Part shown: piece after piece, positions 1-64,000 of the stretch
Numbering within the stretch: position 1 is the stretch's first letter
How the letters are laid out: each line of letters begins with the position of its first letter
Source of the DNA: a virus
Lineage: Duplodnaviria > Heunggongvirae > Uroviricota > Caudoviricetes
Reading direction: 5' to 3' (one strand)
DNA length: 64,000 nt
IMG/VR virus record: IMGVR_UViG_3300042887_002597
Location: 46,234 to 110,233 of that record
Translations under genes and position numbers: made by a program
The notes under the pieces: model-generated
The model's database searches: none
What the model saw: the letters and a program-made list of their open reading frames with translations, nothing else
What the model was told of the DNA's origin: nothing

Positions 1-2864
1 AGAATCCTATCTAACTCTTTCATTTGTGGTCCAGTTAAGATAGTCTTCATTTCCGACCATACATGACGAGGTGGAACAAAATAGTTTGGATATAGGTCAG
101 TTCTTTTAAAGGTCGTATCGTATAGACATAGTTTAACGTGCGCTAATCCTGTTCTTGGATTGCCTGATCTATAGAACTTCAGTTTATCTGTTAAATGCTC
201 TGCTTGTATTTCTTCTAGGTCATATTTGTTTATTCCAGAATCAGCTTCTTGTCCCCACGCTATTGAGCTATGATTAAAATTTGCAGTTACGTTTATTGTT
301 CGAGTTCGTCTTGGTACTGTAAATGTTTTATTTACAGCAAAAAATGCTGCTGCGCCTGTGTCTGAAACTGGAAAATTGCCATTTGCTAATTGTGCAAAGT
401 AGTCTATTGGGTAGTTTTGTCTTAGAAACTCTTGACCAATTGTTATGCCTGGCCCACTTCCATCTCCATAAGCGTACTTGTATAACGTAAACAACTCCTG
501 TCCGCCTTTGTAAGTTACCGGCGTGTAGTCATTTGCCAAGGTTAGTTTTGTTGTTTTTTGAAAAAGTCTAGTAAGAACTGTCGATAAGAATACCTTTTCT
601 TTTACTGCAAAGATATCATCTTCATTAGGCCCATTTAAAGTGTCCATGCCTAATTGCTCTCCAAAAGCATCTACATACTCTAACTCAAAGCTCACCGTAT
701 CGTTGCATTTTGGAAACACATCAATGCGTGTCATTCTAGTTAAGTCGTACTTTGGATCAATTGCACCCTTTCCACCTTCAGCCATTTGCTTTAGTCCGTT
801 GAAATCAACTACTAAAGTGTTGAGAAACTTATCAGGTGCTGCTGGTGCAAATATGTAGTTGTCGATTATCTCTCCTCCCTGTATGCTTTCATACACATAA
901 AACCTTAGTATGTTATACACGTAATTATAGTAATTACTAAATTGAACACCTAGGTCTGGGCTTGTTAGGTCGTATGGTTGTGCTGTTTTTTTTGCAAATG
1001 TAGTGGATAAGTCTCTAGCTCTCTGGTATCTGTTGCTTTGTAATACAATCCCTAAAAGAGGTGCATTGTTATTAAGAACATCGCTTATGCTGTTAATAGT
1101 ATCCCCTGTATAATCTGTTATGTGGTAAGATACTAATGCAAATACTAACGAAACTAACGTATCGTAATTTTCACCTTCAGACTCCTCGCTTAAGTTTAGG
1201 TTAAATAAATTATTAAGAACTTGCACTACTCTCTGGTATACGAGTTCTTCGGCTACTCTAAATCTTTTATCTAATTGTGCTTTTATTTGAGCTTGTGCTG
1301 CCAAGCGCGTGTTGCTATTGCCTGATTGAATACCACTATCAATGAGCGGTAAAAAAGACGTTAGTTCTGGGTACTTAGCGCTCTGCTCCGGTGTAAGATT
1401 TCCTGCAAATAGGGTGCTGTTAAACACATCTACAAAATCCTTTCCTTCGCGGTTTTGTGATCGTGTATATAGCTCTTGCATGATTGGATATTTCCATGCA
1501 GGTGGAGTGTAGAAAAACGGATACTCTTCAAATGGTGGAATACCAATTTGGTTTAATTTAGTGTTTGTTCTGGATGCAATGTTGTTTGATGGTATCAAAT
1601 TAATGCCAATTGATCCAATAGGTGTTGATACTTGTGGTAATGTCCTTAAGCTATCACTTTCAGTCTTTGCAGCCCAAAACGTATTATTAATACGATCAAA
1701 TAAATCTTGATCTCCAGGGCCTGGGCCTTGATATGGCCCAAATTTGATTCTAAATTCATAAGAGCTTATACCCAATCCAACGTAAGCAAAGAAATTTCCA
1801 ACTAAATTTTCTACTCCACAAACTTTGCCATCCGCAAACGCATTTATATTTGACAAATCAATTGCTTGTGTCATTCTGCTTACTGGGTCATCGTTTCGTT
1901 GTACTGGTGGTTTGGTAAAGTAAGTCTTTACTTCCTTCATCTCGTGAAACAATCCTAACTTGCCAGTATTTGCATTAAAATCATCTACATACCTTTTAGA
2001 CGGAAAAAAACAAGCAAACTCATCTCCAGGATCCTCATTGCTAATTAAATTTGGTTTATTGTTACCATAATGCCAATTGTAGAAGGAGTTTAGCAATTCT
2101 GGTAAAGTTCCTTGCTTCCAGTTCTGGTAGAAGTAGTTGAAGTTTACCCATGCGTTGGAGCTACAAAATCGAAACGGCAGCTCCGGTTGAGTAGTTATGT
2201 ATTGGTCTGCTGATGTCCATAGTTTGTTCTCAATTAGAATACTTGCAAAGTTTTTGCTATCGTTAATTGTTGGTGAAAACTCACTAACAACTATACCGTT
2301 TGTAAGCGTCCAATTATCTGTTCCAGCTTCTCCACTGCTATTTTTTATTAAGTTATTATACAACTCTGGAACTCTGAGTCTATTATAGATGTTGATTGCT
2401 AAAGCTGCTGTTGTGGTGGTGCCAGTATCGTTGCTCACTTCTAACGTGTAGTCTCCTGTAAGGTTTTGTGTAGCTTGGTCAGTTGTGAAGGTTATATTGT
2501 TGTATCCTCTATAATTGTTAAGATTGTTTACGCTGTGGATATAAGATCCATTCTTAAGCCATTTAAACCTCAGATTGCTGGTGTCCCATGGATTTTCAAT
2601 GTTGTCAGGATCTAGTGCTGTTACTGTGATTGTAAACGCTGTGCCTTCTAAGAGACTTATGCTATTGAGATCGTTTACGACTTTTTTGAAGTTACCACTT
2701 GTGTCTACAAGAGTTGTTTGCTCTACCTTATATTGTGTACTTGCTCCATCTTCAGCGGGTAGTATCACAGGAGCTCCTGTGCGTTCGCTGTATAGAGCAA
2801 AGTTTGGCTTGAGACCTCCCTTTTGAAACGTCTTGGTTGGTTTTATCTTAATTACCCTTTGCAT
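1..2864 (-). CDS. very large virion structural protein (tail fibre-like), C-terminally truncated by window start
   Basis: My own translation of the minus strand gives an uninterrupted ORF from ATG (rc of 2862-2864) to position 1, at least 954 aa, Asn/Thr/Tyr-rich beta-type composition, N-term MQRVIKIKPTKTFQKGG. It sits in the tail module. Confidence 0.75.
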   Translation of the reverse strand, partial: MQRVIKIKPTKTFQKGGLKPNFALYSERTGAPVILPAEDGASTQYKVEQTTLVDTSGNFKKVVNDLNSISLLEGTAFTITVTALDPDNIENPWDTSNLRFKWLKNGSYIHSVNNLNNYRGYNNITFTTDQATQNLTGDYTLEVSNDTGTTTTAALAINIYNRLRVPELYNNLIKNSSGEAGTDNWTLTNGIVVSEFSPTINDSKNFASILIENKLWTSADQYITTQPELPFRFCSSNAWVNFNYFYQNWKQGTLPELLNSFYNWHYGNNKPNLISNEDPGDEFACFFPSKRYVDDFNANTGKLGLFHEMKEVKTYFTKPPVQRNDDPVSRMTQAIDLSNINAFADGKVCGVENLVGNFFAYVGLGISSYEFRIKFGPYQGPGPGDQDLFDRINNTFWAAKTESDSLRTLPQVSTPIGSIGINLIPSNNIASRTNTKLNQIGIPPFEEYPFFYTPPAWKYPIMQELYTRSQNREGKDFVDVFNSTLFAGNLTPEQSAKYPELTSFLPLIDSGIQSGNSNTRLAAQAQIKAQLDKRFRVAEELVYQRVVQVLNNLFNLNLSEESEGENYDTLVSLVFALVSYHITDYTGDTINSISDVLNNNAPLLGIVLQSNRYQRARDLSTTFAKKTAQPYDLTSPDLGVQFSNYYNYVYNILRFYVYESIQGGEIIDNYIFAPAAPDKFLNTLVVDFNGLKQMAEGGKGAIDPKYDLTRMTRIDVFPKCNDTVSFELEYVDAFGEQLGMDTLNGPNEDDIFAVKEKVFLSTVLTRLFQKTTKLTLANDYTPVTYKGGQELFTLYKYAYGDGSGPGITIGQEFLRQNYPIDYFAQLANGNFPVSDTGAAAFFAVNKTFTVPRRTRTINVTANFNHSSIAWGQEADSGINKYDLEEIQAEHLTDKLKFYRSGNPRTGLAHVKLCLYDTTFKRTDLYPNYFVPPRHVWSEMKTILTGPQMKELDRI

Positions 2865-2872
2865 GTATATAA

Positions 2873-5473
2873 TTATGGGTATTCTATTTTTGGTGTTCTA
2901 AAATAAACCAGTCCGGTTGATCCAAAGTCTATCTTAGCCGTTACCGTATCTTCCGTAGTTACCTCTCCTCCACCGTAGCCTGGTTCATTTCCCCAATGCC
3001 TTACTCCTGCGTATATTGCTGCTATTTGGTTTGATGGTATGTCAACTTGAAACTTTCTTACAGACTCACTGTATCCCTCTCTTGGATACATTCCCATACG
3101 ACGCACAACGCCTGGGCGTCCTATATCTGTGTTTGGAGTACCGTCAACAAAGTTATCGATACGTGCTTCGTACTGTGTAACTGGTGCAGGCCATAAATGT
3201 GCCAATCTTCCTGGACCCACTTCACCAGTATACTCACTTAATTCATTGGCCAGTTCCACTGTTAAGTATGGAAACACTTTTCTTTTCCACCCTTCTCCAC
3301 CAAAAGCTTGAACTTCTATTCTAATAACATGTTCTCCGGAAAAGTTTGTGTATGCTGGTTCTTGGTCTGTACCTTTTCCTACTGCTACTGACCCGTCTGA
3401 TGCGTAGGTTAGTGTGTCATATATTAGAGTGTTTGTAGTTATGTCTGTTATTCTGATTCGTCCGTTTATATCATCGTCATCGTGACTATCTCGCATACCG
3501 TCTCTAAATCCCCACCATCCTGCGTTATCAAATTTTCTATAAAAGCTAATGTATACGATGCCTTGTATATCTAATATTGTCGATAAGCCGGTGATGTTGC
3601 TCGCTGCGTCTTCAAAGGTAACTTGCGACGTATACACGTCTATTGGACTCGGTCTCGCTTCTACCTCTTTTGGTACTACCTCAACCAAACCTCTTTTAAA
3701 ACCACTTATGTCTTGTGTTGTGGGTATGATAGGTTCCAATACAAGTCCTAAGCCAGTAGCCATTGCGTGCGATGAGTTTCCTGGTCTTATTTGCTCTCCT
3801 AATGGTCGATCTTTGTATTGTGAACCTTGGTTTTGTTGAAAAACAGAGAGTACTGATTTTCTATATTCCTTGAATAGGAGCTTTATGTAAGGCTTTCTCC
3901 AAATTTCCAAATCAAAAAGATCGTTAGATATTATATCAGGTGCAATTTCGTTCATTCTAGTTGTCGAAATGTCAAACCGTATAGTAACTCTAATTTTATT
4001 TGTTCTTGTGTTGAGTTTGCTAATTACAAAGTCCTTGTATTCTGCATACTGCCCGTAGGCATAATGCTCTTGCTTGTTGGGGTATATTTTGTTGTAGAGA
4101 TTCAATACCTGAGCTTGTCCTCCTTCTATAGGTTTTAGTATCACTACATCGTTGTCAGCTGTCTTAACAGATGGTATTGGTGGTTGTACTGGGTCTGTTT
4201 GAGTTTGTTTATATAGTGATGAGAGTGCATCTACTATCTGTATATTATCGACAAGCTTTTCTTCTCCATTTTCGTAAATGGTGCTTTGTAGTGGTGTCTC
4301 TCCTTCGTATTCTTGCACAATTACTGTTACAACCTCTTCTAAAAAAGCAGGTCCTGCTAAAACAAAGTTCTCATATGAAATTCTAGGTGCGTTTGAGTAG
4401 TAAAATTCCTCCTTATTTCGCTCGTCTGGGCCTAGTATGTCAATTGTTGGAATAAAGCGTGTAATAGCGTTTCCAAGTATGCAACCAAAGTATGCTCTAA
4501 CCCCTTTTGATCCATAAGCTTTACCGCTAATATAATCGGTAATTTCGCTAAGGTCTACGTCTTGGTATATTGCTGCTTGATTTGTTCCACCGGTTGCTAT
4601 ATATTGAATCGGCCCTCTTGTAAAATACGCAGCGTTTCTCTTAAGTAAATCTGCAGGAGCAAAGCCGGTTATGCCATTTGCTCTAACGTTAAACGGATGT
4701 GGGTATATTTCACCTGGTGCATGTCCAAATACTGATGCGTTTGGTTGCTTTGCCTTTGCCTCTTGCTCTTTTGTAAGCATTGGTTTTGTCGTAACATCGC
4801 CAATAAGAGTTGTCCAATTATTGGTTGTATCTAGAGCAAATCCATTTTGGATTGCATTTCTACGATTAAATGGTGCAAATGGATCATCTGATCGGATTGG
4901 ATCGAGAACTTCAATTGTTATATCTTCTGATGTTACTTGTCCTATATCGTTAGTTACTGTGCAGGTGTATGTTCCTTGCATTCTTTTTGTGACATTTACA
5001 AACTCAAGTACATTATCTAAAGGACGTCTCTTATCTACTCTCTCATCCAAAAAGGACGGTTCTACGTCAAATACTAAATTACCATCAACCAGCCATTCAT
5101 ATCTAAGGTCTCCTGAGGCAGGTTTTATAATGGGTATGCCATTTTCTACATTAAGTACGTTTGGCTGTTGTGCTGATACTGCTAACTTAAACGATGATCC
5201 TACAACCACCCTAATAGTTCCAGTACTATCATAATATAAATTATTCTGCCCAGGTTCAAAGCTTTGATCGCTTACAATCTGTGGCTCTGAGCTTTCGTAA
5301 ACGTTTTTTGTGAAAATTGGAACGTCGTTTAACTCATACGGAAACAAGTTATACACAGTTTGGTTTTCATTTGTAGTTGAAAACTCAATCTGCGGTATGG
5401 ACGCTGATACATAAGCACCCTCTGCATCATTCAAGTCCGCTATTAGGTACTTTCCGTTTAAGGTTCTAGCCAT
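2873..5473 (-). CDS. large virion structural protein (tail/fibre associated)
   Basis: 866-aa ORF with beta-rich, N/T/Y-rich composition. Tightly packed against neighbouring structural genes (8-nt gap to the downstream gene). Confidence 0.8.
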   Translation of the reverse strand: MARTLNGKYLIADLNDAEGAYVSASIPQIEFSTTNENQTVYNLFPYELNDVPIFTKNVYESSEPQIVSDQSFEPGQNNLYYDSTGTIRVVVGSSFKLAVSAQQPNVLNVENGIPIIKPASGDLRYEWLVDGNLVFDVEPSFLDERVDKRRPLDNVLEFVNVTKRMQGTYTCTVTNDIGQVTSEDITIEVLDPIRSDDPFAPFNRRNAIQNGFALDTTNNWTTLIGDVTTKPMLTKEQEAKAKQPNASVFGHAPGEIYPHPFNVRANGITGFAPADLLKRNAAYFTRGPIQYIATGGTNQAAIYQDVDLSEITDYISGKAYGSKGVRAYFGCILGNAITRFIPTIDILGPDERNKEEFYYSNAPRISYENFVLAGPAFLEEVVTVIVQEYEGETPLQSTIYENGEEKLVDNIQIVDALSSLYKQTQTDPVQPPIPSVKTADNDVVILKPIEGGQAQVLNLYNKIYPNKQEHYAYGQYAEYKDFVISKLNTRTNKIRVTIRFDISTTRMNEIAPDIISNDLFDLEIWRKPYIKLLFKEYRKSVLSVFQQNQGSQYKDRPLGEQIRPGNSSHAMATGLGLVLEPIIPTTQDISGFKRGLVEVVPKEVEARPSPIDVYTSQVTFEDAASNITGLSTILDIQGIVYISFYRKFDNAGWWGFRDGMRDSHDDDDINGRIRITDITTNTLIYDTLTYASDGSVAVGKGTDQEPAYTNFSGEHVIRIEVQAFGGEGWKRKVFPYLTVELANELSEYTGEVGPGRLAHLWPAPVTQYEARIDNFVDGTPNTDIGRPGVVRRMGMYPREGYSESVRKFQVDIPSNQIAAIYAGVRHWGNEPGYGGGEVTTEDTVTAKIDFGSTGLVYFRTPKIEYP

Positions 5474-6570
5474 TATCGTACTACTTTAAAGATCCAATTT
5501 TTATCGTAGACGTACTCTTCTGCTGAAGATGTCTTTGATTTAATTAGCAATCTGTAGTATCTTTCTGGGGCTAATCCGTTAAAGTTTAGAATGAAGTAAC
5601 TACCGTTGCCATCAGCACTAATTTTTGTGTTAGTTTCATCAAATGGAATCACTACATCACTTGTGTGTGCATCCCTTACACTATAAAAACTTGAACTAGG
5701 TAAGCGATATACATCGTAGTAGTAGCTCATTGTTGTGTATGTACGATCTGGGTATTTTGGCCTTGCTGATACGTTAATCCTCGCTTTAGAGTCTTCAACG
5801 TACTGAGGTTGTAAATTGCTTAGGTTTACTGCAACCTCTTCGTTATAGTTAACGAGAGTAGATGAGGTAAGATATAATGAATCATCGTATCTCATCTCCA
5901 GTCTAGGTCCATATACTGTGTGAGTATCTTTGCTGAAGAACCTTAGACTATTGAAGGTGTTTGAGCTTTGTTCGTCGACATCGCTCTTTTTGATTATAAA
6001 ACCTTCATTGACCTTTGTGCCAGCAATCCATTGTCTTACTGCAGTAGTTACATCCATCAACACATCTGTTGTTTGATAATCAAAGCTTTGAGAGTGTGCT
6101 GATGCTGTAAACCAAGTACCTCCTCCAGGATTTACTGCCCAACTTCCAATTGTTCCATCTGCAAAAGAAGCTGTTAACCATGCTGATGCTGTATTTGCAC
6201 TTGTCAATCTATAATTCCATGACACCCCATCACTGCTGGTGATAGCTGTAGTATACCTTCCAGTGCCCATATTCCAACTTTGCGATATTGGATATGCAAA
6301 TAACGTATAGCTTGTGGGAATCTCACTTGGCTCTGTGGCTGTTAGCCTTAGGTAATAACTTGCTGTTTGTGTTAATAATGCAGAGTCGAAGTTATTCGTA
6401 AAGTTCGATAAGTCAAACTTAACAGCAATTCTTGAATTATAATATACGTTAGTAGACCCTGATACTGTTGATGTTTTATTTATCTCCAACACAGCATCTA
6501 AACCAGTATTAAGTGATGGATACTGTTCGTATAGGGTTGCGTCTTTTACGCTAAAAATGCTGTATATCAT
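5473..6570 (-). CDS. virion structural protein
   Basis: 365-aa ORF, S/T/Y-rich. Its start overlaps the upstream gene's stop (ATGA-type overlap), consistent with an operon. Confidence 0.75.
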   Translation of the reverse strand: MIYSIFSVKDATLYEQYPSLNTGLDAVLEINKTSTVSGSTNVYYNSRIAVKFDLSNFTNNFDSALLTQTASYYLRLTATEPSEIPTSYTLFAYPISQSWNMGTGRYTTAITSSDGVSWNYRLTSANTASAWLTASFADGTIGSWAVNPGGGTWFTASAHSQSFDYQTTDVLMDVTTAVRQWIAGTKVNEGFIIKKSDVDEQSSNTFNSLRFFSKDTHTVYGPRLEMRYDDSLYLTSSTLVNYNEEVAVNLSNLQPQYVEDSKARINVSARPKYPDRTYTTMSYYYDVYRLPSSSFYSVRDAHTSDVVIPFDETNTKISADGNGSYFILNFNGLAPERYYRLLIKSKTSSAEEYVYDKNWIFKVVR

Positions 6571-6571
6571 A

Positions 6572-8458
6572 TTAGAAAGATGTTATTCTGCCTTCGATGT
6601 CTCTGTCTGGGAATTTTACTTCAAAGATAGCTGGATCTAGGCTTGGGTATGTTATTCCGTTTTTGGTTGCTCCTGCTATATCGTAGAGCACGTCACTATA
6701 TCCATCAGCTACGCTATTTAGGTTTTGGATTGCTAAATTAGAAACTGTCTGTACCCCTTTCACTCCCAATAATGCCATCATAATTTCACTATGCACAATA
6801 GGTTGATTGATTTGCCATCTATCAACATTAAAGTGATCTTTTAATCTCTGTATGCAGCGAGCTAGGACTTCATTACTATTGAAGTTAGGGCTTGGAAGTA
6901 TATCAAATTTAACTCCAATATTAATAATATAGGCATCTCTGATGTTGATGCTATCGGTGAGCATTCTGTAGTGATCCAAATAATTTGCTAAGTTGGTCTT
7001 TACCGCCTTGTTTACCGTAGAGCATTGCTTGCTATCGTTATATCCTAACACAAACAAATTTAGTGCCAATGGATTTGCTACCGTATCATTAACCTCCGAT
7101 GTACCTATGTTATTTTGCTCATCAGGCGCTATGAAAGCCTTGGCTACTGAACCAAATATACTTGGCATTGAGTAACAACGCACGATATAATCCTCTCTAG
7201 TAACAGCCCTATTTTGTGAAGAAAACTGTGCTAATGCATTTTGTCTTATCTCCTCTATTGTCTCTTCATTCCTACCTCCAGCAGCTGCAGTTGTATTGTT
7301 TACAATAACACTCTGTATTACTGTGTTGTTGAGTGTTGCTGTGTTTGTTGGTAATGTTGAGTTTGTAGTGTCTATTGACGTAATCTCTGTAATTGTGTTT
7401 GACGGTACATTGGAAGCTACGCCTCCTCCTGTGTAGTAGCTAACTGTTAGAGTTGTGTTTGATGGAGCTATTCCATATGTAGATGTTAGTAGTGGATTGC
7501 TTGGATCCAAAGATGCATCTGTATCTGCTTTACCGGTTGCAGTAGCTATTGCAATCTGTTCTGGCGTTGCCAACAACTCTTCGTCTGGTGTATTTGATAC
7601 TCCAGAGCCAAACTGTATTTCCAATCCACCCTCTACTACACGAGTTATAAACCTTCTTGGTACTTTTTTTAATCTAAGAAGGTATGGAGTTTCGTTACTA
7701 TAAACTGCTGCGTCTGGGTCATTGTATGCTGTATTCTCTACTCGCTCAAATATAGTATCTTGAGCTAGGTATGGAACCTCATACCAGGTATTTCCATCTG
7801 AGTCTACTATGCTATCTAATCCTATAATTGGATTCGTAGCAGAAGTTGGTAAAAATACTTTTGTAAACCTTTCGCGAGATGTTATCGTATAAGTTTGCGT
7901 CTGCAAAGCAGCGCTAATCGCTTTGACTGTTTTTTTAGCTAAATAATATATTGGATTACCAGTACTATTATCTATACTATAAACCGAGTATTCTGTGGGA
8001 TTGAATGTGTTATTAATTCTAAAATCAATAGCATCCTGCACAGTAAAGGTAATGCCTGTTCCTGTTGATCTTGCTTCCAAACCTGGTTCAATCTTTAAAC
8101 CGTACCTTATGTCTGGTGTGCTGCCGTTTCCAGAACCACTTGCAGGTATTAGTTGATACACATCTAAATCTACCTGCGCAGGTACCGATAGCTTAGGCTT
8201 GTAGCCAAGTGCTGACGCTATACTCAATAGATTTCTACGCTCTTGAGCGTGCAATAACATAGACTCCTTAAAATTAGCGTCTGTGTAGTATCCCAACACA
8301 TCACCTACATAAGCTGCTAAATCAATAAACAACGATCCTGGTGACGCTTCGTTAAAGTCTGTGTAGGAATCCGGATAGTAAGCTCTAGCAAACTCAATTA
8401 AACCTTGTTTAATGGAATCGAAATCTCTTCCGTAGTATTTTATATCTTGATTAGCCAT
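6572..8458 (-). CDS. virion structural protein (baseplate/tail)
   Basis: 628-aa ORF, Thr/Asn-rich. Overlaps the upstream gene by 8 nt. Confidence 0.8.
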   Translation of the reverse strand: MANQDIKYYGRDFDSIKQGLIEFARAYYPDSYTDFNEASPGSLFIDLAAYVGDVLGYYTDANFKESMLLHAQERRNLLSIASALGYKPKLSVPAQVDLDVYQLIPASGSGNGSTPDIRYGLKIEPGLEARSTGTGITFTVQDAIDFRINNTFNPTEYSVYSIDNSTGNPIYYLAKKTVKAISAALQTQTYTITSRERFTKVFLPTSATNPIIGLDSIVDSDGNTWYEVPYLAQDTIFERVENTAYNDPDAAVYSNETPYLLRLKKVPRRFITRVVEGGLEIQFGSGVSNTPDEELLATPEQIAIATATGKADTDASLDPSNPLLTSTYGIAPSNTTLTVSYYTGGGVASNVPSNTITEITSIDTTNSTLPTNTATLNNTVIQSVIVNNTTAAAGGRNEETIEEIRQNALAQFSSQNRAVTREDYIVRCYSMPSIFGSVAKAFIAPDEQNNIGTSEVNDTVANPLALNLFVLGYNDSKQCSTVNKAVKTNLANYLDHYRMLTDSINIRDAYIINIGVKFDILPSPNFNSNEVLARCIQRLKDHFNVDRWQINQPIVHSEIMMALLGVKGVQTVSNLAIQNLNSVADGYSDVLYDIAGATKNGITYPSLDPAIFEVKFPDRDIEGRITSF

Positions 8459-8867
8459 TTACTTCCAATAATATTGATCTTGTATCGAACCCTAACTCAT
8501 CCAAACTTATATCCAACTTAACAAAAAGCGTGTTTGTTTCTGCGTCTGGTGTAAGTTCTAGCTTTTGTATAAATATGTAAGGTAAAAATGTTTGGAAGCT
8601 ATTTCTTATTCTTAGATTTAAAGCTTGTAGAGTTTCTTGTGTGAGGTTTTCAAAAATAGTCTTTTTTAAACCACATCCGAAATCTGGAAGCATTACTCTT
8701 TCGCCAGGCTCAGTTAGCAAAAGGTTTTTGGCATTAGCTTCTGCTTGATCTATCGTAAAGTAGTTTTGCTTAAAAGTCGCTCCTCTCTCTCCCGCTAATG
8801 GAAGATCTAAACCCAAAGCTACGTTCTTCTCTAGGTCTACTGGGTTGACTTGTATAATATATGCCAT
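8451..8867 (-). CDS. hypothetical tail-module protein
   Basis: 138-aa ORF, translationally coupled to its neighbours. Confidence 0.7.
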   Translation of the reverse strand: MAYIIQVNPVDLEKNVALGLDLPLAGERGATFKQNYFTIDQAEANAKNLLLTEPGERVMLPDFGCGLKKTIFENLTQETLQALNLRIRNSFQTFLPYIFIQKLELTPDAETNTLFVKLDISLDELGFDTRSILLEVNG

Positions 8868-9328
8868 TATGGTCTAAAGTTTGGATTGCTTAATTCTTCC
8901 GATCTTTTTAAGACAGATGAATAATCCTTAACAAATATATCTGTTGCTGATGATCCTATTGTTGGAAAGTCTGGGTTTGCTTGCTCCACTGACTCTTCTC
9001 CAAAACCAGCCATTGTTTGTGCTGTTTCGTTTAGTAAATCGCCTAGAGGTCCTCCTACCGTGGTAAATGGCTCATCAAGAGTTACTAGCGGTGTGGTTCT
9101 TTTGTTTACTTGCAAAGCTTGGTTTGGTTTAGGCATAGGCTGCTTACCTTCATTAAGCTTTTTAATCTCAGTACGCACTGCGATTTGAACCTCCTCACGG
9201 ATAAGCTCACGCAACATGGACTTAAATTGACTTAGTTTCATATTTTTGTTTTTTATAAATAGTGCTTTATTGTAGTATTCTGTTAGTAACCTATGACATA
9301 GTCTTGTTTTGATAAGTACCCACGCCAT
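8867..9328 (-). CDS. hypothetical tail-module protein
   Basis: 153-aa ORF immediately downstream of the tape-measure-like gene. Confidence 0.65.
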   Translation of the reverse strand: MAWVLIKTRLCHRLLTEYYNKALFIKNKNMKLSQFKSMLRELIREEVQIAVRTEIKKLNEGKQPMPKPNQALQVNKRTTPLVTLDEPFTTVGGPLGDLLNETAQTMAGFGEESVEQANPDFPTIGSSATDIFVKDYSSVLKRSEELSNPNFRP

Positions 9329-12300
9329 GTAAACGGTGCAATTCCGGTACTTAATGGTGGTATGGCTATACCGCTCATACGCTCAAGTTGGCGGTTAAAT
9401 CCTTCTCCCAACTCTTCTGCATATCCTTGTGCACCATTTTCGCTCAAAGCTTGCATTTGGGGGTAAAATCTACCAACATTAGTTACAATAAATTTAGTAC
9501 CGTATTGATTTGTCCAACTAATTCCCGTCCAAAACAATCTTCCAGCTAATCCAAAAATAAAAGACATGATTTTAGCATCAAGATTTATCTTAGAATCGGC
9601 TTTTGCTTTAGCATACGCTGCGACATCCTGTTCGAGTTTTTCTTTTTGCTTTGCGGCCTCTCCTTTTATGTAGGCAATCACAGGATCCAGAAGATCTTCT
9701 ATAAGCTCTACTATCTTTTTAAAGAACAATCCTATACCGTCAATTATTGGTAAAATTAAATCTGATACTTTTGACAGCTTGTATCTAAGGTAAAGAAGTC
9801 CAGGATCTCTCGTATCTTGTGGTATAAAACTTCCTAATCCAGCAGCTTTTACTCTCAGTCGTTTAAACGCTGCCTTTTCTGCTCTTATTATTGAGTACGC
9901 TAAATCGCCTTGAGCCTTTAGTTGCCCTGGTATAGCTGCAAGCTCTTGTAATGTTGGTTTGCTTCTTGCTCCATCTAATATCTCCATTAGATTTTCGAAA
10001 ACTCCAGTTGCTGCTCCTTGGATAGCAGTTCCCTTAGCTACCACTTTCTCTTCGTATATTTTTTTAATTTGAGCTACTAACCCCGTTTCTTTACATTCCT
10101 CTATGATTCGCTTAAAGAATAGAAATATCTGCTCGTACGCTTTTAAGTCTGCAACCTTAGCGTTGAACTTCTTAATATCAGCTTGCTTTTGGTCTCTTGT
10201 GATTTTGCCCCTTTCGAGTTGTAGTTCTAAAAAGGTGTTAACTAACTGTCTAACACCAGCTTCGTTTTGTGTTATGGGTGCATCAGTGTTTTGTGTCAAT
10301 CCCACAAATACACGAGGAGCATTTACAACGAGTTGATATGCCAATCGAGCCTCCTTAGCAAGCTTTCTAAACTTATTTAATTTTTCCTTCGCCTTTGCTA
10401 TATTAAACTCATTCTTCCTTTTTTTATTTCTTATTCGTTTAGCTGTTGGATTAGTGTCTAATAGTGTATTAATGTATTCATCTAAGTATTGTTGTTCTTG
10501 TACTACAGCTAATAGCTCTTCCTCTTTATCGCTAATTAATCTCTGTACTGCCGCTTCCGCCTCATCTATTTTGTTATTGATTACACGACAGCTTCTAATT
10601 AAACGCAAATACGTCATGTGCCTATCAGCCTCTCCTCTCACAATACTTGCTACGCCAACTGCACCACCTTCAACGGAATTGTAATCTTCTGTGATGCGAT
10701 CTACCTCTTGCATGAGTTGTTGATAGTACGGATCGTTGGGTTTTATTGATAGCAGCTTCTTTAGTCTAGGTATATCAACGGTTAGCATAGTTTCAACACT
10801 CTTTGTAACAAGCATAACCTTATCGCCACCTCTTCTCAGAAAAGCTGCTACTTGTGGCGGATTCAATTTATACAAGCTTTGAACTTGCTCCATTATCTGC
10901 CTTACTATAGGCGTACTATCTCCAACACTCTCAAGAAGTTGAGCTGTTGTTGTATCTGCGTTTACTAGCTTTGTATTTTTTTCAAAAGCCTGTAATGCTC
11001 GTTGCCTTGCTTCTTTTGCAGCTGCTGATATTGACTCTTCAATGTTAGACTTAATCTCACCGTACTTTTCTTTTACGTCTGCTACCGTATCTATTGCTTG
11101 CTGTATGGCTTGTTTTATTGTCGTATATATTGTAAACAGCTTTGTGAATATAGTTTGTATAGTGTCCAGTATCAGCCTATAGTGTCGTATTGCTCTGCGA
11201 ATCTTTTTTGCTTTTGCTTTTACTCGCTTTGCAGTTTCTCTAACCTTTCGACCAGCTGCTAATCTCTCCTTTCTCTTAGTCCGTCCATTTAGCTCTTTTT
11301 CTTTTGCAATTTTGCTTTGTACACGCTTAATTGTATCCGCCAATCTGTTTTTTAAGTCATCTAACTTCTTATCTAATTGAGCTCTAACGCTTATTTTCTT
11401 AGCTTCTACTTTAGCTAATAACTTCTTCTTAAGCTCCTTTAGTTTTTTGTTGTTTTCGATAATTTGAAGCATTGTATTGCCTATCACCTTTCCACCTGGA
11501 ACGTAGATCAATTCTTTCCAGTACCCAATAAACTTCTCAGGATTAATGAAGCCGTTAAGTATTTTCATAAACTCGTTTACAACAGCTCTTATTTTTTTAG
11601 ATACGTAAGTTTTAAAGTTAGCTTCTCTGGTGAAAGTGTTTTTATACTTATTCACTATGTTTTTAGAGCTACGCGCATAGTTTGTTAGTGTTTGGAAGGT
11701 TTCCTCTATCGAAGCTATATTTAAGCTCGGCTCTACTTTTAGGCTCAGCAACGATTGCAGGTCTGCAATTTCTTGAGCCATCACTTCATTGAAGTTAAAT
11801 TCTGAAAGGTTTTGTGCGTTTAGTTGCTTAAACCTATCTCCCAAAGACTTAACCTCATCTAAAGCGCTCTTTATTATCTCCTTTTTTGTACTAATAAACT
11901 TTTTAAATTCAGGTACAATACTTTGTATCTTTTCTCTTATCTCACGAAGCTGGTCATCTAGGTTTTGTATCTGTATTTGTAGGTCTTGAATCTCACTAGT
12001 TAGTTTATTGTAGGTTGTAATTGCCGATTGAATATCTTGCGATAGTGATTGTATCCTAAGTTTTCCTTGGGATATCTCTTTACCAACAAAATACACTCTA
12101 ACTGTATTGTAAAAGATTCTTTCTCTTGTCTTATTTGTAATTGAGTTTCCTGGACCTACTGGTACTGGTGTACCTGCTGCTAATGGAGAGGGCATTGTCA
12201 ATGGGATACCGTTTGGAGCGTTTAGAGACAACGAAGACATGTAATGCTTGGTAATTCCAGCAGCAAAGTCGTCTGCATTTGCATACACACCTTGCTCTAG

Positions 12301-12342
12301 GTCGTTGGCTAGTCTCTTAGTAAAAATCTCTTGGAAGTCCAT
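9283..12342 (-). CDS. coiled-coil rich tape-measure-like / internal virion protein
   Basis: 1019-aa ORF, extremely Lys/Glu/Gln-rich with long heptad-like stretches (LKELKKKLLAKVEAKK...). Size and composition are typical of tail length tape-measure proteins. Inference from composition only. Confidence 0.6.
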   Translation of the reverse strand: MDFQEIFTKRLANDLEQGVYANADDFAAGITKHYMSSLSLNAPNGIPLTMPSPLAAGTPVPVGPGNSITNKTRERIFYNTVRVYFVGKEISQGKLRIQSLSQDIQSAITTYNKLTSEIQDLQIQIQNLDDQLREIREKIQSIVPEFKKFISTKKEIIKSALDEVKSLGDRFKQLNAQNLSEFNFNEVMAQEIADLQSLLSLKVEPSLNIASIEETFQTLTNYARSSKNIVNKYKNTFTREANFKTYVSKKIRAVVNEFMKILNGFINPEKFIGYWKELIYVPGGKVIGNTMLQIIENNKKLKELKKKLLAKVEAKKISVRAQLDKKLDDLKNRLADTIKRVQSKIAKEKELNGRTKRKERLAAGRKVRETAKRVKAKAKKIRRAIRHYRLILDTIQTIFTKLFTIYTTIKQAIQQAIDTVADVKEKYGEIKSNIEESISAAAKEARQRALQAFEKNTKLVNADTTTAQLLESVGDSTPIVRQIMEQVQSLYKLNPPQVAAFLRRGGDKVMLVTKSVETMLTVDIPRLKKLLSIKPNDPYYQQLMQEVDRITEDYNSVEGGAVGVASIVRGEADRHMTYLRLIRSCRVINNKIDEAEAAVQRLISDKEEELLAVVQEQQYLDEYINTLLDTNPTAKRIRNKKRKNEFNIAKAKEKLNKFRKLAKEARLAYQLVVNAPRVFVGLTQNTDAPITQNEAGVRQLVNTFLELQLERGKITRDQKQADIKKFNAKVADLKAYEQIFLFFKRIIEECKETGLVAQIKKIYEEKVVAKGTAIQGAATGVFENLMEILDGARSKPTLQELAAIPGQLKAQGDLAYSIIRAEKAAFKRLRVKAAGLGSFIPQDTRDPGLLYLRYKLSKVSDLILPIIDGIGLFFKKIVELIEDLLDPVIAYIKGEAAKQKEKLEQDVAAYAKAKADSKINLDAKIMSFIFGLAGRLFWTGISWTNQYGTKFIVTNVGRFYPQMQALSENGAQGYAEELGEGFNRQLERMSGIAIPPLSTGIAPFTWRGYLSKQDYVIGY

Positions 12343-13127
12343 TATACTATCTTATTCATGAATAGGTCCCACGCTATCCACGAGTTTGCTAATTTATCTT
12401 TTGGTATCGCTCCATTATTATTAACGTATCCAGTAAACGGTAGATTGTTTACCCAATCGACAATCTCTTGTTTGCTTGTTGGTGCTTTGCCGTTAGCTTG
12501 CTTATATATGTTGTACAATGGAGCTTTTAGTCCCATAGAAGCAGCTGCAATAAAGTCAGGGCTGTATGTTGCTGATTGTCCTACATAGGTAAATACCTCA
12601 TTTGTAGGCCCATACCAAACAAAACCGTACTTGTAGCTATTTTCGATTAACCACTCAAAGTAGGTAGAAGGGTCTTGAAATACGATGGTTTTTCCTGTGC
12701 GACGTGGATCCAATGGCTGTGTATTTGGCCAACCATAGACGTACGATAATCCAGAACTTTTAAAAAAAGGCGATGGCCAAGTTAAACTAAACTTATCAAA
12801 AGCAGCCCATGCTTTTCCAGCATTAGGATGCTTTGACATATCAAATTCACTAACACGACCCATAAAGTTGCTTATGGTTGTACGATCCTCTTCTGTAGGG
12901 TCTGGTTTTGCTATGAGACCCTTTACTTTTTCGAACTCTTCAATCTTAGATTCCTGAACTATTGCGCATGGTGCCATCTCTGTATACCAATCCCACTCAG
13001 ACACGTACCCATAGAGTAATGGCATCTCGCTACCAAAGGCTGTGACCATCTCACTATACTTTGCTGCTGCTTCAGTATCCAAGTTAACTCCCATTACCGA
13101 CGACATTGTTCCTGTTAAATTAGCCAT
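12342..13127 (-). CDS. hypothetical virion protein
   Basis: 261-aa ORF, Trp/Tyr-rich, translationally coupled to neighbours. Confidence 0.7.
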   Translation of the reverse strand: MANLTGTMSSVMGVNLDTEAAAKYSEMVTAFGSEMPLLYGYVSEWDWYTEMAPCAIVQESKIEEFEKVKGLIAKPDPTEEDRTTISNFMGRVSEFDMSKHPNAGKAWAAFDKFSLTWPSPFFKSSGLSYVYGWPNTQPLDPRRTGKTIVFQDPSTYFEWLIENSYKYGFVWYGPTNEVFTYVGQSATYSPDFIAAASMGLKAPLYNIYKQANGKAPTSKQEIVDWVNNLPFTGYVNNNGAIPKDKLANSWIAWDLFMNKIV

Positions 13128-13131
13128 ATAA

Positions 13132-14052
13132 TTAGTTTAGTGCAGGAATTGCTGGTCCTGCTGATTCGTAGTATCCTGGTTTGTTGACGTTTGGACCAGC
13201 TGGTACTGATGGTGTTGTCAGTGGGTTGCTGATACTAGCATTAACATTAACGTCAATAGAAGTTTGTGGCTTCGTAATCTCAGCGTCAGTCGGTGGTTTT
13301 GGTAAGGTATCAAAGTCGGGTTGTTCGTGTGAATATCCATCTACAAAAACTTCCGTAGAGATTAACTCTTGTAGTCTGGTCTGTAGTGCCATGAAATCCC
13401 ATTGCGTATCTTCCCTTGCTGTTGCGTAGCCAACTGGTGTTAGTGATTGTTGGTATTTTAATACCACAAGTAAATCGTCTAGCCAGTTTATTAATTTTAG
13501 TCCTAGCACCATTGGCTCGTAAGGAACATCTGGTGATGGATATGATTTTAGCTTTTTACCTTCTTTAAAGAATCTAGGGTCTCCAGGTATAATTGAGATT
13601 GGTTTAGGTGGTTGTCCTTTTGCTGGTATACCTAAGTAAACTCCAGAATCTCCAAATATAGTAACACTTTCGTCAGCATCTATGTTTACTCTTGTTGGTG
13701 ACGTAAGTGCAACACCTTGTGCACCTGCTATAATAGTCTGACTATCTTTTGAATTAACAATGACTCGTCCTGAGTTTATGAGAATGGATGGGCTTCCAGC
13801 ATCGTGATCATTTACGATAAACTTTCCGTTTGCAACTAATCCAACTGCTTTAAGCCCTGCACCTGGTTGTATTGGATCGACTGTTATACCTTGATCGTAT
13901 AAGTAATCTTTCATTGGCAACCCAAATACGCTACCAGATCCTGATGTAGCTGAGCCACTTGCATTGGATCCTGATCCGTTGTTACCAGAAGCTTCGAAGC
14001 TTCCTGCAATCAGTGTGCCTTGTTGACTTATCTCTTGTATTGATTGACTCAT
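13132..14052 (-). CDS. hypothetical virion protein with Gly/Ser-rich N-terminus
   Basis: 306-aa ORF with SGNNGSGSNASGSATSGSGS low-complexity linker. A promoter-like TAAATATACAAAA box lies just upstream at about 14063. Confidence 0.7.
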   Translation of the reverse strand: MSQSIQEISQQGTLIAGSFEASGNNGSGSNASGSATSGSGSVFGLPMKDYLYDQGITVDPIQPGAGLKAVGLVANGKFIVNDHDAGSPSILINSGRVIVNSKDSQTIIAGAQGVALTSPTRVNIDADESVTIFGDSGVYLGIPAKGQPPKPISIIPGDPRFFKEGKKLKSYPSPDVPYEPMVLGLKLINWLDDLLVVLKYQQSLTPVGYATAREDTQWDFMALQTRLQELISTEVFVDGYSHEQPDFDTLPKPPTDAEITKPQTSIDVNVNASISNPLTTPSVPAGPNVNKPGYYESAGPAIPALN

Positions 14053-14095
14053 ACTTTAACTTTAAATATACAAAATTTTTAGTTTAAATCAAACT

Positions 14096-15745
14096 CTACA
14101 CCCCTCTTCCCACCACACCAGCTGCATAAAGCGCGTTTCCTATTTCTAGAGCCTTTAAATGTCCTTCCGATCCTCTCACCTCGCCACCACCATGATTTGC
14201 TCTCACAAACCAATACACAGCATCGTCTATTGATGTAAAACTATTTTTTTCTTTTTGAATTTTGCTTCCTCCAATTCCATTTAACAAAAACTTAACAGCT
14301 ACAACAGCAGCTGTTGGCACATCGTTAAGTTGGTCTGGGTTACTTACTAGGTCTATGCCAGCAAGTTCACCATATTTTTTATATAACGCTTTGAAAGTAA
14401 CTTGATTAAAACCACGACCTCGATACAACCAACCGTCTCCTGGATTATCGTTCATAGTATTCCAGCTTGGACCTGGGTCTTGTTTATATCCGTATATTAC
14501 GTCGTAAAATTCTACGTTATCTGCTTTTAATGCTGTTAGCTGCGGTTCATCAAAGCGTTTTAATCTAGCCCCAAACAGATGTCTCAATCTCTCATTTGAT
14601 GTGTTACCATATCCATATTCGTTCTTTGGTATGAATCCACACTCTTTTCCAACAACTCCTAATATACCAATTTGCGAAAACGGATTTGTTATACCGGCTT
14701 GTTGCATTGCATTTATTAACACTCGAATATTGTCATCTTTTGTTCCTCCACTTCCTAATGATCCAATATCAAAACCACCACCTCCTCCTACAAATCCGGC
14801 AACATTTAAGTTAATTTCAAATCTAAAGTTAGGATCATATACGCCATCTACTGTAGCCTGTAGCCTTGTAGACTCAAAGTCTTCTACTCTCTGGAATGGT
14901 TTTGGTCTGGTTACCTTTACGTTCCATGTATCCATTCTTTTGCTAGTTGCAACTTCCATTGGAATTATTTGTGTGCTTGTGAGATACACAACAGAGTCCG
15001 TTTCGTTGATTGAAGGTTTTATAAGATAGGACTCGTCAGTTGTTATCTTTTTACTTGCTTGCAGTATCGTTATAGGATCCCCATCTTCTGTAGTTTGTAC
15101 CTTGCTTAGGACATCTGACCCTATGTGCAGGTCGCTATATATATCCTTTACAATAATCTTATCCATCGTACTTGTGAATAAGATGGAACTACCAAACCTT
15201 CCTTCAAGAATTGTATCACCTTCTCTCAGAGAGGTTACTCCATAACTTGAGTTTTGATAATCCTCATATGGTATTTGTAGCTTATCTTGAAATCGAGTAG
15301 CTAATAAAGGCTCATTTACCAGAGCATCTAACAAATCTCTATCAATGTTAAAGGCTGTAGTCGATAAAAACGGCTCTGATCCATATGCAATATTCAGCGA
15401 CTGCTTTACAATAGTTCCGTATGCATACGTCAATCTCGTACCTACTAATACTGGGTATATCATTACTTGCTCCCCTGGTAAAGGTACTTGGTATCTTGAT
15501 CGGTTTGCTGGGAATGCGAACAAACTGACGTTCTTCTCTTCTTTTTTGTAGTCTTCTGGTATTGCTCGAAAGCGTATTGCTCCTACTCCGTACTCGGAGC
15601 TGTAGTATGGAGATGATTCGTCTAAGATTACGTCTAGTACATGCCCAAGCAATATTCTCTCAGAACCCTTCTTACGTGATGATGGATTTGGCTTTGTGTT
15701 TTTAGGCCCTAATACTTCTGATAAACCACTAAATGTACTACCCAT
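14096..15745 (-). CDS. tail-associated lysin paralog 1: conserved N-terminal module + C-terminal GH19-like lysozyme/chitinase domain
   Basis: 549 aa. N-term MGSTFSGLSE and internal REGDTILEGRFG, DGDPITI and YDPNF blocks are shared with the two upstream paralogs. C-term carries GILGVVGKECGF and YRGRGFNQVT, which I recognise as GH19 signatures; near-identical motifs occur in the 28954..29781 endolysin. Confidence 0.7.
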   Translation of the reverse strand: MGSTFSGLSEVLGPKNTKPNPSSRKKGSERILLGHVLDVILDESSPYYSSEYGVGAIRFRAIPEDYKKEEKNVSLFAFPANRSRYQVPLPGEQVMIYPVLVGTRLTYAYGTIVKQSLNIAYGSEPFLSTTAFNIDRDLLDALVNEPLLATRFQDKLQIPYEDYQNSSYGVTSLREGDTILEGRFGSSILFTSTMDKIIVKDIYSDLHIGSDVLSKVQTTEDGDPITILQASKKITTDESYLIKPSINETDSVVYLTSTQIIPMEVATSKRMDTWNVKVTRPKPFQRVEDFESTRLQATVDGVYDPNFRFEINLNVAGFVGGGGGFDIGSLGSGGTKDDNIRVLINAMQQAGITNPFSQIGILGVVGKECGFIPKNEYGYGNTSNERLRHLFGARLKRFDEPQLTALKADNVEFYDVIYGYKQDPGPSWNTMNDNPGDGWLYRGRGFNQVTFKALYKKYGELAGIDLVSNPDQLNDVPTAAVVAVKFLLNGIGGSKIQKEKNSFTSIDDAVYWFVRANHGGGEVRGSEGHLKALEIGNALYAAGVVGRGV

Positions 15746-15747
15746 TA

Positions 15748-17370
15748 CTATGCTCTTGGTGCTCTAAATATCACACAATTCCAGTTATTTGAACTTTGGC
15801 TTCTATAAACAAAAGAGCTACCATTGTAATTATACTTATTGTCTGTTGTCCAATTTCCTTTTCCTGTCAAAGCTCCTATGTACATTTGAGCATGTCCATA
15901 CTGTACGTGAGATGCTCCTGGGTTGCCATCTGACGCCCAGTAGGTTATTGCATCTCCTACATTCCATGGTACGTGATTATTGTTACTATCTAATGGACCT
16001 TTTTCACAAATAGCTATCATAGTAGCTTTTGGTATATTATTAACTTGGAACTTCGTATAGCCTATCTGCACCATATGGTTATGGAATCCAGATCCATTCG
16101 CATTTCCTCCAGCTGCGACATTCATTCCTGGTATCGCTGCTTGACCTTTGACTAATAAACTATAATTGTTTGCGTGGTTAAATGTTCCGCGAGCGCATTT
16201 ATGCTTCGTTTCACCTTGTGCAAAGGACGCTTCTAAAGCTTGCTTTACTAACTGTTCCTGTCTTGTTGATGCTGGTCCTGTTAGTGGTACTGGCTGACTA
16301 GCTCCTCCTTCAAAAACTTTATCGTTTGTTGGATCGTCATCAAAAGCTTCTCCAGGAAATACGACGTCAGCTGTCACAGATACTCTAAAGTCTGGGTCGT
16401 ATTCACCTTCAATGAAAGATTGTAATCGTGCTGCTTGGTCAATGTATGCTAATAACTTGTTGCCCTCTCTAGTAGTTCTCTGAATTTCAACTGCCCAAGT
16501 TGACATTTTTTTACTAGTGCCTATGATAAGTGGAATGTTTTGTGTTGTATTGAGATAGATTGTACTTTGATCCACATTAGGATCCTCGTCTACCAATTGT
16601 GGTATTCCATCATTAAATTGCGTTGTCTCAGGTTCTAATGGCTTTGAATTTTTTAGAATTAAGAAAGGATCCCCATCAGCACTATTATCTATTCTAGTCA
16701 TTTGACTATCGCTCCACACACCTTCCTTTTGTATCGTACTTGTAAACCTTATGCTATTTCCAAAGCGTCCTTCAACAATCATATCTCCTTCTCTCATTGT
16801 TGAGATAGTTCTACCCTCTTTGATAAAGGTAAATGGCTTATGCTCAAGTCTTAGTTGAAATCTAGCGTTTGCAACTTCCTGTGTTATTGTGTTGAGTAAT
16901 CCGCTCACAAAACCTTCTGGTTTAGATATACGGTCTATTTTTGTAAGTGCTTTAGGGTCTGCTGCATACCTCGGTATGTTAGCTCCTGTTACTACATTTG
17001 TATATAGCTCAACTTTTCTTTGTGGTGCGCCAGAATTGCTTTGTGTTGACATAATTAGAACCAGCTCACCAGGTACCGGTAGTCGCATATTGCTACGATC
17101 AGCTGGATACGCTATACTGGCTACTTCGTCTTCGTACTTGTTGTCGTCTGTGGTTTGTCGCTTATATCTTATGGCTCCTATTAACTGATAGTTAACGGTT
17201 GTATTAAGCTCATCTATTAGTCCTTCCAAAGTAGCTTGCTCTACATCCTCACCTGTAACTACATTAAGTACTTGAGCTAAGAATAGAGTTTTATAGTCGG
17301 ATATGTTAGATTGCTCTAATGTTTTAATGTTATTAACAAACTCCGATAAACCTGTAAATGTACTACCCAT
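15748..17370 (-). CDS. tail-associated lysin paralog 2: conserved N-terminal module + C-terminal Cys/His (CHAP-like) peptidase domain
   Basis: 540 aa. N-term MGSTFTGLSE plus REGDMIVEGRFG, DGDPFLI and YDPDF blocks. C-term has Cys (KHKCARGT) followed by His-rich HVQYGHAQMYIG, and ends NWNCVIF. The CHAP assignment is inference. Confidence 0.6.
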   Translation of the reverse strand: MGSTFTGLSEFVNNIKTLEQSNISDYKTLFLAQVLNVVTGEDVEQATLEGLIDELNTTVNYQLIGAIRYKRQTTDDNKYEDEVASIAYPADRSNMRLPVPGELVLIMSTQSNSGAPQRKVELYTNVVTGANIPRYAADPKALTKIDRISKPEGFVSGLLNTITQEVANARFQLRLEHKPFTFIKEGRTISTMREGDMIVEGRFGNSIRFTSTIQKEGVWSDSQMTRIDNSADGDPFLILKNSKPLEPETTQFNDGIPQLVDEDPNVDQSTIYLNTTQNIPLIIGTSKKMSTWAVEIQRTTREGNKLLAYIDQAARLQSFIEGEYDPDFRVSVTADVVFPGEAFDDDPTNDKVFEGGASQPVPLTGPASTRQEQLVKQALEASFAQGETKHKCARGTFNHANNYSLLVKGQAAIPGMNVAAGGNANGSGFHNHMVQIGYTKFQVNNIPKATMIAICEKGPLDSNNNHVPWNVGDAITYWASDGNPGASHVQYGHAQMYIGALTGKGNWTTDNKYNYNGSSFVYRSQSSNNWNCVIFRAPRA

Positions 17371-17371
17371 A

Positions 17372-18976
17372 TTACCAAGACATTAAAAGTGTATAAGTGA
17401 ATGCCGGTTGTCCGCTTGCTTCTGCTTGACGCAATACCTCGGCTAATGATGTTGGTGCTGCAAAGACTTGACAGCCAGCACTGTATTGGCCAACGTTTTG
17501 TGTAACACTATTAGCACTAGCTCTGTGCAAGTTCATTCCAAATACTCCACTTGCATTTTGTGGAGTTGCATCAGGTACATCATCTCGATTACGGTCTGTA
17601 TATATGACATATGCAGTTGACTCTCTAAATGCTTTATATTGGCTATTGTGTTGACCTATCTTGTATACGCTATTATACTGACCTGGCTTTAGGATAGCTG
17701 TTCTACTCTGTCCTTCGAAGAAGTTTTCTAAGTAATACTTTCCTGGTACTGTTGTTGCCGGGAAGAACTTGACTTCTCCAGTGTTACTATTAACAACGCC
17801 AACTAAATCTGCAAACTTGTTTTTAGTTTGCACTCCCGAGTTGTTTATGTTAATGTTTGTTACGGATCGTATACCTACGAAGTGTACACCAGTTGGAAGA
17901 CTGTATCCTAGTTCTTGGAACTTTAATTTAATTTCATCAAAAGACTTAGCTTTTGCAGAGGAACCTGGTACACCTGGGTCGCTAACTCCTGTAATATTAC
18001 CCAATCCGTTTGACGCATTAGGATCGTAAGCTAAGCTTTCAAGTCCACTAACATTAACACTTGGTACAAAGTTAGGGTCATAGGTCAGTTCTGGGAAGAA
18101 TGATTGGAATCGTGCTGCAGGATCATCACTTAAACCAAACTTACCTTTTGTTATATTCACACTCCAACTACTCATAGATACACTTGCAGCTAGTTTTATT
18201 GGCACGTTTTGCGACGTAGTTAAGTAGAAGCTTGAATCTTCTACATTAATGTCGTCATCTTCTATCAGATTAGATTCCTGTATTATTTCGTTAACTTCTT
18301 TTCTCCTAACACTAGCTTTCATTATCAACATAGGATCACCATCAGCGCTCTTACCTATATTAGTTATTTGTGTTTCTGGGTTCCATACACCATCCTTTGT
18401 GATCGTATGTGTGAATTTTATTACACCTCCCATCCTACCTTCGAGAATAGAGTCTCCTTCTCTAACACGAGTAAACGATCCTGCTCTACCATTTAGGGCA
18501 TTGTCGCTAAAATCGTTTTTTAACGCAAATCGTTGCGCTTCAATTTCTGGATCGACTGTGATGGCTGGTGCACCTGACGAGTCAAAGGCGTCTTGCAAGA
18601 GTGTTGGATTGATATTGTTTCGTAGAAAGAAAGACGGTGTTACCACATCAAAATAGTAATACCTTCCTAACTTTCTAACAATTAATACTTGCTCTCCAGC
18701 AAAGGGTAGTCTGTAGTTTGCTCTGTCTAATGGCTCTGCTATTAATGTAACGTCTTTCTCCGCTTTGGTACCACTATTTGCTTTTAAGAAACGAATCATC
18801 CCTATGACATAGGGATCCTGTGTTGGGGTTATCTCACTAACTCCAATTGTGAACTTTGAAGTACTCTTTCCAACATCTAATACTTGTCCTATAAAGACCT
18901 CACCATCCTTAAAGGTGTTACTAGGTGCAGCTGCTGCGCCGTAGTACTCGGTTAGGCCTTTAAAGACACTACTCAT
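17372..18976 (-). CDS. tail-associated lysin paralog 3: conserved N-terminal module + C-terminal His/Cys LD-peptidase-like domain
   Basis: 534 aa. N-term MSSVFKGLTE plus REGDSILEGRMG, DGDPMLI and YDPNF blocks. C-terminal 130 aa (YTDRNRDD...GVFGMNLHRAS...SAGCQVF...FTYTLL) aligns by eye to the free 198-aa protein at 29787..30383. Confidence 0.65.
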   Translation of the reverse strand: MSSVFKGLTEYYGAAAAPSNTFKDGEVFIGQVLDVGKSTSKFTIGVSEITPTQDPYVIGMIRFLKANSGTKAEKDVTLIAEPLDRANYRLPFAGEQVLIVRKLGRYYYFDVVTPSFFLRNNINPTLLQDAFDSSGAPAITVDPEIEAQRFALKNDFSDNALNGRAGSFTRVREGDSILEGRMGGVIKFTHTITKDGVWNPETQITNIGKSADGDPMLIMKASVRRKEVNEIIQESNLIEDDDINVEDSSFYLTTSQNVPIKLAASVSMSSWSVNITKGKFGLSDDPAARFQSFFPELTYDPNFVPSVNVSGLESLAYDPNASNGLGNITGVSDPGVPGSSAKAKSFDEIKLKFQELGYSLPTGVHFVGIRSVTNININNSGVQTKNKFADLVGVVNSNTGEVKFFPATTVPGKYYLENFFEGQSRTAILKPGQYNSVYKIGQHNSQYKAFRESTAYVIYTDRNRDDVPDATPQNASGVFGMNLHRASANSVTQNVGQYSAGCQVFAAPTSLAEVLRQAEASGQPAFTYTLLMSW

Positions 18977-19317
18977 TTTGCTTTATCTAAGAGTTCTTGT
19001 GCTTCAGACATCAACTGAGCTCTCTCTTGTTCGGTTAAGCCTAATTCACCTTCTTTGTTTTCTTTGCTACCAGTAACCAGCAACCTTTGAATGATTGCAG
19101 TTAGACGAACTAGATTGTCGTCATTCTTGACCGACACTTCTAAATACTCCTTAATCATAGGAACCATCATAGAAGCGTCTGTAATGTTTCTTATCAACCC
19201 TTTAAGTTGATCTATTAAACCGTTAATTTGAGTTTCTTTCTTTTTTGTGTTCTGATAAACATCTCTCAACAAGTCGCTAAACGTTTTATCATCGAACAAT
19301 ACACTATCCTTATCCAT
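18973..19317 (-). CDS. hypothetical coiled-coil protein
   Basis: 114-aa ORF, overlaps the downstream gene by 4 nt. Confidence 0.6.
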   Translation of the reverse strand: MDKDSVLFDDKTFSDLLRDVYQNTKKKETQINGLIDQLKGLIRNITDASMMVPMIKEYLEVSVKNDDNLVRLTAIIQRLLVTGSKENKEGELGLTEQERAQLMSEAQELLDKAK

Positions 19318-19347
19318 AGCCTTATGTTTCTAATAAATACAGGCAGA

Positions 19348-19596
19348 TTACCTTTTCGCTATAGTGTCTGTATTTTCTACTTGCTCAAGTAGTTCCATTA
19401 GAGCTTTTATTCTAGCTCCAGCAATCCAAGAATCGACATTATTAAAATAACCTAACTCTCGCAATTGCTTTGGATCAGTGTTTTTAGGATCAAATTCAAA
19501 CGCAAGAAGGTTGGGACCACCGCCAACCTTCTCCCAAGCCTTAAGCTCTGCTTTTATAAATTTGATTAAATCTTCTTTGCTATAGTATATTAGCAT
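19348..19596 (-). CDS. hypothetical protein
   Basis: 82-aa ORF, stop/start coupled to 19596..20300. Confidence 0.55.
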   Translation of the reverse strand: MLIYYSKEDLIKFIKAELKAWEKVGGGPNLLAFEFDPKNTDPKQLRELGYFNNVDSWIAGARIKALMELLEQVENTDTIAKR

Positions 19597-20300
19597 TAGT
19601 AAATTATGTTTCGTGGAATAAATCCCATCTTATCGTAATCATTATACATCTTAACGTATTTCTCTTTAAGAGACTTGATCACCTTAGTTATGTGTTGAGT
19701 ATTTGCATTTGTCATCTCTCTAATGTAAATGTACAAAGCTTTCTTATTGAATATTTCCAAAGACTCTTTTTTACGAAACAACTCCATTACAGCATCTACT
19801 ACGATTTGATCATTCTTTTTAGGATACACCTTAGTTAGGTTTGTATCAAAGTATCCTATCATATCCTGGATGAAGTGATCGATTGGGGTTGGCTCTTCTT
19901 CTACAACTAATGCAGAACTATTACCATTTGCTCCTTCAAGTTGCTCACTATCTACTAACTTTTTAAAGTTCTTATTGTTATTTAGTATTAAGTAATTTTT
20001 AGCAACAATGCTGAAATAACTAAAAGCCTTTCCTTTGTCAGCTGTAAACTTAGGTAGCTTTTCTACTAAGAAGCTCACTACTTCGTGTTGTAAATCCTTA
20101 AGGGAAATACCATCAGTGTAGTAAAATTTAAAAGTGTGAATTATATTTTCAACAAGCTTTTCAAAGGCTGGTTTAATTTCTTGGCGGTAGATTCTATCTC
20201 TTTCGAGTTGATCCTCTGTGGCATTAAGCTGCTTAATACTAACATCTACTTCAGCTGTGAAGTAGTAGTTCTTAGTTTTCTTTTTCCTCGGTTTGGACAT
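19596..20300 (-). CDS. hypothetical protein
   Basis: 234-aa ORF, Lys-rich N-terminus. Confidence 0.65.
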   Translation of the reverse strand: MSKPRKKKTKNYYFTAEVDVSIKQLNATEDQLERDRIYRQEIKPAFEKLVENIIHTFKFYYTDGISLKDLQHEVVSFLVEKLPKFTADKGKAFSYFSIVAKNYLILNNNKNFKKLVDSEQLEGANGNSSALVVEEEPTPIDHFIQDMIGYFDTNLTKVYPKKNDQIVVDAVMELFRKKESLEIFNKKALYIYIREMTNANTQHITKVIKSLKEKYVKMYNDYDKMGFIPRNIIY

Positions 20301-20580
20301 AGCGCTTAATATATTCGTCTAACTCATCTACACATTCTTTCATGCTCTCAAAAGCAGCTCCTACCTCATCATCAGCCTTAAAGGAACCTCTATGATCGAT
20401 TACGTTCATAGTATTCACAGTGTCTTGAAACTTGCGATAGAGCGATGCTATAAAGCTATTGTATACAAAGAATCCATTCTCTGCATACTCAACTGCCTTT
20501 ACGTACTTACGATAGTTAGCAAAAGCCAACCAGCAAGCAGCAACCAAAAGCAGCGATAGTATTATTATTGTTATAACCAT
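20272..20580 (-). CDS. small membrane protein
   Basis: 102 aa with N-terminal hydrophobic helix MVITIIILSLLLVAACWLAF. Confidence 0.55.
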   Translation of the reverse strand: MVITIIILSLLLVAACWLAFANYRKYVKAVEYAENGFFVYNSFIASLYRKFQDTVNTMNVIDHRGSFKADDEVGAAFESMKECVDELDEYIKRYVQTEEKEN

Positions 20581-21341
20581 TAGAATAAGTCTTTAAATGC
20601 GTTAAGTAAGTCACTCTTCTGATCCTCAGATAAAGCTGTGGTATTTTCTATATTAGCAGTCTTCTTAGGCTTAATTGCTGTAGCTGTTAGCGGTGATTGT
20701 TGTGCAGCCCATTGCTGGTACTCAACACGAGCAGCTAACTGGTCTGCTTGATGTAGTATGTACGGAAGGTTTGTACGTAAGCGAGAGTTGACATCATAGC
20801 TGATGTAGTAGTGCTTATTGCTTTCGTCGTACATACCATCGTGCAACTTAATACCAAACCATTCGTTTTCGGATACTGAGATACCACGTTCAGCCAATAG
20901 GCGTAAGCTGCGATCAGGTACAGTCATAAAGGCATTAGCAGGATTCATTTTATAAATCTTACCTTGATTCTTTCTATGCCACTCAGAGTCGTTCATTACA
21001 TACATCTCAGCTTCTTCTGTACCAATCTTACCTAAGTCATGATTAAGCGCAGCAAATACCAACTCTTCTGTAGTAAAGCTATCGATTGCACCGTAACCAT
21101 CCCATAATTGTGCCACATCTAATGCAACATCTATTACTCGAATAACGTGATCAACATAACCGCCAGCAAAGCAGTTATGATAATGCTCATTACCACTTGC
21201 AGGCATGAGCATAATACGTTCAGCATGATCTTCATAAAGCTTCTTTAGCTTTTCCTTTCGCTCTCCAGAAATATAGAGATCGATGTACCCTACAAGCTTA
21301 AAGAAGTTGGCTTGTAGTTCCTCCGCAGTGAAGTTTTTCAT
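20580..21341 (-). CDS. HD-domain phosphohydrolase
   Basis: 253 aa. The LNHDLGK motif (the HD dyad) is preceded by His residues (HYHN, DHVIR) and followed by IKLHDGMYDE. Confidence 0.6.
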   Translation of the reverse strand: MKNFTAEELQANFFKLVGYIDLYISGERKEKLKKLYEDHAERIMLMPASGNEHYHNCFAGGYVDHVIRVIDVALDVAQLWDGYGAIDSFTTEELVFAALNHDLGKIGTEEAEMYVMNDSEWHRKNQGKIYKMNPANAFMTVPDRSLRLLAERGISVSENEWFGIKLHDGMYDESNKHYYISYDVNSRLRTNLPYILHQADQLAARVEYQQWAAQQSPLTATAIKPKKTANIENTTALSEDQKSDLLNAFKDLF

Positions 21342-21742
21342 AATTGTTTTTGTAACCTTTTAATTTGTGACTCAAGCTTTTTAGCATAAGTCTTTCTTGT
21401 TTCTTTCTTTAACGCAATCTTCAACTTTTGTAGCTCAGCCAACGCTTTTTGCTTCTCTTGTGCCTTCTGTGCCTTAGACTTTTTTATCTTAGGTTCAATA
21501 ACAGTAGGATCTAAAGTGCCTTTAAGCAATGGTTGCTCTACACCTTTGTGATAGACCGTGCCATCTGAATATACAAAAACTTTCATGAATTTCCAACCCT
21601 TTGGGAAACCCTTCTTTTTAGGTGCTTGGGAGTATGCTGGTGCTACAACTTCTCTGACGCAATCAAAGCACATCTTAACAACAGTGCCTACTGGTACGTT
21701 AGGTTGTAGTGCTCCACAATTTTGACACTCTACAACGCACAT
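21338..21742 (-). CDS. zinc-ribbon protein with Lys-rich coiled-coil tail
   Basis: 134 aa. N-term CQNC...CFDC four-Cys ribbon; C-term KKSKAQKAQEKQKALAELQK. Confidence 0.55.
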   Translation of the reverse strand: MCVVECQNCGALQPNVPVGTVVKMCFDCVREVVAPAYSQAPKKKGFPKGWKFMKVFVYSDGTVYHKGVEQPLLKGTLDPTVIEPKIKKSKAQKAQEKQKALAELQKLKIALKKETRKTYAKKLESQIKRLQKQL

Positions 21743-21743
21743 A

Positions 21744-21923
21744 ATTACTGCTCTAAATCGATATATTGTCTTAGTGATTCAATGAGCAATAAGCATTGGT
21801 ATAACTGCTGCTTTGCGTAGTCTGGCGTCATATGAGGCTTACCACTATCAATGTCATTGTGTAATAGGTCTAAAACCTGGTTTAATCTGGCTGCTTGATC
21901 TTCAATTGCTTGTTTGTTTCTCA
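21744..21923 (-). CDS. small hypothetical protein (59 aa)
   Basis: My own translation: MRNKQAIEDQAARLNQVLDLLHNDIDSGKPHMTPDYAKQQLYQCLLLIESLRQYIDLEQ. It fills an otherwise empty gap on the coding strand and falls below the ORF-track length cutoff. Confidence 0.45.
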
Positions 21924-21931
21924 TGTTATGT

Positions 21932-22348
21932 TTAATTTGGTGATACTGGTGGTATCGTAAAGTTTGTGTTAAATAATACGGTGTGTATCCCTACTTTGCG
22001 TATTACGTGTTTTGTTCTGTAGATTGGCACATCGCCGTTAACGTTGGTAGCTGCTTTTATAGCTGTATCAATTAATCGTTTACTGCGACAAGCTATCATT
22101 AAGAATCTATCATACTGGAGGTAGTATAACCGCTTACTGTTAGTATCTATATTATACAACTCATTAAAGAATCCCAGCGAATTTCCAACATGATAGTAAG
22201 CTTGTTGATTGAGATTCTTATCAAATGTATGCCTAAATTCATCGCCAAAAATAGGATGCTCGTTAACAAGCAGACGCTTAGCCTTGAGTATCTCAAAGGG
22301 TGCATCAGCCATAAACTTATTACCTACAAGGGCTTGAAAGCAACTCAT
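21932..22348 (-). CDS. hypothetical protein
   Basis: 138-aa ORF. Confidence 0.6.
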   Translation of the reverse strand: MSCFQALVGNKFMADAPFEILKAKRLLVNEHPIFGDEFRHTFDKNLNQQAYYHVGNSLGFFNELYNIDTNSKRLYYLQYDRFLMIACRSKRLIDTAIKAATNVNGDVPIYRTKHVIRKVGIHTVLFNTNFTIPPVSPN

Positions 22349-22530
22349 TTCTTTTCTTTTTTATTAGCTAACTGCTTGCCTAAACTATCGATGTAATCGA
22401 TAAGAAATTGTTGCTTAACAGATGCATGCTCCAGATCAGAGCGCAAGTCTTTTATTTCGTACGACAGCTTTAGTATAAAAATACTTGCTATTATCAATAA
22501 TATACTTAATCCAATTACTACACTAATCAT
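22345..22530 (-). CDS. small single-pass membrane protein
   Basis: 61 aa, MISVVIGLSILLIIASIFIL helix, 4-nt overlap with the downstream gene. Confidence 0.5.
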   Translation of the reverse strand: MISVVIGLSILLIIASIFILKLSYEIKDLRSDLEHASVKQQFLIDYIDSLGKQLANKKEKK

Positions 22531-22606
22531 ATAACTACTTTTTAAATTTACTACTTATTACTATTATATATAGAAGTTATACCTAAAAATTCAGAAAGTC
22601 AACAGT

Positions 22607-22780
22607 TAGTCGTTGTCTTCTCCAAAAATATCTCGGTTTTTCCACTTCTTTGCACTTTGACGTTCCTGCTTCTTCTTTTTATCCTCTACAACTTTGGTAC
22701 GAAACCTTCCATCATAGAAGCCAGCTTCCTTAGCATTTTCACGCTGCTTTGCCTTGGCCATATTAAACAACTTCTTATTC
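22607..22780 (-). CDS. small basic hypothetical protein (57 aa)
   Basis: My own translation: MNKKLFNMAKAKQRENAKEAGFYDGRFRTKVVEDKKKKQERQSAKKWKNRDIFGEDND. Lies in an intergenic gap. Confidence 0.35.
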
Positions 22781-22933
22781 ATAACTAATCACAAAATAAT
22801 AAACATACACTGATAAGGATGTATGTGAATATAAACACACCAACCTCTACGTCAGGCTCATACTTTTGCCTGAGCATTGCTTTCCCTATTAGACGGGATA
22901 TACACGTATAAAATATTGACTTGAGGACAAACA

Positions 22934-23350
22934 TCATAATAACTGGAGACATATGATTAATAACGCTAGAAATAAGCTTACACCGGACTTAGCCGTTATT
23001 CCCTCTCCCAGCAACACGCTCGTAAGGATAGTGAACACCACCATACCGATAGCAAACGCCATAAATCTACCAGGCCAAAGCTTACCATTCATACCGTCAT
23101 ACGCTAAGTTACTTGCCAGCATAAGCAGATAGCTAATAGGTACACCACCTAAACTAACAAGAAAAGGATGCTCTTTAACCCAAGGCCAAATAAATTGTCC
23201 GTTAATCTGTAGCCAAGCTAGTGTCTGGGCTGCAAAGAATGTTATTATCGATAGAATTATCAGCATCTTTATTGAGAAATTTTGCGTTTGGTTTGACGAT
23301 GGATCGAGCCATTGCAGCTTCTTGCCTATGTCTTTTCTTAACTTTATCAT
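22934..23350 (-). CDS. multi-pass membrane protein (holin/lysis-associated candidate)
   Basis: 138 aa with at least 3 hydrophobic helices. The true start may be the internal MLIILSII, because the 5' end overlaps the next ORF in another frame. Confidence 0.55.
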   Translation of the reverse strand: MIKLRKDIGKKLQWLDPSSNQTQNFSIKMLIILSIITFFAAQTLAWLQINGQFIWPWVKEHPFLVSLGGVPISYLLMLASNLAYDGMNGKLWPGRFMAFAIGMVVFTILTSVLLGEGITAKSGVSLFLALLIICLQLL

Positions 23351-23579
23351 TTAGTTCAGTTATCTGAATTACACGAGGAGCTTTCACTTTACCTCTGTGA
23401 ATATAATTAGTTCCCTTGTAGTAGGTTTTGCCTTCGTAAGGCTCACCTTGCACTCTTCTTGCTCCTTTAAAAGCGCGAAAGGTCTCGCAAGTTACGCGAG
23501 ACCATTCAATATTATCATAGGATATTTCTAAGCAGAGTTGTCTTGGGAAGTCGTATATGAGTTTATGACTTCGGCTCAT
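23202..23579 (-). CDS. hypothetical basic protein
   Basis: 125-aa ORF. The frame overlaps 22934..23350 by about 150 nt, so one of the two starts is probably annotated too long. Confidence 0.45.
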   Translation of the reverse strand: MSRSHKLIYDFPRQLCLEISYDNIEWSRVTCETFRAFKGARRVQGEPYEGKTYYKGTNYIHRGKVKAPRVIQITELNDKVKKRHRQEAAMARSIVKPNAKFLNKDADNSIDNNILCSPDTSLATD

Positions 23580-24114
23580 CGTATAATATGTGTTTTACAG
23601 TTCTACCTCTTCCATGAACATCGTCCATTCCATATCCCCACACCCACTCATCAGCTATTTCATATACAACTAACGTCTCTGTTACACGCGGATCTTGCAC
23701 ATATGGAGTGCTCTTTCGTTTAAGTAGAACCACAGGAGTAACTGCAGTTGCACCCAATGAAAAGCATGTCTTAACAAAGAAATCTATAGTGTTGCCACTA
23801 TCGAGTATGTCGTCAAAAATAAACACCGCTTTCCCTTGAATTAAGTCAGGCTTAGGCATTTTATATGCGTTTATCATTTGACGATTTTGTCCATCGTAAC
23901 TCGAAGCTCCTACATAATCTACGATAGGATCCCATGCAAAATTACGGGATAGGTCTGTAAAAAATGAAGTGACTCCTTGTAGGATTGGCAAGCAAACAGC
24001 GTCTTTATACTCTGGATTAGTACCGACTCTCTTGTTTATTTTCATGCCAAGATCGAAAAGATCTTTTTGGATTTGATCGTAACGGTGAAGTATTTTCATA
24101 ATATGAATATACAA
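23563..24114 (-). CDS. hpt: hypoxanthine-guanine phosphoribosyltransferase (purine salvage auxiliary metabolic gene)
   Basis: 183 aa. PRPP-binding motif VFIFDDILDSGNT and C-terminal EWVWGYGMD...RG, both typical of type I PRTases of the HGPRT class. Confidence 0.75.
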   Translation of the reverse strand: MYIHIMKILHRYDQIQKDLFDLGMKINKRVGTNPEYKDAVCLPILQGVTSFFTDLSRNFAWDPIVDYVGASSYDGQNRQMINAYKMPKPDLIQGKAVFIFDDILDSGNTIDFFVKTCFSLGATAVTPVVLLKRKSTPYVQDPRVTETLVVYEIADEWVWGYGMDDVHGRGRTVKHILYDEPKS

Positions 24115-24135
24115 CTCTTTTTTCGAAAAAGCAAC

Positions 24136-24591
24136 TTATTTTTTAATTAGATAGAATATGGCACCACCCAAAGCTAAATCGCCAATTCCAAGCCACATGG
24201 CAGTCTTTTTCCAACGAGCTTTGCGATTAATCTCATCACTCAATTCCTTTTTAGTGAGTTGATGCAATCCCCATTCCATCTCATACTTAGTCTTGTATTC
24301 ATTAGCTAAGCTGGTCATCTCTCCAAACTTAACATAAAGGGTGTCGTATGCCTTACGCTCTAGTATAGTCTGCCTATCGCAGTTGATCTGATAGTCAAGT
24401 AGGCGTGCATTTTCTTTTTTAAGTCCCTCGCTTTGTTTTAGGAGTTGTAGTAGAGCCACTTCTTGAGTGCGCACAAAGAACACACCAGTATCACCGTTGT
24501 ATACTATACGCTTAGGGGATAGGGATGGCTGACCAAGCGCTATCAAGCTGCTCAGTACTAAAGTTGCTAATATTGCTAACGTCTTGTGCAT
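24136..24591 (-). CDS. secreted/membrane-anchored coiled-coil protein
   Basis: 151 aa. N-terminal signal peptide MHKTLAILATLVLSSLIALG, central coiled coil, C-terminal TM AMWLGIGDLALGGAIFYLI. Confidence 0.55.
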   Translation of the reverse strand: MHKTLAILATLVLSSLIALGQPSLSPKRIVYNGDTGVFFVRTQEVALLQLLKQSEGLKKENARLLDYQINCDRQTILERKAYDTLYVKFGEMTSLANEYKTKYEMEWGLHQLTKKELSDEINRKARWKKTAMWLGIGDLALGGAIFYLIKK

Positions 24592-24844
24592 TTTGTATTC
24601 TTATTGTTACTATGTCTGTTTTTATATTCGCCTGTGCGCTATCGTAGTCGTGTCGTGCATCTAGTAATTGAGCGTTAAGTTGCTCTACAACACATTGCAA
24701 GCTATCGATACGATTGTCCACTGGTGGCGCTGGTATAGGCCTGTTTATATGCCTATGTTGTGCATAGATTACTACTAATAAGATTAGCACTATAACCCAA
24801 GGCAGTGCATACATTCGGTATTTCTTAAAAAAAGTTTGCATCAT
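24512..24844 (-). CDS. small membrane protein
   Basis: 110 aa, N-terminal TM ALPWVIVLILLVVIYA; overlaps the downstream gene. Confidence 0.45.
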   Translation of the reverse strand: MMQTFFKKYRMYALPWVIVLILLVVIYAQHRHINRPIPAPPVDNRIDSLQCVVEQLNAQLLDARHDYDSAQANIKTDIVTIRIQNAQDVSNISNFSTEQLDSAWSAIPIP

Positions 24845-24858
24845 TTTATATAAATATG

Positions 24859-25515
24859 TTAACTGTTGCTCTTTTCTGATGCATACTTAACCCCCATAAT
24901 AGTACCTACTATACTAAACGAGTTGGTTAGCAATATACCAAACATGTTTGACCATGCTGAGCTTATTATTGTAGTGTCATAGTTCATGACCATAGCAAAG
25001 ACAAACATACCAGTGGTAGCAACACCGACGCCTAAGATAATATATAATGCTACCCTAACGATGTTGTTTATCAACTCAAACTGAGTCTTTTTCTGCATTA
25101 GATCCAAATCATTTTCGGCAACTAACTTAGCATTCTCAGCAACCCTTAACGCTTCACGCAAATCTATATCCATCTTCTCATTCTCTTCCTTCCATTCCAA
25201 CAACTCTTTATTCTGACACTCAATTTGTGCTTTAGAAGTCTCCATATCAGCTAAGGAAGCTTGCAGCTCTTGCATTAGCTTCTCATTCTGCTCTTGAGCT
25301 TCTGTAAGTTCTGTGTTTTGTGTTTGTATACGCTTAGTGATTTCCAAACGCTTACGTCTACTCTCCTTATCTCTATCAGCACATATCTTGAGATACTCAG
25401 CAAACTCAGTATCATCCTCAGGATCAATTAGCTTAAGGATATTGCCCTCAAGGCATATATTCTTTGTCTTGTATACGTTTAGTAACTGTTCTTTTGTAAC
25501 CTTTCCTACTATCAT
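24859..25515 (-). CDS. coiled-coil protein with C-terminal double TM
   Basis: 218 aa. Long Glu/Lys coiled coil, then two hydrophobic helices at the C-terminus. Confidence 0.55.
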   Translation of the reverse strand: MIVGKVTKEQLLNVYKTKNICLEGNILKLIDPEDDTEFAEYLKICADRDKESRRKRLEITKRIQTQNTELTEAQEQNEKLMQELQASLADMETSKAQIECQNKELLEWKEENEKMDIDLREALRVAENAKLVAENDLDLMQKKTQFELINNIVRVALYIILGVGVATTGMFVFAMVMNYDTTIISSAWSNMFGILLTNSFSIVGTIMGVKYASEKSNS

Positions 25516-25967
25516 TATCTATACACTTTAAACGATGCTGTTCTAGATTCGTATGCTGAGTAGTCTTTTCTAAACTCCTCGAGTCGCGGTTCAATATCGT
25601 CAGACTTTATGATCCAGAACTGCGCTCCGGCCTGTACCGCCTTAGCCTGCTCTTCTGCTTCGTTGCTTGAAGATATGATTCCAATCACTACATGATTACC
25701 ATACATAAAGTTAATTCGTCGAATCAACTCTATACCGTCAAATGACGATCCTATAATGTTCAAATCAACGAATACACACTTTGGTTTATCAGCAATATCG
25801 CCAGTCTCAAACCATCTTTTAAACCTCTTTTCTGCTTCATCAGCGCTGTTAATTGCCTCTAAAGACAGTGTTATGTCTAATAAGCTACAAGCATCTTCAA
25901 ACACTAAGTGAAACAAATCTTCATCGTCTACTAGCAATATAGACTCAATCATATTTAGGTCAATCAT
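25515..25967 (-). CDS. stand-alone response regulator receiver (CheY-like) domain protein
   Basis: 150 aa. N-term acidic pair LLVDDEDL, putative phospho-acceptor Asp in VFVDLNI, conserved S/T in IGIISSS and Lys in WIIKSD. No output domain. Confidence 0.65.
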   Translation of the reverse strand: MIDLNMIESILLVDDEDLFHLVFEDACSLLDITLSLEAINSADEAEKRFKRWFETGDIADKPKCVFVDLNIIGSSFDGIELIRRINFMYGNHVVIGIISSSNEAEEQAKAVQAGAQFWIIKSDDIEPRLEEFRKDYSAYESRTASFKVYR

Positions 25968-27270
25968 TTTTAATTTTAATTTTCATTTTAGTTCCTATAC
26001 TACTTCTTTCGCAACTTAATTTAAAACCGTGCTCCTCTAATATAGCAACGCATATATTCAAACCAAGACCTTTCTCGTCTTCTGTGATATTAGCCTTCTT
26101 TGAATATTTTGCTAAATGCTTTTCAAATTGTTTTTGTGTAAATCCTCGACCATTGTCCTCGACCACAATGCAATCCTCTTGCTTATATATACTAACCTTT
26201 TTAGTTTCGCTATCATTATAAGTTAATCCATTTTTAATTAAATTTTCAATAGCATTACAAAATAGCGTTTCATTTACATCTAACTCACCTAAGTCCTCTA
26301 TTTCTACTTGAGAGCTGTAGGAGTTTGGTGCTATATAACTGTGGATTAGGTTCTTTAGGTCTACCTTCACTTTATTTAAAACAACGTCTTGTTTTACGAG
26401 ATTGGTAAATTCGTATACGCTTTTATATACTCTTTGGGTATGATTTAAGCCTTCCTTAACCATTTTTAATGGACCTTCGATCTTTAGTCTTTGAATATCC
26501 TCAACAGTCAATCTCTTCTCTAGAGAATTTATACCTCTAGGCATGTACGTGTTAATACCTGAGTGCATGTCGTGACGAATGATTCTAGCAGCGTGTTCTA
26601 AGTAGCTATTCTTCTTAGCTATATCATTTAACTGCTCTTCAATCTCCACATCTTGTATTTGTATTCTTCTTCTCTGCAATACTACTGCTAATACTAAACC
26701 AAACAACAACACAACCCCAATAGCCCAGTAGAGGTATCTCTTTAACACCTCTTTTTGTTTTTCTAAATCTGTTTTTTCGACTATTAAATCATCAGTTTCT
26801 AAAGTTAAACCAATGATGTTCTTTTCTTTTCCTAAGGCGTTAATTGTATTTTCTTTTGATTTAATTAATTCATCATTTCTAATTGCTTGTGCTAATAACG
26901 AATCTCGCTCAGCTGTTAATTTATTAAGTTTATTATCAATTTGAGCTAATACATTTTTTAAATCTTCTTTTGGTAAATCAGTATATGATTTAGGTAAATC
27001 TGTTAAGAATTGAACATCTTGGGCGATATTAGCTAAATCAGCCTCTGACAATTGTGTCATATCAACTGGTTCTGGCTCTGGTTCTGGCTCAATCCAAGTA
27101 GTGACAATTTCTTGTATGTCCATTGCTGCGACTTGAGTGGTATCAGCATCAGCTCTCCAAGAAGCATCAATTCCATTAACTAAGGTGTCACTGTAATCTA
27201 CATCTTGTGAATATAAGTTAGTAGATGCAAATAGGATTGCAAATAGTAGTAGTGTGCGTCTCATTATCAT
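25960..27270 (-). CDS. membrane-anchored sensor histidine kinase
   Basis: 436 aa. Signal peptide, extracytoplasmic acidic/coiled-coil region, TM (YWAIGVVLLFGLVLAVVL), then H-box-like RIIRHDMHSGINTY and HATPase_c N/G1/G2 boxes (NLIKNGLTYND, DNGRGF, GLGLNICVAILEEHGF). The C-terminal half is paralogous to 27872..28951. Confidence 0.7.
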   Translation of the reverse strand: MIMRRTLLLFAILFASTNLYSQDVDYSDTLVNGIDASWRADADTTQVAAMDIQEIVTTWIEPEPEPEPVDMTQLSEADLANIAQDVQFLTDLPKSYTDLPKEDLKNVLAQIDNKLNKLTAERDSLLAQAIRNDELIKSKENTINALGKEKNIIGLTLETDDLIVEKTDLEKQKEVLKRYLYWAIGVVLLFGLVLAVVLQRRRIQIQDVEIEEQLNDIAKKNSYLEHAARIIRHDMHSGINTYMPRGINSLEKRLTVEDIQRLKIEGPLKMVKEGLNHTQRVYKSVYEFTNLVKQDVVLNKVKVDLKNLIHSYIAPNSYSSQVEIEDLGELDVNETLFCNAIENLIKNGLTYNDSETKKVSIYKQEDCIVVEDNGRGFTQKQFEKHLAKYSKKANITEDEKGLGLNICVAILEEHGFKLSCERSSIGTKMKIKIKND

Positions 27271-27875
27271 TTTGATTCTTCTAGTAAACTTTTATTTTTC
27301 CAAATCCAATTTTCACGACTGCGAAGAAATCCTTCGAAGTTTATAAATTTCAAAGTACTAAAGTAACTAACAGGTGAAGGAAACTTCTTATCATGTTCTT
27401 CTCTGAGCTTCACATACTCTGTATATTCTTGCTTAGTCATCTTCTCAAATACAAACACACTACCATCCTCATAACTATACAGATTGTAATCGTCTAGATT
27501 TACAAAATACACTTTATTGTAAGGAGGTAGCATATATAGAAAGCTACCATGCATAGCCATTTCACGAATAGTCAAATTCAATTCATCTGCCCACTTATAG
27601 GTAGTATCAGCAACATATTGGATACTATCAAGGACCCTAGAATTCCCAGCAGCCATCTTTAAGCTATCAACAACCTTATTCAACAATGCAATCTTTCTAG
27701 TTTGTTCTCGAATAATTCTTTTTTGCGTTTCGATAGCTTTATTGATATCAATTGATTGCTTAATAGACAAGATAACAACAGAATCCCCCTTATAGATTGT
27801 CTGAATTGGGTACTTAGTCTGACTAAGCCCAAACACAGATGTTAATAAAAAACCTAATAATATTAGTGTTCTCAT
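27267..27875 (-). CDS. secreted protein of unknown function (within the two-component cluster)
   Basis: 202 aa with signal peptide MRTLILLGFLLTSVFGLSQ. Translationally coupled on both sides to the kinases. Confidence 0.6.
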   Translation of the reverse strand: MRTLILLGFLLTSVFGLSQTKYPIQTIYKGDSVVILSIKQSIDINKAIETQKRIIREQTRKIALLNKVVDSLKMAAGNSRVLDSIQYVADTTYKWADELNLTIREMAMHGSFLYMLPPYNKVYFVNLDDYNLYSYEDGSVFVFEKMTKQEYTEYVKLREEHDKKFPSPVSYFSTLKFINFEGFLRSRENWIWKNKSLLEESK

Positions 27876-28951
27876 TTTATTTTGATTTTCATTTTAGTTC
27901 CTACGTCATTTTTTTCGCAACTAATATGAAACCCATGCTCCTGCAGTATAGCAACGCATATATTTAAACCTAACCCAGAACCAGACTCTTTCTGACCTTC
28001 CTTTCGTGTATACGGCTTAGAGAGGTGCTCAAAATCTTGTTGAGTCAATCCTCTACCATTATCTTGGATAACAAGCGTATCACTATCCTCTATATAGATG
28101 GTTACCATCTTAGTATCCGAATCATTATATTTTAAACCATTACGAATTAGATTATCAATAGCTGTACAGAATAGCGCTTCGTTAACATCTACAGTAGGTA
28201 GGTCTTTAATTACCACTTGACTTTTGTATGAGGTTGAGGCTAGGTAGGATTCCAGTATATGCTTTAGATCGCATAACTCCTTTTCTAGCACAACATCTTT
28301 CTTAACTAAATTAGTGAATTCATAAACGCCTTTATAGACTTTTTGAGCGTGTGATAATCCTTCTTTGATCATTTTAAGAGGAGCTTCTATCTTTAATTTC
28401 TGGATATCCTCCGACTTAAGTCTTCTCTCTAACGAACTAATACCTCTTGGTATGTATGTGTTAATACCCGAATGCATGTCATGTCTAAGGATTTTAGCTG
28501 CATGCTCTAGGTACATATTCTTTCGATTCAGCTCCATAGACTGCTTCATCAATGCAGTAACATCTTGTCTAATGGATGAAAATCCCTTCAACTTTCCACA
28601 CTTATCAAAACGAGCTCTAATGTAGGTATCTACCCAATAATAGTCACCCTCTTTAGTTTTATTGCAGACAATGTCATTCCATATCTCACCCCTCAACACC
28701 GTCTCATACATATTACCCCAATAGCCATCAGGTTGCGTTCCAGAGTTAACTATGGAGTGATCCTTACCCCTAACCTCATCCAACGTCCATCCAGAAACCC
28801 TCTCAAACTTATCGTTAACATAAACTATCTTACCATATTCGTCGGTTATAGAGATAATAGCCGCCTTATCGATAAACTTATCAGCTTCGTTTAGTTCAGA
28901 ACTAAATAAAGCTCTATAAAAAGAAGAGACTATGTTCTTTAGGTAGTTCAT
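27872..28951 (-). CDS. cytoplasmic PAS-domain sensor histidine kinase
   Basis: 359 aa. N-terminal PAS-like region (ITDEYGKIVYVNDKFERVSGWTLDEVRGKDHSIV), H-box KILRHDMHSGINTYIPRG, HATPase_c boxes NLIRNGLKYND / DNGRGL / GSGLGLNICVAILQEHGF. Confidence 0.7.
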   Translation of the reverse strand: MNYLKNIVSSFYRALFSSELNEADKFIDKAAIISITDEYGKIVYVNDKFERVSGWTLDEVRGKDHSIVNSGTQPDGYWGNMYETVLRGEIWNDIVCNKTKEGDYYWVDTYIRARFDKCGKLKGFSSIRQDVTALMKQSMELNRKNMYLEHAAKILRHDMHSGINTYIPRGISSLERRLKSEDIQKLKIEAPLKMIKEGLSHAQKVYKGVYEFTNLVKKDVVLEKELCDLKHILESYLASTSYKSQVVIKDLPTVDVNEALFCTAIDNLIRNGLKYNDSDTKMVTIYIEDSDTLVIQDNGRGLTQQDFEHLSKPYTRKEGQKESGSGLGLNICVAILQEHGFHISCEKNDVGTKMKIKIK

Positions 28952-28953
28952 TG

Positions 28954-29781
28954 TTATTTCAACAAACTATAATACTCCTTAAAGTGCTTTATTCTATCAG
29001 GTAGTCCAATAGTGCCACCATTCACTCGTTTAGTCACAGCCGTCACAGTAGCATCGTCAGCTCCCTTATCGCAAATAGACCAAAGGTTGTTGGAGTTAAA
29101 GAAGAATGCTGCAGATGCAAGTGGATACTTGGTAGCTACTAAGTCTGGATCGTTTACCGTATCTTCGCCAATGAATTTAGCAAAGTTTGTATAGTTTGAC
29201 TTACCGGTTAACTGAATATAACCACGTCCACGATACTTGTATCCTTCACCGGTAGACTCATCACCATTACCCATTCTTGATCCATAAACACGAGATGCGA
29301 TCTTTGCTGGTTGCTTAGCATATGAGTTAGCCAAATCACCAGGGAAGTACTTGCCAAATATCTTTTTAAGGCCGTCTGCAGAGTAGTTTAAGTTCTCTTG
29401 GATTGCTTTAAACCCAGCTGATTCATGTCCACATTGAGCTAAGAAATGAGCTAAACGTAGTGGGTTCGTGATGTTAAACTTAGCTGCAGTGTCTGGAATT
29501 TGAGCAATTACTGCATCAGGGATGTGCCCTTTTAGCGCATCTAACTTAAATGCTGATGGTGGAATTGCTACAGGAGCAGTTGCCTGTACAGGAGTTGCTG
29601 TACCGAACATCTTACCCCACGTACCAGGTCCTACGATACCATCTGCCGTTAGACCATTAGCTGCCTGCCATTCTTTAACCTTAGCCTCAGTGCCAGGTCC
29701 AAATACGCCATCCGCTCCTAAGCCTAATAGCGTTTGAAGTTGCTTAACTTCTTCTCCTTTCGATCCGTTCTTTAATAACAT
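28954..29781 (-). CDS. endolysin: peptidoglycan-binding domain + GH19-family lysozyme
   Basis: 275 aa. N-terminal PG_binding_1-like repeat (LKNGSKGEEVKQLQTLLG...DGVFGPGT). Catalytic region AHFLAQCGHESAGF ... YRGRGYIQLTGKSNY is a classic GH19 signature. Confidence 0.8.
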   Translation of the reverse strand: MLLKNGSKGEEVKQLQTLLGLGADGVFGPGTEAKVKEWQAANGLTADGIVGPGTWGKMFGTATPVQATAPVAIPPSAFKLDALKGHIPDAVIAQIPDTAAKFNITNPLRLAHFLAQCGHESAGFKAIQENLNYSADGLKKIFGKYFPGDLANSYAKQPAKIASRVYGSRMGNGDESTGEGYKYRGRGYIQLTGKSNYTNFAKFIGEDTVNDPDLVATKYPLASAAFFFNSNNLWSICDKGADDATVTAVTKRVNGGTIGLPDRIKHFKEYYSLLK

Positions 29782-29786
29782 AAGCT

Positions 29787-30383
29787 TTATTTAATGTCGC
29801 TTGACTCGATAAGCGTGTAAGTAAAAGAGTTTCCGTGAATATCACGAGACTTACGACAGATAGTCATAAATGCTTCAAAGTCTGCTGCCTTCTTAAACAC
29901 TTGACAGCCTTCTGACCAGTTCTCAACGTAAGTAGAGTCTGCACCAGCCTTGTGTATATTGATTCCGAATACACCCTCTTGGATTTTATTCTCGTCATAA
30001 GTCATGTCACGATTAGCGTCGCGATAAACCTTAACTGGCTTATTCTGACCTAATGCTTCGTACTTACCTTGGTGTAATCTGATGATATGCGAACTGCGAT
30101 ACTGTCCTTCTACAAGACGAGCAACACCAGCTGCATTATGATACTCCTTAACTCCCTTCTTACCAGGATCGGTTGTAGCAGCCCAGCAGTGGAATTTCCA
30201 CACACCATTCTCTTTATATGAAATCGTTAGCAAATCATCAAACACATTAGTTACAGTCTGACCTGTCGCAGAATTGCGAATACCTACGATATTAACGTCG
30301 TAACCCTTGTTGTTAGCGTCTTCAAACCAAACGTATCCTTTGGATTTGACAGCTGCTTCTACCTGTTCTCTTGTATAGCTCAT
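29787..30383 (-). CDS. putative peptidoglycan peptidase with His...Cys motif (YkuD/LD-peptidase-like)
   Basis: 198 aa. GINIHKAG ... SEGCQVF motif. Homologous by eye to the C-terminal domain of tail paralog 3. Sits next to the endolysin. The fold assignment is inference. Confidence 0.6.
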   Translation of the reverse strand: MSYTREQVEAAVKSKGYVWFEDANNKGYDVNIVGIRNSATGQTVTNVFDDLLTISYKENGVWKFHCWAATTDPGKKGVKEYHNAAGVARLVEGQYRSSHIIRLHQGKYEALGQNKPVKVYRDANRDMTYDENKIQEGVFGINIHKAGADSTYVENWSEGCQVFKKAADFEAFMTICRKSRDIHGNSFTYTLIESSDIK

Positions 30384-30417
30384 AATATATCCTTTAAGGA
30401 TAAATATGGGCTATTAG

Positions 30418-30585
30418 TGGTAATCTACTTGCAAATCATCGTAAGCTTGTTGGTACGCAAAACTCTTACGCATACCAGCATCTATATGAGATTTTGCACG
30501 CTCAGTAACCTCTTTTCCTAAGCCTTTTTTGTAAGCTTTCCAAAGGATTTCCTCGATTAATTCGTCGTTTGTAACGCTCATGGAT
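30418..30585 (-). CDS. small hypothetical protein (55 aa)
   Basis: My own translation: MSVTNDELIEEILWKAYKKGLGKEVTERAKSHIDAGMRKSFAYQQAYDDLQVDYH. Preceded upstream by a TATAAATATACGC promoter-like box at 30601. Confidence 0.4.
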
Positions 30586-30864
30586 TGTGGGGTATATAGC
30601 TATAAATATACGCAAAAAATGCAAAGTGTAGATAGCAATTTTTAGTGGAAAATTAAGCCAATTTTTAGGAATATCGTAGGTGAATAACCCGCATTGTATG
30701 AAGTCGTAAAATTGGTTTTAAACGGTCAAATCTTCGTTTTAAACGAGTCATTTTTTTCGCATAGAATTGGGCTCATTTTGACTAAAAAATGCCGGTAAAA
30801 ACGGGCTAAAAGTGTTTTATAACTAGTTGAGAATCAAGTAGTTATAGACGGTAAAATGCGGTGT

Positions 30865-31104
30865 TTAAGCGTTTGGTTTGAACCAATTACTGCACCATTT
30901 AGAAGGGTCTTTTATCGGATTTTTTGCGTCGTCTAACAGGCGTTCTGTACCCATATATTTTACGTAATCGACGTTATTGCACTTATGTATTCCATCCTCT
31001 TCGTAGTAGAATTTACACACGTGACAACCGAAGCCATCTTTGGAATACATATAAGGAACGTATTGCTCCTTCTCTTCGTTTAGTATCTGTGTTAATTTAA
31101 TCAT
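30865..31104 (-). CDS. small Cys-containing hypothetical protein
   Basis: The ORF track gives 30865..31182. Starting instead at the internal MIKLTQILNEEKEQ removes the out-of-frame overlap with the upstream gene. Contains a CHVC...C cluster. Confidence 0.45.
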   Translation of the reverse strand: MIKLTQILNEEKEQYVPYMYSKDGFGCHVCKFYYEEDGIHKCNNVDYVKYMGTERLLDDAKNPIKDPSKWCSNWFKPNA

Positions 31105-31531
31105 TATCGGTAAAGGTAAAAGTAATGTCAGGGTATTTAGACTCCATACGTCTCCAGAAGCCACCACTGACATCTCGATCAACTACCACTTCAAAAGGAG
31201 TATCCTTATGACGTCTAATCACTTCTGCAATAGCTTCAAATAGCTTTTGACCATGTCCTGGTAGGTTGGATTCTTTGTTATTCACAATAGTCTTTACTAT
31301 GACCTTGATAGTACCGTCAAGCTCTTCGACAGCAATCCATAATGCTGTAGGCTTTGCCTTAGAGTCGATATGTACAATTGGTCTGTTGCGAGCATCTAAG
31401 ACAGTTGATGCTACTATGTTGTTCCTATCAATCAGAACGTTAGGTAGTAGCTTCTTGATAGCTTGCTCAAGCTCTTTTATTAAAGAGTTGGTTTGGATCA
31501 TTTCCTCAAGCAGATTGTAAAGACTCGTCAT
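31097..31531 (-). CDS. hypothetical protein
   Basis: 144-aa ORF. Confidence 0.6.
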   Translation of the reverse strand: MTSLYNLLEEMIQTNSLIKELEQAIKKLLPNVLIDRNNIVASTVLDARNRPIVHIDSKAKPTALWIAVEELDGTIKVIVKTIVNNKESNLPGHGQKLFEAIAEVIRRHKDTPFEVVVDRDVSGGFWRRMESKYPDITFTFTDND

Positions 31532-31555
31532 CTAATATAAATAGGTCGCAAAAAG

Positions 31556-31588
31556 GAAAAGCCCCAAAAGGGGCTTCACCATTAACAC
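31556..31588 (-). terminator. rho-independent terminator
   Basis: On the minus strand: GAAGCCCC-TTTT-GGGGCTTTTCCTTTTTG, a 7-bp GC-rich stem followed by a T-run, directly after the stop of 31602..32390. Confidence 0.6.
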
Positions 31589-31601
31589 AAAACACAAAAC
31601 C

Positions 31602-32390
31602 TTATGGTTGAATCAACACAGGTGCTTTACCATCTGTAATGATAACACGATTGGTACTCCAACGAAGTGCATCAATATAACGCTCCATTAAAATCTCCTT
31701 AGTCAAACCTTTCGACTTAATAGTATTAGTCTCCTGTTCAATCTGAGCTTTCTCTTTTTGCATACGAGCTACTTCTAATTCATTACGAACCTGCTCTGCC
31801 ATCTGCTTCTGATTGTTACGCAGTTCGATAGCATTAGCCATAGAAGAAGGTGGTGTTAGTCCAGATGTAAGGCTATTAAGCTTAAAGTACTTAGACTCAA
31901 ACTCAGACTTCAAACGCTCCTGTACTTTGTTTTCGAATGCATTTAGATTATTCATCAAAGAGTCTGTTGTAAAGTTACGAGCTTCTTCACGAAAGGCATT
32001 TATCACAATAGGATTCAGAATCATGTTCTCGACATTATCCATGTTCTCATCAAAGTTAGTGTGCTTATAGTTGAATACAATATCAATACCCTTACCACGA
32101 ATAGCTTCATAGGTGAAAGATGGATCGACAGTAAACGTACCAGCATCCTTAGCTGTAATGCTTACTTGTGTAGGGTCAGCTGCTTGTTCGTACATTGGCA
32201 CTTGATACAACTCAGTACCAGGTCCTAAGATACCTTGACTACCAGTCACGACTGTAAAGTCGGCCATACCATTACGGCCATAGTTCTGCATAAGTACACC
32301 TTCAAAGTTAGGTTGAACTGGGTTACACGCTGTGAATAAAGTAGCTACAAACATAAGAGCTACAAGGGGGAATAAGATTGATTTTTTCAT
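31602..32390 (-). CDS. lipoprotein
   Basis: 262 aa. Signal peptide MKKSILFPLVALMFVATLFTAC with lipobox Cys. Confidence 0.65.
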   Translation of the reverse strand: MKKSILFPLVALMFVATLFTACNPVQPNFEGVLMQNYGRNGMADFTVVTGSQGILGPGTELYQVPMYEQAADPTQVSITAKDAGTFTVDPSFTYEAIRGKGIDIVFNYKHTNFDENMDNVENMILNPIVINAFREEARNFTTDSLMNNLNAFENKVQERLKSEFESKYFKLNSLTSGLTPPSSMANAIELRNNQKQMAEQVRNELEVARMQKEKAQIEQETNTIKSKGLTKEILMERYIDALRWSTNRVIITDGKAPVLIQP

Positions 32391-32410
32391 TTTACTTTAT
32401 TTATTTTGAT

Positions 32411-32584
32411 TTATTTTACGTTAAACATTTTATGATAAGGAAGACTAAACAACACAAAGATGTGTGTTACAACTCCAATCCAAGCTATCCAAGGTAGCGG
32501 TGAACGGAAGGTGATTAACCATAGCCAAAGCATTCCTGCATTAGCTATAATGAACAGCAAGGCTGTAAATAATACTTTTTTCAT
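32411..32584 (-). CDS. small two-helix membrane protein (57 aa)
   Basis: My own translation: MKKVLFTALLFIIANAGMLWLWLITFRSPLPWIAWIGVVTHIFVLFSLPYHKMFNVK. ATGA-type overlap with the upstream gene's stop. Confidence 0.4.
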   Translation of the reverse strand: MKKVLFTALLFIIANAGMLWLWLITFRSPLPWIAWIGVVTHIFVLFSLPYHKMFNVK

Positions 32585-33183
32585 TTCGTCAATTGTTTTA
32601 TTGTGATTTCTAATAACGCTTTGTAAGCTGATAGTGATAGTTTCTTGGCAGTAAGACTTGTTAGTGCATTAGGGACTTCATCTGAGTCTTTGTATAAGAC
32701 CTTAGCTAATCGTAAAGCTCGTCTACGTAACTGCTCCTCAGTACGACCTGTCCACTTGAGTACTGCCTTGCTGAAACTATCAATAGGCAGCACTCGTATA
32801 ACACAATCTTGTACCATATGCTCGAACACATATCGCTTTGCACTCTCCTCAATCTCTTTGGTTAGGTAACCGTGCTTAATACACTTTGCAATAGCATATT
32901 GTTCAGCAACGTACTCTTGCATGTAAGCGTAGTTACGTTCACCCTTTACTATATGACCGACTTCGTGCATACAGACATAGAAGCTATACCTGTCAGTAGG
33001 TACTGGTATGCTCACTTGTCCGTGGTCTATAAACGCTTCATACACTACATCACGACTTGTTCTACGACCGTTGTAGGGTAGCCATTTGCGTACTCTAATC
33101 AAGTGATAATCTAAGTGATCTCTCACAATCTTTAGCATCTTTTGGTCTGCCTTTGCAAGGCGTTGTTTCGTCGTTTTCTTCAT
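32581..33183 (-). CDS. HExxH zinc metallopeptidase-like protein
   Basis: 200 aa with CMHEVGHIV motif. Confidence 0.55.
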   Translation of the reverse strand: MKKTTKQRLAKADQKMLKIVRDHLDYHLIRVRKWLPYNGRRTSRDVVYEAFIDHGQVSIPVPTDRYSFYVCMHEVGHIVKGERNYAYMQEYVAEQYAIAKCIKHGYLTKEIEESAKRYVFEHMVQDCVIRVLPIDSFSKAVLKWTGRTEEQLRRRALRLAKVLYKDSDEVPNALTSLTAKKLSLSAYKALLEITIKQLTK

Positions 33184-33854
33184 ATCTTAGCTTTAGCAAA
33201 TGCCTCGTAAACTCTCGGCGTAAGTTCCTCGTAATTCATGTCAAATCGTGTAGACATAACAGCTTGTATACCTTGGTTAGTGTATGGCGAATTACTCGGA
33301 GAACTCCACTTGCGAGAATGCTGCATCCAGTTATAAAAGTGAATGTAAGCGTTAGCTTTCTTAATGTAATCCTTTACGTCAATACTAAGCTTCCACTTCT
33401 TGATAAGTCGCACAGTACGACGCTCATTATCCAACTCCAAATCGCGCGATACGCCTAAGTGATTCTTGATACGATGCACGCGCTTACCGCCGAGCCATTC
33501 GTCAATTTTCTGCATAGAGTTACCCGCTTTATCCCACAAATCGATACCCTCATCCCACTGAGTTAAATGTGCATATTCGTGTGCTAAAATACCTAAAGCA
33601 TCAGGACGATTCATCGAACAAACAAGCGCCTTACCCTCAGAATCAAAGTACCCAGAACAGCGGATATTGCTAACTTTTACGTACTTTGTAGGACGCAAAT
33701 CGCACTTGATTCCAGTACGTTTACACTCAGCCTTAACGTGCTCAATAAACGCTAAATCTTCCTTAGTAAATCTTGTCATCATCGCAATAGCGCGAGCCTT
33801 TCTTGAGTATTTTTTTATGCGTTTCATAGTTGTTTTTTTATTCTTCATTACCAC
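33180..33854 (-). CDS. HExxH zinc metallopeptidase-like protein (second copy)
   Basis: 224 aa with ILAHEYAHLTQWDEG motif. Adjacent to, and translationally coupled with, the other HExxH protein. Confidence 0.55.
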   Translation of the reverse strand: MVMKNKKTTMKRIKKYSRKARAIAMMTRFTKEDLAFIEHVKAECKRTGIKCDLRPTKYVKVSNIRCSGYFDSEGKALVCSMNRPDALGILAHEYAHLTQWDEGIDLWDKAGNSMQKIDEWLGGKRVHRIKNHLGVSRDLELDNERRTVRLIKKWKLSIDVKDYIKKANAYIHFYNWMQHSRKWSSPSNSPYTNQGIQAVMSTRFDMNYEELTPRVYEAFAKAKI

Positions 33855-34152
33855 GTTCTTTCGCCATCTTCTTGAATATCTTATCGTCAGAAAATGCGTT
33901 GTTTGACTTCCTAATCATGTTGACAAACCACGCGACAGACTTGGCCTGTTGCCAAGCCTCTCGCACTGAATTTGCTGGCGGATACAAGAGCTCTGCCGGT
34001 ACGACAGACTCTGCATCTTCACCATGTACTACGGAATAGTGACCCGCACTATTCATCGCAGTCCGAGCTCCGGGAAATCGCTTCTCAATGAAGCGTTTCA
34101 TCTTCTGAAATTCCTTCTGCTCTGGGGATAATACAATCTTCTGCTTACGCAT
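33838..34152 (-). CDS. hypothetical protein
   Basis: 104-aa ORF. Confidence 0.55.
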   Translation of the reverse strand: MRKQKIVLSPEQKEFQKMKRFIEKRFPGARTAMNSAGHYSVVHGEDAESVVPAELLYPPANSVREAWQQAKSVAWFVNMIRKSNNAFSDDKIFKKMAKERGNEE

Positions 34153-35336
34153 TAGAACGGCATTTTAGAAGAAGTGTAATCCTCATTCATCAAGGTCTCA
34201 TCAGAGCCATCAGTCACGTATTTCTGCACTAACTGCTTAACAAACGTACGCTCAGACTGCAAGCCACCCTCCGCAGAATACAAAGGATAGATAGCTACCT
34301 CAGCACACTCTTCAAGCGTGAATCCGTCAGACATAAGACCCGCCATCTCCACTACAGAACGTGTAGAGATAGGAGTCTGAATGCGCGGAGAATCCGTACG
34401 CATCTCAGTACGAGTAGCAGACGCAATCTCTGCAAGATTCATAGCAATAGCTCTCGATAAAGTAGGCTGTACCTGGCAGATAAGAGTAGCCTCTTGAGCC
34501 GGCTCTAAGAAAGGAATCTCAGCAATAACGAAGCGGTCTAACAACGCACGGTCCATCACACGAACTGCGGTATACTCACTACCAATGTTAGCAGTACCGA
34601 TGAAACATACACCCTCTGCAACCTTAACAGTCGGAGAGTTTACAGCCTCGTCAAGACGCAAGTAACGCTGGTTAGGATCAAGTACAGTCATAAGGATGTT
34701 CCAAGCCTCTGGATGTGCGCGAGATACCTCGTCAAGCAAAATCACAGTATTCGGAGTCTTCAGAGCCTTAACAAAAGCAGACTCGTTAAAGAACGTACCT
34801 GCATCCTTAGAGAAGTGCGTGTTACCAATCAACGCACCACGCGGATCTTGCGTAGCTCCTAAGTTGATATAGAAAATCTCACGCTCCATAGCCTTCGCTG
34901 CAGCGAACGCAGTCTGCGACTTACCACAACCGGTAGGACCCGTCAATAGCATGTTAGTACCGCGCAATACAGAGCGACATATAAACTTCCACGTCAAATC
35001 CTCGCAGAACAAGGTCTCAGGACGTTTCTCTACGCACGTGTTAAGGAAAGCCATAACAGTGTTCTCTGCTGCAGGAACTGCAGTCTCATTAACTGATTTT
35101 TTACTCATAGTCTTAGTATTAGGTGAAACCTGGCGCCATTTGCCGGATTCGTTAGACAACCACATCCCAGCCTTGAAAGCCTTAGATAGCGTCATATACG
35201 TGATTTCACTGGTAATGTCAGCGCCGTTAATAGTGTTAAAGGCTCTTACTGATTCGCCACGTTTTCCAGCGGCTAAACAAACTTCTGCGATAATTGCGGT
35301 GTTCATAGTGTTTTGTGTTTTTGTGTTATTTTTCAT
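34152..35336 (-). CDS. MoxR/CobS-like AAA+ ATPase
   Basis: 394 aa. Walker A LLTGPTGCGKSQTA, Walker B VILLDEVSRAHPE, arginine-finger-like region. AAA_5 type, as found in phage CobS-like proteins. Confidence 0.7.
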   Translation of the reverse strand: MKNNTKTQNTMNTAIIAEVCLAAGKRGESVRAFNTINGADITSEITYMTLSKAFKAGMWLSNESGKWRQVSPNTKTMSKKSVNETAVPAAENTVMAFLNTCVEKRPETLFCEDLTWKFICRSVLRGTNMLLTGPTGCGKSQTAFAAAKAMEREIFYINLGATQDPRGALIGNTHFSKDAGTFFNESAFVKALKTPNTVILLDEVSRAHPEAWNILMTVLDPNQRYLRLDEAVNSPTVKVAEGVCFIGTANIGSEYTAVRVMDRALLDRFVIAEIPFLEPAQEATLICQVQPTLSRAIAMNLAEIASATRTEMRTDSPRIQTPISTRSVVEMAGLMSDGFTLEECAEVAIYPLYSAEGGLQSERTFVKQLVQKYVTDGSDETLMNEDYTSSKMPF

Positions 35337-35442
35337 ATGGTAAAGATCACCCCATTATTTGGATTCACAACCGGTTGGGGTGATAATTTTCCGGAAGTTA
35401 TGAACCGAGTTATGAACCGACTAAAAGCCGGTACTTGTGCGC

Positions 35443-36486
35443 TTAGAGCGCAGCCTGGTCCTTGCACCAATCGTAGATTGAATCAGCTACTGAGTCAACC
35501 ATAGCATCTGCTACTGAACGCTCGTCCCACGACGTTTCTACGCTAAAATCGCGACCGTAACCGGAGTTAATCTCCACGTCAACTGCGCTCTCGCAATCGA
35601 CCTCTCCAATAGAGTCAATCAGCGCACTACGCAAGTCAAAGTCCTCTTCAAATGCACGCATTACGGCGATCCAATCGATCTGCCCCGTTGCGTCGTTAGT
35701 GGCGATAGCAGCAGGCTGTACAGCCGGTTCTACTGGTGTTGTATTACACTTAGCAAGTGCGATAGCTCTCGCTTCTAAGTCGTTCAACAAAGTCCTAAAT
35801 CCACTGGCTCCTAACAACACATCGAGAGTCTGCGCAATAACTGCACCATTAGCAGCCAACGACGTATTACCAGTCCACTCGTAATCAATCACCTCAAACT
35901 CCTCTGTATTTGCGTTCTCTACAACAGCTTTATATATGAAGGTCACGCCAGTAGGCAATGTCACTGGGATTGCGATGTGGTACTGTTTGTACGGCGTATC
36001 AATAGCAGGTGTACCGATATTAAGGATGTTGCTAATTGCGTTGTTTGTCGTCTCTGAATTTTGCATGTTTTGCGTGTTTATTGTGTTATTTATTTCTTGA
36101 TTTAGTGCGGTAAATGCGGCCTTTACGCCTTCGCAAATTACCTCTTTTGGTATGGCTCCTTGACGGAGTCTATTCACGTATAGTGCGTAATCACTACACC
36201 CTTGAACGCGTCTCATCTCCACTTCGAAGACGTCAGACCCCATAGTAATAGTGGGATGTGCGGCAACGTAATCCAGCATGGATGTAGTCCTAAATTCGCG
36301 GTTAACACCCCAGTACTTAGTACGCGCGCCAAACGTGCGCATTTCGGTGAAAATTCGGTTATAGCCTTCGCCTGGTTTCATGCCAATAGTCTCCATCATT
36401 TTCTTGCGGTATTCGCGCAAAACTGGTACTAAGTACGGGTAATCGAAAGGGTGAATGTGCTCGTAGCGGTCTGTTAATTTCTGCAT
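35443..36486 (-). CDS. hypothetical protein
   Basis: 347-aa ORF, acidic C-terminus. Confidence 0.65.
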   Translation of the reverse strand: MQKLTDRYEHIHPFDYPYLVPVLREYRKKMMETIGMKPGEGYNRIFTEMRTFGARTKYWGVNREFRTTSMLDYVAAHPTITMGSDVFEVEMRRVQGCSDYALYVNRLRQGAIPKEVICEGVKAAFTALNQEINNTINTQNMQNSETTNNAISNILNIGTPAIDTPYKQYHIAIPVTLPTGVTFIYKAVVENANTEEFEVIDYEWTGNTSLAANGAVIAQTLDVLLGASGFRTLLNDLEARAIALAKCNTTPVEPAVQPAAIATNDATGQIDWIAVMRAFEEDFDLRSALIDSIGEVDCESAVDVEINSGYGRDFSVETSWDERSVADAMVDSVADSIYDWCKDQAAL

Positions 36487-36512
36487 TTTCTGTGTGTTTT
36501 TTGTGTGTTAAT

Positions 36513-36653
36513 TACTTCAATCCAAGGGCGTCTCCTACCCATAATGTAGCGATAAAAATCGCAAGGATAGTGGTGAAAAAGGTTGCTGCTTTCAGCAATT
36601 CTAGCGGGTTCTCAACCCACGCATTTTTGAGTGTTTTTATCATTTCTTTCATA
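36513..36653 (-). CDS. small membrane protein candidate (46 aa)
   Basis: My own translation: MKEMIKTLKNAWVENPLELLKAATFFTTILAIFIATLWVGDALGLK. Confidence 0.3.
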
Positions 36654-36746
36654 GCCTAAAGGTCCCTCTTTTTTTTGGTTCTACAACCGCGCAATTACTG
36701 CGGAGCGTTGTGTGTAACTGTGTGATTGTCAGCAAGTTAAGCGCTT

Positions 36747-36765
36747 ATTTAGACGTTCTCTAAAT
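36747..36765. promoter_or_regulatory. 19-bp perfect palindrome ATTTAGA-CGTTC-TCTAAAT
   Basis: One of four copies; the others are at 37718-37736, 42064-42082 and 47804-47822. Confidence 0.5.
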
Positions 36766-37009
36766 TAGTGTTTTCCGCGTTTTCTGCAGCAGAATAATGA
36801 GCATCTAAGAACTCCCAAATCTGGTCAGTTAACTCAAGGTCATCCAGCTCGTAACCGTGCTTAGTACGCATGATTGAGTCGATTACTTTCCCGTCTTTGT
36901 TTATGTACTCAAGGACGTGAATCACGTCGTCTGACGCGGTTTTCAACACGGTTCTCTGAACCGTCAGTACTTCTGTTTCTGTATATAAAATATCCATGAT
37001 TTTATGCAA
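36749..37009 (-). CDS. hypothetical protein
   Basis: 86-aa ORF. Confidence 0.55.
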   Translation of the reverse strand: MHKIMDILYTETEVLTVQRTVLKTASDDVIHVLEYINKDGKVIDSIMRTKHGYELDDLELTDQIWEFLDAHYSAAENAENTNLENV

Positions 37010-37018
37010 TTTTAGTGA

Positions 37019-37240
37019 TTATTTCTTTGACTTGTTCTTCGCATCAATAGCGTCTTCTGCAGCTCTCAAAAGCTTGATGAACAGCGGGTTATCCTTCTCG
37101 ATCTCCTCGTTGTTATCGCAGTCGCGAACTTCGTATTCCCACGATAATCCCGTGTCTGCAACGCGTACTTCGTAGTTAATGTCTTCGTGCTCAATATCCA
37201 CGAGATACGAGCTAAATGTGGTAATGTTAAAAACGTCCAT
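37019..37240 (-). CDS. hypothetical protein
   Basis: 73-aa ORF. Confidence 0.5.
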   Translation of the reverse strand: MDVFNITTFSSYLVDIEHEDINYEVRVADTGLSWEYEVRDCDNNEEIEKDNPLFIKLLRAAEDAIDAKNKSKK

Positions 37241-37263
37241 TTTATGTGTGTATTAAAGGGTTA

Positions 37264-37623
37264 TTACTTAGTTTGTGCGGTTAATGCGATCAACTGACCA
37301 TTCACCATCTTATGCGGAACTCCGCCTACCATCACGTACTTAGACTGCATAGCATTCAACGGTACACGTGGGTTATTAGCACGTACCTTGGAGATACGCT
37401 GTAATACCGGGATAGCAGTAGTCTTAGACTCAATAGCAACCACAGCAGGCGTAGAAGCCTCGAAAGATGCAGAGTTATTGAACTCTAACGCTTTCTGGCG
37501 GTAGTAGTGGGATTGCCAGTTGATCTCTTCACGCTTTTCAGCAGGGACTAACGTGAACTTCGCAGTAGATGCGGGTGTATACGCTTTTAGCGCGTTTTTC
37601 GGTTGTGTGTTCTTTTTATTCAT
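37264..37623 (-). CDS. hypothetical protein
   Basis: 119-aa ORF preceded by a promoter-like element at 37627-37662. Confidence 0.6.
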   Translation of the reverse strand: MNKKNTQPKNALKAYTPASTAKFTLVPAEKREEINWQSHYYRQKALEFNNSASFEASTPAVVAIESKTTAIPVLQRISKVRANNPRVPLNAMQSKYVMVGGVPHKMVNGQLIALTAQTK

Positions 37624-37717
37624 ATAGTAAAGATACTCCTAATATCCAGATGTACAACCGCGCGTGGCCTGCGGCCCCCTTTGCATAACCCAGTGATTAC
37701 CAACACGTTACCGTGTT

Positions 37718-37736
37718 ATTTAGAATGTCTCTAAAT
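37718..37736. promoter_or_regulatory. 19-bp palindrome ATTTAGA-ATGTC-TCTAAAT
   Basis: Copy 2 of 4. Confidence 0.5.
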
Positions 37737-37752
37737 TAGTGTTTCCCGCATT

Positions 37753-38190
37753 TTATGGGGCGACTTTTTTTACACCCGTCTTGTAAACCTTTAACCACAC
37801 GCGTGCGTTGTTCCACCACCCACTATACAAGTGGTAGCAAATGTCGTCGTTGGGATGCTTAAACTCGCTACTCCACACGAAGTTCACAATGTTCCCTGTC
37901 TTTGGATTATACAGCGTAATCTCTGTGTATTTACCCTTGCTATACTCATACAGCCGTCTACCAAACGCATTAGCCTTGGTGACCAAGGTGGAAGCATCTT
38001 CATCGTAATGAAAAGCGTCCTTCGTAAGATCCGCATGAATCGTGGTTAAAGGAGGCGCTACAACTTGGTCCAATGCCTCTTTGATCCACTCAGCTGCCGT
38101 GGGGCCTACAGTGATTTGTGTGGTTTGATATCTGCTATTCATGCCGTGTAGCAGCTTGCTTAGCAATGAGTCTTCTTCAGTAGGTTCCAT
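37753..38190 (-). CDS. hypothetical protein
   Basis: 145-aa ORF. Confidence 0.6.
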   Translation of the reverse strand: MEPTEEDSLLSKLLHGMNSRYQTTQITVGPTAAEWIKEALDQVVAPPLTTIHADLTKDAFHYDEDASTLVTKANAFGRRLYEYSKGKYTEITLYNPKTGNIVNFVWSSEFKHPNDDICYHLYSGWWNNARVWLKVYKTGVKKVAP

Positions 38191-38192
38191 GT

Positions 38193-38531
38193 TTATATCT
38201 TTTTATATGCTCCATTGTAACGCGCAGTAGCCGCGTCTCTCCATACGTTCATACGCAAGTGTACTCCCTTGTACACTGCTTGGTACACTATGCACAAGGG
38301 ACTTGCGGTAAGCTTGGTAAACTGCACGATTACGTCAGTCTCTATATTCTCCACGTCAATAGGGTGTTGTGTCCAATCATCCTCCATAGTAGGTGGATCG
38401 GAGAACACATCGTAACGTGTAATGTGCAGTGTACGTGAAGTTTCGTCATATACAGTTGAGCTATCTATGCTAATCTTAAAGGCTATGTCTAAATCTTTCA
38501 TGTAATGTAGGTTGTTTATTAGTTGGTGCAA
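38193..38531 (-). CDS. hypothetical protein (paralog of 39207..39536)
   Basis: 112 aa. Shares RTLH(I/V)T, GVY and VW(R/L)D blocks with 39207..39536. Confidence 0.55.
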   Translation of the reverse strand: MHQLINNLHYMKDLDIAFKISIDSSTVYDETSRTLHITRYDVFSDPPTMEDDWTQHPIDVENIETDVIVQFTKLTASPLCIVYQAVYKGVHLRMNVWRDAATARYNGAYKKI

Positions 38532-39174
38532 CGCACGTCATGTGCAGTAAGTCTACCATAAGGTATAGATCGTTCAGCATATCGCGGAACGCCACGCGTC
38601 TCTCGCTAGCCGTGACCATCTCAAAGTCCGCGTATCCGTCAGTATCCGTGTTGTGTACGCGTATGATGCAATACCCAATGTCTTTGCACGATTTGAGCAG
38701 ATCCTTATGCCGTAATAGTGCGCCATCCGAGATGGTTACAATACGTGACTTCTCATCAAATGACATCACATGGCCTTCTTGGAAGATATCTATGAACACC
38801 ACGTTATCCACGGTTGCTACGCCATCAGTCTCCTTGACATGGTACGATATACACGACGCTAAGCCAGATTCTCCAACAAGCGTCTGTCTCCCGCTATTAT
38901 CAATGATCCCATATAGTACTGTGGATCTATGCGCTGGAGTAGGGTGCTTGCCAATCGCAAATACCTTGGCCTTTGTGTACCTTGGCATAGCTAAATTCTC
39001 ATGCTTGTTGTCAAACAGCATCTGCTCGAACATATCCTTGAACTGCGGGTAAGTATGTCCAGGTTCTACAACCCACACGTACTGCCCCATCTTGAATTTT
39101 GGTTTGTCTTTCATACCTGCGTTTTTTGTGTGTTTTCTATTATTGTGTAAAAGCGTTGCTCTGAGTCTATTCAT
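38476..39174 (-). CDS. hypothetical protein
   Basis: 232-aa ORF. Confidence 0.6.
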   Translation of the reverse strand: MNRLRATLLHNNRKHTKNAGMKDKPKFKMGQYVWVVEPGHTYPQFKDMFEQMLFDNKHENLAMPRYTKAKVFAIGKHPTPAHRSTVLYGIIDNSGRQTLVGESGLASCISYHVKETDGVATVDNVVFIDIFQEGHVMSFDEKSRIVTISDGALLRHKDLLKSCKDIGYCIIRVHNTDTDGYADFEMVTASERRVAFRDMLNDLYLMVDLLHMTCVAPTNKQPTLHERFRHSL

Positions 39175-39206
39175 TTATGTATGTTATATGTGACCAAACG
39201 CGCGAT

Positions 39207-39536
39207 TTATGCGGGTTTGGTAACGTTTATGTTACCTTCTTCTACTGCACGATCTCTGGTATCCTTGTCTAGCCACACGTCAAGGTACAATGTCTTACTC
39301 CCGTAAACACCCTGGAACATTGCGCGATTTGCTTCTGGCCCTGTATCCATCCATGGTCTGAACACCACGGATATATTGGTCTCTGTGTTAGTTACACGAA
39401 TGTCATCTTTGCACCAAGCCCCGAACCCAGTGTTACGTAGAAACAGATTGTCTACTGTAACGTGCAATGTACGCATGTCTTCCTCGTATATGAAGTCTCC
39501 TTTTGATGGATTAAGTATTAATGTATATTCTGCCAT
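39207..39536 (-). CDS. hypothetical protein (paralog of 38193..38531)
   Basis: 109 aa. Confidence 0.55.
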   Translation of the reverse strand: MAEYTLILNPSKGDFIYEEDMRTLHVTVDNLFLRNTGFGAWCKDDIRVTNTETNISVVFRPWMDTGPEANRAMFQGVYGSKTLYLDVWLDKDTRDRAVEEGNINVTKPA

Positions 39537-39539
39537 AAT

Positions 39540-39868
39540 AGTGTTGTTTCTTGTGTATGCTAATGTCTCTTATAGGCCCATCGGGGGGTGGGATAGACAC
39601 CACACACCGTGTGGGGTTGAGTGTCTGTTTCCTATAGGAAAAAAAATTTGTGCGGGATATAAACCCGTCTAGTTGGCGTTTTAAAACGCGCTTATACCCC
39701 CGGTTTTCACGTTATTATAGGGGTGTATACCCCCCCTATATTCGCCGGAAATCATAGGGGGGACCCCCCTTGTTTACAGCTGTTCTAGAGGGGGGGACCC
39801 CTCCCGCTTATACCGGCGTATGTACCCCCCCTATGCCCCCATGTTTCTATGGGTGTATCCCCCTATGC
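39540..39868. repeat. intergenic cluster of G-run/C-run inverted repeats (GGGGGG-N-CCCCCC hairpins) with TATAGGGG/CCCCTATA motifs
   Basis: At least 6 copies: ATAGGGGTGTATACCCCCCCTAT, CATAGGGGGGACCCCCCTTG, GAGGGGGGGACCCCTCCC, TACCCCCCCTATGCCCCCATG, GGGTGTATCCCCCTATG, and CCACACACCGTGTGG. The only strongly GC-rich stretch in the window. Confidence 0.6.
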
Positions 39869-42001
39869 CTATGCTTTCGCAGATGGTGCGAGGAACTTGC
39901 TGTTCAATGTTCTTGCTATCCCTAGCATGTCCTGCGCAGTTACTGCGAAGCTGTTCTTCACTCCGTACATCCCTGAGAAGTAATCCTTCACTACTGGCTT
40001 ACGGTTGTTATCCCCGTATGACCCGTACTCTATGAAGAAGCTTATTATCTTCATCCCTAACTGGTTCTCTAAGAGCTGCATGTACTTGCGGGTATGCTTA
40101 GATGCTGCTTCCCCGTAGTAATTGCCTGTTCCACCTGGAGCTCCGTCAGAGAAGTTAATGAAGTAGCTGTCGCAGTTAGTGCTGCTTGGCACGAACATGT
40201 TACGCTTGTATTGCGCTTCGAAGCATAGTCCCTCCGGAGTCACGCTACAAGTGCTGGTTAGCGCTAAGGCTTGCATAAGCTGTTGTAGCGGGTTAATGCG
40301 GCTGTCGTAAACAGTGATGATTACTGGGCTGCTTAGCTTATCGTTAGCAGTATGTCTAAGGCTTACTTGTACGTGCATGTTAGTGCAGTGTCTAGCAGCC
40401 TTGGCAATTGCGATGGTCATAGACGATGTCTGTTCCCACTTGTCTCCTCCCATACTACCACTTGCATCCAGCGATAAGTGCAGGTTTACACCCTTATACT
40501 TATCTACGTGGATCTGCTTGAAGATGTTCTCTACTCCGTATCCTGCGTGGGCTATACGCTTAGCATCTAGACCACCAGTTCTCAAGCGGTTTGTAACCAA
40601 CTCTCTCTCCTCGTTTCTAAGCTGCAACTTACGTCCCAACATAGCTCCCTGGTTGAATCCCGCTTGTACTGCCTTGTCCTTACCTGCACTTACTCCTCTG
40701 TAGAAGTAAGAGCCTATTGCTTCGTTCAAGATATGCGCGTACACACGTTGTCTATCCTCAGGTACAGTGGAGCTTAGAAGCGCCATGTATTCCATGAAGA
40801 TACGGCCGTTCTTAGTAAGGTCGTAGGTTACTGCAGTAAAGCTCTGGATACTATCATCGCCTCCAACCTGCTGTATTTCTGCAGCAGCTTGCGTTAAGCT
40901 TTGTACCTTTCTCTGCAGGTTCTTAGTACCTTCCTTTCTCTCACCAACTCTGCCCTCTCCTAGATCCTTCTGTTTCTGCAGCTGTTCGAGAGCCTCTCGC
41001 ATCTGCGCATTAGTAAGGTCTTCTAGAGTCTCTCCTTCTCCTTCCCCACTATCTTCGCCAGACTCATCATCCTCGCCATCTTCCCCACCAGAATTGCCGT
41101 CTCCACCTTCTTCCTCATCATCCTCTTCACCGCCATTACCCTGGCCTTTGCCACCCTTGTCCTTAGACTGCTTATCCTGCGGATCTCCGTCCTTCTCCTC
41201 TTGCTCCTGCAGTTCCTCCGCCTTAGCGATAGCTTGTTCGATCAAGTCATGCACTTCCTGTGCAAGATCTATAACATCCTGGGTAGTCTTCAAACGTGCA
41301 ATGTTCGCAGTGTCTATAAGATCCAAGACTTGCTTAAGCCCAGGCATAGCGTTAGGATCCGAAGCTGGGTTCAGACAGTTGATGATACGCATCTCCCACG
41401 ACTCCCACTGCGAAGCATCACGGAACTTGCGACTCTTCAGAGCCTTAGTAATCGCATCAGCTACGAAGTACGTATCGTACAACTTGTGATAGTATGCGCG
41501 ATACCCGGGGGAAGTAGAGAACACGAACTGGTCAATACGTCTGTCCTCAATCCAGTTAATAAGCGGGAATAAGGTCTGCCACTTCATATGACCAGTGTCC
41601 ATGCGTGTTTGCGTAGTAGCATCAAAGTCAGTCATAATGCAGTGTGCAGACTCGTGTAGAGCCAGCGCTACGTGCAGGTCAAAGTTAGCATCCTTAATGT
41701 CCGCAGATAACGAGATGGTCTTGCCATCCGTATAGCTCTGGTTTCCCTGGAAGACTAGCTTGATATCCTTCTTAGTCAGGATCTTTGCGAAGTTCCCGAT
41801 GGCACGGTGATAACCCGCTAATTTAATAGCTTTGATCACATCACTGGTACCCTTGGAACCTGCACCAAGTCCGGAGAACTTATCTGATGCACCCCAGCTC
41901 TTGTCCATCCAGAAACTGCTATAATTGCGGGTTGTATCGTACTTAGACTTCGCAGTCTTTGCGTGTTTCCCGACGATCGATTTAATGCTTGCGTTTTTCA
42001 T
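39869..42001 (-). CDS. CobT-like protein: N-terminal HExxH motif, acidic Gly/Glu/Asp linker, C-terminal von Willebrand A (MIDAS) domain
   Basis: 710 aa. LHESAHC (HExxH); about 60-aa poly-acidic stretch GEEDDEEEGGDGNSGGEDGEDDESGEDSGEGEGE; MIDAS motif HLSLDASGSMGG. This architecture partners MoxR/CobS AAA ATPases. Confidence 0.65.
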   Translation of the reverse strand: MKNASIKSIVGKHAKTAKSKYDTTRNYSSFWMDKSWGASDKFSGLGAGSKGTSDVIKAIKLAGYHRAIGNFAKILTKKDIKLVFQGNQSYTDGKTISLSADIKDANFDLHVALALHESAHCIMTDFDATTQTRMDTGHMKWQTLFPLINWIEDRRIDQFVFSTSPGYRAYYHKLYDTYFVADAITKALKSRKFRDASQWESWEMRIINCLNPASDPNAMPGLKQVLDLIDTANIARLKTTQDVIDLAQEVHDLIEQAIAKAEELQEQEEKDGDPQDKQSKDKGGKGQGNGGEEDDEEEGGDGNSGGEDGEDDESGEDSGEGEGETLEDLTNAQMREALEQLQKQKDLGEGRVGERKEGTKNLQRKVQSLTQAAAEIQQVGGDDSIQSFTAVTYDLTKNGRIFMEYMALLSSTVPEDRQRVYAHILNEAIGSYFYRGVSAGKDKAVQAGFNQGAMLGRKLQLRNEERELVTNRLRTGGLDAKRIAHAGYGVENIFKQIHVDKYKGVNLHLSLDASGSMGGDKWEQTSSMTIAIAKAARHCTNMHVQVSLRHTANDKLSSPVIITVYDSRINPLQQLMQALALTSTCSVTPEGLCFEAQYKRNMFVPSSTNCDSYFINFSDGAPGGTGNYYGEAASKHTRKYMQLLENQLGMKIISFFIEYGSYGDNNRKPVVKDYFSGMYGVKNSFAVTAQDMLGIARTLNSKFLAPSAKA

Positions 42002-42019
42002 ATGTGTGTGTATTATAGG

Positions 42020-42082
42020 ATAAAGATCACCCTATTATTTGGATATACAACCGGTGTGCATAAATTTAGAATGATTCTAAAT
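42020..42082 (-). promoter_or_regulatory. early-type promoter (GGTGATCTTTATCC -7 variant, CGGTTGT -33) preceded by ATTTAGA-N5-TCTAAAT operator-like palindrome
   Basis: The same arrangement recurs at 35342-35375, 37627-37736 and 47761-47822. Confidence 0.45.
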
Positions 42083-42106
42083 AAGTAACCAGCTGAGTAT
42101 CAGTAA

Positions 42107-42128
42107 ACTAAGAACCCCCTTTGACGGG
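42107..42128 (-). terminator. terminator-like hairpin
   Basis: AACCCCCC-GTCAAA-GGGGGGTT stem-loop following the stop of 42167..42499. The T-run is weak. Confidence 0.4.
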
Positions 42129-42166
42129 GGGTTCATTAGCTTTGTAACACACACAAAACCACTAAG

Positions 42167-42499
42167 TTAGGCTAGAAACTTCTCGCCCTTCTTAGTAATA
42201 CGATATACACCGTTGTCTACGCGCTTTAACAGCTTCTCAGACACGGCAGTACGTGCAGCACGCAATACTACACCATCGAATGAACGATTGTCCATTTCTG
42301 TAGTAGGGATGCGCATTCTACGACGTAGGGTTGAACGGTCAATAGTTTCCTCGTTTGATGCAGCGTAGAGGACACGCTCTTTCCATGTTTTGGTCATAAC
42401 CTTATGTATTGATTTATATTTACAATATACGCTAAACATTCCGTTAAAACAACGGGTTGGGTGTTTATTTTTTATAGAAAAAAATTTGCGGATCGGCAA
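42167..42499 (-). CDS. putative DNA-binding protein (winged-helix-like C-terminus)
   Basis: 110-aa ORF; the likely real start is the internal MTKTWKERV. C-terminal GVYRITKKGEKFLA resembles a wing/recognition segment. Inference. Confidence 0.45.
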   Translation of the reverse strand: MPIRKFFSIKNKHPTRCFNGMFSVYCKYKSIHKVMTKTWKERVLYAASNEETIDRSTLRRRMRIPTTEMDNRSFDGVVLRAARTAVSEKLLKRVDNGVYRITKKGEKFLA

Positions 42500-42830
42500 A
42501 AGAATTTGTTAGTTTTCCTTTCCCCCCTAATTTTCATGAGTGTCTATCTTTTTTTAATATGTCTTGTTTATACGCCCTAAGGAAACAATAGGCTAAAAGT
42601 ATCTAAGTGTCTATCCTATCCTTATGTATACAATAAAGGGGGAAGCTTTCGTTCTCCCCCCCGTACTATACTATGTGTATCTATCCCTTCTTACCCCTCT
42701 TGTTCTTCCACTTTCTCTCTTGTATCTTCTCTCGTACTAACCCCCCTAACAATAGTACTAATAGCCCTGTACTGACTATAAGGGTCATCCAATGTATTTC
42801 TATTCTATCCATCTATATGCCCTCCTTCAG
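42480..42830. repeat. intergenic regulatory region with direct repeats GTGTCTATC (x3), a GGGGGAAG...CTCCCCC hairpin and a 160-nt pyrimidine-rich tract
   Basis: GAGTGTCTATCTTT (42536), AAGTGTCTATCCTATCC (42605), ATGTGTATCTATCCC (42672). Plus-strand sequence from 42700-42830 is about 75% C/T. Confidence 0.5.
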
Positions 42831-43090
42831 TAGGTTTCGTATGTCTGTTCAAAGATATTTGGTTTGCATGGATAGTATTCTCCTTGCACTCCTTTAATGA
42901 TCCAATCCCCTTCTGTAGCTATATGCTGCCCTTCTAAGGTTGGAATGATACAAGTACATTTGCCATCTATTCTCTTCTCGATTGTAAGAGTGTGTGCCTT
43001 GCCTTGTGTGAAGGATTGTACTGCTTTCCAATTCATTCTGGTGAACTGTACTGCTTCTATCACTATTGGTTTCTTTCTGAACTTTGCCAT
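42827..43090 (-). CDS. hypothetical protein
   Basis: 87-aa ORF. Confidence 0.55.
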   Translation of the reverse strand: MAKFRKKPIVIEAVQFTRMNWKAVQSFTQGKAHTLTIEKRIDGKCTCIIPTLEGQHIATEGDWIIKGVQGEYYPCKPNIFEQTYETY

Positions 43091-43102
43091 TGTTTTATCT
43101 AT

Positions 43103-43261
43103 TGCCTTTTCTTTATGCTATCATACACTACAACGTAGATCATTGTTACCATTAGTAATAGTATCCCTACTGCTGGCCATAGGAACATTGATACTGCGAA
43201 CCCTAATAGTCCTAATAGGATTGCTGTTGTTATTAAGTGTGCCTTTGTGTTGCTCATTGCT
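43103..43261 (-). CDS. small two-TM membrane protein (52 aa)
   Basis: My own translation: MSNTKAHLITTAILLGLLGFAVSMFLWPAVGILLLMVTMIYVVVYDSIKKRQ. The antisense plus-strand ORF 42897..43274 is Leu-rich and looks spurious. Confidence 0.4.
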
Positions 43262-43262
43262 T

Positions 43263-43613
43263 TTACTTCTTTAGCCAGTATAGATTCTCTGAGTCCCCAT
43301 CCATATAGAATGCTACCTCTCCTATCTTAGGCTTATTGTTAGTATAGAATACCACTCCGTTCTCTGATGTTACTTCCCACTTGTATCCATCCATGTTTGT
43401 TTTGGTTACACTTGTAATAGGTACTGGGAACAATGGTGTAAGGAGATCAGTTGCTGTGTCTGGGATGCTTGTTGTTGTATTGCTACTGCTGCTATCCCTT
43501 GCTGCTTTCCATAATAGCTTTTGTGCTACTTGAGGTGTTAGTGACTCTTCCCCTTGGCAAGATGTCATTAGTGTTATAGCTATTGCTGCTAATGTTATGT
43601 ATGCTCTTTTCAT
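43263..43613 (-). CDS. lipoprotein
   Basis: 116 aa. MKRAYITLAAIAITLMTSC signal peptide with lipobox. Confidence 0.6.
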   Translation of the reverse strand: MKRAYITLAAIAITLMTSCQGEESLTPQVAQKLLWKAARDSSSSNTTTSIPDTATDLLTPLFPVPITSVTKTNMDGYKWEVTSENGVVFYTNNKPKIGEVAFYMDGDSENLYWLKK

Positions 43614-43626
43614 TTGCGTTTGTGTA

Positions 43627-44112
43627 TTAGTGTCTTATCTCGTTAATGGTATCCTGTTGGGATGTTGTGTCTGCTGGGTACATGATTATAGTCCCGAAGT
43701 CGTATACTGTGTCCTGCTTCTCTATTGTTACTATGATAGGTACTCGTTCCCCATACTGATCTACCCAGTACAAGTCTTGTGTTACCTTTGGTGAGCATCC
43801 TATTAGTAGTGTTACCATTGCTACTGAGAGTATTCGTAATGCGCCTGCCATGTAACCCTTTACCCAGATGTCCTTGTCTTGCTCTGTACACCCGTCACAT
43901 CCTTCCCATGCTTGCTCTGCCATCCCTTGTAGTTCTGACACACGTTCCATTCTACGCATCTGCTCAGTCTTAATTAAAGCGTCTGCATAGTCTGATACAG
44001 ACTTCTTAACATCCTGAGGTGTCTCTTGTAATAGTCTCTCTACCGTCTTAGTCTTCATCGTTCCCCCTCCAGTTCTTTGATTAGAGCCTTCATTGCTTCG
44101 TATTGTCCCCAC
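43627..44112 (-). CDS. membrane protein
   Basis: 161 aa with internal TM ALRILSVAMVTLLIG. Confidence 0.55.
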   Translation of the reverse strand: MGTIRSNEGSNQRTGGGTMKTKTVERLLQETPQDVKKSVSDYADALIKTEQMRRMERVSELQGMAEQAWEGCDGCTEQDKDIWVKGYMAGALRILSVAMVTLLIGCSPKVTQDLYWVDQYGERVPIIVTIEKQDTVYDFGTIIMYPADTTSQQDTINEIRH

Positions 44113-44396
44113 GTTAGTTGGAATCTGCTATCCATCATAATGTTCCCACTCACTTCTACATCAAAGCCTTCCCCATTGTGCCACTCACATACTTCTATGT
44201 AGTCGTTTGGTTTAGCTAAGTGGTCGAACTCAGTGAGCTCAGCGAACACAGCTTTGCGGTTGTATCCTTGTATAGTACTCTTTTGCATCTCCATCTCTTT
44301 AGCCTGCTCAAAGGCTGATTGGAATAGTTGTTCTTGCTCGTACGTAAGTCCGCTCTTTAGGACCTTCTCTAGCCATTCAATTGTGTTCTGTTTACT
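44055..44396 (-). CDS. small MSKQ-family protein, paralog 3
   Basis: Start re-set to the internal MSKQNTIEWLEK (the track ORF begins 40 codons upstream and overlaps the upstream gene out of frame). The upstream paralog's stop overlaps this start. Confidence 0.55.
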   Translation of the reverse strand, partial: SKQNTIEWLEKVLKSGLTYEQEQLFQSAFEQAKEMEMQKSTIQGYNRKAVFAELTEFDHLAKPNDYIEVCEWHNGEGFDVEVSGNIMMDSRFQLTWGQYEAMKALIKELEGER

Positions 44397-44613
44397 CATT
44401 GCTATCTCTATATGTTTCGTTGTAGTATTGTTCAGAAGTACCACATTGTCCACCTGATATACCATCATACCAAGCAGTTTCAATCTGCTCCTTCTCCATC
44501 TCTTTGGCTTGTTCAATCATATGAGTAGGAATCCAATTGCCATTTTTATGAATTTCTTCCCCATTTTTATTAATTTCTTCCACCAACCATTCAACCGCAG
44601 TTTGCTTACTCAT
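44392..44613 (-). CDS. small MSKQ-family protein, paralog 2
   Basis: MSKQTAVEWLVEEINK ... YYNETYRDSNE. Shares its N-terminus and YYNETY C-terminus with paralog 1. Confidence 0.55.
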   Translation of the reverse strand: MSKQTAVEWLVEEINKNGEEIHKNGNWIPTHMIEQAKEMEKEQIETAWYDGISGGQCGTSEQYYNETYRDSNE

Positions 44614-44833
44614 TGTTACCTCCATACGTCTCGTTGTAGTATAGTTCTGCTCTGCCCATATTAGGATCGAAGTTTGTTCCCATAGAGTCGTACACTGCTT
44701 TCATTAGCTGCTCCTTCTCCATCTGGATAGCTTGCTCCACTATATCCTTCCACTGCTCTCCTGAGAGTGTCTTCTGGTTCTCTTCATCGGCTACTTGTTC
44801 CATTAGCCAATGTACTGCTGTTTGCTTACTCAT
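44606..44833 (-). CDS. small MSKQ-family protein, paralog 1
   Basis: MSKQTAVHWLMEQVADEE ... YYNETYGGNNE. Its start overlaps the stop of 44830..45099. Confidence 0.55.
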   Translation of the reverse strand: MSKQTAVHWLMEQVADEENQKTLSGEQWKDIVEQAIQMEKEQLMKAVYDSMGTNFDPNMGRAELYYNETYGGNNE

Positions 44834-45099
44834 AGTTTTTCTAGTTCTTGTTTTACTTTCCCCCAATATCTAAACTCTGAATCCATGTTCTGAAGTTCGA
44901 GTGATTCACCTCTACCATAGTCAGTAAGTGCTTGTTCTATCTCATCTACTGCTATCAAGGCACATTGCTTAATTTGGCTGTCGTACATAGAGACAGGTAG
45001 TCCTTGAGAGTACTTGTTCTTACCTCTTAACTTCCGATAATGAATCACATTCATCTTGGCTAATAAATCTTCTGCCTTTTCTTTTGGTGTCATAGTCAT
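44830..45099 (-). CDS. hypothetical protein
   Basis: 89-aa ORF. Confidence 0.55.
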   Translation of the reverse strand: MTMTPKEKAEDLLAKMNVIHYRKLRGKNKYSQGLPVSMYDSQIKQCALIAVDEIEQALTDYGRGESLELQNMDSEFRYWGKVKQELEKL

Positions 45100-45225
45100 T
45101 TAGTTTTAGATAATTCCTCTGGTCACTAAGTCAAGTACAATTATGCCTACGATGCCTCCAATAGCAAACCCTAATGTAAATCCGTTCATAAACACTTCTT
45201 CTTTCTTTTCCATAGTCATTTAGTT

Positions 45226-45795
45226 TTATAGGTCTGAACCATACAATCCGTTCTTCTTATCTTCTTCCATCAACTCAATAAGAGCTTCCTTCTGCTTACC
45301 CTTTGTGTAATAGTCTCTCTCGATCTTACTGGCCATGTCTTGTAGTTCTCGGTCTGCTACAATACTGATACGTAAGTCATACCACTCCCACTTGGTCTTC
45401 CAGTCCATGAACCTTATTCCTTTAGTCAGTCTCTGAGATAGTTTGCTCAGTCTCCAATTACGTACTCTCACAATAGACTTATCGTTGCCGAATAAATCCA
45501 GTAAGCGTAGGAACCATCTTGGACATAGTGCTGGCTTAGCCTTCTTGTCCATAGCAAGTACTAACGGTCGTATCACTTCACTTATGTCACTACCTTCAGT
45601 TGTGTGAATGTAGCCTAAGTAACCATACTTCTCGTTGAAGTCCTTTGGAAAGAATACCTCACGTAGATCGTTCCACGTGATATCTCTCGTGTGAATCATA
45701 CCTTTCTTTCTACCCTTCCAGAACATAGCACTACGACCGAAGTCTGCTGCACGTTGCTGGAAGGTTCTATTATCTACTATCTTGAACTTACTCAT
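45226..45795 (-). CDS. hypothetical protein
   Basis: 189-aa ORF, Trp/Arg-rich. Confidence 0.6.
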   Translation of the reverse strand: MSKFKIVDNRTFQQRAADFGRSAMFWKGRKKGMIHTRDITWNDLREVFFPKDFNEKYGYLGYIHTTEGSDISEVIRPLVLAMDKKAKPALCPRWFLRLLDLFGNDKSIVRVRNWRLSKLSQRLTKGIRFMDWKTKWEWYDLRISIVADRELQDMASKIERDYYTKGKQKEALIELMEEDKKNGLYGSDL

Positions 45796-46091
45796 ATTAT
45801 TACTGCTACGTCTTTATCTGTTACATCGAACTCACTTGTGCCAACTGCAATGTTATGCACTTCAAAGTCCACAAAGCCTGCATCCATCCCTGGTAGAATC
45901 TCAGTGTCAGGATGCACTGGTAGTTCTTCGTATCGTGTTGTAGTTGACAGTACTTCCCCATCAAACTCCTGCACAACCTCCTTCACAAAGTTGAATCGTA
46001 CGACCCAGCCTTTGCTTTCTGTGTACGCTAACTTACCGGTCATAGTCCTATCTTTGGTGCTATTGTATTGGTGGATGCGAATTGTATCCAC
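45792..46091 (-). CDS. hypothetical protein
   Basis: 99-aa ORF, 4-nt overlap with the downstream gene. Confidence 0.55.
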   Translation of the reverse strand: MDTIRIHQYNSTKDRTMTGKLAYTESKGWVVRFNFVKEVVQEFDGEVLSTTTRYEELPVHPDTEILPGMDAGFVDFEVHNIAVGTSEFDVTDKDVAVII

Positions 46092-46354
46092 TTAGCTACA
46101 TCGTCTGCACTGCAGTGTCCTAAGACTTCATCATGCTTCTCCTCGAACTCATACCAGGTTCCATTAGCATCCCAGATAGCAATCTCTGCTGTAGTGCATT
46201 GTGTCTTGGACTCCTTGTTCTTGTTTGCACAGTAGTTGCCCATACCGAACTGAACGCTAATGGTATTGCCGTTACTGAACTTCATAGTGAATCCAGATGG
46301 GACTAGCGTCTGCAGTTCCTGCATGGATTTAGGGTGTTTGTTTATCTTTATCAT
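46040..46354 (-). CDS. hypothetical protein
   Basis: 104-aa ORF. Confidence 0.5.
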   Translation of the reverse strand: MIKINKHPKSMQELQTLVPSGFTMKFSNGNTISVQFGMGNYCANKNKESKTQCTTAEIAIWDANGTWYEFEEKHDEVLGHCSADDVAKWIQFASTNTIAPKIGL

Positions 46355-46360
46355 TGCGTG

Positions 46361-46705
46361 TTATTTATCATATCCTACGAACTTCGCATCAAAATCCTCG
46401 ACATACCCCATCTCCACTAACTCATCCCAACACCAGTCATTCAACCAGTAGTTCTGTACCATTTCAAGATTGCGAATAGCATCCATATGGATAGCGTCTA
46501 CATCGTAGCCAGTTCCAAAGCTATATCCGCATACACTCTTTGCAATCTCCATTACGTCGGTAGTCTTGCTATGATACAATGCCTTGTCTAACGCCTCTTT
46601 GATTGCAGTTTTCATCTTGTCAGCAACCATGTCATTGTGCTCGTACATTGCGGGATTCCAAGGTTTAGTAATCTCAATGCCGTGTTTTGTTCCTAATACT
46701 TTCAT
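46361..46705 (-). CDS. hypothetical protein
   Basis: 114-aa ORF preceded by a promoter-like element at 46736-46762. Confidence 0.6.
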   Translation of the reverse strand: MKVLGTKHGIEITKPWNPAMYEHNDMVADKMKTAIKEALDKALYHSKTTDVMEIAKSVCGYSFGTGYDVDAIHMDAIRNLEMVQNYWLNDWCWDELVEMGYVEDFDAKFVGYDK

Positions 46706-46774
46706 ATGTGTGTTTTTTTGTGTTTGATAAATATACGCTGATTATTTCGTTGAGACAACAGTTGTTCATAACTC

Positions 46775-47737
46775 TTATGACATAACTAAGTAAAGTATTG
46801 TCTTATCCATAACTGCTGCAAAGGTTGTAGCATTACGTCTGTTAAACACTGCAAATCCACCAGTAGCTGGGTTAGTCATAAGGATGTTCTTCAACAAATT
46901 CGGCTCAATCCCGTGATTAGCGACGTCATCCCACTTTCCAGTAAAGGTACGTATTTCTGGATTCCACTGAAATAGTGTGGATAATACGCTTATGTTGTTT
47001 GATATCTTCTTAAGCACAGGGTTAGCTGGCTTAGGTGGCGCTACAACAACCTTAGGTGTCGCAGTACTTGCGATGCTATCAATCATATGCATTCCTTCTT
47101 TCACGTGCCATCCTTTGATGTACACCTCTACTTCACCCATCTTCTGACATAAATCCTGCATCTCCTTCTGGAAACGTGCAACATCCTGCTGATTACGCAC
47201 ATACTGGATACCAGTACCTTTTACGCACACAGGTCCAACACCCGTAGCTTGCGACCTCCAGTCAGTTAACGACTTACCGCAACAACGGCATACACTAACA
47301 CTTCCGGTCCAATCAGCCTTGACAGTAGCTGTAAAGCCACGTCTATCGCGGTTCTTGATCTGAGTAACCACAAGTGTAGTGGGGTTCATAGACCATCCAA
47401 CAGACTTTGCGATATGTCTCGCAGAGGTAGCAGATACTACAATTGGAACATTGCATGAATCCACCAATACCTCGTTAGGATCTGCCACTGGCTTCGGGGT
47501 TAAGCACTTCTTAGCTGCTTCCCACTGCCTATCGCTGAGTTTACCGTACTTGCATAGTTTACTACGCAAATCTAGCACGAATCCGAATGTACCAGCATAC
47601 GCCATCAAATCCTTGTGTACTTGCTCGAGTCCCGTAGGAACTACGATAACTGCAGGTTTGCGTGGTGCTGTAGTTGCACTATTAGTGCGTTTTTTATAAG
47701 ATCGTGCGTAAATTGCGCCTGCCATAGGAAATGCCAT
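46775..47737 (-). CDS. hypothetical protein with Cys cluster
   Basis: 320 aa with a CRCCGKSL...GPVC cluster. Preceded by the promoter-like element at 47761-47796. Confidence 0.65.
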   Translation of the reverse strand: MAFPMAGAIYARSYKKRTNSATTAPRKPAVIVVPTGLEQVHKDLMAYAGTFGFVLDLRSKLCKYGKLSDRQWEAAKKCLTPKPVADPNEVLVDSCNVPIVVSATSARHIAKSVGWSMNPTTLVVTQIKNRDRRGFTATVKADWTGSVSVCRCCGKSLTDWRSQATGVGPVCVKGTGIQYVRNQQDVARFQKEMQDLCQKMGEVEVYIKGWHVKEGMHMIDSIASTATPKVVVAPPKPANPVLKKISNNISVLSTLFQWNPEIRTFTGKWDDVANHGIEPNLLKNILMTNPATGGFAVFNRRNATTFAAVMDKTILYLVMS

Positions 47738-47803
47738 AGTGTGTGTTTTTAATTGTTAGGTAAAGATACTACCATTATTTAGCTGAGACAACAGCTAAAC
47801 GTA

Positions 47804-47822
47804 ATTTAGACACATTCTAAAT
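47804..47822. promoter_or_regulatory. 19-bp palindrome ATTTAGA-CACAT-TCTAAAT
   Basis: Copy 4 of 4, about 10 bp upstream of the -33 element of the 47737 promoter. Confidence 0.5.
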
Positions 47823-47876
47823 AAGAACCCCTGAGAATCAGTAAGTTACATAACTCGTTGATAATCAGGGGTTTAC

Positions 47877-48170
47877 TTACACACACATCTCTTCCACATT
47901 CTCCAGGGTAATCTCACTCAAGAGATCCTCCAATGGTGCGAATCTAGTGATGCTGAACGATGGCTCAAACATTCCACCCAGCAAACTACGCACGCTTTCA
48001 GGATTGCGAATCTCTTGTAGCAGTACTCCTGCTTTGTCTAAATGGTCATAGTAGCGTATCTCACGCACTACATACGTCTTATTCTTGATTGGTCTGTTAG
48101 GTATCGCTTCAATACTCTGTGGAGCGAACGCATCGTTAATACAAACCACTTCAGTTCCTTCTTTTATCAT
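47877..48170 (-). CDS. hypothetical protein
   Basis: 97-aa ORF. Confidence 0.55.
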   Translation of the reverse strand: MIKEGTEVVCINDAFAPQSIEAIPNRPIKNKTYVVREIRYYDHLDKAGVLLQEIRNPESVRSLLGGMFEPSFSITRFAPLEDLLSEITLENVEEMCV

Positions 48171-48400
48171 TTCTTACTTGAATGTTCGTGGTTACACTTT
48201 GAATGATCGTGTTGATTACTGCTAACGATAGCGGTTACAGTGATTAGTGTCGCTAAAACTACCACCACTACAAAGTGGTCTGATATCCATTGTACTAACT
48301 TATGCATTCTTCTTGGTTTTACGTTTAACATGATACTTAACTGGTACGTCAACTGTCGTTGTGACATTGCTTTCGAATCCTGGATCCTCTTCCATGTCAC
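48167..48400 (-). CDS. small membrane protein
   Basis: 77 aa with a C-terminal hydrophobic helix VVVVLATLITVTAIV. Confidence 0.5.
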   Translation of the reverse strand: MTWKRIQDSKAMSQRQLTYQLSIMLNVKPRRMHKLVQWISDHFVVVVVLATLITVTAIVSSNQHDHSKCNHEHSSKK

Positions 48401-48533
48401 TCAATACGCGATTAAGAAGGACAGTGATGTCTAACAACTTACGAATGTCCATAGATTGCTTCTTAGCTACGTGCTCTACCACAGTGTCTCTAATCAACTC
48501 TACACGAGTCTTGTTTAATTCTTTACGTTTCAT
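48300..48533 (-). CDS. hypothetical protein
   Basis: 77-aa ORF. Overlaps the 48167..48400 frame, so its start is uncertain. Confidence 0.4.
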   Translation of the reverse strand: MKRKELNKTRVELIRDTVVEHVAKKQSMDIRKLLDITVLLNRVLSDMEEDPGFESNVTTTVDVPVKYHVKRKTKKNA

Positions 48534-48540
48534 GTGCGTA

Positions 48541-48894
48541 CTATTTTAAGATTTTATGAATTTTAATGTTAACTCTACGTTTGAAGCAGTTCCAGGTGGT
48601 AGCAAAGGATTGGTCTCCTTCGCCATTAGTGGCTAAGTAAGCCTTACACTTATTCATACGACCGACAATCCCCGTTCTATACTGCTTTGCAAGCTCAAAG
48701 AATAGATTCTTGTTGGTCATATGATCGTTAGCCCACTCTCCACCTGGGATCTTGCCTCCAGTATTGAACCAAGACACAAGCTTAGTGCGTGTTTGATTGA
48801 ATACATCGTAAAGATACACTACGATTTCGTTAGTTTCTAACTTAGACTCGAACCAAAGTTCGTAGTTTCCGTTCTCAATTGTCATTTTTTCCAT
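48541..48894 (-). CDS. hypothetical protein
   Basis: 117-aa ORF with the promoter box TTGTAAATATACGACC at 48911. Confidence 0.6.
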   Translation of the reverse strand: MEKMTIENGNYELWFESKLETNEIVVYLYDVFNQTRTKLVSWFNTGGKIPGGEWANDHMTNKNLFFELAKQYRTGIVGRMNKCKAYLATNGEGDQSFATTWNCFKRRVNIKIHKILK

Positions 48895-48910
48895 ATGTGT
48901 GTTATTTAGA

Positions 48911-48946
48911 TTGTAAATATACGACCATAATTCTGTTCAGACAACG
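48911..48946 (-). promoter_or_regulatory. Bacteroidota-type sigma-A promoter (TTG -33 / TAnnTTTA -7)
   Basis: On the minus strand: CGTTGTCTGAACAGAATTATGGTCGTATATTTACAA. TTG and TATATTTA are 20 nt apart and 17 nt upstream of the 48894 start. Confidence 0.5.
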
Positions 48947-48970
48947 TTTTTTTAAACTATTTTCGATTTC

Positions 48971-49504
48971 TTAACCTTTCTGCGGTGTAGAAGATGCCGA
49001 ATTACCATTCTGTGCGTTGTTTGGACGACGTCCTCTACGCTTATTCGACTTAGGACGTGGAGTCTCGTCATTCGCTTTCATCTTAGGTAACCCTAACTGG
49101 TCAACTTGCTTAGGCTGGTTGTTATTGTTACGCTTCTTGTAAGGTTTACGCTTCTTCTTCTTAGGAGCTTCCACCTCAAGTGTGGCTGATGGTGATTTCG
49201 TATCGAGACCTACATTGCCATTCGAATAAATGTATGTGCTCTCAGTTTCCATAGGCGATCCTTCAACTGTTCCATCCCAATAGAAGGTGGGAGTATCTGG
49301 TGAGTTAGCTTCTACCCATTCTTGAGTGTGCCCAGTGTTTGTTGGTTGCTCCTCACGTACAGCTTGTTCTGCTGGAAGTGTTGTAGGGATTGTTGGCTCG
49401 AATTTGCTATTAAGCAATGACTTGAAAAATGATTTGATTTTTTTAAACATATTTTGTTGTTTTATTATTTCTACAAATATACAAAGAAAAAGCCCGTCTT
49501 GCAA
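48971..49504 (-). CDS. highly basic protein (nucleic-acid binding candidate)
   Basis: 177 aa. C-terminal KKKKRKPYKKRNNNNQPKQ ... KSNKRRGRRPNN. Confidence 0.55.
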   Translation of the reverse strand: MQDGLFLCIFVEIIKQQNMFKKIKSFFKSLLNSKFEPTIPTTLPAEQAVREEQPTNTGHTQEWVEANSPDTPTFYWDGTVEGSPMETESTYIYSNGNVGLDTKSPSATLEVEAPKKKKRKPYKKRNNNNQPKQVDQLGLPKMKANDETPRPKSNKRRGRRPNNAQNGNSASSTPQKG

Positions 49505-49515
49505 CGGGCTTCCTT
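49488..49515 (-). terminator. rho-independent terminator
   Basis: On the minus strand: AGCCCGTTGCAAGACGGGCT followed by TTTTCTTTGT, after the stop of 49534..49818. Confidence 0.55.
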
Positions 49516-49533
49516 AAAAAGTTTTAATGTTGG

Positions 49534-49818
49534 TTATTTCTTTGTCACTTCGTCCTTTACTTCTTCGCTACCAACCTTCTTACCGAAGATCTTATCTACT
49601 GAAGCAAGTCCTAAGCAACCGAATGCTAACAATGCTACTGCATCAACTAAGTATTGTGCTGGAGCGATGTCTACGGTTGTAAAGCTATTGTGATACATTG
49701 TGATACAAAGTGTAACACCAGCGATGATGCCTACAACTCGTTTAGATGATGGGTTACCAGTCTCATCTTTAAAAATACCACCTATCCAAGTGAATAGGGT
49801 GTTAACTGCGTCTTTCAT
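49534..49818 (-). CDS. small membrane protein
   Basis: 94 aa with two hydrophobic segments. Confidence 0.55.
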   Translation of the reverse strand: MKDAVNTLFTWIGGIFKDETGNPSSKRVVGIIAGVTLCITMYHNSFTTVDIAPAQYLVDAVALLAFGCLGLASVDKIFGKKVGSEEVKDEVTKK

Positions 49819-49854
49819 ACTTATAGGTTTTGTGTTTCCTATAAATAGTCTGCC

Positions 49855-50106
49855 TTACATGATTTCCTCGCTTGGCTCTGGTATTTCCTCGTAGATGTGT
49901 TCTTGTCCAATCTCATCATCGTTGAACTCTCCTTCAAGAGTCATGTCGTTGAATTCTTGTACTGGTGCTGGTACAACTACGCTCTTGGTAGTGGTTGTGT
50001 CAGGAGCTGCCTTTCTTTGATTAGGGTCTGACATAAGTGGTGGTGTGCATGCTGATAACAGTAATGCTGCAAAGATTATTGATTTTTTCATGTTAATAAA
50101 TATCAA
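49855..50106 (-). CDS. small lipoprotein
   Basis: 83 aa. Signal peptide MKKSIIFAALLLSAC with lipobox. Confidence 0.55.
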   Translation of the reverse strand: MIFINMKKSIIFAALLLSACTPPLMSDPNQRKAAPDTTTTKSVVVPAPVQEFNDMTLEGEFNDDEIGQEHIYEEIPEPSEEIM

Positions 50107-50329
50107 TGAATATACGTTTTATTATCTCCCACTTTGACTTAAAGTCGATCCGTTCAAACCTATTATCTGCGCCTACTACCCAAGCGAACATATCCTTACT
50201 CCAACGTTTGTAAGTACAATGCCTACACACTAAGTTCTTGCCCTGATGCTCAGGACGCTGATACGGTCTAGGGTTTCTGGTGAACATGAATAATGGATAT
50301 GTTCGCTTGCAATCAAAGCACTTCTTCAT
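50093..50329 (-). CDS. small zinc-ribbon protein
   Basis: 78 aa. CFDC ... CRHC. Confidence 0.5.
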   Translation of the reverse strand: MKKCFDCKRTYPLFMFTRNPRPYQRPEHQGKNLVCRHCTYKRWSKDMFAWVVGADNRFERIDFKSKWEIIKRIFIDIY

Positions 50330-50330
50330 A

Positions 50331-50813
50331 TTACTCTATTGTCAAGTTATCTTCTCGCAACATCTCTCTGATGACATCTCTCAATCTGTAGCATACATCC
50401 ATTTCTTCTGCTGTTGCTTCCCCGTTACCTTCAAGGGCAGCACCATACTTATGTACACTGCGTAGCTTCTGATCTAATTCCCAGATGAAATGCTTATACT
50501 TATGCCCGTCTATTGCAACACGAGCATCATTCTCTTCGTCTTCTGTAAATTCAATTATTATTTTTGCCATGTCTTTTGTTTTGTATTGTTTCTCTTCTGT
50601 ATGCTCATAAGCGCCATCAGGTCCTATCTGGAAGTCACTGGATACAGTTGGGTCTATTCTACTAATGGAATCCCTCAACTTATCGCCATGCCAACGTAAC
50701 CATTCGGTATAAGACCAATAGTACTTATCTGGATTCTGCTCCAAAAACATTTTATATTGTGATTCCAACGTACTCATATCAATCCCACCAACCTCTAATT
50801 CCTGAACCATCAA
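50331..50813 (-). CDS. hypothetical protein
   Basis: 160-aa ORF. Confidence 0.6.
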   Translation of the reverse strand: MMVQELEVGGIDMSTLESQYKMFLEQNPDKYYWSYTEWLRWHGDKLRDSISRIDPTVSSDFQIGPDGAYEHTEEKQYKTKDMAKIIIEFTEDEENDARVAIDGHKYKHFIWELDQKLRSVHKYGAALEGNGEATAEEMDVCYRLRDVIREMLREDNLTIE

Positions 50814-51327
50814 ACTGATCTAAGAACTCTGACTTCTTACTGAACTTAGAATAGTCTTGTCCATCAAGTAAGTGCATAAGCTCCTTCCAACCTTTCTTTT
50901 GTATGTCGTGAGCTCTTCTTAGTATTCGCTCATTGACCTTCATCTCTTCTTCAGTAAGGTCTTCTACTAACTTATACAAGTCTGGTCTATCTTCTAAAGG
51001 CTCGAAGTGGTTACGATAGGTCATTTCCAATCCCAACTCCTTCTCAGCTTCTTCTACGAAGTCATCATTAGCAAATAGGTTGAGTAGGTACTCACATCTC
51101 TTCATTGCTTCTACTTTCTTCCCTTTGGATACCCACTCTTCGATACCACGTTCTTCTATGTTGGTATGCATATCTTTTATAGCATCTGCCATAAGCGGAA
51201 ACACTGAATGATGTCCTCCATACCAACGATAATTCCATAAGGCTTTACGGAATACCCACATGTTTCTAAAAAATCTAGGTAGGTCGTATCTAAACAACAC
51301 CCAGTAACGTTGTAATCTGTATCTCAT
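50779..51327 (-). CDS. hypothetical protein
   Basis: 182-aa ORF. Confidence 0.6.
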   Translation of the reverse strand: MRYRLQRYWVLFRYDLPRFFRNMWVFRKALWNYRWYGGHHSVFPLMADAIKDMHTNIEERGIEEWVSKGKKVEAMKRCEYLLNLFANDDFVEEAEKELGLEMTYRNHFEPLEDRPDLYKLVEDLTEEEMKVNERILRRAHDIQKKGWKELMHLLDGQDYSKFSKKSEFLDQFDGSGIRGWWD

Positions 51328-51830
51328 ATATTAACCCATTTTGATTGATAATCCTTTACTACTGCTTTCTTAGCATAGGTATCCACACAAGCTTTTCCAG
51401 TGTGATACTTTCCTGCTGATTTGGTCCATGATTTAGTCTTGGCATAGTTTGATGCCATTATCTTCATGGAAATATACACATTTAATTCTATACTATCACG
51501 TAATTCTTGCTTAGTTACTGGGAATCCAGCATGATAAGATGCATACTTAGGCATGATCTGCATTGCTCCAACAGCACCACAGCGAGATGTCTTACGGTGA
51601 TCGTAAGTGCTATCAAGAGGACCTCGATAAGTTGTCTCCAAATAAGCCATGTTAAAGGCTACGTGAAGTGGTATATTGAATGAGTCTGCAAAGAGTACGA
51701 TAGCATCGTGAAGTCTCTCGGCATTAGTCTTAGGTTTGACTGGTGTGATTGGTTCTGGCTCCACAGAATACTGCGAATACACGTAAAATCCAACAATACA
51801 TACACAAATAAGGAGAATAATCTTCTTCAT
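51324..51830 (-). CDS. membrane-anchored lytic transglycosylase (SLT domain)
   Basis: 168 aa. N-terminal TM. SLT motifs: catalytic Glu region MAYLETTYRG, then GAVGAMQIMPKYA. Confidence 0.6.
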   Translation of the reverse strand: MKKIILLICVCIVGFYVYSQYSVEPEPITPVKPKTNAERLHDAIVLFADSFNIPLHVAFNMAYLETTYRGPLDSTYDHRKTSRCGAVGAMQIMPKYASYHAGFPVTKQELRDSIELNVYISMKIMASNYAKTKSWTKSAGKYHTGKACVDTYAKKAVVKDYQSKWVNI

Positions 51831-51853
51831 AACTGTTATTTTTTGGTTAGGAT

Positions 51854-51888
51854 ATAAATATACGACCTAAATTCCAATAAGACAACAG
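51854..51888 (-). promoter_or_regulatory. Bacteroidota-type promoter
   Basis: CTGTTGTC...GGTCGTATATTTAT on the minus strand, upstream of the 51830 start. Confidence 0.45.
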
Positions 51889-51931
51889 ATAGATGAAATA
51901 AAATTGCGGATGCGCTAATGACGGGTTAAAT

Positions 51932-52312
51932 TTATCCTTTAATTACTTGTTTTTTTTCTCTTAGTGTATCAAAATAAGTGTCAATCAACTTATCGATACG
52001 CTTATCTGTGTACGAGTTGCTTTGCGTTACTGAGTCAGTGATTTGATCGTTGATTTTCGCATGCATCTCACGTTGAAGATCGGTTATCTGATGATAAGTG
52101 CCTTGCTCCAGAGCTTCATGTTTGCGATCAATCTCATCACGTAGACGATGAACGTTTTCCCACACATTACGATCATTATTCATGATCCACTCTTCTTGCT
52201 GTTTGATTGCTTTTAACAATTTTGTAATCTTAACTATACCCCAAACAATTGCAGCTACAAAAGCAACTCCAATAATCGAGAGCATACCTAAAACGAAATA
52301 TATTGTTTCCAT
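51932..52312 (-). CDS. membrane-anchored coiled-coil protein
   Basis: 126 aa with an N-terminal TM. Confidence 0.55.
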   Translation of the reverse strand: METIYFVLGMLSIIGVAFVAAIVWGIVKITKLLKAIKQQEEWIMNNDRNVWENVHRLRDEIDRKHEALEQGTYHQITDLQREMHAKINDQITDSVTQSNSYTDKRIDKLIDTYFDTLREKKQVIKG

Positions 52313-52360
52313 ATTAGTTCCTCCTATTTGTTAATATGTCAAAGAGCGCATCCACAATTG

Positions 52361-52434
52361 TGCGCCTTCCTGGGATCGAACCAGGTACCTACTGATTATG
52401 AGTCAGTTGCTCTAACCTAATGAGCTAAAGGCGC
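52361..52434 (-). tRNA. tRNA-Met/Ile2 (anticodon CAT)
   Basis: Folded by hand on the minus strand: acceptor GCGCCTT/AAGGCGC, D-arm GCTC-ATTAGGTTA-GAGC, anticodon arm ACTGA-CTCATAA-TCAGT, T-arm CCTGG-TTCGATC-CCAGG, discriminator A. Confidence 0.8.
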
Positions 52435-52435
52435 T

Positions 52436-52530
52436 ACTGTACTCAAGGAAGGAATTGAACCTTCACGAAGATCCTCGCTGGAAAGGCTATAACAGTTTGG
52501 ATAACTGCTTATACCTTAAGCAATCCTTTT
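52436..52530 (-). tRNA. aberrant tRNA-like element (T-arm GAAGG-TTCAATT-CCTTC present; rest does not fold canonically)
   Basis: Good T-arm and a possible acceptor GCTTAAG/CTTGAGT with 2 G-U pairs, but no clean D or anticodon arm by hand. About 82-90 nt, so possibly a type II tRNA, a pseudo-tRNA or an interrupted tRNA. Confidence 0.25.
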
Positions 52531-52811
52531 ATAGATCTTCTCGTTTGCTCCCCTTAGCGTCTACCATCGACCAGGGCCTCCTGATCCTTTCGCCACTTGA
52601 GTATGTTGCCCCACCTGAGATTAGGGTGAGTAGTTGTATCGGTTTGTTTCTTTCAAAAAACCTGCTGGGCATCCCCGTTAAAAAAAGTCAACACTCTTGG
52701 GAGGAGTTGTGTAGTTCTCCTTTGTTCCCACTATGTCCCACTCGCGCCGTAGACATTCTGCGAAATCATTGTTTAAGTCTTGATTCAAAGACTCTGAGTA
52801 TCTCTTACTCA

Positions 52812-52911
52812 TTGCAATCAGGATAGGATTCGAACCTATATTAACGCAAGTAGATTGGTACTGACCTTTCGGTTACTCCCGTTTCGCTGTGCTACCCAAT
52901 TACACCACCTG
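52812..52911 (-). tRNA. aberrant or intron-containing tRNA-like element (about 100 nt)
   Basis: Acceptor AGTCAGG/CCTGATT, D-arm GTGT-AATTGGGTA-GCAC and T-arm ATAGG-TTCGAAT-CCTAT fold. About 27 extra nt sit where the anticodon arm and variable region should be, and I could not identify an anticodon. Confidence 0.3.
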
Positions 52912-52929
52912 ACTGTGTTTTATTTTCTG

Positions 52930-53001
52930 TAGTCGATACGGGAATCGAACCCGTGTTACCAGAATGAAAATCTGAGGTCCTGACCCCTAGACGAATCGAC
53001 C
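52930..53001 (-). tRNA. tRNA-Glu (anticodon TTC)
   Basis: Acceptor GGTCGAT/ATCGACT (G-U at 1:72), D-arm GTCT-AGGGGTCA-GGAC, anticodon arm TCAGA-TTTTCAT-TCTGG, T-arm ACGGG-TTCGATT-CCCGT. 72 nt. Confidence 0.75.
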
Positions 53002-53007
53002 TTATAG

Positions 53008-53079
53008 AGCTTCCTGTAGGAATCGAACCCACTTATCCTGAGTACAAATCAGGTGCATCACCTTTTATGCTTAAGAAGC
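53008..53079 (-). tRNA. tRNA-Thr (anticodon TGT)
   Basis: Acceptor GCTTCTT/AGGAAGC, D-arm GCAT-AAAAGGTG-ATGC, anticodon arm CCTGA-TTTGTAC-TCAGG, T-arm GTGGG-TTCGATT-CCTAC. 72 nt. Confidence 0.8.
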
Positions 53080-53084
53080 TTTAG

Positions 53085-53158
53085 TTGCGGGAGCAGGAAT
53101 CGAACCTGCGTCATTTGGCTTATGAGACCAAGCTGGTACCTTCTCCAGTCCACCCCGC
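53085..53158 (-). tRNA. second CAT-anticodon tRNA (Met or lysidine-Ile) with non-canonical acceptor stem
   Basis: D-arm CTGG-AGAAGGTA-CCAG, anticodon arm TTGGT-CTCATAA-GCCAA and T-arm GCAGG-TTCGATT-CCTGC are clean. The acceptor GCGGGG(T)/TCCCGC pairs 6 bp with one extra or bulged nt. Confidence 0.55.
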
Positions 53159-54375
53159 CACATTAGAAAAAGCCTGAGACTACAGCTTATATGCTAGATC
53201 TTTTGTCGGATTATTGATTCCCTTCTTGTCCAGTTCCTTTTGAGAACTATTCTAGCAATGCCGATTGGTTAGACCAATCACTCCTTGAGCTACTTGTTTT
53301 GAACTACTCTCGTCGTACTCCATCTGTTCAACTCTGCCGAGCTGATTCATCCTTGCGGGATTACAAACTTTTAAAACGAATCACCTTAGGCTTGCGACCT
53401 TCGATGGCATCCGACAGCCGGATACTATGTAGGCATCTTTCGTTTGTAGCTGGTAAGCGCTTGGGCTTTGTTAATTTTTAGTTTTTTGCTAATCATATGC
53501 AAAGTTGTATCGGTTGCAGATCGTGAAAGTAGTGGCTTACCTTTAAGCTAACCCATCTTTTGGACGAGTCAATACTCAACTACTCTCTGAAGTGTCCCCA
53601 CCTCCATACTTTGAGAATTCTACGCAAACAAACCTTGGTGGGTTTATCTACGGTGCAGTAACGACACCACTCGTACACTGACGTTGCCTTTCGGCTTTAA
53701 GATTCCTCTCATATTGGAACCCGTAATCATATACTCGGATAAGCATATTCCTCACGTAAAAGTCAAGTTCCTATAGGTTATTCTTATTGCTTTTCCAAGC
53801 TCAACCAGATGACCTGCATCACCCAGTTACCATTCCACTTCCCCTACAGTGTTACCCTCAGGTACAAAGGAATGGTAATATCCTACTTGCCTACTCGAGC
53901 TCCTTGCGAAGCCGCAAACCACATTAACCAATGCAATTCACATTATCCTGGTTTCCCAGTTTATTTAACGACCATAGGCGGCCGTTGTATCGCTACTCGC
54001 TTGTCATGGGCGAACCAACGTGGTGGGAGTAGCAATGTCTTAATACTTTAAAGAACGTTTTGGTCTTTCGTGTGACCGTTATATTCTAAATATACGACCT
54101 TTTTTTCGAAAGGGCAACTTTTATTTAGTTTTTTTCTTCTTTCTTTCTGGTGGTGCATTGTGATATGCTATCTCCACCTTAATAGGACCATTCTTAAACT
54201 TTGCTAAATCGTAGGTCCAAGTTGACGTAGTATCCTCACCTGCGTATACAACTGAGTACTTTTCTCTTCTTAATGCCATAATGATGCAATTGCTTTGAAT
54301 ATAGTTGCTACACTGAACATTACGATCATTAGTACACCAGTCAATGCCGCTACTGCGAATATGACGTCTCCTATG

Positions 54376-54762
54376 TTAGTTTTTCTCTTCATCTCCTATA
54401 ATATAAGTTATCGTATGTTCTCCGTTTATATACTTACGGATGGAAGCTCTCACAATATCATCCTTATGGATTTCAATCTCCTTCATTAAGAACTCCTCAC
54501 TATTCTCTTCGTGTAATGTACCAGCATCTGCTACACCACCATTGTACTCAACATAGTAAGCTCCGTATGGATTATTCTCAACCATAGTCTCTACCTCAGG
54601 TATCCATCCTTCTTTTCCCGCTTCATCTAAATTGGTCACAAAGGTCTGCTTTGAGTATCCACACATATTACAAAAGATATGTTCGCTCCATCGATCCATG
54701 TCGATAAAAGCATCCTTTGCTTTGCAGTGAGGACAGTCTATATAATCTATTACGCTTGCCAT
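54376..54762 (-). CDS. small zinc-ribbon protein
   Basis: The track ORF runs to 54777 with a non-ATG start. The first ATG gives MASVIDYIDCPHCKAKDAF ... CNMCGYS. Confidence 0.55.
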   Translation of the reverse strand: MASVIDYIDCPHCKAKDAFIDMDRWSEHIFCNMCGYSKQTFVTNLDEAGKEGWIPEVETMVENNPYGAYYVEYNGGVADAGTLHEENSEEFLMKEIEIHKDDIVRASIRKYINGEHTITYIIGDEEKN

Positions 54763-54780
54763 ATTGTAAATATACAAAAG

Positions 54781-55584
54781 TTATTTCAATTTTCCAACAG
54801 AAAATTCATTATTCTCATAGATTAGATAAGTGTTCGTTGTATCAAAGGTATCAATGAAGTAATATCTACCACCCGTTGCTTTCCCTTCAATATCAATCTT
54901 TCTCACCTTAGTATGCCCTACTACCTGGATATAGTCTGTCTTCAGGAACGTGTCTCTGTTTCCAGCTATCAAAGCCTGTGGGCGAATCCAAATAGGTGTC
55001 TGCGTCTTAGAGTTACCATATGGATCGATTCCGTAGAACATGAAGCGATTAGGTTGGTACTTCCAGATAGCATTGATGAAATCTGACACACTACCAGGAT
55101 CTACTCCTTTCTCATAGCTGTTTTGGTACGTTAGCCAATCATGTCCAACGCCAGCATGCGTACATAGTATGCCATCAAACTCATAGGCCATCTGCATAAG
55201 ATGCTCATTGTCCTTCAATAGTTGTCTATTGATAGGAGCTGCTCCTACTCGGAATCCTGAGTACGTCTCGCCACCTGGGAAGTAGTGATAGTCGTGATTG
55301 CCAATCAGCAAAATGACTTCACACTCCCCTTTCTTCTTGAACTCAATAATCTCCTTGAAGTTATATTGCTGTTCAACTGGCTCAATGTCAAAGCTATCAA
55401 AGTAATCTCCAATGAAGATAACTCGGTCAGGCTTCTCTTGGGCTACAATGTCCTTCCAGATGCTACGACCGTGTACATCTCCTATGAATACTGTTTTTAG
55501 TATGTCCTTGTGTTCCATTCGTAGTTTACGTATAAAAAGGCAGCATTCACTACAATCATAAACAATCCGTGTTTCCACATGCAT
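54781..55584 (-). CDS. calcineurin-like metallophosphoesterase (Ser/Thr phosphatase / Ap4A hydrolase-like)
   Basis: 267 aa. Signature motifs GDVHG, IFIGDYFD, GNHDYH, and a later HAG. Confidence 0.65.
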   Translation of the reverse strand: MHVETRIVYDCSECCLFIRKLRMEHKDILKTVFIGDVHGRSIWKDIVAQEKPDRVIFIGDYFDSFDIEPVEQQYNFKEIIEFKKKGECEVILLIGNHDYHYFPGGETYSGFRVGAAPINRQLLKDNEHLMQMAYEFDGILCTHAGVGHDWLTYQNSYEKGVDPGSVSDFINAIWKYQPNRFMFYGIDPYGNSKTQTPIWIRPQALIAGNRDTFLKTDYIQVVGHTKVRKIDIEGKATGGRYYFIDTFDTTNTYLIYENNEFSVGKLK

Positions 55585-55730
55585 GGATCGAATAGTTCAG
55601 CTACTCCCATTCCTATTAGAATTACTTGTAAGGCCATCAAAACCTTGATAGTTGTCGATGCTCCGGCAACTCTTTTTAAAATCTCTTTCATTTGTTTAGT
55701 GTTTAAATTATAACTCTTTTGCTTCCTCAA
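55497..55730 (-). CDS. small membrane protein
   Basis: 77 aa with two hydrophobic helices. Confidence 0.45.
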   Translation of the reverse strand: MRKQKSYNLNTKQMKEILKRVAGASTTIKVLMALQVILIGMGVAELFDPCMWKHGLFMIVVNAAFLYVNYEWNTRTY

Positions 55731-56016
55731 TATGTCTGCACTTTGCTCTGTACAAGTAACCTTGACAGTCGCAGCTATAGTGAGTCTTAGTCTGTGTCAC
55801 CGTATAGAACTTACCAGGCTTGCTGGAAGGAATCTTGTGATACTTTGTACTCACCGGAATCACTGACTGTGTAACTATAATAGGCTCTGGATAGTCTGAT
55901 AATTGGCTACCTTTCGGTATCTCTATCCACTTACCATTGCGAATTAAGTAGGATTTGTCTTGTAAATCGATAATGCACTGCATATGTTTAATTTTGGAAT
56001 GTAAAGATACGTCCAC
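55708..56016 (-). CDS. SWIM-type zinc-finger protein
   Basis: 102 aa. C-terminal CDCQGYLYRAKCRHIEE matches the CxC...CxH SWIM pattern. Confidence 0.5.
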   Translation of the reverse strand: MDVSLHSKIKHMQCIIDLQDKSYLIRNGKWIEIPKGSQLSDYPEPIIVTQSVIPVSTKYHKIPSSKPGKFYTVTQTKTHYSCDCQGYLYRAKCRHIEEAKEL

Positions 56017-56072
56017 TTTCTCGATTCAGCAACAGTTGTTCATAACTTTCTAATTCGCTGAGCCTCATTGTG

Positions 56073-56474
56073 TTAGAAATCACCCTCCGTATCTTGCGGC
56101 TCTTGGAAGTCATTTCGCATAAACTGCAGGAACTTCAATAGAGCTGGTTCTAACTTTTCCTCCATAGCAGCAAAGAACTCTGTAATCTTCGCATCTACCG
56201 GGTATCCTAACTCATATAAGTCTTGGATCATGTCATTAAACGTGCTGTCTCGGTGCTTCTGTATAATGTAGTCCGTTAACTTTGCGTCTTGCATCATTAT
56301 CCATGTCAGATAATTCTGGAAGTTTAGCGACAATGGACTATTGTCATCTTTAAAATAGACAGTGAATGCCTTGTGTTTGTAGTCCGGTACTACTGTTGAA
56401 ACTTCCGGAAGATAGCGTGTTTCCATTGGTGTGTGTGTTTTGGAATAGGCTGGAATAAATAATATATCTATCAT
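56073..56474 (-). CDS. hypothetical protein
   Basis: 133-aa ORF with the promoter box TTGTAAATATACGACC at 56500. Confidence 0.6.
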   Translation of the reverse strand: MIDILFIPAYSKTHTPMETRYLPEVSTVVPDYKHKAFTVYFKDDNSPLSLNFQNYLTWIMMQDAKLTDYIIQKHRDSTFNDMIQDLYELGYPVDAKITEFFAAMEEKLEPALLKFLQFMRNDFQEPQDTEGDF

Positions 56475-56499
56475 CCAATCCCATAGTAATTTTTTATCA

Positions 56500-56536
56500 T
56501 TGTAAATATACGACCAATTTCTTCTCTTTGCAACAG
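56500..56536 (-). promoter_or_regulatory. Bacteroidota-type promoter
   Basis: CTGTTGCAAAG...TGGTCGTATATTTACAA on the minus strand, upstream of the 56474 start. Confidence 0.45.
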
Positions 56537-56610
56537 TAAAAAGTCTAAAAGATCAGGATGCGACATATTGTCTGGGCATAATCCTATAACATGGAGTATT
56601 TCGTGCATAA

Positions 56611-57054
56611 CTAGTATTGTTTTATATCATTATTCTTATCTAACAAGCCTCTACCGTGCTTCTTAACTCTATCCCAGTACCTCTCCTTCACGTGTTCATG
56701 GATAGGTCTTGGCTTACCATCGTCATCAATGCGCACAAACACCATCTTTGTATGGGTAACCGTCTCCTGTTCTCCAGTATACACGTTATGTTTACGTACA
56801 TCAATCATAATAGTCACTGACGTATTGCCAAAAGCAATCACCTTACCATATATCTTCAGGATGCTTCCTACCTTAACTGCTCGTTTGAATATAAGCTCGT
56901 CAATCTTTAAGGTGACTATCTTTTGCGTATCACATATTTGCGATGCATATGAAGCAGCAGCATCGTCAATAAGCGAGAGAATAGTCCCACCAAACATATT
57001 ATCGTGAACTCCAATGTCTCCCTTTTTGCATATATAGGTCGTTATCAACTCCAT
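56611..57054 (-). CDS. hotdog-fold acyl-CoA thioesterase
   Basis: 147 aa. VHDNMFGGTILSLIDDAAASYA matches the 4HBT/YbgC thioesterase core. Confidence 0.6.
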   Translation of the reverse strand: MELITTYICKKGDIGVHDNMFGGTILSLIDDAAASYASQICDTQKIVTLKIDELIFKRAVKVGSILKIYGKVIAFGNTSVTIMIDVRKHNVYTGEQETVTHTKMVFVRIDDDGKPRPIHEHVKERYWDRVKKHGRGLLDKNNDIKQY

Positions 57055-57236
57055 TACCTATGCTTCTTTGGAGAGCATTGGTGGTTTAGCTGACTCTTGC
57101 CTTTATTAACTCTCTTAGTCTGCTTGTACATTGTCTGCTGACGTTTAGAGTGGCTCTTGTAGTTGTAGCCGTGTTGTGGTGCTGCGCATGATGTCAATAG
57201 CGCAACTACTGCTAAAAATAATATAATCTTTTTCAT
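57054..57236 (-). CDS. small lipoprotein
   Basis: 60 aa. MKKIILFLAVVALLTSC lipobox signal. Confidence 0.5.
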   Translation of the reverse strand: MKKIILFLAVVALLTSCAAPQHGYNYKSHSKRQQTMYKQTKRVNKGKSQLNHQCSPKKHR

Positions 57237-57247
57237 ATCTATAACTA

Positions 57248-57502
57248 TTATGCGTCTCCGCGTTCACCCATATAAACTCCTGCACCACCATCCTTCACAA
57301 GTAGGTAGTCAGTAACTTCCATATACTTGCCAATAGTGTCGTTGTGACTAAGCACTACATCTCTCACTAATGTGGCTTCTCGCTCAATCTTCTCTAATCT
57401 CCTTAACTCCTGCTCGATTTTAGTAAGCTTCCCGTAAGTTCCAAGAAACATAACGAATAGGAATATGGATACTATGCTGAATGTAACTGTAATTGCTATC
57501 AT
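57248..57502 (-). CDS. small membrane protein
   Basis: 84 aa with an N-terminal TM. Confidence 0.5.
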   Translation of the reverse strand: MIAITVTFSIVSIFLFVMFLGTYGKLTKIEQELRRLEKIEREATLVRDVVLSHNDTIGKYMEVTDYLLVKDGGAGVYMGERGDA

Positions 57503-57729
57503 TTGTAACTCCCCATCTGTTTACGATACGCCTCCAAGTTAGCAACTGCCTTTGGATCGCGGATAATTTCTACTTCTTGATTAAGCTCACCCTTCTCAGG
57601 ATCACCGTAGCTCACAATATTTGCACTATACCTTCCCGTCGTTGAATGCTGTACGCAGGTATTAGTGTGTGGTAATGCTTTTAGTCTTCCTTCTGGAATA
57701 GCTTCGTTACAAATGCAACAATTTTTCAT
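57499..57729 (-). CDS. TraR/DksA-family C4 zinc-finger transcription factor
   Basis: Start re-set to MKNCCICNEAIPEGRLKALPHTNTCVQHS, because the track start lies inside the promoter box. The C-x2-C...IPE.RL.A.P....C..H pattern matches TraR. Confidence 0.6.
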   Translation of the reverse strand: MKNCCICNEAIPEGRLKALPHTNTCVQHSTTGRYSANIVSYGDPEKGELNQEVEIIRDPKAVANLEAYRKQMGSYK

Positions 57730-57753
57730 AAGTGTGTGGTTTTTTATTATTGA

Positions 57754-57790
57754 TTGTAAATATACAACCATTTTTCTAAAAAGACAACAG
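57754..57790 (-). promoter_or_regulatory. Bacteroidota-type promoter
   Basis: CTGTTGTCT...GGTTGTATATTTACAA on the minus strand, about 25 nt upstream of the revised TraR-like start. Confidence 0.45.
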
Positions 57791-57795
57791 GCAGA

Positions 57796-58023
57796 TTAAT
57801 TTTCTGCCTGTTTTTTTCTGATCTCTTGTTCTATGCGAGTTATATACAATAACCCATCCATCATCTCTTCTCTGAAGTGGGTTATCCAGTCAAGTAGGTC
57901 CAGATCCTGGCGATCCAGGTCTGTTCCATACTTAGCCTTCCCAAATTCAGCACGTGTTAGAAATCTATTAACGATCTCTTCCACAACGCTATCTGGTTTG
58001 AAGTCATTACTTTCCATATACAT
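57796..58023 (-). CDS. hypothetical protein
   Basis: 75-aa ORF. Confidence 0.5.
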   Translation of the reverse strand: MYMESNDFKPDSVVEEIVNRFLTRAEFGKAKYGTDLDRQDLDLLDWITHFREEMMDGLLYITRIEQEIRKKQAEN

Positions 58024-58234
58024 CTGGTGTGCAAGATGGACAGATTACGTCAACAATGCGAGATTGGCTTGCTGAGCTAATTTCAAACTCCACTTGAGTG
58101 CCTTTCATGTACGAAGTAACACGAGCTTCTGCTTCTGTTACACTCATAGCGTCTACAAGATACTTTTCGGTCTTTGTCTTTGTCTTTCCTTTGTCGTCTT
58201 CGAAACGAACTTTCACTGAAACTGAATGATACAT
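58007..58234 (-). CDS. hypothetical protein
   Basis: 75-aa ORF. Confidence 0.5.
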   Translation of the reverse strand: MYHSVSVKVRFEDDKGKTKTKTEKYLVDAMSVTEAEARVTSYMKGTQVEFEISSASQSRIVDVICPSCTPDVYGK

Positions 58235-58250
58235 ATTGTTTGGTTTTTAT

Positions 58251-59165
58251 TTATACTAATATACTAAATTTTTCCTTGTAAGACAACACTGCCTTCTCTT
58301 TTGCCTTGGCTTCGAACATTATATCCGCTTTCTCGAGGACTTCTTGTGGGACTTCGTCGTAGATGTAATCTGCGTGGGCTTGTATTTTTGCTGTTGAATC
58401 CTCAAATAGTCGTTTGGCGGAACTGTAATGGACGATTGGTCTTGCAGTAGTCCAAGTACTTGCAGCAAGGTGAAAACTATCCATAGCGGTGAGATCACCA
58501 GGATGGCAATTATGGTGATGGAAGTCCATAACAATAGGAATACCAACCTTACTATGTACTCGAGTATAGAGGTCATAAACCGTGTAAAGGGATGCTTTGT
58601 CGTCATTTTCAATAGTTAATCGTTTTCTAGTATGCTCATCTAATAGGTTATAATTCTCACACCACTTATCGCATACAGCCCACTTATCCTTGTAAGCTGC
58701 ACCAATGTGAATGTTAATCTTGTTGTAATGCGATGGAGCTAATTCCATCATATCAAACAACTGCGAATGTTGCCTAAGCTCTTTTATAGTTCGACGAACT
58801 ACCTCAGGCTTGCTACTAGCAAGGATATTGAAAGGTCCTGGATGAAAGGTCAGACGTAAGTTATTCTCAGTAGCAAACTTACCGATCTCTTCGCAAACAG
58901 CTTTAATCTCCTTATACTGAGGCAGTTGTTCGAGCTCATACTCGCTTTGCCAAGGAAAGATATCGCTTGGCATGCGGTAAAGTAGTATACCATTGGATAC
59001 ATTCCATTGGCAAATAGTGTAAATGTCTTTAAGATTTTGTAATGCTAACTCACCTACATAGGGTAAACCATTCTGTTGGAAGGTAGCTTTACGGCAAGTA
59101 CGACCTCCAAGGATCTTTTTCTTACCAAGTTGTGTGTTGATACAGGCATAGCCAATAGTAATCAT
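58251..59165 (-). CDS. uvsE: UV-damage endonuclease (UvdE/UvsE family)
   Basis: 304 aa. Blocks GYACIN, LRLTFHPGPFN, TIENDDK and VMDFHHHN resemble UVDE TIM-barrel endonucleases. Assignment from memory of the family motifs. Confidence 0.55.
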   Translation of the reverse strand: MITIGYACINTQLGKKKILGGRTCRKATFQQNGLPYVGELALQNLKDIYTICQWNVSNGILLYRMPSDIFPWQSEYELEQLPQYKEIKAVCEEIGKFATENNLRLTFHPGPFNILASSKPEVVRRTIKELRQHSQLFDMMELAPSHYNKINIHIGAAYKDKWAVCDKWCENYNLLDEHTRKRLTIENDDKASLYTVYDLYTRVHSKVGIPIVMDFHHHNCHPGDLTAMDSFHLAASTWTTARPIVHYSSAKRLFEDSTAKIQAHADYIYDEVPQEVLEKADIMFEAKAKEKAVLSYKEKFSILV

Positions 59166-59181
59166 AAGGTGTGTGTTATTT

Positions 59182-59220
59182 TATATAAACATACAACCAA
59201 AATATCGTTTAGGCAACAGC
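59182..59220 (-). promoter_or_regulatory. Bacteroidota-type promoter
   Basis: GCTGTTGCC...GGTTGTATGTTTATATAA on the minus strand, upstream of the uvsE-like start at 59165. Confidence 0.4.
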
Positions 59221-59498
59221 TAACTAAAAGTATCTATCATCTCCGCATCAAACTCGTATTCTAGAAGCGTATCTACTGTTGCAACCGCATGTTCCTTCTC
59301 CGCAAAAGCTTTTACTACATACTTTCCTTTACTATCGATAAGGTAAGCGCAAGTTGTCGCTTGAGTCTGTTCGTATCCCAGTATCGTTTGCAGAGACTCT
59401 ATGACGTATTGGAACTCCAAGTCGTCGCTATTGTGGACTACGACTTGGTATCTACGACTCTTCTTACCATTTTTTGAGCGGGCAGCTGTCATTCTCAC
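59220..59498 (-). CDS. clpS: ClpS-like Clp protease adaptor
   Basis: 92 aa. YQVVVHNSDDLEFQYVIESLQTIL ... AFAEKEHAV follows the ClpS pattern Y.V.L.NDD.T...FV..L ... E.AE.K. Confidence 0.6.
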   Translation of the reverse strand: MRMTAARSKNGKKSRRYQVVVHNSDDLEFQYVIESLQTILGYEQTQATTCAYLIDSKGKYVVKAFAEKEHAVATVDTLLEYEFDAEMIDTFS

Positions 59499-59850
59499 TT
59501 CTTACTTTAGCAGCTAATGCACAGCCACATTGATCACAATACATTCCTTTTATCTGATGAACGTCGTTTCCAACCATTATGGTATTCAACTTTCCGTTAT
59601 ACTTTGCCAATGGACAAGTACTACATACAGCAGCTCTTGCTTTAGCCATCTTTTCTATTGCTGTATCCTTCACAACCATGTGAGAGAATCCACTAACAAT
59701 GTCCTGAAACTTAGCTTGTGAGGATGGCTTACGTTTTAGCTTACGCGCTATCCAATAGAAAGGCATAGCTAATAACACAAAAGGATATAGCAATCCTGCT
59801 ACAAACGCTCGTATGATTCGTTTTATTTTTTTCTTGGTTCTTCGCTTCAT
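59464..59850 (-). CDS. membrane protein with C-terminal Cys-rich zinc ribbon
   Basis: 128 aa. TM LLYPFVLLAMPFYWIA; cluster CSTCPLAKY...CDQCGCALAAK...CPL. Confidence 0.55.
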   Translation of the reverse strand: MKRRTKKKIKRIIRAFVAGLLYPFVLLAMPFYWIARKLKRKPSSQAKFQDIVSGFSHMVVKDTAIEKMAKARAAVCSTCPLAKYNGKLNTIMVGNDVHQIKGMYCDQCGCALAAKVRSENDSCPLKKW

Positions 59851-60509
59851 AGGTTTTCTAATGATCTTAGTAGTTCGTGTTTCTCTTCATCCGTCAATAC
59901 ATCCAATGTGTTTGGATCAACTCCCTGGTCTAACATCTCTTGTGATGATGGTAGTGCTACTGGTACTTCTGCTCTTTGTGATATATGAGACATCTTCATC
60001 TCTTTCTTTCTCAACTCTCCTACTTGTAAGAAGTAGCAATTGTAGCACAATATCTCAAGGTTATCGAGTTTGTGGTCTGTTATGTCTGAGTTGATATGAT
60101 GTAATACAAGGGGAGATTTGAAGTCATTTGGTCTCTTTGAGCAGAAACCACATGAGTTGCATTTCTCTTCCTTATACCCGTTCATAATAAGTCTAGCGAG
60201 TAGCTTCTCTCTTGGATATTGAGGATGCTTTCCTGTAAGGATGTCATCTAATCTAAACTTAGTATTATCCTTCTTAACAGCATTTGGATTAGGTTCCTTA
60301 GTTGCTTTTGATATGCCCTTACCTGATCTATTGAGATGTATGTCAAATAGACTACGACCAGTTACCGGATCCTTATATGCTTTAGCAAATCGTTTGTAAA
60401 GATTGTAACCGACACGTAGATACTCAGCAGCAGCTCTATTACTGCGCGTAACTTTCATTGCTTGCTCTATCTGAGCTTGCATCAATGCTTTCGTCCTGGC
60501 TTTCCTCAT
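59847..60509 (-). CDS. HNH endonuclease
   Basis: 220 aa. CNSCGFC ... LVLHHINSDITDHKLDNLEILCYNCY is a canonical HNH motif with flanking zinc-binding Cys pairs. Confidence 0.7.
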   Translation of the reverse strand: MRKARTKALMQAQIEQAMKVTRSNRAAAEYLRVGYNLYKRFAKAYKDPVTGRSLFDIHLNRSGKGISKATKEPNPNAVKKDNTKFRLDDILTGKHPQYPREKLLARLIMNGYKEEKCNSCGFCSKRPNDFKSPLVLHHINSDITDHKLDNLEILCYNCYFLQVGELRKKEMKMSHISQRAEVPVALPSSQEMLDQGVDPNTLDVLTDEEKHELLRSLENL

Positions 60510-60690
60510 AACTTACACTTGGTATATGGTTGCAGAATAAATAGTATCCTGATGGTTGGTGTTTGAATACTGTATCGCAATTGAGATACTCTTTCCACTC
60601 ATCTACTATAGGATCGTTTTCTATCTTTACCCTTCTCTTTATTATATATAACTCTTCTCTAACTTCTATAACTTCACTCTGTATTATCAT
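60439..60690 (-). CDS. hypothetical protein
   Basis: 83-aa ORF. Confidence 0.5.
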   Translation of the reverse strand: MIIQSEVIEVREELYIIKRRVKIENDPIVDEWKEYLNCDTVFKHQPSGYYLFCNHIPSVSYEESQDESIDASSDRASNESYAQ

Positions 60691-61178
60691 AACTGTTGTA
60701 TTAGCTTTGCTACAATGTCACAAGCTTCATATTTCTCCACACTCTCATAGTACGCTAAAGCACTTCTTAAACCAGCTTCCCAGTTTTCTCTCTTTGAAGT
60801 GATATACTCACCAGTACCATTAAGTTCAAATAGTCTTATATCTGTTACACTTGCTTGTATGCCTTCTGCTACTGCTTGCATTACTCTATTGTAAACGAAC
60901 TCTTCATTGTCCTCAAAGAACTCTTCTGCATCTGCTTCTTCTAAGACTGGTATGCTTGGTATCTCGGAGTACTTGAATTCAGTCTTCTTGCTATCGTGTA
61001 TAATGATATCAATGGTATTGTATAAGTCACACCAGTGCCATACCAAATCGTCCCTTGACTTAGTACCAGAGACAACAACATCCTCTATTGTAGAGTTGTC
61101 GTTTATCAACATCACTCTATACTTCTTCCCAGCATTGAGCTTGTGAACGTGTATTTCCATGTGTAGCTCGTTTCCCAT
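60687..61178 (-). CDS. hypothetical protein
   Basis: 163-aa ORF. Confidence 0.6.
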   Translation of the reverse strand: MGNELHMEIHVHKLNAGKKYRVMLINDNSTIEDVVVSGTKSRDDLVWHWCDLYNTIDIIIHDSKKTEFKYSEIPSIPVLEEADAEEFFEDNEEFVYNRVMQAVAEGIQASVTDIRLFELNGTGEYITSKRENWEAGLRSALAYYESVEKYEACDIVAKLIQQL

Positions 61179-61341
61179 AAATAGTCTTATTGGATCTGTA
61201 CTACTTCATATAGCTTAAGAAATGTATCTACATCCATATCTTTCTTGAAAGCAAAATCTCTCTCAGCTTGTCGCTTTGATGTGTAAGATGCTTTTGTGAT
61301 GAATTCCTTTGTCTCATCTTCTTTGCTGTAAAATCCGTACT

Positions 61342-61584
61342 TCATTTTATTCTTACTTTAAGTGGTTGTATTTCTTCAAGGAACTCTGACACTGCTAGCA
61401 CCTTTCCTTTCTCATTAACTATCTTTAATATCTCAAGTATTTCTGGTTCTGCTTCTACAATTCCCATTAAGACTCGTAGTGCTGATCCACCCCAAAAATT
61501 ACCAAAGCTAGCTTCTCCTAATAGATTAGCTTCGTTCATCGCATCTTGCTCCGTATCACCTGGAGCCATTAGGTAGTATTGCAT
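61342..61584 (-). CDS. hypothetical protein
   Basis: 80-aa ORF, stop/start coupled to the glycosyltransferase-like gene. Confidence 0.5.
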   Translation of the reverse strand: MQYYLMAPGDTEQDAMNEANLLGEASFGNFWGGSALRVLMGIVEAEPEILEILKIVNEKGKVLAVSEFLEEIQPLKVRIK

Positions 61585-62864
61585 TAGTGTATTGTATAAA
61601 GGTGTTGTTGTTTAACTTCAGGGTTTGTTACTTTGATTAACTCTGTTGCTCGATCTTGTATCTTGTTAATGGTTACGGTAAATGGTCCATACTCAAAAGT
61701 ACCTACATCGTCCATCTCTCCAATTATATCCTGCAACTTAATTATAAACGTAGGTACGTAGGTGTAATCTACTTGGTTTAGATTGAACTCCACTATCACA
61801 TCCCCAGCACTTTCTGATAATGGCTTTATCCTATCAGAGGCTTTTTGCGTATTGTACAGATAACCATACTCTTTCCAAGTCTCATCAGAGATACCAAGAA
61901 GCTTGTTAGCAACAATATGCAATCGATCGTAGTAATCTTGCACTACCTTCACTATAGCAGTATCCTCTACATATACAGAGTCGAAGAAGGTTTCGAAGTT
62001 AACAAACTTCTGCAACTCCAATGTTCCTCCCAATACGTTTGCTACGATGTTGTAGTGCTTCACCTTTTGTGTATCGTGAGAGAATTTTCCCCATTTTTTG
62101 AAGAATCTACCCATCTCAACATTGTCTGCTGTTTGTTGTAGTTGTGCTCTCTCTTGAGCTTGTTGGTTATTCTTATCAAACCAATTCGATCCTCTACTGG
62201 AGGTACAAGTAAAGTGATACACTAAAGCTGACCAGGTTTGTGTAATGGTTGCACCACTCAACACCAGTCTTGTGAGCACATCACTATCCTCTCTCGATCT
62301 TCTAAATTGAGTATCATGTCCTCCTATAGAATTCCAAACCTCTTTGTACAAGGTAAAAGGTGCAAAGAAGTATTCGGTATAATCATCCTTCTTCTGGGAC
62401 TCAGCAAAGTCAGTAAAAGCTTTTAGGTTAAACTGCTTTGGGTCTAATCCAAAGTCGTGAGTAATTTTCTCACCAGAGTTACCATGCAATGGTGGTTCTA
62501 CTCTTGTGGAGCAGAGTATCATTCCTGGTTGTATTCTCTTGAGTAGTTCTAGGTCATAGTTTTTACAAACAACCATATCCGATTGTAAGTAAGACACTAT
62601 TGAGTTGCTGGCTTGCTTAAACAACTCGTTTATGTTCCTTTGGTAGCCATAAGGAATTGGTAAGTTGTTTCTTAGAATCTTGAGGTTAGGAAATGTTTGC
62701 TTTTGGGATAGCAACCACTCAAAGGTTCCTTGATTATCGCTATCAATAAACACAACAATCTCGTGATCGGTATGAGACAAGTTTTGCTCCAGAGAGTGAA
62801 ACAATAGCTTAATGTGATCGATTTCATTCCTAGCAGTGTTAATGCAAAAGCTTATCTGACTCAT
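61584..62864 (-). CDS. putative glycosyltransferase (GT-A fold, DxD)
   Basis: 426 aa. N-terminal ISFCINTARNE ... EIVVFIDSDNQGT resembles GT2-like nucleotide-sugar transferases. Inference. Confidence 0.45.
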   Translation of the reverse strand: MSQISFCINTARNEIDHIKLLFHSLEQNLSHTDHEIVVFIDSDNQGTFEWLLSQKQTFPNLKILRNNLPIPYGYQRNINELFKQASNSIVSYLQSDMVVCKNYDLELLKRIQPGMILCSTRVEPPLHGNSGEKITHDFGLDPKQFNLKAFTDFAESQKKDDYTEYFFAPFTLYKEVWNSIGGHDTQFRRSREDSDVLTRLVLSGATITQTWSALVYHFTCTSSRGSNWFDKNNQQAQERAQLQQTADNVEMGRFFKKWGKFSHDTQKVKHYNIVANVLGGTLELQKFVNFETFFDSVYVEDTAIVKVVQDYYDRLHIVANKLLGISDETWKEYGYLYNTQKASDRIKPLSESAGDVIVEFNLNQVDYTYVPTFIIKLQDIIGEMDDVGTFEYGPFTVTINKIQDRATELIKVTNPEVKQQHLYTIH

Positions 62865-63631
62865 ACCTTTAGCTTTTTATAGACTCTACTTATTCCTTTT
62901 GCTAAACCTACCAATGGAGTTAAGATAGGAAAGTATTGACCAACATAGGCATCCGCCATTCCTTCGTTCTGTATCTTGATATCCACTTGGTGCATATCTA
63001 AGGTGTTTATGTAGCCTGCTATCTCAGATAATGTGAGATTGTAATTATAACAACAATCAACTTCTTTGATTGGATTCTCTGCGCTAATGTAGTAGTCTAC
63101 TAAAGATACCAAATCCTCCATGTAAAAGAAATCCATATACTTGTTTTGGTGGATTACCATTGGTTCGTGGTTTATGTATCTGAGTAGATTTCCTTTTATG
63201 AAACGAGTGTCTAACTCATTCTCATCAAACACAGCACGAATCCTTAGATTATAGTAGTCATGCTTACTTTCCATGGAATCAGCTATTACTCGCTTACTAA
63301 ATCCATAAGGTTCCCACGCCATAGTCAACTCAGCTCCAGATCCAAAGGTTATAAACCGATCAAAATGATCATCTAATGACACAAGATTGAAATACATTTG
63401 TAGGTTTCGATATACCACACTCTCATCATCTGCTATCAATCTCATTCCACCAACAACTGCTGTATGTATCACTACATCAAAATGCTTATCTGCAAACCAT
63501 CTAGCTGTTTGTGCATAGTTTGTTAAATCAAAGTCTTGTCTGGTAATGCAGGTTATATCATATTTGTCCTTTAACTTGCTGAAAAGACTCTTAGCAATAT
63601 AACCGTTACCTCCTGTAATCAGTATCTTCAT
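62861..63631 (-). CDS. NAD(P)-dependent epimerase/dehydratase (SDR Rossmann fold)
   Basis: 256 aa. N-terminal MKILITGGNGYIAKSL is the GxxGxxG dinucleotide-binding motif. Confidence 0.65.
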   Translation of the reverse strand: MKILITGGNGYIAKSLFSKLKDKYDITCITRQDFDLTNYAQTARWFADKHFDVVIHTAVVGGMRLIADDESVVYRNLQMYFNLVSLDDHFDRFITFGSGAELTMAWEPYGFSKRVIADSMESKHDYYNLRIRAVFDENELDTRFIKGNLLRYINHEPMVIHQNKYMDFFYMEDLVSLVDYYISAENPIKEVDCCYNYNLTLSEIAGYINTLDMHQVDIKIQNEGMADAYVGQYFPILTPLVGLAKGISRVYKKLKV

Positions 63632-64000
63632 TTGTTTTTAAGCTTTTGTGCAACTTCTAGAATTAAATCTTCTTGACCAGCTACCAACTTTCTGTTTCCC
63701 AACTCAAAGATAAGAGAGGAATACTCAACCCCATATAGCTTTGAAGCTTTTATGATAGGCTTTTCGAAGCCTGAGAATAATCTTGTCAGTCCAGTAAGAA
63801 CATTGATAGGTGTAGTTATTGGAGCTTGTGGAACCAAATAGTCCATCACTTTATCAGCCTCTTTGATAGTCTCCTCAAAGCTAATACCAGTAGAGTATCC
63901 ACTCTTTTCAAATACTGGTAGGATTAGTTCTAGTGGTGCATTGCCTGCTCCTGCTCCAAATCCTCTTATGCAGGCATCGATATAGGTTGCACCAGCTTGC
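63628..64000 (-). CDS. DRE-TIM metallolyase / HMGL-like enzyme, N-terminally truncated by window end
   Basis: My translation shows the ORF continues past 63849 to the window edge: ...QAGATYIDACIRGFGAGAGNAPLELILPVFEKSGYSTGISFEE.... The GAGNAPLE motif is typical of the pyruvate carboxyltransferase/HMGL-like family. Only the C-terminal part lies in the window. Confidence 0.5.
   Translation of the reverse strand, partial: QAGATYIDACIRGFGAGAGNAPLELILPVFEKSGYSTGISFEETIKEADKVMDYLVPQAPITTPINVLTGLTRLFSGFEKPIIKASKLYGVEYSSLIFELGNRKLVAGQEDLILEVAQKLKNK

Follow-up and report, generated by a model that had tools for sequence, protein, structure and literature searches.

Why a phage should carry a set of two-component signalling genes beside its lysis genes is the question raised by one locus of the virus record IMGVR_UViG_3300042887_002597, of which a stretch of 64,000 nucleotides (the window) was analysed. 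The source is a large uncultured phage, probably of Bacteroidota, and no publication on this module was found. The locus very probably encodes a functional phage two-component system, and the best reading of its role, still a tentative one, is that it would control lysis without acting on transcription.

Layout and origin of the cluster

The minus strand holds five closely spaced genes, and every open reading frame of the predicted cluster is present at its coordinates. In order of transcription, and together with the adjacent genes of the lysis block, they are:

29787..30383, (-): putative cell-wall peptidase, 198 aa, first gene of the lysis block
28954..29781, (-): endolysin (PG_binding_1 + GH19), upstream of HK_PAS with a 2-nt gap
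27872..28951, (-): HK_PAS, cytoplasmic; a sensor histidine kinase whose single PAS domain is of the Aer/MmoS type
27267..27875, (-): Sec202, predicted secreted protein
25960..27270, (-): HK_TM, membrane-bound histidine kinase; a signal peptide precedes an acidic/coiled-coil region in the periplasm, a single transmembrane (TM) segment and the kinase core
25515..25967, (-): RR, receiver-only response regulator
24859..25515, (-): CC_TM, with a conserved N-domain, a long coiled coil and a C-terminal TM hairpin
24512..24844, (-): 110-aa holin- or spanin-like candidate with an N-terminal TM/signal anchor (TM at 11-29)
24136..24591, (-): 151-aa envelope protein of the lysis block, with signal peptide and C-terminal TM segment

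Overlaps of 4 nt (ATGA) join HK_PAS to Sec202 and Sec202 to HK_TM, and RR and CC_TM overlap in TAATG. The cluster had been described as lying upstream of the lysis enzymes but, by direction of transcription, endolysin and peptidase precede it. Its placement between these enzymes and HPRT is correct only on the enzyme side, since the last two genes listed separate CC_TM from HPRT. The endolysin matches PG_binding_1 (E = 5e-14) and Glyco_hydro_19 (E = 1e-10) in Pfam and the phrog_181 endolysin (E = 5e-68), and the peptidase, with no match in Pfam, is related to phrog_3000 (E = 2.5e-37) and to phrog_33083, annotated as endolysin (E = 2e-11). The 110-aa gene begins 14 nt past CC_TM and shares 80 nt with the gene that follows it; its product matched no family in Pfam, PHROG or PADLOC searches. 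The 151-aa protein has hydrophobic segments at 1-19 and 131-149, and its signal peptide ends in ALG before QPS.

A host-derived island or a mis-assembly could be suspected from the GC of the cluster (0.32-0.37), slightly below the window mean, and from the existence of cellular homologues. This explanation is effectively refuted by a GC profile without sharp break (0.32-0.49 across the window), by an identical gene order in two JGI samples and in an independent Logan SRA assembly, and by the window itself, with its baseplate genes, four tRNAs and coding on a single strand throughout. Moreover, IMG/VR contains at least 521 viral loci with a CC_TM relative, the contigs reaching 322 kb, so that the module is phage-intrinsic, as had been proposed. 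The claim that such sets are rare in phages holds for deposited genomes, as none of 50,697 deposited phage genomes contains a CC_TM relative, but not for metagenomic phages, given these viral loci and the approximately 5,600 protein clusters of CC_TM homologues.

Two sensor kinases and a receiver-only regulator

Pfam searches recovered the domains expected of a two-component system, namely HATPase_c in HK_PAS (E = 3.5e-15) and in HK_TM (E = 5e-12), PAS at residues 33-133 of HK_PAS, and Response_reg in RR (32.7 bits, cutoff 30.2). Neither kinase matched Pfam HisKA; despite this, the H-box RHDMHSGI is invariant, and in both kinase families the DHp helix is recognizable beyond the His, as HDMHSGINTY(I/M)PRG..SLE(R/K)R. 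The catalytic residues of kinases and receiver are all intact. Across 130 HK_PAS homologues, conservation is complete or almost complete at H157, D158, N267, N271, D297/G299/G301 and G324/G326/G328, as it is for the motifs N-box, G1 and G2. HK_PAS combines its PAS domain with the absence of any hydrophobic segment in hydropathy analysis, in agreement with the cytoplasmic location ascribed to it. In HK_TM, an N-terminal signal peptide (read from the sequence as ending in LYS before QDV), a periplasmic region and, by hydropathy, a single TM segment at about 180-198, followed by RRR, bear out a sensory region outside the cytoplasm. The kinases are indeed paralogous with differing sensor halves, although their catalytic halves, formerly called near-identical, share 65% identity over 232 aa. 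The RR-specificity helix is almost identical in both, for which reason both would be expected to phosphorylate the single RR.

The solved structures closest to HK_PAS are 3ewk (MmoS, E = 1e-29) and also the PAS domains of Aer and NifL. Residues H53/N85/R115 of Aer are the counterparts of H132/N164/R195 of MmoS (PMC9668731), and these positions map onto H65, N97 and R128 of HK_PAS, which keeps all three flavin-pocket residues. A PAS domain bearing this triad is found in 126 of 128 HK_PAS homologues, many of which have an MmoS-like tandem where it is followed by a second PAS domain without the triad. Judging from the three residues and from homology, HK_PAS probably binds FAD and, since its PAS domain is of the Aer/MmoS type with an intact flavin pocket, it is probably a sensor of redox or energy state. 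The flavin-PAS redox sensors Aer, MmoS and NifL (PDB 8DIK, 3EWK, 2GJ3; PMC9668731) are close PAS relatives that share the triad, whereas the output of the module is a short phage kinase core with a receiver-only RR, and its partners and role differ.

Sec202 has an N-terminal signal peptide followed by Q, consistent with the predicted secretion; Pfam, PHROG and PADLOC searches gave no match for it, and its AF2 model is poor (pLDDT 54). Its family comprises 164 clusters and, in the tabulated loci, was seen only alongside HK_TM. The C-terminal half of Sec202 varies greatly (identity 0.08-0.3). HK_TM, too, is variable in its periplasmic part (0.24-0.6), whereas its kinase core is conserved. HK_TM and Sec202 are an optional, fast-evolving extra input. 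The invariant core is the trio HK_PAS, RR and CC_TM, conserved across IMG/VR, metagenome and MAG loci, and it is this trio that forms the conserved unit, not the five-gene set as first supposed.

Fast evolution of Sec202 and of the periplasmic part of HK_TM is what interfaces in conflict should show, and both proteins could detect envelope damage or a second phage that attacks the cell during infection. CC_TM, whose membrane location suits an exclusion role, or the patatin phospholipase inserted in the module at L009-type loci, a match to CBASS phospholipase effectors (E = 2.5e-70), would then block entry or trigger early cell death, much as in T4 lysis inhibition or with the effectors of abortive infection. 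Such control of superinfection or inter-phage conflict seems, nevertheless, improbable: the commonest form of the module, in 25 of 39 loci, is the trio only, without the periplasmic branch, and a defence-family search with the five window proteins gave no match. In addition, because T4 lysis inhibition is a lysis-timing mechanism, this proposal overlaps with lysis control and is partly a sub-case of it.

RR, with no output domain in Pfam and no hydrophobic segment by hydropathy, is the receiver-only regulator that had been foreseen. Since most homologues begin at Met6 of the window ORF, the true RR is probably 25515-25952 (145 aa). In 11 sequences, taken from contigs whose GC ranges over 0.39-0.67, residues D14, D15, D68, S99-S101 and K121 do not vary, and the receiver fold is followed by a conserved C-terminal tail, EPRLEEFxxDYxxYxxRTxxFKVY. 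Some single-domain regulators act by protein contact, as CheY does on the flagellar switch and DivK on kinases, and RR resembles them in being receiver-only with all phospho-acceptor residues in place. It differs in its target, which in the phage would be a coiled-coil/TM-hairpin family without a described member.

CC_TM and the cellular relatives

CC_TM, for which a Pfam search gave no domain, is the coiled-coil membrane protein predicted, with a long helix and, by hydropathy, a C-terminal TM hairpin. In the AF2 model (pLDDT 80), a continuous helix from 36 to 176 leads into TM1 and, after a turn, TM2 spans 182-217; the conserved parts are the N-domain and the TM hairpin. RR is encoded directly upstream of CC_TM in nearly all loci with room for it. 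In a cellular Bacteroidota relative (L019), the gene after RR encodes a histidine kinase in which the CC_TM N-domain is fused to HisKA and HATPase_c, an arrangement that resembles DivK-type allosteric kinase control. Judged by sequence, the N-domain is a swappable module, and both this domain swapping and the gene adjacency hint that CC_TM might be the direct output of RR.

In cellular Bacteroidota, relatives of the kinase (47% identical) and of RR (60%) lie amid ordinary metabolic genes without CC_TM. As neither L019, with kinase, RR and the fusion, nor L022, with kinase and RR and without CC_TM, has a clear lysis context, the ancestral function was probably not lysis. The metabolic surroundings of these relatives would also fit a reprogramming of the host unrelated to lysis, in which the phage kinases and RR would join the signalling of the host and tune respiration or metabolism during infection. 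They would phosphorylate regulators of the host or act as a phosphate drain for its kinases, and CC_TM would do no more than hold the relay to the membrane, close to the electron-transport chain. Aer-type PAS domains do monitor respiration (PMC9668731). This role seems, however, rather unlikely, as the near-universal RR-CC_TM pairing in phages points to a self-contained pathway, and the 60-93% identity of RR across contigs of GC 0.39-0.67 suggests a phage-encoded partner and not diverse host ones.

Linkage to lysis genes and proposed mode of action

Lysin homologues account for 51 of 475 genes lying within three genes of the module and for 10 of 1090 genes farther away (odds ratio 13; 121 non-redundant loci, counted without regard to shared ancestry). 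This 13-fold enrichment lends comparative support to the proposed link with lysis, within limits: at about 40% of the well-flanked loci, no GH19 or phrog_3000 homologue lies within three genes. Lysins adjoin the module in at least nine arrangements: endolysin homologues are found within three genes in many of them, peptidase homologues, for the most part divergently transcribed, stand beside it in 10 non-redundant loci, and in L051 CC_TM is followed by a lysin of a third family, phrog_894. In L041 and L048 a lysin lies 4-5 genes downstream. The lysins adjoining the module are often preceded by a small holin-like membrane protein, as in the order CC_TM, 2-TM protein, GH19 of L068, and a small TM protein directly follows CC_TM in 40 of 112 loci, against a background of 16%. 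In L008/L026 and L104, a homologue of the 110-aa protein is encoded on the downstream side of the module, and its gene and the 151-aa gene co-occur in L008 and L104. CC_TM and the small TM proteins had no match to known holin or antiholin families.

Under host reprogramming, the module would stand near lysis genes only because a late operon offers a permissive hot spot for insertion, a view favoured by the loci without a nearby lysin and by the hypervariable flanks of the module, where homing endonucleases are found; some neighbours, including a GyrB-type topoisomerase and Hsp70 as well as a homing endonuclease, are unrelated to lysis. A passive hot spot fits poorly, nonetheless, with three lysin families, a phospholipase and holin-like proteins flanking the module on either side or strand. 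A functional tie of the module to lysis or envelope disruption is, on balance, somewhat favoured.

According to the preferred reading, lysis control, the module would be a phage-borne two-component phosphorelay within the lysis cassette. Cytoplasmic HK_PAS, probably through FAD bound to its PAS domain, would report the redox or respiratory state of the host, and HK_TM with secreted Sec202 would supply a second, periplasmic input. Phosphorylated RR would work by protein contact rather than on DNA, its likeliest target being the cytoplasmic N-domain of CC_TM, encoded next door. The signal could then travel along the long helix of CC_TM into the TM hairpin, which would bring forward or postpone the permeabilisation of the membrane by the neighbouring holin-like proteins and, hence, release of the GH19 endolysin. 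This arrangement suggests an effect on lysis timing. If so, phages would sense the state of the host when deciding the time of lysis, by means of a module that recurs in hundreds of uncultured phages.

Dedicated phage proteins also adjust holin triggering upon a signal in T4 lysis inhibition, where holin T is paired with the antiholins RI, a periplasmic sensor, and RIII, a cytoplasmic regulator. The module resembles it in having periplasm-facing and cytoplasmic inputs beside holin-like and endolysin genes. Known antiholins act by direct binding and are not known to involve a kinase or phosphorylation step; no sequence similarity was found between the module and annotated lysis-regulator families. 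Another system for comparison is LytSR, whose kinase LytS crosses the membrane several times and whose regulator LytR binds DNA through a LytTR domain. In Firmicutes, LytSR controls the holin/antiholin-like LrgAB and CidAB (PMC5717393, PMC2996381), so that in both cases murein-hydrolase activity and membrane proteins of holin type are linked with a two-component system. Nevertheless, LytSR is cellular and transcriptional, whereas the module is phage-encoded, its RR lacks a DNA-binding domain and its main kinase, a PAS protein, is soluble; homology is limited to the generic kinase and receiver folds.

The original prediction also set the module apart from the known arbitrium and holin-antiholin systems for its use of histidine kinases, which overlooked both the control of holin-like proteins by cellular LytSR (PMC5717393) and the kinase AgrC encoded by phage phiCDHM1 (PMC7790227). 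This Clostridioides difficile phage likewise carries a histidine kinase homologous to those of bacterial signalling, and its AgrB, AgrD and AgrC, with no response regulator, belong to peptide quorum sensing (PMC7790227). For the cluster itself, the quorum sensing suggested at first gained no support from the analysis. In contrast to the phiCDHM1 genes, the present module, unrelated in sequence and devoid of peptide-signal genes, has an RR of its own together with a dedicated partner in the membrane.

A phage-borne two-component cluster

All five open reading frames of the original prediction are present in the window, beside a pair of lysis genes that share their strand:

29787-30383, minus strand: putative peptidase (phrog_3000)
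28954-29781, minus strand: GH19 endolysin (phrog_181)
27872-28951, minus strand: HK_PAS, cytoplasmic PAS kinase; Pfam PAS at residues 33-133 and HATPase_c (E = 3.5e-15)
27267-27875, minus strand: Sec202, secreted protein; signal peptide, no Pfam, NCBIfam or PHROG family
25960-27270, minus strand: HK_TM, membrane kinase; HATPase_c (E = 5e-12), signal peptide and one transmembrane (TM) segment
25515-25967, minus strand: RR, receiver-only response regulator; Response_reg at 32.7 bits against a curated cutoff of 30.2, no second domain
24859-25515, minus strand: CC_TM, coiled-coil membrane protein; C-terminal TM hairpin, no Pfam, NCBIfam or PHROG family

The module genes are joined by 4-nt ATGA overlaps or separated by gaps of a few bases and, along the direction of transcription, the block runs from the putative peptidase and the GH19 endolysin through the five module genes to two further envelope proteins. 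The PAS, HATPase_c (in both kinases) and Response_reg domains expected by the original prediction were recovered with Pfam, but the HisKA model was unmatched at E <= 0.1. HK_PAS and RR are soluble proteins, as judged from hydropathy and N-terminal sequence. Hydropathy also bears out the placement of the HK_TM sensory region outside the cytoplasm, with a signal peptide, approximately 155 extracytoplasmic residues, a TM segment at 180-198, an RRR motif and the kinase core, and divides CC_TM into about 150 cytoplasmic residues and the C-terminal TM hairpin. The two kinases are clear paralogues in their catalytic halves; however, the earlier description of these as near-identical is too strong for 65% identity over 232 residues.

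Coding is on a single strand throughout the window, whose genes include four tRNAs and those for the baseplate wedge and hub. Judged by baseplate protein, the cultured phages closest to it are Microcystis phage Mel-JY01 (49%) and, at 44%, the Flavobacterium 'immuto' phages. An identical HK_PAS protein with the same neighbours recurs in two JGI samples and in an independent Logan SRA assembly, and the GC profile of the window has no sharp break at the cluster; the cluster is not a product of mis-assembly. The identical protein is also found on a 131-kb contig. The module is real and phage-intrinsic.

Kinases, receiver and sensory inputs

The H-box RHDMHSGI is found in all the kinase homologues examined, with H157 and D158 invariant among 130 of them; in the same 130 sequences, N267, N271 and Y275 of the N-box, D297, G299 and G301 of G1, and G324, G326 and G328 of G2 are invariant or nearly so, and in HK_TM the first Gly of the G2 box is substituted (EKGLGL). 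The phmmer alignment to the structure of HK853 (2c2a) begins at query residue 157, i.e., H157, opposite chain position 29, which we take to be the phospho-acceptor His260 of HK853, and the CA domain also aligns to CpxA. Both kinases can thus be assigned, from these motifs, to class I (HisKA-type), with an H-box in the DHp domain and a HATPase_c domain bearing N, G1 and G2 boxes.

For RR, all 11 sequences compared, from contigs with a GC content of 0.39-0.67, retain the acidic pair D14 and D15, the phospho-acceptor D68, S99-S101 and K121 unchanged and in CheY-like spacing. The protein is 145-150 aa long and ends in a conserved tail of about 25 residues beyond the receiver fold, for which no domain match was obtained. 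The proposal that it is receiver-only is sustained by the Pfam and NCBIfam search, which gave no output or DNA-binding domain. Since most homologues begin at the residue corresponding to window Met6, the RR gene probably starts at 25952. In this kinase class, partner specificity is set by the DHp helix just beyond the phospho-acceptor His, as established by specificity-rewiring studies. Both kinase families have the same helix, HDMHSGINTY(I/M)PRG..SLE(R/K)R, and therefore HK_PAS and HK_TM should feed one and the same RR.

Among solved structures, the PAS domain of HK_PAS is closest to 3ewk (E = 1e-29), to the PAS domain of Aer and to NifL. 3EWK is MmoS of Methylococcus, which has flavin-pocket residues in common with Aer (H132, N164 and R195 in MmoS; H53, N85 and R115 in Aer), the His and Arg of this triad being uncommon among flavin PAS domains (PMC9668731). 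Alignment to the solved relatives places H65, N97 and R128 of the window protein at the three positions, so that the whole triad is kept, and of the 128 homologues in which a PAS match is detectable, 126 have a triad-bearing PAS. This domain occurs alone in some homologues, the window protein among them, and in others precedes a second PAS without the triad, an arrangement that mirrors the tandem PAS-A/PAS-B of MmoS. From the conserved pocket we infer that HK_PAS is a flavin-based redox or energy sensor.

Conservation is unevenly distributed along these proteins. Identity is 0.8-0.96 around the H-box in the kinase core, drops to 0.24-0.6 in the periplasmic part of HK_TM and is lowest, at 0.08-0.3, in the C-terminal half of Sec202. 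This pattern would be expected if the sensory surfaces follow changing signals while the output stays fixed. The AF2 model of Sec202 is poor (pLDDT 54), and a likeness noticed by eye between Sec202 and the 151-aa protein encoded downstream was dropped, as hhalign gave it a probability of only 12%.

Distribution and origin of the module

A kinase-side search retrieved 13 IMG/VR loci of the same gene order, and an independent search from the CC_TM side retrieved 521 or more confirmed loci in IMG/VR and 488 or more in metagenomes, on contigs of up to 322 kb. The CC_TM homologues form about 5,600 protein clusters, all of them without annotation or spuriously named, and the Sec202 family forms 164. 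Neither nucleotide searches with the region (megablast, blastn) nor tblastn with HK_PAS, RR and CC_TM detected a homologue of the module in 50,697 deposited phage genomes, and none of these genomes has an RR or CC_TM homologue. No account of this module was found in the literature searched, including a freshwater-phage genome paper (PMC6802176), and a survey of jumbo phages contains only a different receiver variant that is not kinase-linked (PMC7824862). The module is far more widespread than could be known from the window sequence and, as far as searched, undescribed.

Architecture of the module in 39 non-redundant loci where it is complete and flanked by at least 3 kb at either end
PAS kinase, RR, CC_TM (trio): 25/39 loci
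Five-gene form (trio with HK_TM and Sec202): 11/39 loci
Trio with a gene inserted between kinase and RR (patatin where identified): 2/39 loci
Other architecture: 1/39 loci

The conserved unit is the trio and not the five-gene set. RR lies directly upstream of CC_TM in nearly all loci with room for both, Sec202 never occurs without HK_TM in the tabulated loci, and the flanks of the module vary between phages. A conserved downstream neighbour of about 600 aa was considered and rejected, the genes in question encoding unrelated proteins, namely a GyrB-type topoisomerase, an Hsp70 and one protein without a match.

A homing endonuclease of 240 aa (phrog_314, E = 8e-22), a selfish element within the operon, lies between HK_TM and RR in locus L033 (3518-4240) and also in L034, L107 and L125. 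Moreover, in locus L009 (9317-10309) a 330-aa patatin-like phospholipase stands between the PAS kinase and RR in place of Sec202 and HK_TM, and the same variant is found in L062-L064, L067, L077, L138 and L139. The L009 protein matches Pfam Patatin (E = 5e-20) and a CBASS-type phospholipase effector model (PDLC00758, E = 2.5e-70), and in these loci the phage's signalling and lysis module seems to have taken on a membrane-degrading effector of the defence type. Membership of known defence systems was dropped for the five window proteins, as PADLOC gave no credible defence match for any of them and only weak coiled-coil noise for CC_TM.

Concerning the host, Gln directly follows the SPase-I-type signal peptide in 5 of 5 cases in the window and in the 28 of 28 HK_TM and Sec202 homologue N-termini displayed, and an N-terminal Gln exposed on signal-peptide cleavage is specific to Bacteroidetes (PMC5837995). 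Such a 'Q-rule' may serve as a cheap predictor of host phylum for uncultured phages. The two clearly cellular relatives of the module are contigs of Bacteroidota MAGs, L022 and L019, and they rule out a phage-exclusive kinase family. L022, 967 kb long, has ordinary metabolic genes around the locus and encodes a four-PAS protein, a PAS kinase (47% identity) and an RR (60% identity), with CC_TM absent. In L019 (5709-9090), the order is a three-PAS kinase, an RR and a protein that joins the N-domain and coiled coil of CC_TM to a HisKA plus HATPase_c core, with no hairpin; a neighbouring gene encodes a 1,775-aa protein with a T9SS sorting domain, which identifies the contig as cellular Bacteroidota. 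The likely history is that a cellular Bacteroidota kinase-RR pair was captured and the output of the third component was switched to a membrane hairpin.

A scan of 185,579 species genomes returned at least eight loci, a lower bound since exact H-box motifs were demanded, and the remaining MAG matches are labelled as several phyla. Of these, at least L018, with a GyrB-type topoisomerase, and L020, with large flanking proteins without Pfam matches, look viral; L016 (GC 0.49) is ambiguous, with mixed gene content and a PrkA/DUF444/SpoVR operon flanking the trio. L020 (GC 0.67) and L016, binned as Gemmatimonadota and Bdellovibrionota, respectively, carry the trio with RR proteins 64-72% identical, and the GC content of L020 indicates that the trio has spread beyond low-GC phages.

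Association with lysis and a possible relay

The neighbourhood of the module was analysed in 121 non-redundant loci for homologues of the window GH19 lysin or of the phrog_3000 protein. Such lysin homologues account for 51 of 475 genes up to three positions from the module versus 10 of 1090 farther off (odds ratio 13, Fisher p = 2e-18, uncorrected for shared ancestry). In 16 non-redundant loci GH19 is the next gene after CC_TM and shares its strand; in 12 it lies directly upstream and divergent, with a phrog_3000 gene so placed in 9, and further arrangements occur. In L051, a third lysin family, phrog_894 (E = 1e-35), follows CC_TM. The proposed link to lysis is supported by this 13-fold enrichment, but about 40% of the well-flanked loci have no lysin within three genes, and some module neighbours are unrelated to lysis. 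The three-gene limit undercounts the linkage, since in L041 and L048 the lysin sits 4-5 genes downstream, behind membrane proteins. The patatin of the L009-type modules is, by its predicted activity, another envelope-attacking enzyme.

Immediately after CC_TM, 40 of 112 loci have a small TM protein, versus 16% of other flank genes; in L068 the gene between CC_TM and GH19 encodes a 2-TM protein, and small 2-TM or 1-TM proteins are so placed in other loci. CC_TM and the 110-aa, 151-aa and 2-TM proteins gave no lysis-category PHROG or Pfam match, a weak test given that holins are very diverse. The genes for the 110-aa and 151-aa envelope proteins (window 24136-24844) overlap by 80 nt in different frames, as in overlapped spanin pairs, although the 151-aa protein, unlike such pairs, lacks a lipobox Cys. 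Elsewhere in the window, two large tail/baseplate-region proteins (14096-15745 and 17372-18976) end in the domain types of the lysis pair, one in phrog_181 (GH19-type) at residues 343-486 and the other in phrog_3000 at 366-530; they are probably virion-associated cell-wall hydrolases, paralogues of the endolysin and the peptidase.

The AF2 model of CC_TM (pLDDT 80) begins with a small helical cap, after which an unbroken helix (36-176) leads out of the cytoplasmic coiled coil and directly into TM1; TM2 follows after a tight turn. By the positive-inside rule the hairpin is N-in/C-in, and the cytoplasmic domain is atypically large for a holin. The conserved parts are the N-domain (residues 1-70, approximately) and the TM hairpin (WSNMFGILLTNSFSIVGTIMGVKY), the coiled coil being variable in length. 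Fusion of the N-domain to a kinase core in L019 marks it as a separable input module, encoded right after the RR gene, and this is the chief ground for proposing that it receives the RR signal.

A plausible mechanism of lysis control by the module can be outlined. HK_PAS would read the cytoplasmic redox or energy state through a putative flavin and, where present, HK_TM together with Sec202 would read a periplasmic cue, both kinases setting the phosphorylation level of the single RR. RR could then bind the CC_TM N-domain, the long CC_TM helix could pass the change to the TM hairpin, and the hairpin might modulate permeabilisation by the adjoining holin-like proteins and, hence, endolysin release. 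The more specific version, in which phospho-RR gates CC_TM and CC_TM sets holin triggering, as a post-translational, phosphorelay-driven lysis clock that reads respiration by way of a flavin-PAS kinase and, in some lineages, a periplasmic cue, is put forward tentatively, as a possibility with the odds against it.

The timing of lysis is a classic problem in phage biology, and theory has the optimal moment vary with the condition and density of the host. To our knowledge, none of the known lysis-timing mechanisms (holin clocks, antiholins and T4 lysis inhibition) has a dedicated sensory pathway, and this would be, if true, the first in any virus. T4 lysis inhibition operates by direct binding without a kinase, whereas the mechanism proposed here is kinase-driven, and single-domain regulators of the CheY or DivK type are close in concept to the receiver-only RR. 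The likeness to LytSR-LrgAB/CidAB, which is cellular and transcriptional, is functional only (PMC5717393), and no LytTR or LytS-type domain was found in the five module proteins by the Pfam and NCBIfam search. The only phage kinase precedent documented here is the AgrC of phiCDHM1 (PMC7790227), which lacks the regulator that is present in the module; PHROGs also includes phrog_857, phrog_10912 and phrog_731, uncharacterised phage families that resemble kinases or receivers. The kinds of domain are known, and what is new is a phage-borne module in a lysis cassette with a receiver-only RR and an uncharacterised membrane protein.

These uncultured large phages, a very widespread group, seem to carry within the lysis cassette a complete sensor-to-membrane relay, one input domain of which belongs to a class that monitors cellular respiration. 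If the proposed wiring is right, it would be a concrete and testable way for a virus to gauge the energy state of its host and time its exit, and CC_TM and Sec202 would define two new protein families. Even without the link to lysis, a two-component system that is self-contained, has its output at the membrane and not in transcription, and is conserved on contigs with a GC content from 0.39 to 0.67 would be a useful new case for signalling.

The sigma-70 promoter scan gave no excess over shuffles and the Bacteroidota promoter motif TTTG..TAnnTTTG had 1 match versus 1.9 expected, neither being informative. The sole strong terminator in the region (31577-31558) lies upstream of the whole lysis block and comes after the gene for a 262-aa lipoprotein (31602-32390; lipobox LFTAC) with a Band_7/SPFH domain (phrog_200, E = 3e-35; PF01145), just upstream of that block. 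The four tRNA genes of the window (52360-53159, minus strand) are Met(CAT), in two copies, Glu(TTC) and Thr(TGT). Finally, window 34000-42000 has a GC content of 0.43-0.49 versus about 0.38 elsewhere and is possibly a separately acquired block; it encodes an AAA ATPase (34152-35336), the best PHROG match of which, phrog_249, is annotated as 'porphyrin biosynthesis', and, at 39869-42001, a 710-aa protein whose PHROG matches, to a peptidase and to a 'cobalamin biosynthesis protein', are weak.

Follow-up and report, generated by a model that had tools for sequence, protein, structure and literature searches.

Does a tailed phage that carries the same lysin domains both as free lysis proteins and as C-terminal extensions of tail proteins (here called warheads) use one enzymatic toolkit for entry and exit, and did the free and tail copies arise from each other inside the genome? 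The question is raised by a 64,000-nucleotide stretch (the window) of IMG/VR record IMGVR_UViG_3300042887_002597, the source of which is an uncultured contractile-tailed phage. The best explanation, given a probability of roughly three in four, is that two free endolysins would act at exit and three spike or hub paralogs with different warheads at entry, the free and tail copies being ancient and independently acquired and the warheads exchangeable as cassettes.

Gene layout

The four ORFs named in an earlier note on this DNA were located exactly where it had placed them, on the minus strand (Table 1). The baseplate region (6572..12342) was recognized by Pfam GPW_gp25 (E=8e-12) and Baseplate_J (E=7.5e-5), by PHROG baseplate wedge families (E=1e-16 to 1e-25) and by a weak match to the phrog_184 baseplate hub. 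The 306-aa ORF had no Pfam or PHROG match, and a degenerate VanY domain considered for the 261-aa ORF was unsupported (BLASTP E=0.11, no Pfam match). A megablast search of INPHARED with 19 kb from the window gave no match. The relatives of the lysins and the layout of the endolysin suggest a Gram-negative host, possibly of the Bacteroidota.

Table 1. Position of the lysis, spike and baseplate features in the window
Feature	Position	Strand	Remarks
Free 198-aa protein, phrog_3000 family	29787..30383	minus	ORF; putative soluble endolysin
Free 275-aa putative endolysin	28954..29781	minus	N-terminal PG_binding_1 and C-terminal GH19 catalytic domain
Three membrane-protein genes	24136..25515	minus	TM-like segments; candidate holin or spanin-like lysis partners
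Tail paralog 3, 534 aa	17372..18976	minus	first in spike array
Paralog 3 scaffold, N-terminal ~337 residues	17966..18976	minus	putative central-spike or hub protein
Paralog 3 phrog_3000 warhead, residues ~338-534	17372..17965	minus	from BLASTP against the free copy and the phrog_3000 profile
Tail paralog 2	15748..17370	minus	scaffold and CHAP/NlpC-P60-like cysteine-peptidase warhead (residues ~356-540, nt 15748-16305)
Tail paralog 1, 549 aa	14096..15745	minus	scaffold and GH19-like warhead (residues ~326-549, nt 14096-14770)
306-aa ORF	13132..14052	minus	directly downstream of spike array; homolog fused to scaffold in distant relatives
261-aa ORF	12342-13127		downstream of 306-aa ORF
1019-aa tape-measure or hub-like protein	9283-12342	minus	baseplate context
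gp25-like protein	8451-8867	minus	baseplate context
gpJ/gp6-like protein	6572-8458	minus	baseplate context

Tail paralogs and exchange of their warheads

The three tandem baseplate-protein paralogs have a common N-terminal region of ~310-335 residues (31-35% identity, E=3e-30 to 3e-43), the scaffold, followed in each by a G-rich linker and then by a different domain predicted to cleave peptidoglycan. The C-terminus of paralog 3 matches phrog_3000 (E=1.5e-23, residues 366-530, model positions 30-198 of 209) and keeps the His and Cys of the motif of that family. Despite a Pfam GH19 match below the cut-off (16 bits against 25.5, E=0.011), the warhead of paralog 1 is best read as a divergent GH19-like domain because of its match to phrog_181 'endolysin' (E=9e-21), its BLASTP similarity to the free GH19 protein and its UFOVP ortholog, listed in BFVD under the InterPro-derived name 'Glycoside hydrolase, family 19, catalytic'. 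This domain also has counterparts in jumbo-phage 'endolysin/tail fiber' proteins (30-34%) and in phrog_3201 'tail fiber'. The warhead of paralog 2 has a papain-like fold with the Cys before the His, as in CHAP and NlpC-P60 domains, and a Foldseek search of its model against PDB gave nothing significant. At entry, the phrog_3000, CHAP/NlpC-P60-like and GH19-like tail domains would digest the wall locally.

Array positions 1, 2 and 3 correspond by positional orthology to the N-terminal regions of paralogs 3, 2 and 1 (par3N, par2N and par1N), and orthologs of the paralog 3 scaffold (51-99% identity) occupy position 1 in relatives. No fewer than ten distinct lysin domains occur on these orthologous scaffolds, including GH24, M23 or M15_4 in place of the warheads of the window on scaffolds with 66-76% identity. 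The 13 warhead clusters also include VanY (E=2e-14), Phage_lysozyme2 (E=7e-13), Amidase_2 (E=2e-6) and a weak GDSL-like match. Cassettes are swapped at a sharp junction at residue ~315-345, where an identity of 60-86% gives way to one of about 16-23%, and recombination would take place just after the conserved YDP motif. The lineage is a natural combinatorial library of lysin domains on orthologous tail scaffolds, which could serve the design of tail-borne or chimeric lysins and help to ask how wall penetration by phages is matched to the peptidoglycan chemistry of the host.

Homology between free and tail copies

The earlier note had described the 198-aa protein as collinear with the C-terminus of paralog 3, and this was borne out by BLASTP, with 33% identity over 175 residues (75.9 bits, E=1e-20, query 30-194, subject 364-533; E=1e-19 with all window ORFs as the database). 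The motifs that it quoted are aligned columns (YRDANRD/YTDRNRD, GVFGINIHKAG/GVFGMNLHRAS, SEGCQVF/SAGCQVF and FTYTLI/FTYTLL). The GH19 catalytic core does recur in paralog 1, as had also been claimed, with 121 residues aligned at 30% identity (42.7 bits; E=6e-9 for the pair, rising to about 3e-7 in a search of all window ORFs) and YRGRGYIQLTG of the free protein aligned with YRGRGFNQVTF. Two glutamates about 9 residues apart, the feature tested for GH19, are present in both copies and aligned with each other (E120/E129 in the free protein, E368/E376 in the tail protein), and are presumably the catalytic pair, judging from general knowledge of GH19. The BLASTP check that the note had proposed, for which non-significant E-values would have counted against it, was thus passed by both pairs.

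Both members of each pair also fall in one PHROG family, phrog_3000 and phrog_181, respectively. By these comparisons the similarity is judged to be far beyond chance, yet remote. Chance or shared composition, for which nothing speaks except the low percent identity, is a negligible explanation given composition-adjusted BLASTP values of 1e-20 and 6e-9 and independent PHROG profile matches that put each pair in the same families. The idea of one toolkit for entry and exit stands for two of the three warheads, which share families with the free enzymes, and fails for the warhead of paralog 2, which has no free homolog among the window ORFs.

Probable independent origin of the copies

The free genes had been further proposed as donors or recipients of recent domain shuffling with the tail paralogs inside this genome. 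That two families are each present twice in one genome, and that warheads clearly move between scaffolds, would fit such an exchange; however, the copies are only 30-33% identical and neither family places them next to each other. Ranked by similarity to the phrog_3000 tail copy, its own free homolog comes 186th of 282 family members, and the common ancestor of both copies is the root of a neighbor-joining (NJ) tree of 150 phrog_3000 sequences, a crude tree without support values, with the tail clade on a separate long branch. The representatives for both ranking and tree were picked by similarity to the free copy, and the sampling is biased for that reason. Lysins of other phages share 66-77% identity with the free GH19 protein, versus 30% for its own tail copy, and the best INPHARED match of the tail GH19 domain is a megaphage protein with 45% identity, versus 30% to its own endolysin.

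The free and tail copies are likewise not coupled in relatives. At four loci (L032 and L034-36), a warhead-less 334-aa spike goes together with both free enzymes (72-83% identity). The reverse pattern is seen for GH19 in L016, which keeps the 198-aa gene and all three warheads and where the ~12 kb upstream covered by the locus show no free GH19 gene. The order of the free-lysin genes is reversed in L034. Most IMG/VR contigs end between the lysis genes and the spike genes, and this test of co-variation is small because few of the loci, taken as +/-10 kb, span both spike and free lysin genes (L016/L030, L031, L032 and L034-36). With relatives that have the same free genes and no warheads, and with close kin of the free GH19 protein elsewhere, recent internal shuffling is considered very improbable. 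The preferred reading is that the GH19 and phrog_3000 copies are true but ancient homologs, each drawn independently from a common pool of phage lysin domains, and that the free lysins evolve and shuffle on their own. The comparisons show the homology, the absence of a sister relationship, the swapping of cassettes and the separate variation of the free and tail sets; enzymatic activity, location in the virion, identity as a spike and time of action are inferred.

Lysis region and the phrog_3000 family

The free GH19 protein matches Pfam PG_binding_1 (E=5e-14) and Glyco_hydro_19 (PF00182, 41.9 bits, E=1.3e-10, above the curated cut-off of 25.5) as well as phrog_181 'endolysin' (E=5e-68), and has 44-66% identity to lysins of Flavobacterium, Cellulophaga and uncultured phages. 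The 198-aa protein has no Pfam match; its PHROG profile matches are phrog_3000 (E=2.5e-37, model positions 46-205 of 209) and phrog_33083 'endolysin' (E=2e-11). Both look like soluble endolysins, because no TM or signal segments were found in either, their genes are adjacent, and the GH19 protein is laid out with PG_binding_1 at the N-terminus and the catalytic domain at the C-terminus. Homology searches identified no holin, and the three membrane-protein genes, homologs of which directly follow the 198-aa gene in the relative L016, are candidates for holin or spanin-like lysis partners. At exit, the PG_binding_1 and GH19 glycosidase and the Cys/His protein of phrog_3000 would most likely act together as holin-dependent endolysins.

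The family of the 198-aa protein comprises at least 2,761 clusters at 50% identity, with members in megaphages as well as in crAss-like, P2-like and Bacteroides phages. It is annotated as 'unknown function' in PHROG, and no characterization of it was found in literature searches. Its conserved motif is His144-x12-Ser157-x-Gly-Cys160; among 48 diverse members, C160 is invariant and H144, S157 and G159 nearly so. The domain is elsewhere fused to PG_binding_1, lysozyme, glucosaminidase, Amidase_2, SLT, LysM and SH3, and in a megaphage protein it follows an N-terminus like that of T4 gp5. Sequence searches of PDB, started from the 198-aa protein and from a profile of 48 sequences, yielded nothing but spurious matches to WD40 proteins and nanobodies, and the AF2 model of the 198-aa protein, built on an 11-row alignment of mostly >86% identical sequences, was unusable (mean pLDDT 38). 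By its fusions, phrog_3000 is a candidate for a very large, uncharacterized lysin family.

The motif has the His...[S/T]-x-G-Cys arrangement, with the His 12-17 residues upstream, that was looked for as a sign of L,D-transpeptidases of the YkuD type, for which the published motif is HXX14-17[S/T]HGCh (bioRxiv 10.1101/2020.02.18.954545) and which are a rare recognized class of lysins (PMC8310338). The order of His and Cys and the spacing IH-x12-S-x-G-C are the same in Bacillus subtilis YkuD (H123...S136KGC139) and the 198-aa protein (H144...S157EGC160), and the motif is kept in the 48 diverse members and in the tail copy; after the Cys, however, phrog_3000 has Gln-Val-Phe and YkuD [IVL]-[RN]. 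The window proteins had no Pfam match to YkuD (PF03734) or Tlde1 (PF10908), nor did the family consensus sequences match YkuD. Several phrog_3000 members had sub-threshold matches at exactly the catalytic end of both models, the best reaching 18 bits versus a cut-off of 23.4 for YkuD and 16 bits versus 30.1 for Tlde1. With hhalign, E-values of 0.43, 0.29 and 0.12 were obtained against YkuD as a single sequence, as a profile of three sequences and as one of 83 sequences derived from 80 genomic loci, respectively, aligning the motif region alone (23 columns at E=0.12). Because all three comparisons were non-significant, the family was not filed as YkuD: it has a YkuD-like motif, and homology to YkuD is not demonstrated.

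The likeness to enzymes that build cross-links rather than cut them, the 'unknown function' annotation and the position of the crAss002 homolog among early or replication-type genes, beside the terminase, would suit a different role for the 198-aa protein: a wall-remodeling enzyme (e.g., an L,D-transpeptidase/carboxypeptidase modifying host peptidoglycan), a superinfection-exclusion factor or an ejected virion protein. This is regarded as unlikely. A protein with neither signal peptide nor TM segment could not reach the periplasm without a holin, and the gene adjoins that of the GH19 endolysin, as well as membrane-protein genes in L016. Furthermore, other proteins combine the domain with PG-binding modules, amidases and lysozymes, and it is used as a spike warhead. 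The HHpred-annotated P2-like phage ACA1 has two annotated holins, no annotated endolysin and a family member, gp35, between its tube and chaperone genes. The 198-aa protein thus continues to be read as a putative endolysin. Its family is a candidate lysin class that lacks annotation; if recognized as such, it would account for a 'missing endolysin' in many phage genomes, ACA1 among them.

Identity of the tail paralogs

The three paralogs are most likely a central spike or hub of the gp5/gpV type. Their genes lie directly upstream of those for the 306-aa, 261-aa, 1019-aa tape-measure-like, gp25-like and gpJ-like proteins, that is, in a baseplate cluster. The scaffold has sub-threshold BFVD matches to gp5-like hub and lysozyme proteins, and OB-fold spikes and gp5-like hub-lysozymes repeatedly head the lists of structural neighbors from two libraries, obtained with an N-terminal model of low confidence. 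The megaphage protein that begins like T4 gp5 bears the phrog_3000 domain at its C-terminus, as paralog 3 does. Additionally, a 592-aa protein of L031 and a 434-aa protein of L033 consist of the scaffold and the 306-aa module, and because of this fusion in distant relatives the 306-aa protein is probably also part of the spike structure.

The same paralogs could be peripheral baseplate or tail-tip proteins that display lysins. Searches of Pfam, PHROGs and PDB sequences with the single scaffolds or a 19-sequence profile gave no match, the scaffold falls in none of the Phage_base_V or Gp5 OB-type models or PHROG spike families, and hhalign against the gp5-like megaphage protein was non-significant; with no sequence family tying the paralogs to gp5/gpV and an N-terminal model of low confidence, a peripheral place retains some weight. 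It is nevertheless judged rather unlikely, given the structural neighbors, the gene neighborhood, the fusions to the 306-aa module and the number of scaffold copies, which is 1 or exactly 3 in 24 complete arrays and fits a trimeric axial component.

This copy number suggests a heterotrimeric spike and makes it a directly testable hypothesis. An extended version of the central-spike reading is offered tentatively, as a possibility that is more doubtful than the reading itself. The paralogs would form one heterotrimeric central spike, armed at the tail tip with a glycosidase, a CHAP-like peptidase/amidase and a phrog_3000 enzyme, each independently exchangeable, and derived from a triplicated warhead-less homotrimeric spike gene; phrog_3000 would be a new and very abundant family of Cys/His peptidoglycan peptidases, serving as endolysin and warhead from crAss-like phages to megaphages.

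Comparison with known systems

Entry and exit lysins with a common fold are textbook knowledge (T4 gp5 and gp e), and since such reuse is established, the finding as first written is one more example of it. The newer points are the scaffold copy number of 1 or 3 and the phrog_3000 family. Phage T4 has a free endolysin, gp e, and a spike-borne gp5 lysozyme of the same catalytic fold, for exit and entry, respectively (PMC7650644). Like T4, the phage of the window has a free endolysin and a homolog that is probably spike-borne in one genome, and the proposed spike, which likewise carries an enzyme domain, may also be of the OB-fold type. T4, however, has one spike gene and one domain type, with the lysozyme in the middle of gp5, whereas here there are three paralogs, three different C-terminal domains and two free enzymes, the free/tail identity is much lower (30-33%), and gp5 and the scaffold are not recognizably related in sequence.

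Phage phiKZ has a modular endolysin of the PG_binding_1 type, gp144, and a virion protein, gp181, with a related lytic C-terminal domain. The combination of such an endolysin with a virion protein bearing a related glycosidase domain is similar to that found here, although in phiKZ the catalytic family is a lytic transglycosylase, the warhead is single and the carrier protein is another. 'Evolved' VgrG spikes of the type VI secretion system (T6SS), e.g., Vibrio cholerae VgrG-3, have a peptidoglycan-degrading C-terminal extension, and mixed VgrG trimers are formed. The heterotrimeric spike, if true, would be the phage counterpart of these mixed 'evolved VgrG' trimers, with the difference that VgrG belongs to a bacterial secretion system and not to a virion, and that the heterotrimer is suggested here by copy number only.

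The Tal proteins and tail lysins of Gram-positive phages (CHAP/M23/lysozyme) also have lysin domains shuffled onto structural tail proteins (PMC6116005), and similarly to this lineage, tail proteins and endolysins draw there on the same domain families. In phages of Gram-negative bacteria, a virion lysin typically has one catalytic domain, and endopeptidases are almost confined to Gram-positive systems (PMC6116005). In contrast to this pattern, the lineage described here combines an endolysin layout of Gram-negative style with three domains on three tail paralogs, domains of peptidase type included.

Homology between the free lysins and the tail proteins

The homology of the two free lysins, the 198-aa protein and the GH19 endolysin, with tail-protein C-termini, which the earlier note had read from the sequence, was confirmed. 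The ORF coordinates were the same as in that reading, and the genes of the whole region are on the minus strand. In BLASTP, the 198-aa protein aligned with residues 364-533 of the 534-aa tail paralog 3 (33% identity over 175 residues, 75.9 bits, E=1e-20), and the GH19 endolysin with residues 352-471 of the 549-aa tail paralog 1 (30% identity, E=6e-9); these remained the sole cross-matches with all window ORFs as the database. The first pair shares phrog_3000 (free, E=2.5e-37; tail, E=1.5e-23) and the second phrog_181 'endolysin' (free, E=5e-68; tail, E=9e-21). The N-terminal ~310-335 residues of the three tail proteins form a common scaffold (31-35% identity, E=3e-30 to 3e-43), which is followed by a C-terminal enzyme domain, here called the warhead.

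Coordinates of the features in the window and in related loci
Feature	Coordinates	Strand	Details
261-aa ORF	12342-13127		
306-aa ORF	13132-14052		downstream of spike array
Tail paralog 1	14096-15745	minus	GH19-like warhead
Tail paralog 2	15748-17370	minus	CHAP/NlpC-P60-like warhead
Tail paralog 3	17372-18976	minus	phrog_3000 warhead
HD-domain gene	20580-21341		
Three membrane-protein genes	24136-25515		
Receiver-like gene	25515-25967	minus	150 aa; 'LLVDDE' motif alone
Second histidine-kinase-like gene	25960-27270	minus	MYLEHAAKILRHDMHSGINTY stretch common with 27872-28951
Histidine-kinase-like gene	27872-28951	minus	PAS and HATPase_c, precomputed Pfam matches
GH19 endolysin	28954-29781	minus	275 aa
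198-aa protein	29787-30383	minus	phrog_3000
SPFH/Band_7 gene	31602-32390		
Scaffold + 306-aa module fusion	L031:11206-12981		592 aa
Scaffold + 306-aa module fusion	L033:7009-8310		434 aa
883-aa megaphage protein	L040:4900-7548		GH19-like C-terminus
504-aa megaphage protein	L040:9388-10899		phrog_3000 C-terminus
gp35 of phage ACA1	L041:21970-22590		annotated hypothetical

Relationship of the free and tail copies

The free copies had been regarded as donors or recipients of the tail domains, a proposal that does not hold, as free and tail copies are not sisters in phrog_3000 or GH19. Related phages carry orthologs of the paralog 3 phrog_3000 domain that are its nearest relatives (56-95% identity); many unrelated family members come next (34-42%). 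Hundreds of other proteins, at up to 69% identity, resemble the free copy more closely than the tail copy does. In bit score against the tail copy, the free copy ranks 186 of 282, and the common ancestor of the two is the root of a neighbor-joining tree of 150 domains, the ranking and the tree (without support values) using representatives picked by similarity to the free copy. The free GH19 is 72-77% identical to lysins of lineage relatives, 66% to an uncultured megaphage protein and 44-57% to lysins of Flavobacterium, Cellulophaga, Microcystis and other uncultured phages, compared with 30% to its own tail copy. The tail copy has 45% identity with a megaphage protein and 30-34% with virion or endolysin proteins of jumbo phages. 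From the lysin relatives of the free GH19, a Bacteroidota host is guessed.

Exchange of warheads in related phages

The comparison set consisted of IMG/VR loci, with two genes from between the lysis and spike regions as anchors, and of proteins from homology searches. In complete arrays the scaffold genes number one (16 contigs) or three (8 contigs and the window), never two or four. Single-copy genes mostly lack a warhead (295-380 aa). In three-copy arrays, positions 1, 2 and 3 are orthologous (44-99% identity) to the scaffolds of tail paralogs 3, 2 and 1 (par3N, par2N and par1N), respectively, while the warheads differ, with M15_4, Amidase_2 and two unknown clusters also found in relatives. 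A conserved YDP motif and the G-rich linker mark the junction: just past them, at residue ~315-345, ortholog identity falls from 60-86% to background. The copy number of one or three suggests a heterotrimeric axial complex, for which mixed VgrG trimers are the proposed analogue.

Warheads by array position in related loci
Locus	Position 1	Position 2	Position 3
L009	Phage_lysozyme2	GDSL-like	M23
L010	phrog_3000	CHAP-like	GH24
L011	GH24	M23	truncated at contig end
L013	none	M23	GH19
L019	phrog_3000	VanY	GH24
L020	GH24	CHAP-like	GH19

Four single-spike relatives (L021, L025, L027, L029) have, about 2-3 kb downstream of the spike gene, a separate ~470-508-aa protein whose C-terminal domain is VanY-like, with 27-53% identity to the VanY warhead cluster; in these phages the lysin may ride on a different tail protein.

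The free lysins vary independently of the warheads. The sharing of enzymes, previously taken as a single toolkit serving both entry and exit, is thus put down to the chance composition of the genome's current cassettes and not to a maintained design. Both free enzymes (72-83% identity) are kept, in reversed order, by four relatives, L032 and L034-36, whose spike lacks a warhead. L016/L030 has all three warheads and the 198-aa gene, with no free GH19 in the roughly 12 kb upstream covered by the locus, and L031 has the free GH19 only. This sample is small, most contigs breaking near window 22.6-23.8 kb. Many related IMG/VR contigs start 1.3-2.4 kb upstream of the HD-domain gene, which suggests that window ~22600-23800 is prone to assembly breaks, is hypervariable or marks a physical end of the genome.

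Identity of the spike array

The tail paralogs, whose genes are just upstream of tape-measure-like, gp25-like and gpJ-like genes, are probably spike or hub proteins, an assignment short of proof because the scaffold has no relative in Pfam, PHROG or PDB sequences. The 504-aa protein of megaphage LR756502.1 gives independent support, as its N-terminus has T4 gp5 as sole PDB match (E=0.09, a 28-residue OB-fold motif). In this 642-kb genome (L040 = 96000-114000), the gene for the 883-aa protein, whose GH19-like C-terminus shares 45% identity with the paralog 1 warhead, is two genes upstream of the 504-aa spike gene; the two proteins have neither the window scaffold nor an N-terminal domain in common.

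Homologs of the 306-aa ORF are fused to the scaffold C-terminus in two distant relatives, and this Rosetta-stone fusion suggests that its product makes up the distal portion of that spike. Between the 306-aa and tape-measure-like genes, the 261-aa ORF encodes 'YKYGFVWYG...FTYVG', resembling the C-terminal end of VanY/M15 peptidases; a VanY-like assignment found no support (similarity to VanY warheads not significant, E=0.11; no Pfam match).

The free lysins and their neighborhood

The free 275-aa protein comprises PG_binding_1 and GH19, each above the Pfam cut-off, the same layout as in modular endolysins of Gram-negative hosts, with an N-terminal binding module and a C-terminal catalytic domain (PMC6116005). 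The 198-aa protein has no match in Pfam, NCBIfam or PDB sequences, and its family includes about 7,958 significant members among 8,000 scored candidates of a 90%-clustered database and at least 2,761 significant representatives in a 50%-clustered library, with homologs in crAss-like phages, Bacteroides phages, P2-like Pseudoalteromonas phages and megaphages. Members mostly stand alone, at ~190-210 aa; of the top 150, about a third are longer. Among the 45 longest (≥245 aa), about 20 family matches join phrog_3000 to lysin-type domains, namely PG_binding_1 (6 members), Phage_lysozyme (3), PG_binding_3 (3), glucosaminidase (2) and also Amidase_2, SLT, GH19, LysM or SH3, the usual company of lysin catalytic domains. 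Both free proteins lack TM and signal segments, and in L016, a close relative, the 198-aa gene lies right next to homologs of the three membrane-protein genes; we infer that both are soluble, holin-dependent endolysins.

In the window, two histidine-kinase-like genes and one receiver-like gene form a block (25515-28951) between the lysin and membrane-protein genes; neither this block nor the GH19 gene is present in the locus of the close relative L016. The SPFH/Band_7 gene (Pfam E=1e-10; phrog_200 'lipoprotein', E=3e-35), whose product has a lipoprotein-like leader at its N-terminus, is ~1.2 kb upstream of the lysin genes, a position kept in relatives.

All 48 diverse family members compared have C160, and nearly all have H144, S157 and G159; the paralog 3 copy also keeps this His/Ser/Gly/Cys motif. 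The IH-x12-S-x-G-C arrangement has the order and spacing of B. subtilis YkuD (H123...S136-K-G-C139), and the published L,D-transpeptidase motif accommodates it (bioRxiv 10.1101/2020.02.18.954545). Several members match the YkuD (best E=0.0014, 18 bits against a cut-off of 23.4) and Tlde1 Pfam models below threshold, always on their catalytic C-terminal third. Profile-profile comparison with YkuD was never significant (best E=0.12 over 23 columns, with a profile of 83 sequences from 80 genomic loci), and the AF2 model of the 198-aa protein was unusable (pLDDT 38). For these reasons, a YkuD-like catalytic centre, at roughly even odds, is a lead and not a result.

The P2-like Pseudoalteromonas phage ACA1 (OR438928.1), a genome annotated with care, has two annotated holins and no annotated endolysin, making gp35, a 198-aa family member encoded between tube and chaperone genes, a candidate for the missing enzyme; in the related phage HP1, this position is occupied by the lysis genes.

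Comparison with known systems

As in T4, where gp e and gp5 are the classical case (PMC7650644), the window phage pairs a free endolysin with a homolog on a probable spike protein. Since lysin-domain shuffling onto tail proteins is also well documented (PMC6116005), and YkuD-type domains are a recognised but rare lysin class (PMC8310338), the sharing of domains between free lysins and warheads, as first written, is one more case of an established theme. For Gram-negative phages, virion lysins are described as typically having a single catalytic domain (PMC6116005), whereas the window phage has three paralogous scaffold genes with three different warheads. This array, the rule of one or three scaffold copies and the large, uncharacterised phrog_3000 family are the departures from the known picture.

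Follow-up and report, generated by a model that had tools for sequence, protein, structure and literature searches.

Candidate Fur-family boxes upstream of four promoters in a large phage with a predicted Bacteroidota host

Introduction

The viral DNA analysed here, a stretch of 64 kb (hereafter the window), carries four copies of the perfect palindrome ATTTAGA-N5-TCTAAAT, each followed by a predicted promoter on the minus strand. This locus raises the question of what reads these palindromes, and whether the reader is encoded by the phage or by its host. The question bears on iron, since the answer reached below involves the host regulator Fur. Temperate phages have toxin genes for which direct control by Fur is documented; for large environmental phages, the literature searched gave no report of such wiring at core transcription units.

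Results

Four palindromes precede promoters with a non-consensus -7 element

The exact palindrome occurs four times in 64 kb at the positions given by the initial annotation (Table 1), with zero copies expected, and the motif was absent from all 100 dinucleotide-preserving shuffles. Copies with one or two mismatches were absent from the 64-kb window. When up to three mismatches were allowed, just four further hits appeared, all with three mismatches, which is chance level; weaker boxes above chance were thus not found elsewhere in the window. The frequency expected by chance, which the annotation had named as a check, therefore does not account for the motif. All four boxes lie between minus-strand genes, box 36747 overlapping the stop codon of ORF 36749-37009.

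Table 1. Boxes, predicted promoters and neighbouring elements in the window.
Feature	Position	Strand	Sequence	Remarks
Box 36747	36747..36765		ATTTAGAGAACGTCTAAAT (gene strand)	Distal geometry; arms perfect, inner four positions differ
Box 37718	37718..37736		ATTTAGAGACATTCTAAAT (gene strand)	Distal geometry
Box 42064	42064..42082		ATTTAGAATCATTCTAAAT (gene strand)	Proximal geometry; perfect 9-1-9 palindrome
Box 47804	47804..47822		ATTTAGAATGTGTCTAAAT (gene strand)	Proximal geometry
Predicted -33/-7 promoter	36657..36687	-	GTTGT...GGACCTTTA	ATG 4 nt past -7 box
Predicted -33/-7 promoter	37628..37658	-	GTTGT...GTATCTTTA	ATG 4 nt past -7 box, leaderless geometry
Predicted -33/-7 promoter	42021..42051	-	GTTGT...TGATCTTTA	CobT-like VWA gene; kept in relatives
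Predicted -33/-7 promoter	47761..47792	-	GTTGT...GTATCTTTA	DUF6011 gene
CobS-like AAA+ partner of CobT-like protein	34152-35336
Genes downstream of box 36747	35443..36652	-		46-aa hydrophobic ORF (36512-36652), 347-aa protein (35443-36486)
119-aa protein, no assigned function	37264..37623	-		Downstream of box 37718; then ORFs 37019-37240, 36749-37009
CobT-like/VWA protein, 710 aa	39869..42001	-		Downstream of box 42064
GC-rich terminator-like hairpin	42112..42134	-	GAACCCCCC-gtcaaa-GGGGGTTC	After winged-helix gene, upstream of box 42064
Winged-helix protein, 76 aa	42167..42397	-		Own host-consensus promoter at about 42420-42453
DUF6011-motif protein, 320 aa	46775..47737	-		Downstream of box 47804
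Long inverted repeat (second motif)	47826..47875	-	CTGA/TCA/GTTA/TAAC blocks	Ends TTCTT directly 5' of box 47804
TraR-like protein	57499-57771

Downstream of each box the minus strand reads GTTGT-N-(A/C)(T/C)CTTTA, so that the -33/-7 strings first proposed were approximately right, as was the placement of the copies between genes and upstream of these promoters. The promoters of the window follow TTG-N19-20-TAnnTTT(A/G), the Bacteroidota -33/-7 type. No Shine-Dalgarno sequence was seen upstream of the start codons read, and a CHU_C domain is present in one relative. Judging from the -33/-7 promoters and other signs, the host is a member of the Bacteroidota. The -7 variants at the four box promoters all end in CTTTA. 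Indeed, among the minus-strand promoter-like matches, four of the six whose -7 box ends in CTTTA carry a box, as against none of the 12 with a host-consensus -7 (42.4-59.2 kb, mostly GTATATTTA). The description of the box promoters as early-type was consequently dropped, since they are non-consensus at -7 and the 12 host-consensus promoters are boxless.

The boxes are arranged in two fixed geometries instead of the single layout that had been implied. The proximal boxes end 13 nt (42064) or 12 nt (47804) from the -33 TTG and span about -47 to -65, whereas the distal boxes (36747 and 37718) end exactly 60 nt from it; box centres lie at about -57 (42064, proximal) and about -103 (37718, distal) from the predicted transcription start. 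Overlap with the core promoter, from -33 to the transcription start as in classical repressive Fur sites, was found for none of the boxes. Because the boxes lie upstream of -33 and not over the promoter, their position is not the classical one for repression by occlusion, and they may activate or repress. In an unrelated viral contig (L055), boxes are placed over the -33 position.

Relatives keep the arms and vary the spacer

In relatives whose neighbouring protein is just 45-53% identical, the arms were found at the same positions, with a variable spacer. Across 24 distinct instances the arms were invariant and the spacer free, with zero compensatory changes, the sole variant half-site being ATTTATA, on either arm; the conservation in related phages that the initial annotation had proposed to look for is thus present. 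Box 42064 is kept in L002, L003, L004, L012, L014-16 and L005 (spacer atgaa), and with one arm mismatch (TATAAAT) in L001, L017, L018 and L028, while orthologues of box 47804 occur at L005 2414, L008 1217 and L017 1603. According to the alignment, box 37718 belongs to a gapless module of ~150 nt common to the 36747 copy and to L001, L002, L005 and L008, and the distal boxes are conserved no less strictly than the proximal ones. As judged from these comparisons, selection has acted on the arm sequence itself to preserve the phage palindromes. A search of INPHARED found no near-identical phage, and protein-level searches gave distant CobT-like proteins only, in Microcystis phage Mel-JY01 and an uncultured phage.

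The palindrome corresponds to a published Fur box

Taken at full length, the phage motif is a 19-bp 9-1-9 palindrome, ATTTAGAAT-N-ATTCTAAAT (core 7-1-7), which is the published Fur box of the Flavobacteriaceae member Riemerella anatipestifer. This box was predicted as 5'-ATTTAGAATTATTCTAAAT-3', and Fur shifts fragments containing it in EMSA, its basis being prediction and fragment-level EMSA rather than footprinting (PMC5609570). The half-site ATTTATA is listed among the R. anatipestifer sites (PMC5609570) and is thus a tolerated variant in both systems; the host phylum, as inferred from the phage -33/-7 promoters, is also the same. Box 42064 matches 18 of the 18 specified positions, with 0 mismatches to ATTTAGAATNATTCTAAAT and a difference just at the free central base, the consensus being that of R. 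anatipestifer. Boxes 37718 and 47804 match the 9-1-9 consensus at 16/18 positions (two mismatches each), and box 36747, the weakest of the four, at 14/18 (four mismatches). In the distal boxes the inner AT..AT is replaced by GA/CA..NN. As inner positions are usually conserved in Fur-family 7-1-7 boxes, the distal boxes may be weak Fur sites. Similar GA-type inner positions are seen in secondary boxes of bacterial box clusters, e.g., L247 7609.

A scan for the exact 19-mer, with one genome per species, returned at least 120 loci, and 70 of the 120 listed belong to Bacteroidota. Among 20 genes adjoining the box that were examined in the Bacteroidota loci, 9 encode TonB-dependent receptors, and HmuY, imelysin and SufB/D were also found. 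A fur-family gene stands directly beside the box in at least 14 of the 120 listed loci, a hallmark of autoregulation. The palindrome, with the same TT/AA flanks and AT-N-AT centre, is also present in many unrelated viral contigs, and in a Bacteroidota-like one among them a Fur-type box precedes the portal gene. Bacterial Fur boxes usually lie less than ~100 bp from the start codon and often over iron-uptake promoters, whereas the phage boxes stand upstream of -33 and precede genes without recognised iron function, two of them having non-canonical inner positions.

Candidate binding proteins and alternative readings

Several candidate binders were rejected. The TraR-like protein, one of the two regulators suggested at the outset, belongs to the TraR/DksA family, which binds RNA polymerase and not DNA. 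A phage-encoded Fur was discarded as well, tblastn with E. coli Fur giving no match in the window or in the phage-family loci, and Pfam scans of about 45 window proteins yielded no other DNA-binding candidate. The non-canonical LexA boxes of Bacteroidetes, GGA-N5-TCC and CTAA-N5-TTAG (PMC8565304), come from the same phylum and share the dyad-N5-dyad architecture, but the phage TTTAGA-N5-TCTAAA presents TTAG...CTAA, the reverse order, and its dyads do not match; neither dyad order nor spacing fits a LexA-like box. The ICE consensus TTTAGAA-N3-TTCTAAA, whose core is identical to the phage motif, is bound by the Fur-family protein Irr in Bradyrhizobium and other alpha-proteobacteria, and acts positively or negatively according to its position relative to the promoter (PMC1698941). 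Such position-dependent sign is a precedent for upstream, non-occluding sites. Irr itself, which senses haem and is restricted to alpha-proteobacteria (PMC1698941), is not the binder proposed, because the phage promoters indicate a Bacteroidota host.

The palindrome could instead be the operator of a phage regulator, most obviously the 76-aa winged-helix protein, having converged on or mimicking the host Fur box, for instance to compete with Fur. The fold that the initial annotation had attributed to this protein was confidently predicted by AlphaFold2 (mean pLDDT 90.7), with AspA, STIV F93, MarR and a PhiH1 repressor-like protein as top Foldseek matches and PadR also as neighbour, i.e., a fold of the kind that binds palindromes as dimers. 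The gene has a host-consensus, presumably early promoter and lies directly upstream of one box. Relatives in which the CobT-like protein has diverged to just 53% identity still have this protein at 95-100% identity, an unusual conservation found in exactly the box-bearing clades, and clades with a different recognition helix (L010, L024 and L029) have no box. However, this correlation amounts to essentially one phylogenetic contrast; the L008/L019-21 clade keeps the recognition helix and has lost the site beside the gene, so that co-occurrence inside the phage family is only partial. Among the loci compared, homologues of the protein occur in phage-family loci only, and none was found in 120 viral and 120 bacterial stretches carrying the motif, while bacterial iron regulons contain the identical 19-mer in abundance, as do viral contig stretches without a homologue. 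Because the motif reaches far beyond the range of the protein, the role of binder first assigned to it is unsupported. The distribution of the protein is better tracked by the block motif TAAC-N3-CTGA-N3-TCAG-N3-GTTA, itself more widespread. Hence, the winged-helix protein is a less likely binder than a host protein, and the reading as its operator appears rather unlikely.

Two readings without a dedicated DNA-binding protein were weighed alongside. As a perfect inverted repeat after gene ends, whose proximal copies directly follow a GC-rich hairpin plus TTCTT, the palindrome might act as an RNA or single-stranded DNA hairpin at the 3' end of the upstream transcript, whether as part of a terminator, a processing site or a nut-like anti-termination site. 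However, its AU-rich stem reaches only -2.8 to -3.6 kcal/mol and no U-tract follows. None of the seven stem pairs has a compensatory change, the two observed arm changes breaking the sole G-C pair uncompensated, while a putative stem next to it shows apparent covariation (ACACG/CGTGT vs ACGCG/CGCGT). The loop varies and the stem sequence is fixed, the opposite of boxB-type sites, and an Rfam search at the palindrome gave no match. This reading, rejected at about -3 kcal/mol without covariation or Rfam family, is most improbable. Only marginally more credible is an AT-rich, UP-element-like or DNA-shape promoter element needing no protein of its own: proximal copies do lie where UP elements are found, and in more distant relatives the corresponding position is occupied by A/T tracts or AT-rich palindromes, but exact 7+7 symmetry and fully invariant arms are not expected of such an element, the distal copies are 60 nt from the -33 element, and in bacteria this sequence accompanies iron genes. 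Because the arms are kept, the spacer varies, covariation is absent and the RNA hairpin is weak, the comparisons support the palindrome behaving as the site of a dimeric DNA-binding protein, as originally claimed, and not as an RNA hairpin.

Discussion

The binder of the palindromes is most likely a host protein and not a phage one. On the basis of sequence comparison, the four palindromes are probably Fur-family boxes for the metal-loaded Fur dimer of the Bacteroidota host, set upstream of four phage promoters. Fe2+-Fur would bind these boxes during infection, so that transcription of two small-gene operons and of the CobT-like and DUF6011 genes would follow the iron status of the cell. The position of the boxes off the core promoter, unlike that of most repressive Fur boxes, counts against host Fur. 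Because the boxes lie upstream of -33 without overlap and the promoters are non-consensus at -7, they more probably act positively or architecturally, by activation or anti-silencing from an upstream position, than by classical promoter occlusion. Activation, as the initial annotation had suggested, is thus possible for a site upstream of -33, whereas the anti-termination proposed together with it is unsupported. Besides, the winged-helix protein is unusually conserved in clades with boxes and its recognition helix differs in boxless clades, an observation that also counts against host Fur.

If host Fur binds, a family of large freshwater Bacteroidota phages would place part of its expression programme under the iron sensor of the host, through sites kept despite extensive divergence. 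Iron is often limiting in lakes and oceans, and its availability would thereby be tied to phage development in a concrete way that can be tested. The boxes would also serve as a signature in metagenomic sequence from which Bacteroidota hosts and iron-responsive phage genes could be predicted. A bolder and doubtful reading is that the boxes are no ordinary regulatory inputs but are directed at the iron regulon of the host: with four to five of them per genome, all of high affinity, they would titrate Fur as phage copies reach hundreds, de-repressing host iron uptake for replication, or else they would form an iron-gated checkpoint between early and later expression. Titration by phage boxes would be nature's counterpart to the Fur titration assay used in the laboratory. 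With Fur-type boxes present in many unrelated Bacteroidota-like viral contigs, iron sensing via host Fur would on this reading be a general feature of Bacteroidota phages.

Non-consensus phage promoters with a palindromic site just ahead of the -35-equivalent element are known from P2, whose late promoters have dyad-symmetric activator sites for Ogr/Delta centred near -55, and from phage Mu, with its Mor/C sites. Those sites are bound by phage-encoded activators and have no sequence similarity to the present motif, and the window gave no homologue of Ogr or Mor. Phage-borne sites for host transcription factors are exemplified by the Fur-regulated stx1 promoter of Shiga-toxin prophages, a phage promoter under a host regulator, the tox gene of corynephage beta under DtxR, and the NtcA and PhoB boxes of cyanophages. 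In each of these cases a phage promoter is wired to a global nutrient regulator of the host via a host-type operator, as proposed here. They mostly consist, however, of single sites at morons or auxiliary genes, whereas the present phage, of roughly 160-200 kb, has four to five conserved sites at promoters between early and structural genes.

Palindrome copies and genome setting

The window belongs to a phage with a large genome. It encodes a CobS/CobT-like AAA+/VWA pair along with a baseplate hub and endolysin-like domains, and about 90 of the 106 ORFs obtained with a simple longest-ORF rule lie on the minus strand. Relatives sit on contigs of 125–198 kb, the 198-kb one being ERZ4225090 NODE_3. 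The window has exactly four copies of the palindrome ATTTAGA-N5-TCTAAAT, as the initial annotation had recorded, and these copies are real, no match being found in 100 dinucleotide-preserving shuffles. Copies with one or two mismatches are absent from the window, and allowing up to three mismatches adds four hits, all with three and at chance level; hence, the motif is sharply defined. All four copies are intergenic, between minus-strand genes, and are followed by GTTGT-N-...CTTTA and then by a start codon.

Coordinates of the main features, in the window unless a related (L001–L029) or other viral (L030–L149) locus is named
Feature	Position	Strand	Remarks
Palindrome, distal copy	36747		Before the 46-aa and 347-aa genes; four mismatches to the 9-1-9 consensus
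Palindrome, distal copy	37718		Before the 119-aa gene; two mismatches
Palindrome, proximal copy	42064		Before the CobT-like VWA gene; no mismatch
Palindrome, proximal copy	47804		Before the DUF6011 gene; two mismatches
Distal modules	36655–36805; 37625–37776		Also in L001, L002, L005, L008
Promoters with −7 box ending in CTTTA	35371; 36687; 37658; 42051; 47792; 56033		
Start codons 4 nt past the −7 box	35336; 36652; 37623		
Winged-helix gene	42167–42397	−	76 aa
Block motif	30820–30844; 36715–36739; ~37690–37714; 42086–42103; 47831–47875; 56051–56075		Also in L008, L010, L019, L020, L024, L029
GATC cassette	L005 ~9835–9904; L012 ~580–630; L014; L017		Upstream of the box matching window 42064
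Boxes in unrelated viral contigs	L055 6797, 9942, 12421; L082 2938, 3365		
Conserved non-coding region	39537–39868		
Region matching contig ends	42400–42680		
GOLLD RNA, full-length	53171–53587	−	Rfam RF02032, 260 bits (gathering score 150)
tRNA cluster	52360–53159	−	Met, Glu, Thr, Met (ARAGORN); one more at 52815–52914 (Rfam)

Conservation in related phages

Relatives were collected by searching with the CobT-like protein and with the 76-aa winged-helix protein. In loci whose CobT-like protein is 93, 91, 53, and 45% identical to that of the window, the palindrome is kept at orthologous positions, which lie before the genes for the DUF6011, CobT-like and 119-aa proteins and before a small membrane ORF. 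It is wholly absent from the more distant relatives L010, L011, L024, and L029. In the 24 distinct instances compared, the arms (14 positions) do not change except for one half-site variant that recurs, whereas the spacer is free to vary; these alignments indicate that the arms have been kept through deep divergence of the phage family. The variant, ATTTATA, forms the left arm in L008 and L009 and, as TATAAAT, the right arm in L001, L017, L018, and L028, and breaks the single G-C pair of the stem without compensation. An alignment of eleven distal modules revealed compensatory changes at none of the seven stem pairs and, folded as RNA, the stem reaches only −2.8 to −3.6 kcal/mol. Given this weak stem, the lack of compensatory change, the invariant arms and the free spacer, an RNA hairpin was rejected in favor of the protein operator proposed earlier: the palindrome behaves like the site of a sequence-specific dimeric protein.

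The module of the distal copies can be aligned nearly gap-free between paralogues and with divergent relatives. It also has a CCGCAnAAAAnGCGG inverted repeat, a short, apparently co-varying stem (ACACGgtaaCGTGT versus ACGCGgtaaCGCGT) and a CCGCA-N6-GCGCGG element abutting the −33 TTG. Some relatives have a cassette of five to eight close-set GATC repeats (TAGATC/GGATCC) inserted directly 5′ of the box. The window lacks this cassette; GATC is likewise present in the −7 boxes TGATCTTTA.

Identity of the motif

The motif was found at no fewer than 120 IMG/VR loci, in unrelated contigs. The spacers of these copies are far from random, AT-N-AT being present in 38 of the 126 matches listed with many others one step off, and among the same matches the flanks favor TT...AA. 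The widespread element is therefore a 19-bp 9-1-9 palindrome, ATTTAGAAT-N-ATTCTAAAT. Inner positions that are non-canonical in a similar way to those of the mismatched window copies are also seen in secondary boxes of bacterial box clusters, e.g., ATTTAGAGAGCTTCTAAAC in an Ekhidna genome. In Riemerella anatipestifer (Flavobacteriaceae), the Fur box was predicted as 5′-ATTTAGAATTATTCTAAAT-3′, and Fur shifts promoter fragments carrying the box, the listed sites including ATTTATA half-sites (PMC5609570). Besides, the core of the palindrome is the iron control element (ICE) TTTAGAA-N3-TTCTAAA, which is bound by Irr, a Fur-family protein, and acts positively or negatively depending on position (PMC1698941). 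On sequence grounds, the element is a Fur-family box of the TTTAGAA-N3-TTCTAAA subtype, a known operator class.

A bacterial scan for the exact 19-mer, with one genome per species, returned at least 120 loci. Bacteroidota account for 70 of the 120 listed, and most of the others belong to alpha-proteobacteria (the ICE lineage), Acidobacteriota, Verrucomicrobiota, Chloroflexota, and Firmicutes. The genes starting beside the box in Bacteroidota loci (n = 20) constitute a typical iron regulon, with TonB-dependent receptors in nine cases and HmuY, imelysin, SufB/D, NrdD, NqrA, and a multihaem cytochrome among the remainder. At 14 or more of the 120 loci listed, a fur-family gene lies directly beside the box (tblastn, E. 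coli Fur query), which is the classical signature of an autoregulated operator. With the same query, neither the window nor any of the phage-family loci gave a Fur homologue. As judged from sequence, the phage carries four copies of a Fur-family operator of its inferred host phylum. Fur-type boxes are also frequent in unrelated viral contigs among the IMG/VR loci listed; one of them (L055) has three, each overlying the −33 position and 6 nt ahead of a TAnnTTTG −7 box, one being in front of the portal-protein gene.

Promoter geometry

The intergenic promoters have the Bacteroidota layout (TTG near −33, TAnnTTT(A/G) near −7), an architecture noted for Flavobacteria (PMC5609570). Between 42.4 and 59.2 kb, the minus strand has twelve promoter-like matches, including that of the winged-helix gene, whose −7 box agrees with the host consensus (mostly GTATATTTA). 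The palindrome accompanies none of these twelve and is found at four of the six CTTTA-type promoters, a distribution that speaks against the early regulon suggested previously. The proximal copies lie 3′ of a GC-rich hairpin and CTT and end 12–13 nt before the −33 TTG. The distal copies, within a duplicated module of ~150 nt, end exactly 60 nt before it, a spacing that each of the ten full-length distal modules retains; one variant has 61 nt. Counted from the predicted transcription start, the box centers lie at about −57 and −103, with no overlap with the core promoter, and the box-associated promoters have a weakened −7 box.

The start codon follows the −7 box by only 4 nt at three CTTTA-type promoters, which implies leaderless mRNAs. 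No Shine-Dalgarno sequence was seen upstream of the start codons read in the window; several of these upstream regions end instead in an ACACACA-like string.

Candidate binding proteins

The operator had been ascribed to a phage-encoded regulator, with a winged-helix ORF at 42167–42499 as candidate. This protein is predicted to fold as a winged helix (mean pLDDT 90.7); the ORF proved shorter, encoding 76 aa. Its structural neighbors are AspA of pNOB8, STIV F93, MarR/PadR proteins and a PhiH1 repressor-like protein. It is 95–100% identical in relatives whose adjacent CobT-like protein is 53% identical, and such constraint, next to genes diverged to ~50% identity, is unusually strong for a small phage protein. 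Because its recognition helix, in addition, differs in clades without the palindrome, it was a serious candidate. However, the L008/L019–21 clade keeps the helix unchanged, yet the site beside the gene is replaced by an A-tract, and none of the 240 box-carrying viral or bacterial stretches listed has a homologue of the protein. Hence, the ascription to a phage regulator found no support, and we consider it unlikely that a phage protein binds the same sequence as host Fur, which is the main rival explanation. The four palindromes are best explained as a set of host Fur boxes, a reading that we hold to be probable.

A second composite motif of 4-bp blocks, TAAC-N3-CTGA-N3-TCA(G)-N3/4-GTTA, is more widespread than the palindrome. 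In distal modules and more distant relatives, it is centered ~40 nt upstream of the −33 TTG of CTTTA-type promoters, and it is also present in relatives without the Fur-type box. Its blocks are arranged as inverted repeats with non-complementary spacers between them, suggesting a protein-binding array rather than a hairpin. This motif is a plausible operator of the winged-helix protein.

Other non-coding features

Downstream of the CobT-like gene, ~330 nt of non-coding sequence is conserved better than the flanking protein across relatives and contains G7/C7 runs, GGGGGGTCCCCCC palindromes, repeated ATAGGGGGGG units and a TTTTTTTTCCTATAGGAAACAGACACTCA block. CCTATAG(A/G)AAA..ACAC strings like those of this region are also found in L010 and L024 and, in the window, on the upstream side of the winged-helix gene. 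The region could be a replication origin or a non-coding RNA. The contigs of at least four relatives (L002, L003, L006, and L007, from several assemblies and including the 198-kb and 125-kb contigs) end ~45–80 nt upstream of the winged-helix gene. The matching ~280 nt of the window is non-coding, with a terminator and GATAGACAC repeats, and could be a genome end or an assembly-breaking repeat. The GOLLD RNA lies immediately upstream of the tRNA cluster, in otherwise non-coding surroundings.

Proposed role and comparison with known systems

If the palindromes are host Fur boxes, metal-loaded host Fur would bind them during infection and make four transcription units iron-responsive: the 119-aa operon, the 46-aa and 347-aa pair, and the units of the CobT-like VWA and DUF6011 proteins. 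A positive or architectural role would be favored by the position of the boxes off the core promoter, by the weakened −7 box and by the rigid distal spacing. Fur at the E. coli ftnA and Neisseria promoters provides precedents for such a role. Irr at the ICE is a further precedent (PMC1698941), and so is the binding of metal-bound Fur upstream of hilD (PMC3089636). Other possible modes of action are repression, a roadblock to read-through and the titration of Fur as the phage genome replicates.

Sites for host factors are a known kind of element in phage genomes, as exemplified by stx1/Fur, tox/DtxR and the NtcA and PhoB boxes of cyanophages. What is new here is the setting: a large uncultured freshwater Bacteroidota phage has several conserved boxes, at upstream positions that are not the classical ones, in the part of its genome that separates early from structural genes. 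IMG/VR adds a hint that Fur-type boxes may be common in phages of Bacteroidota.
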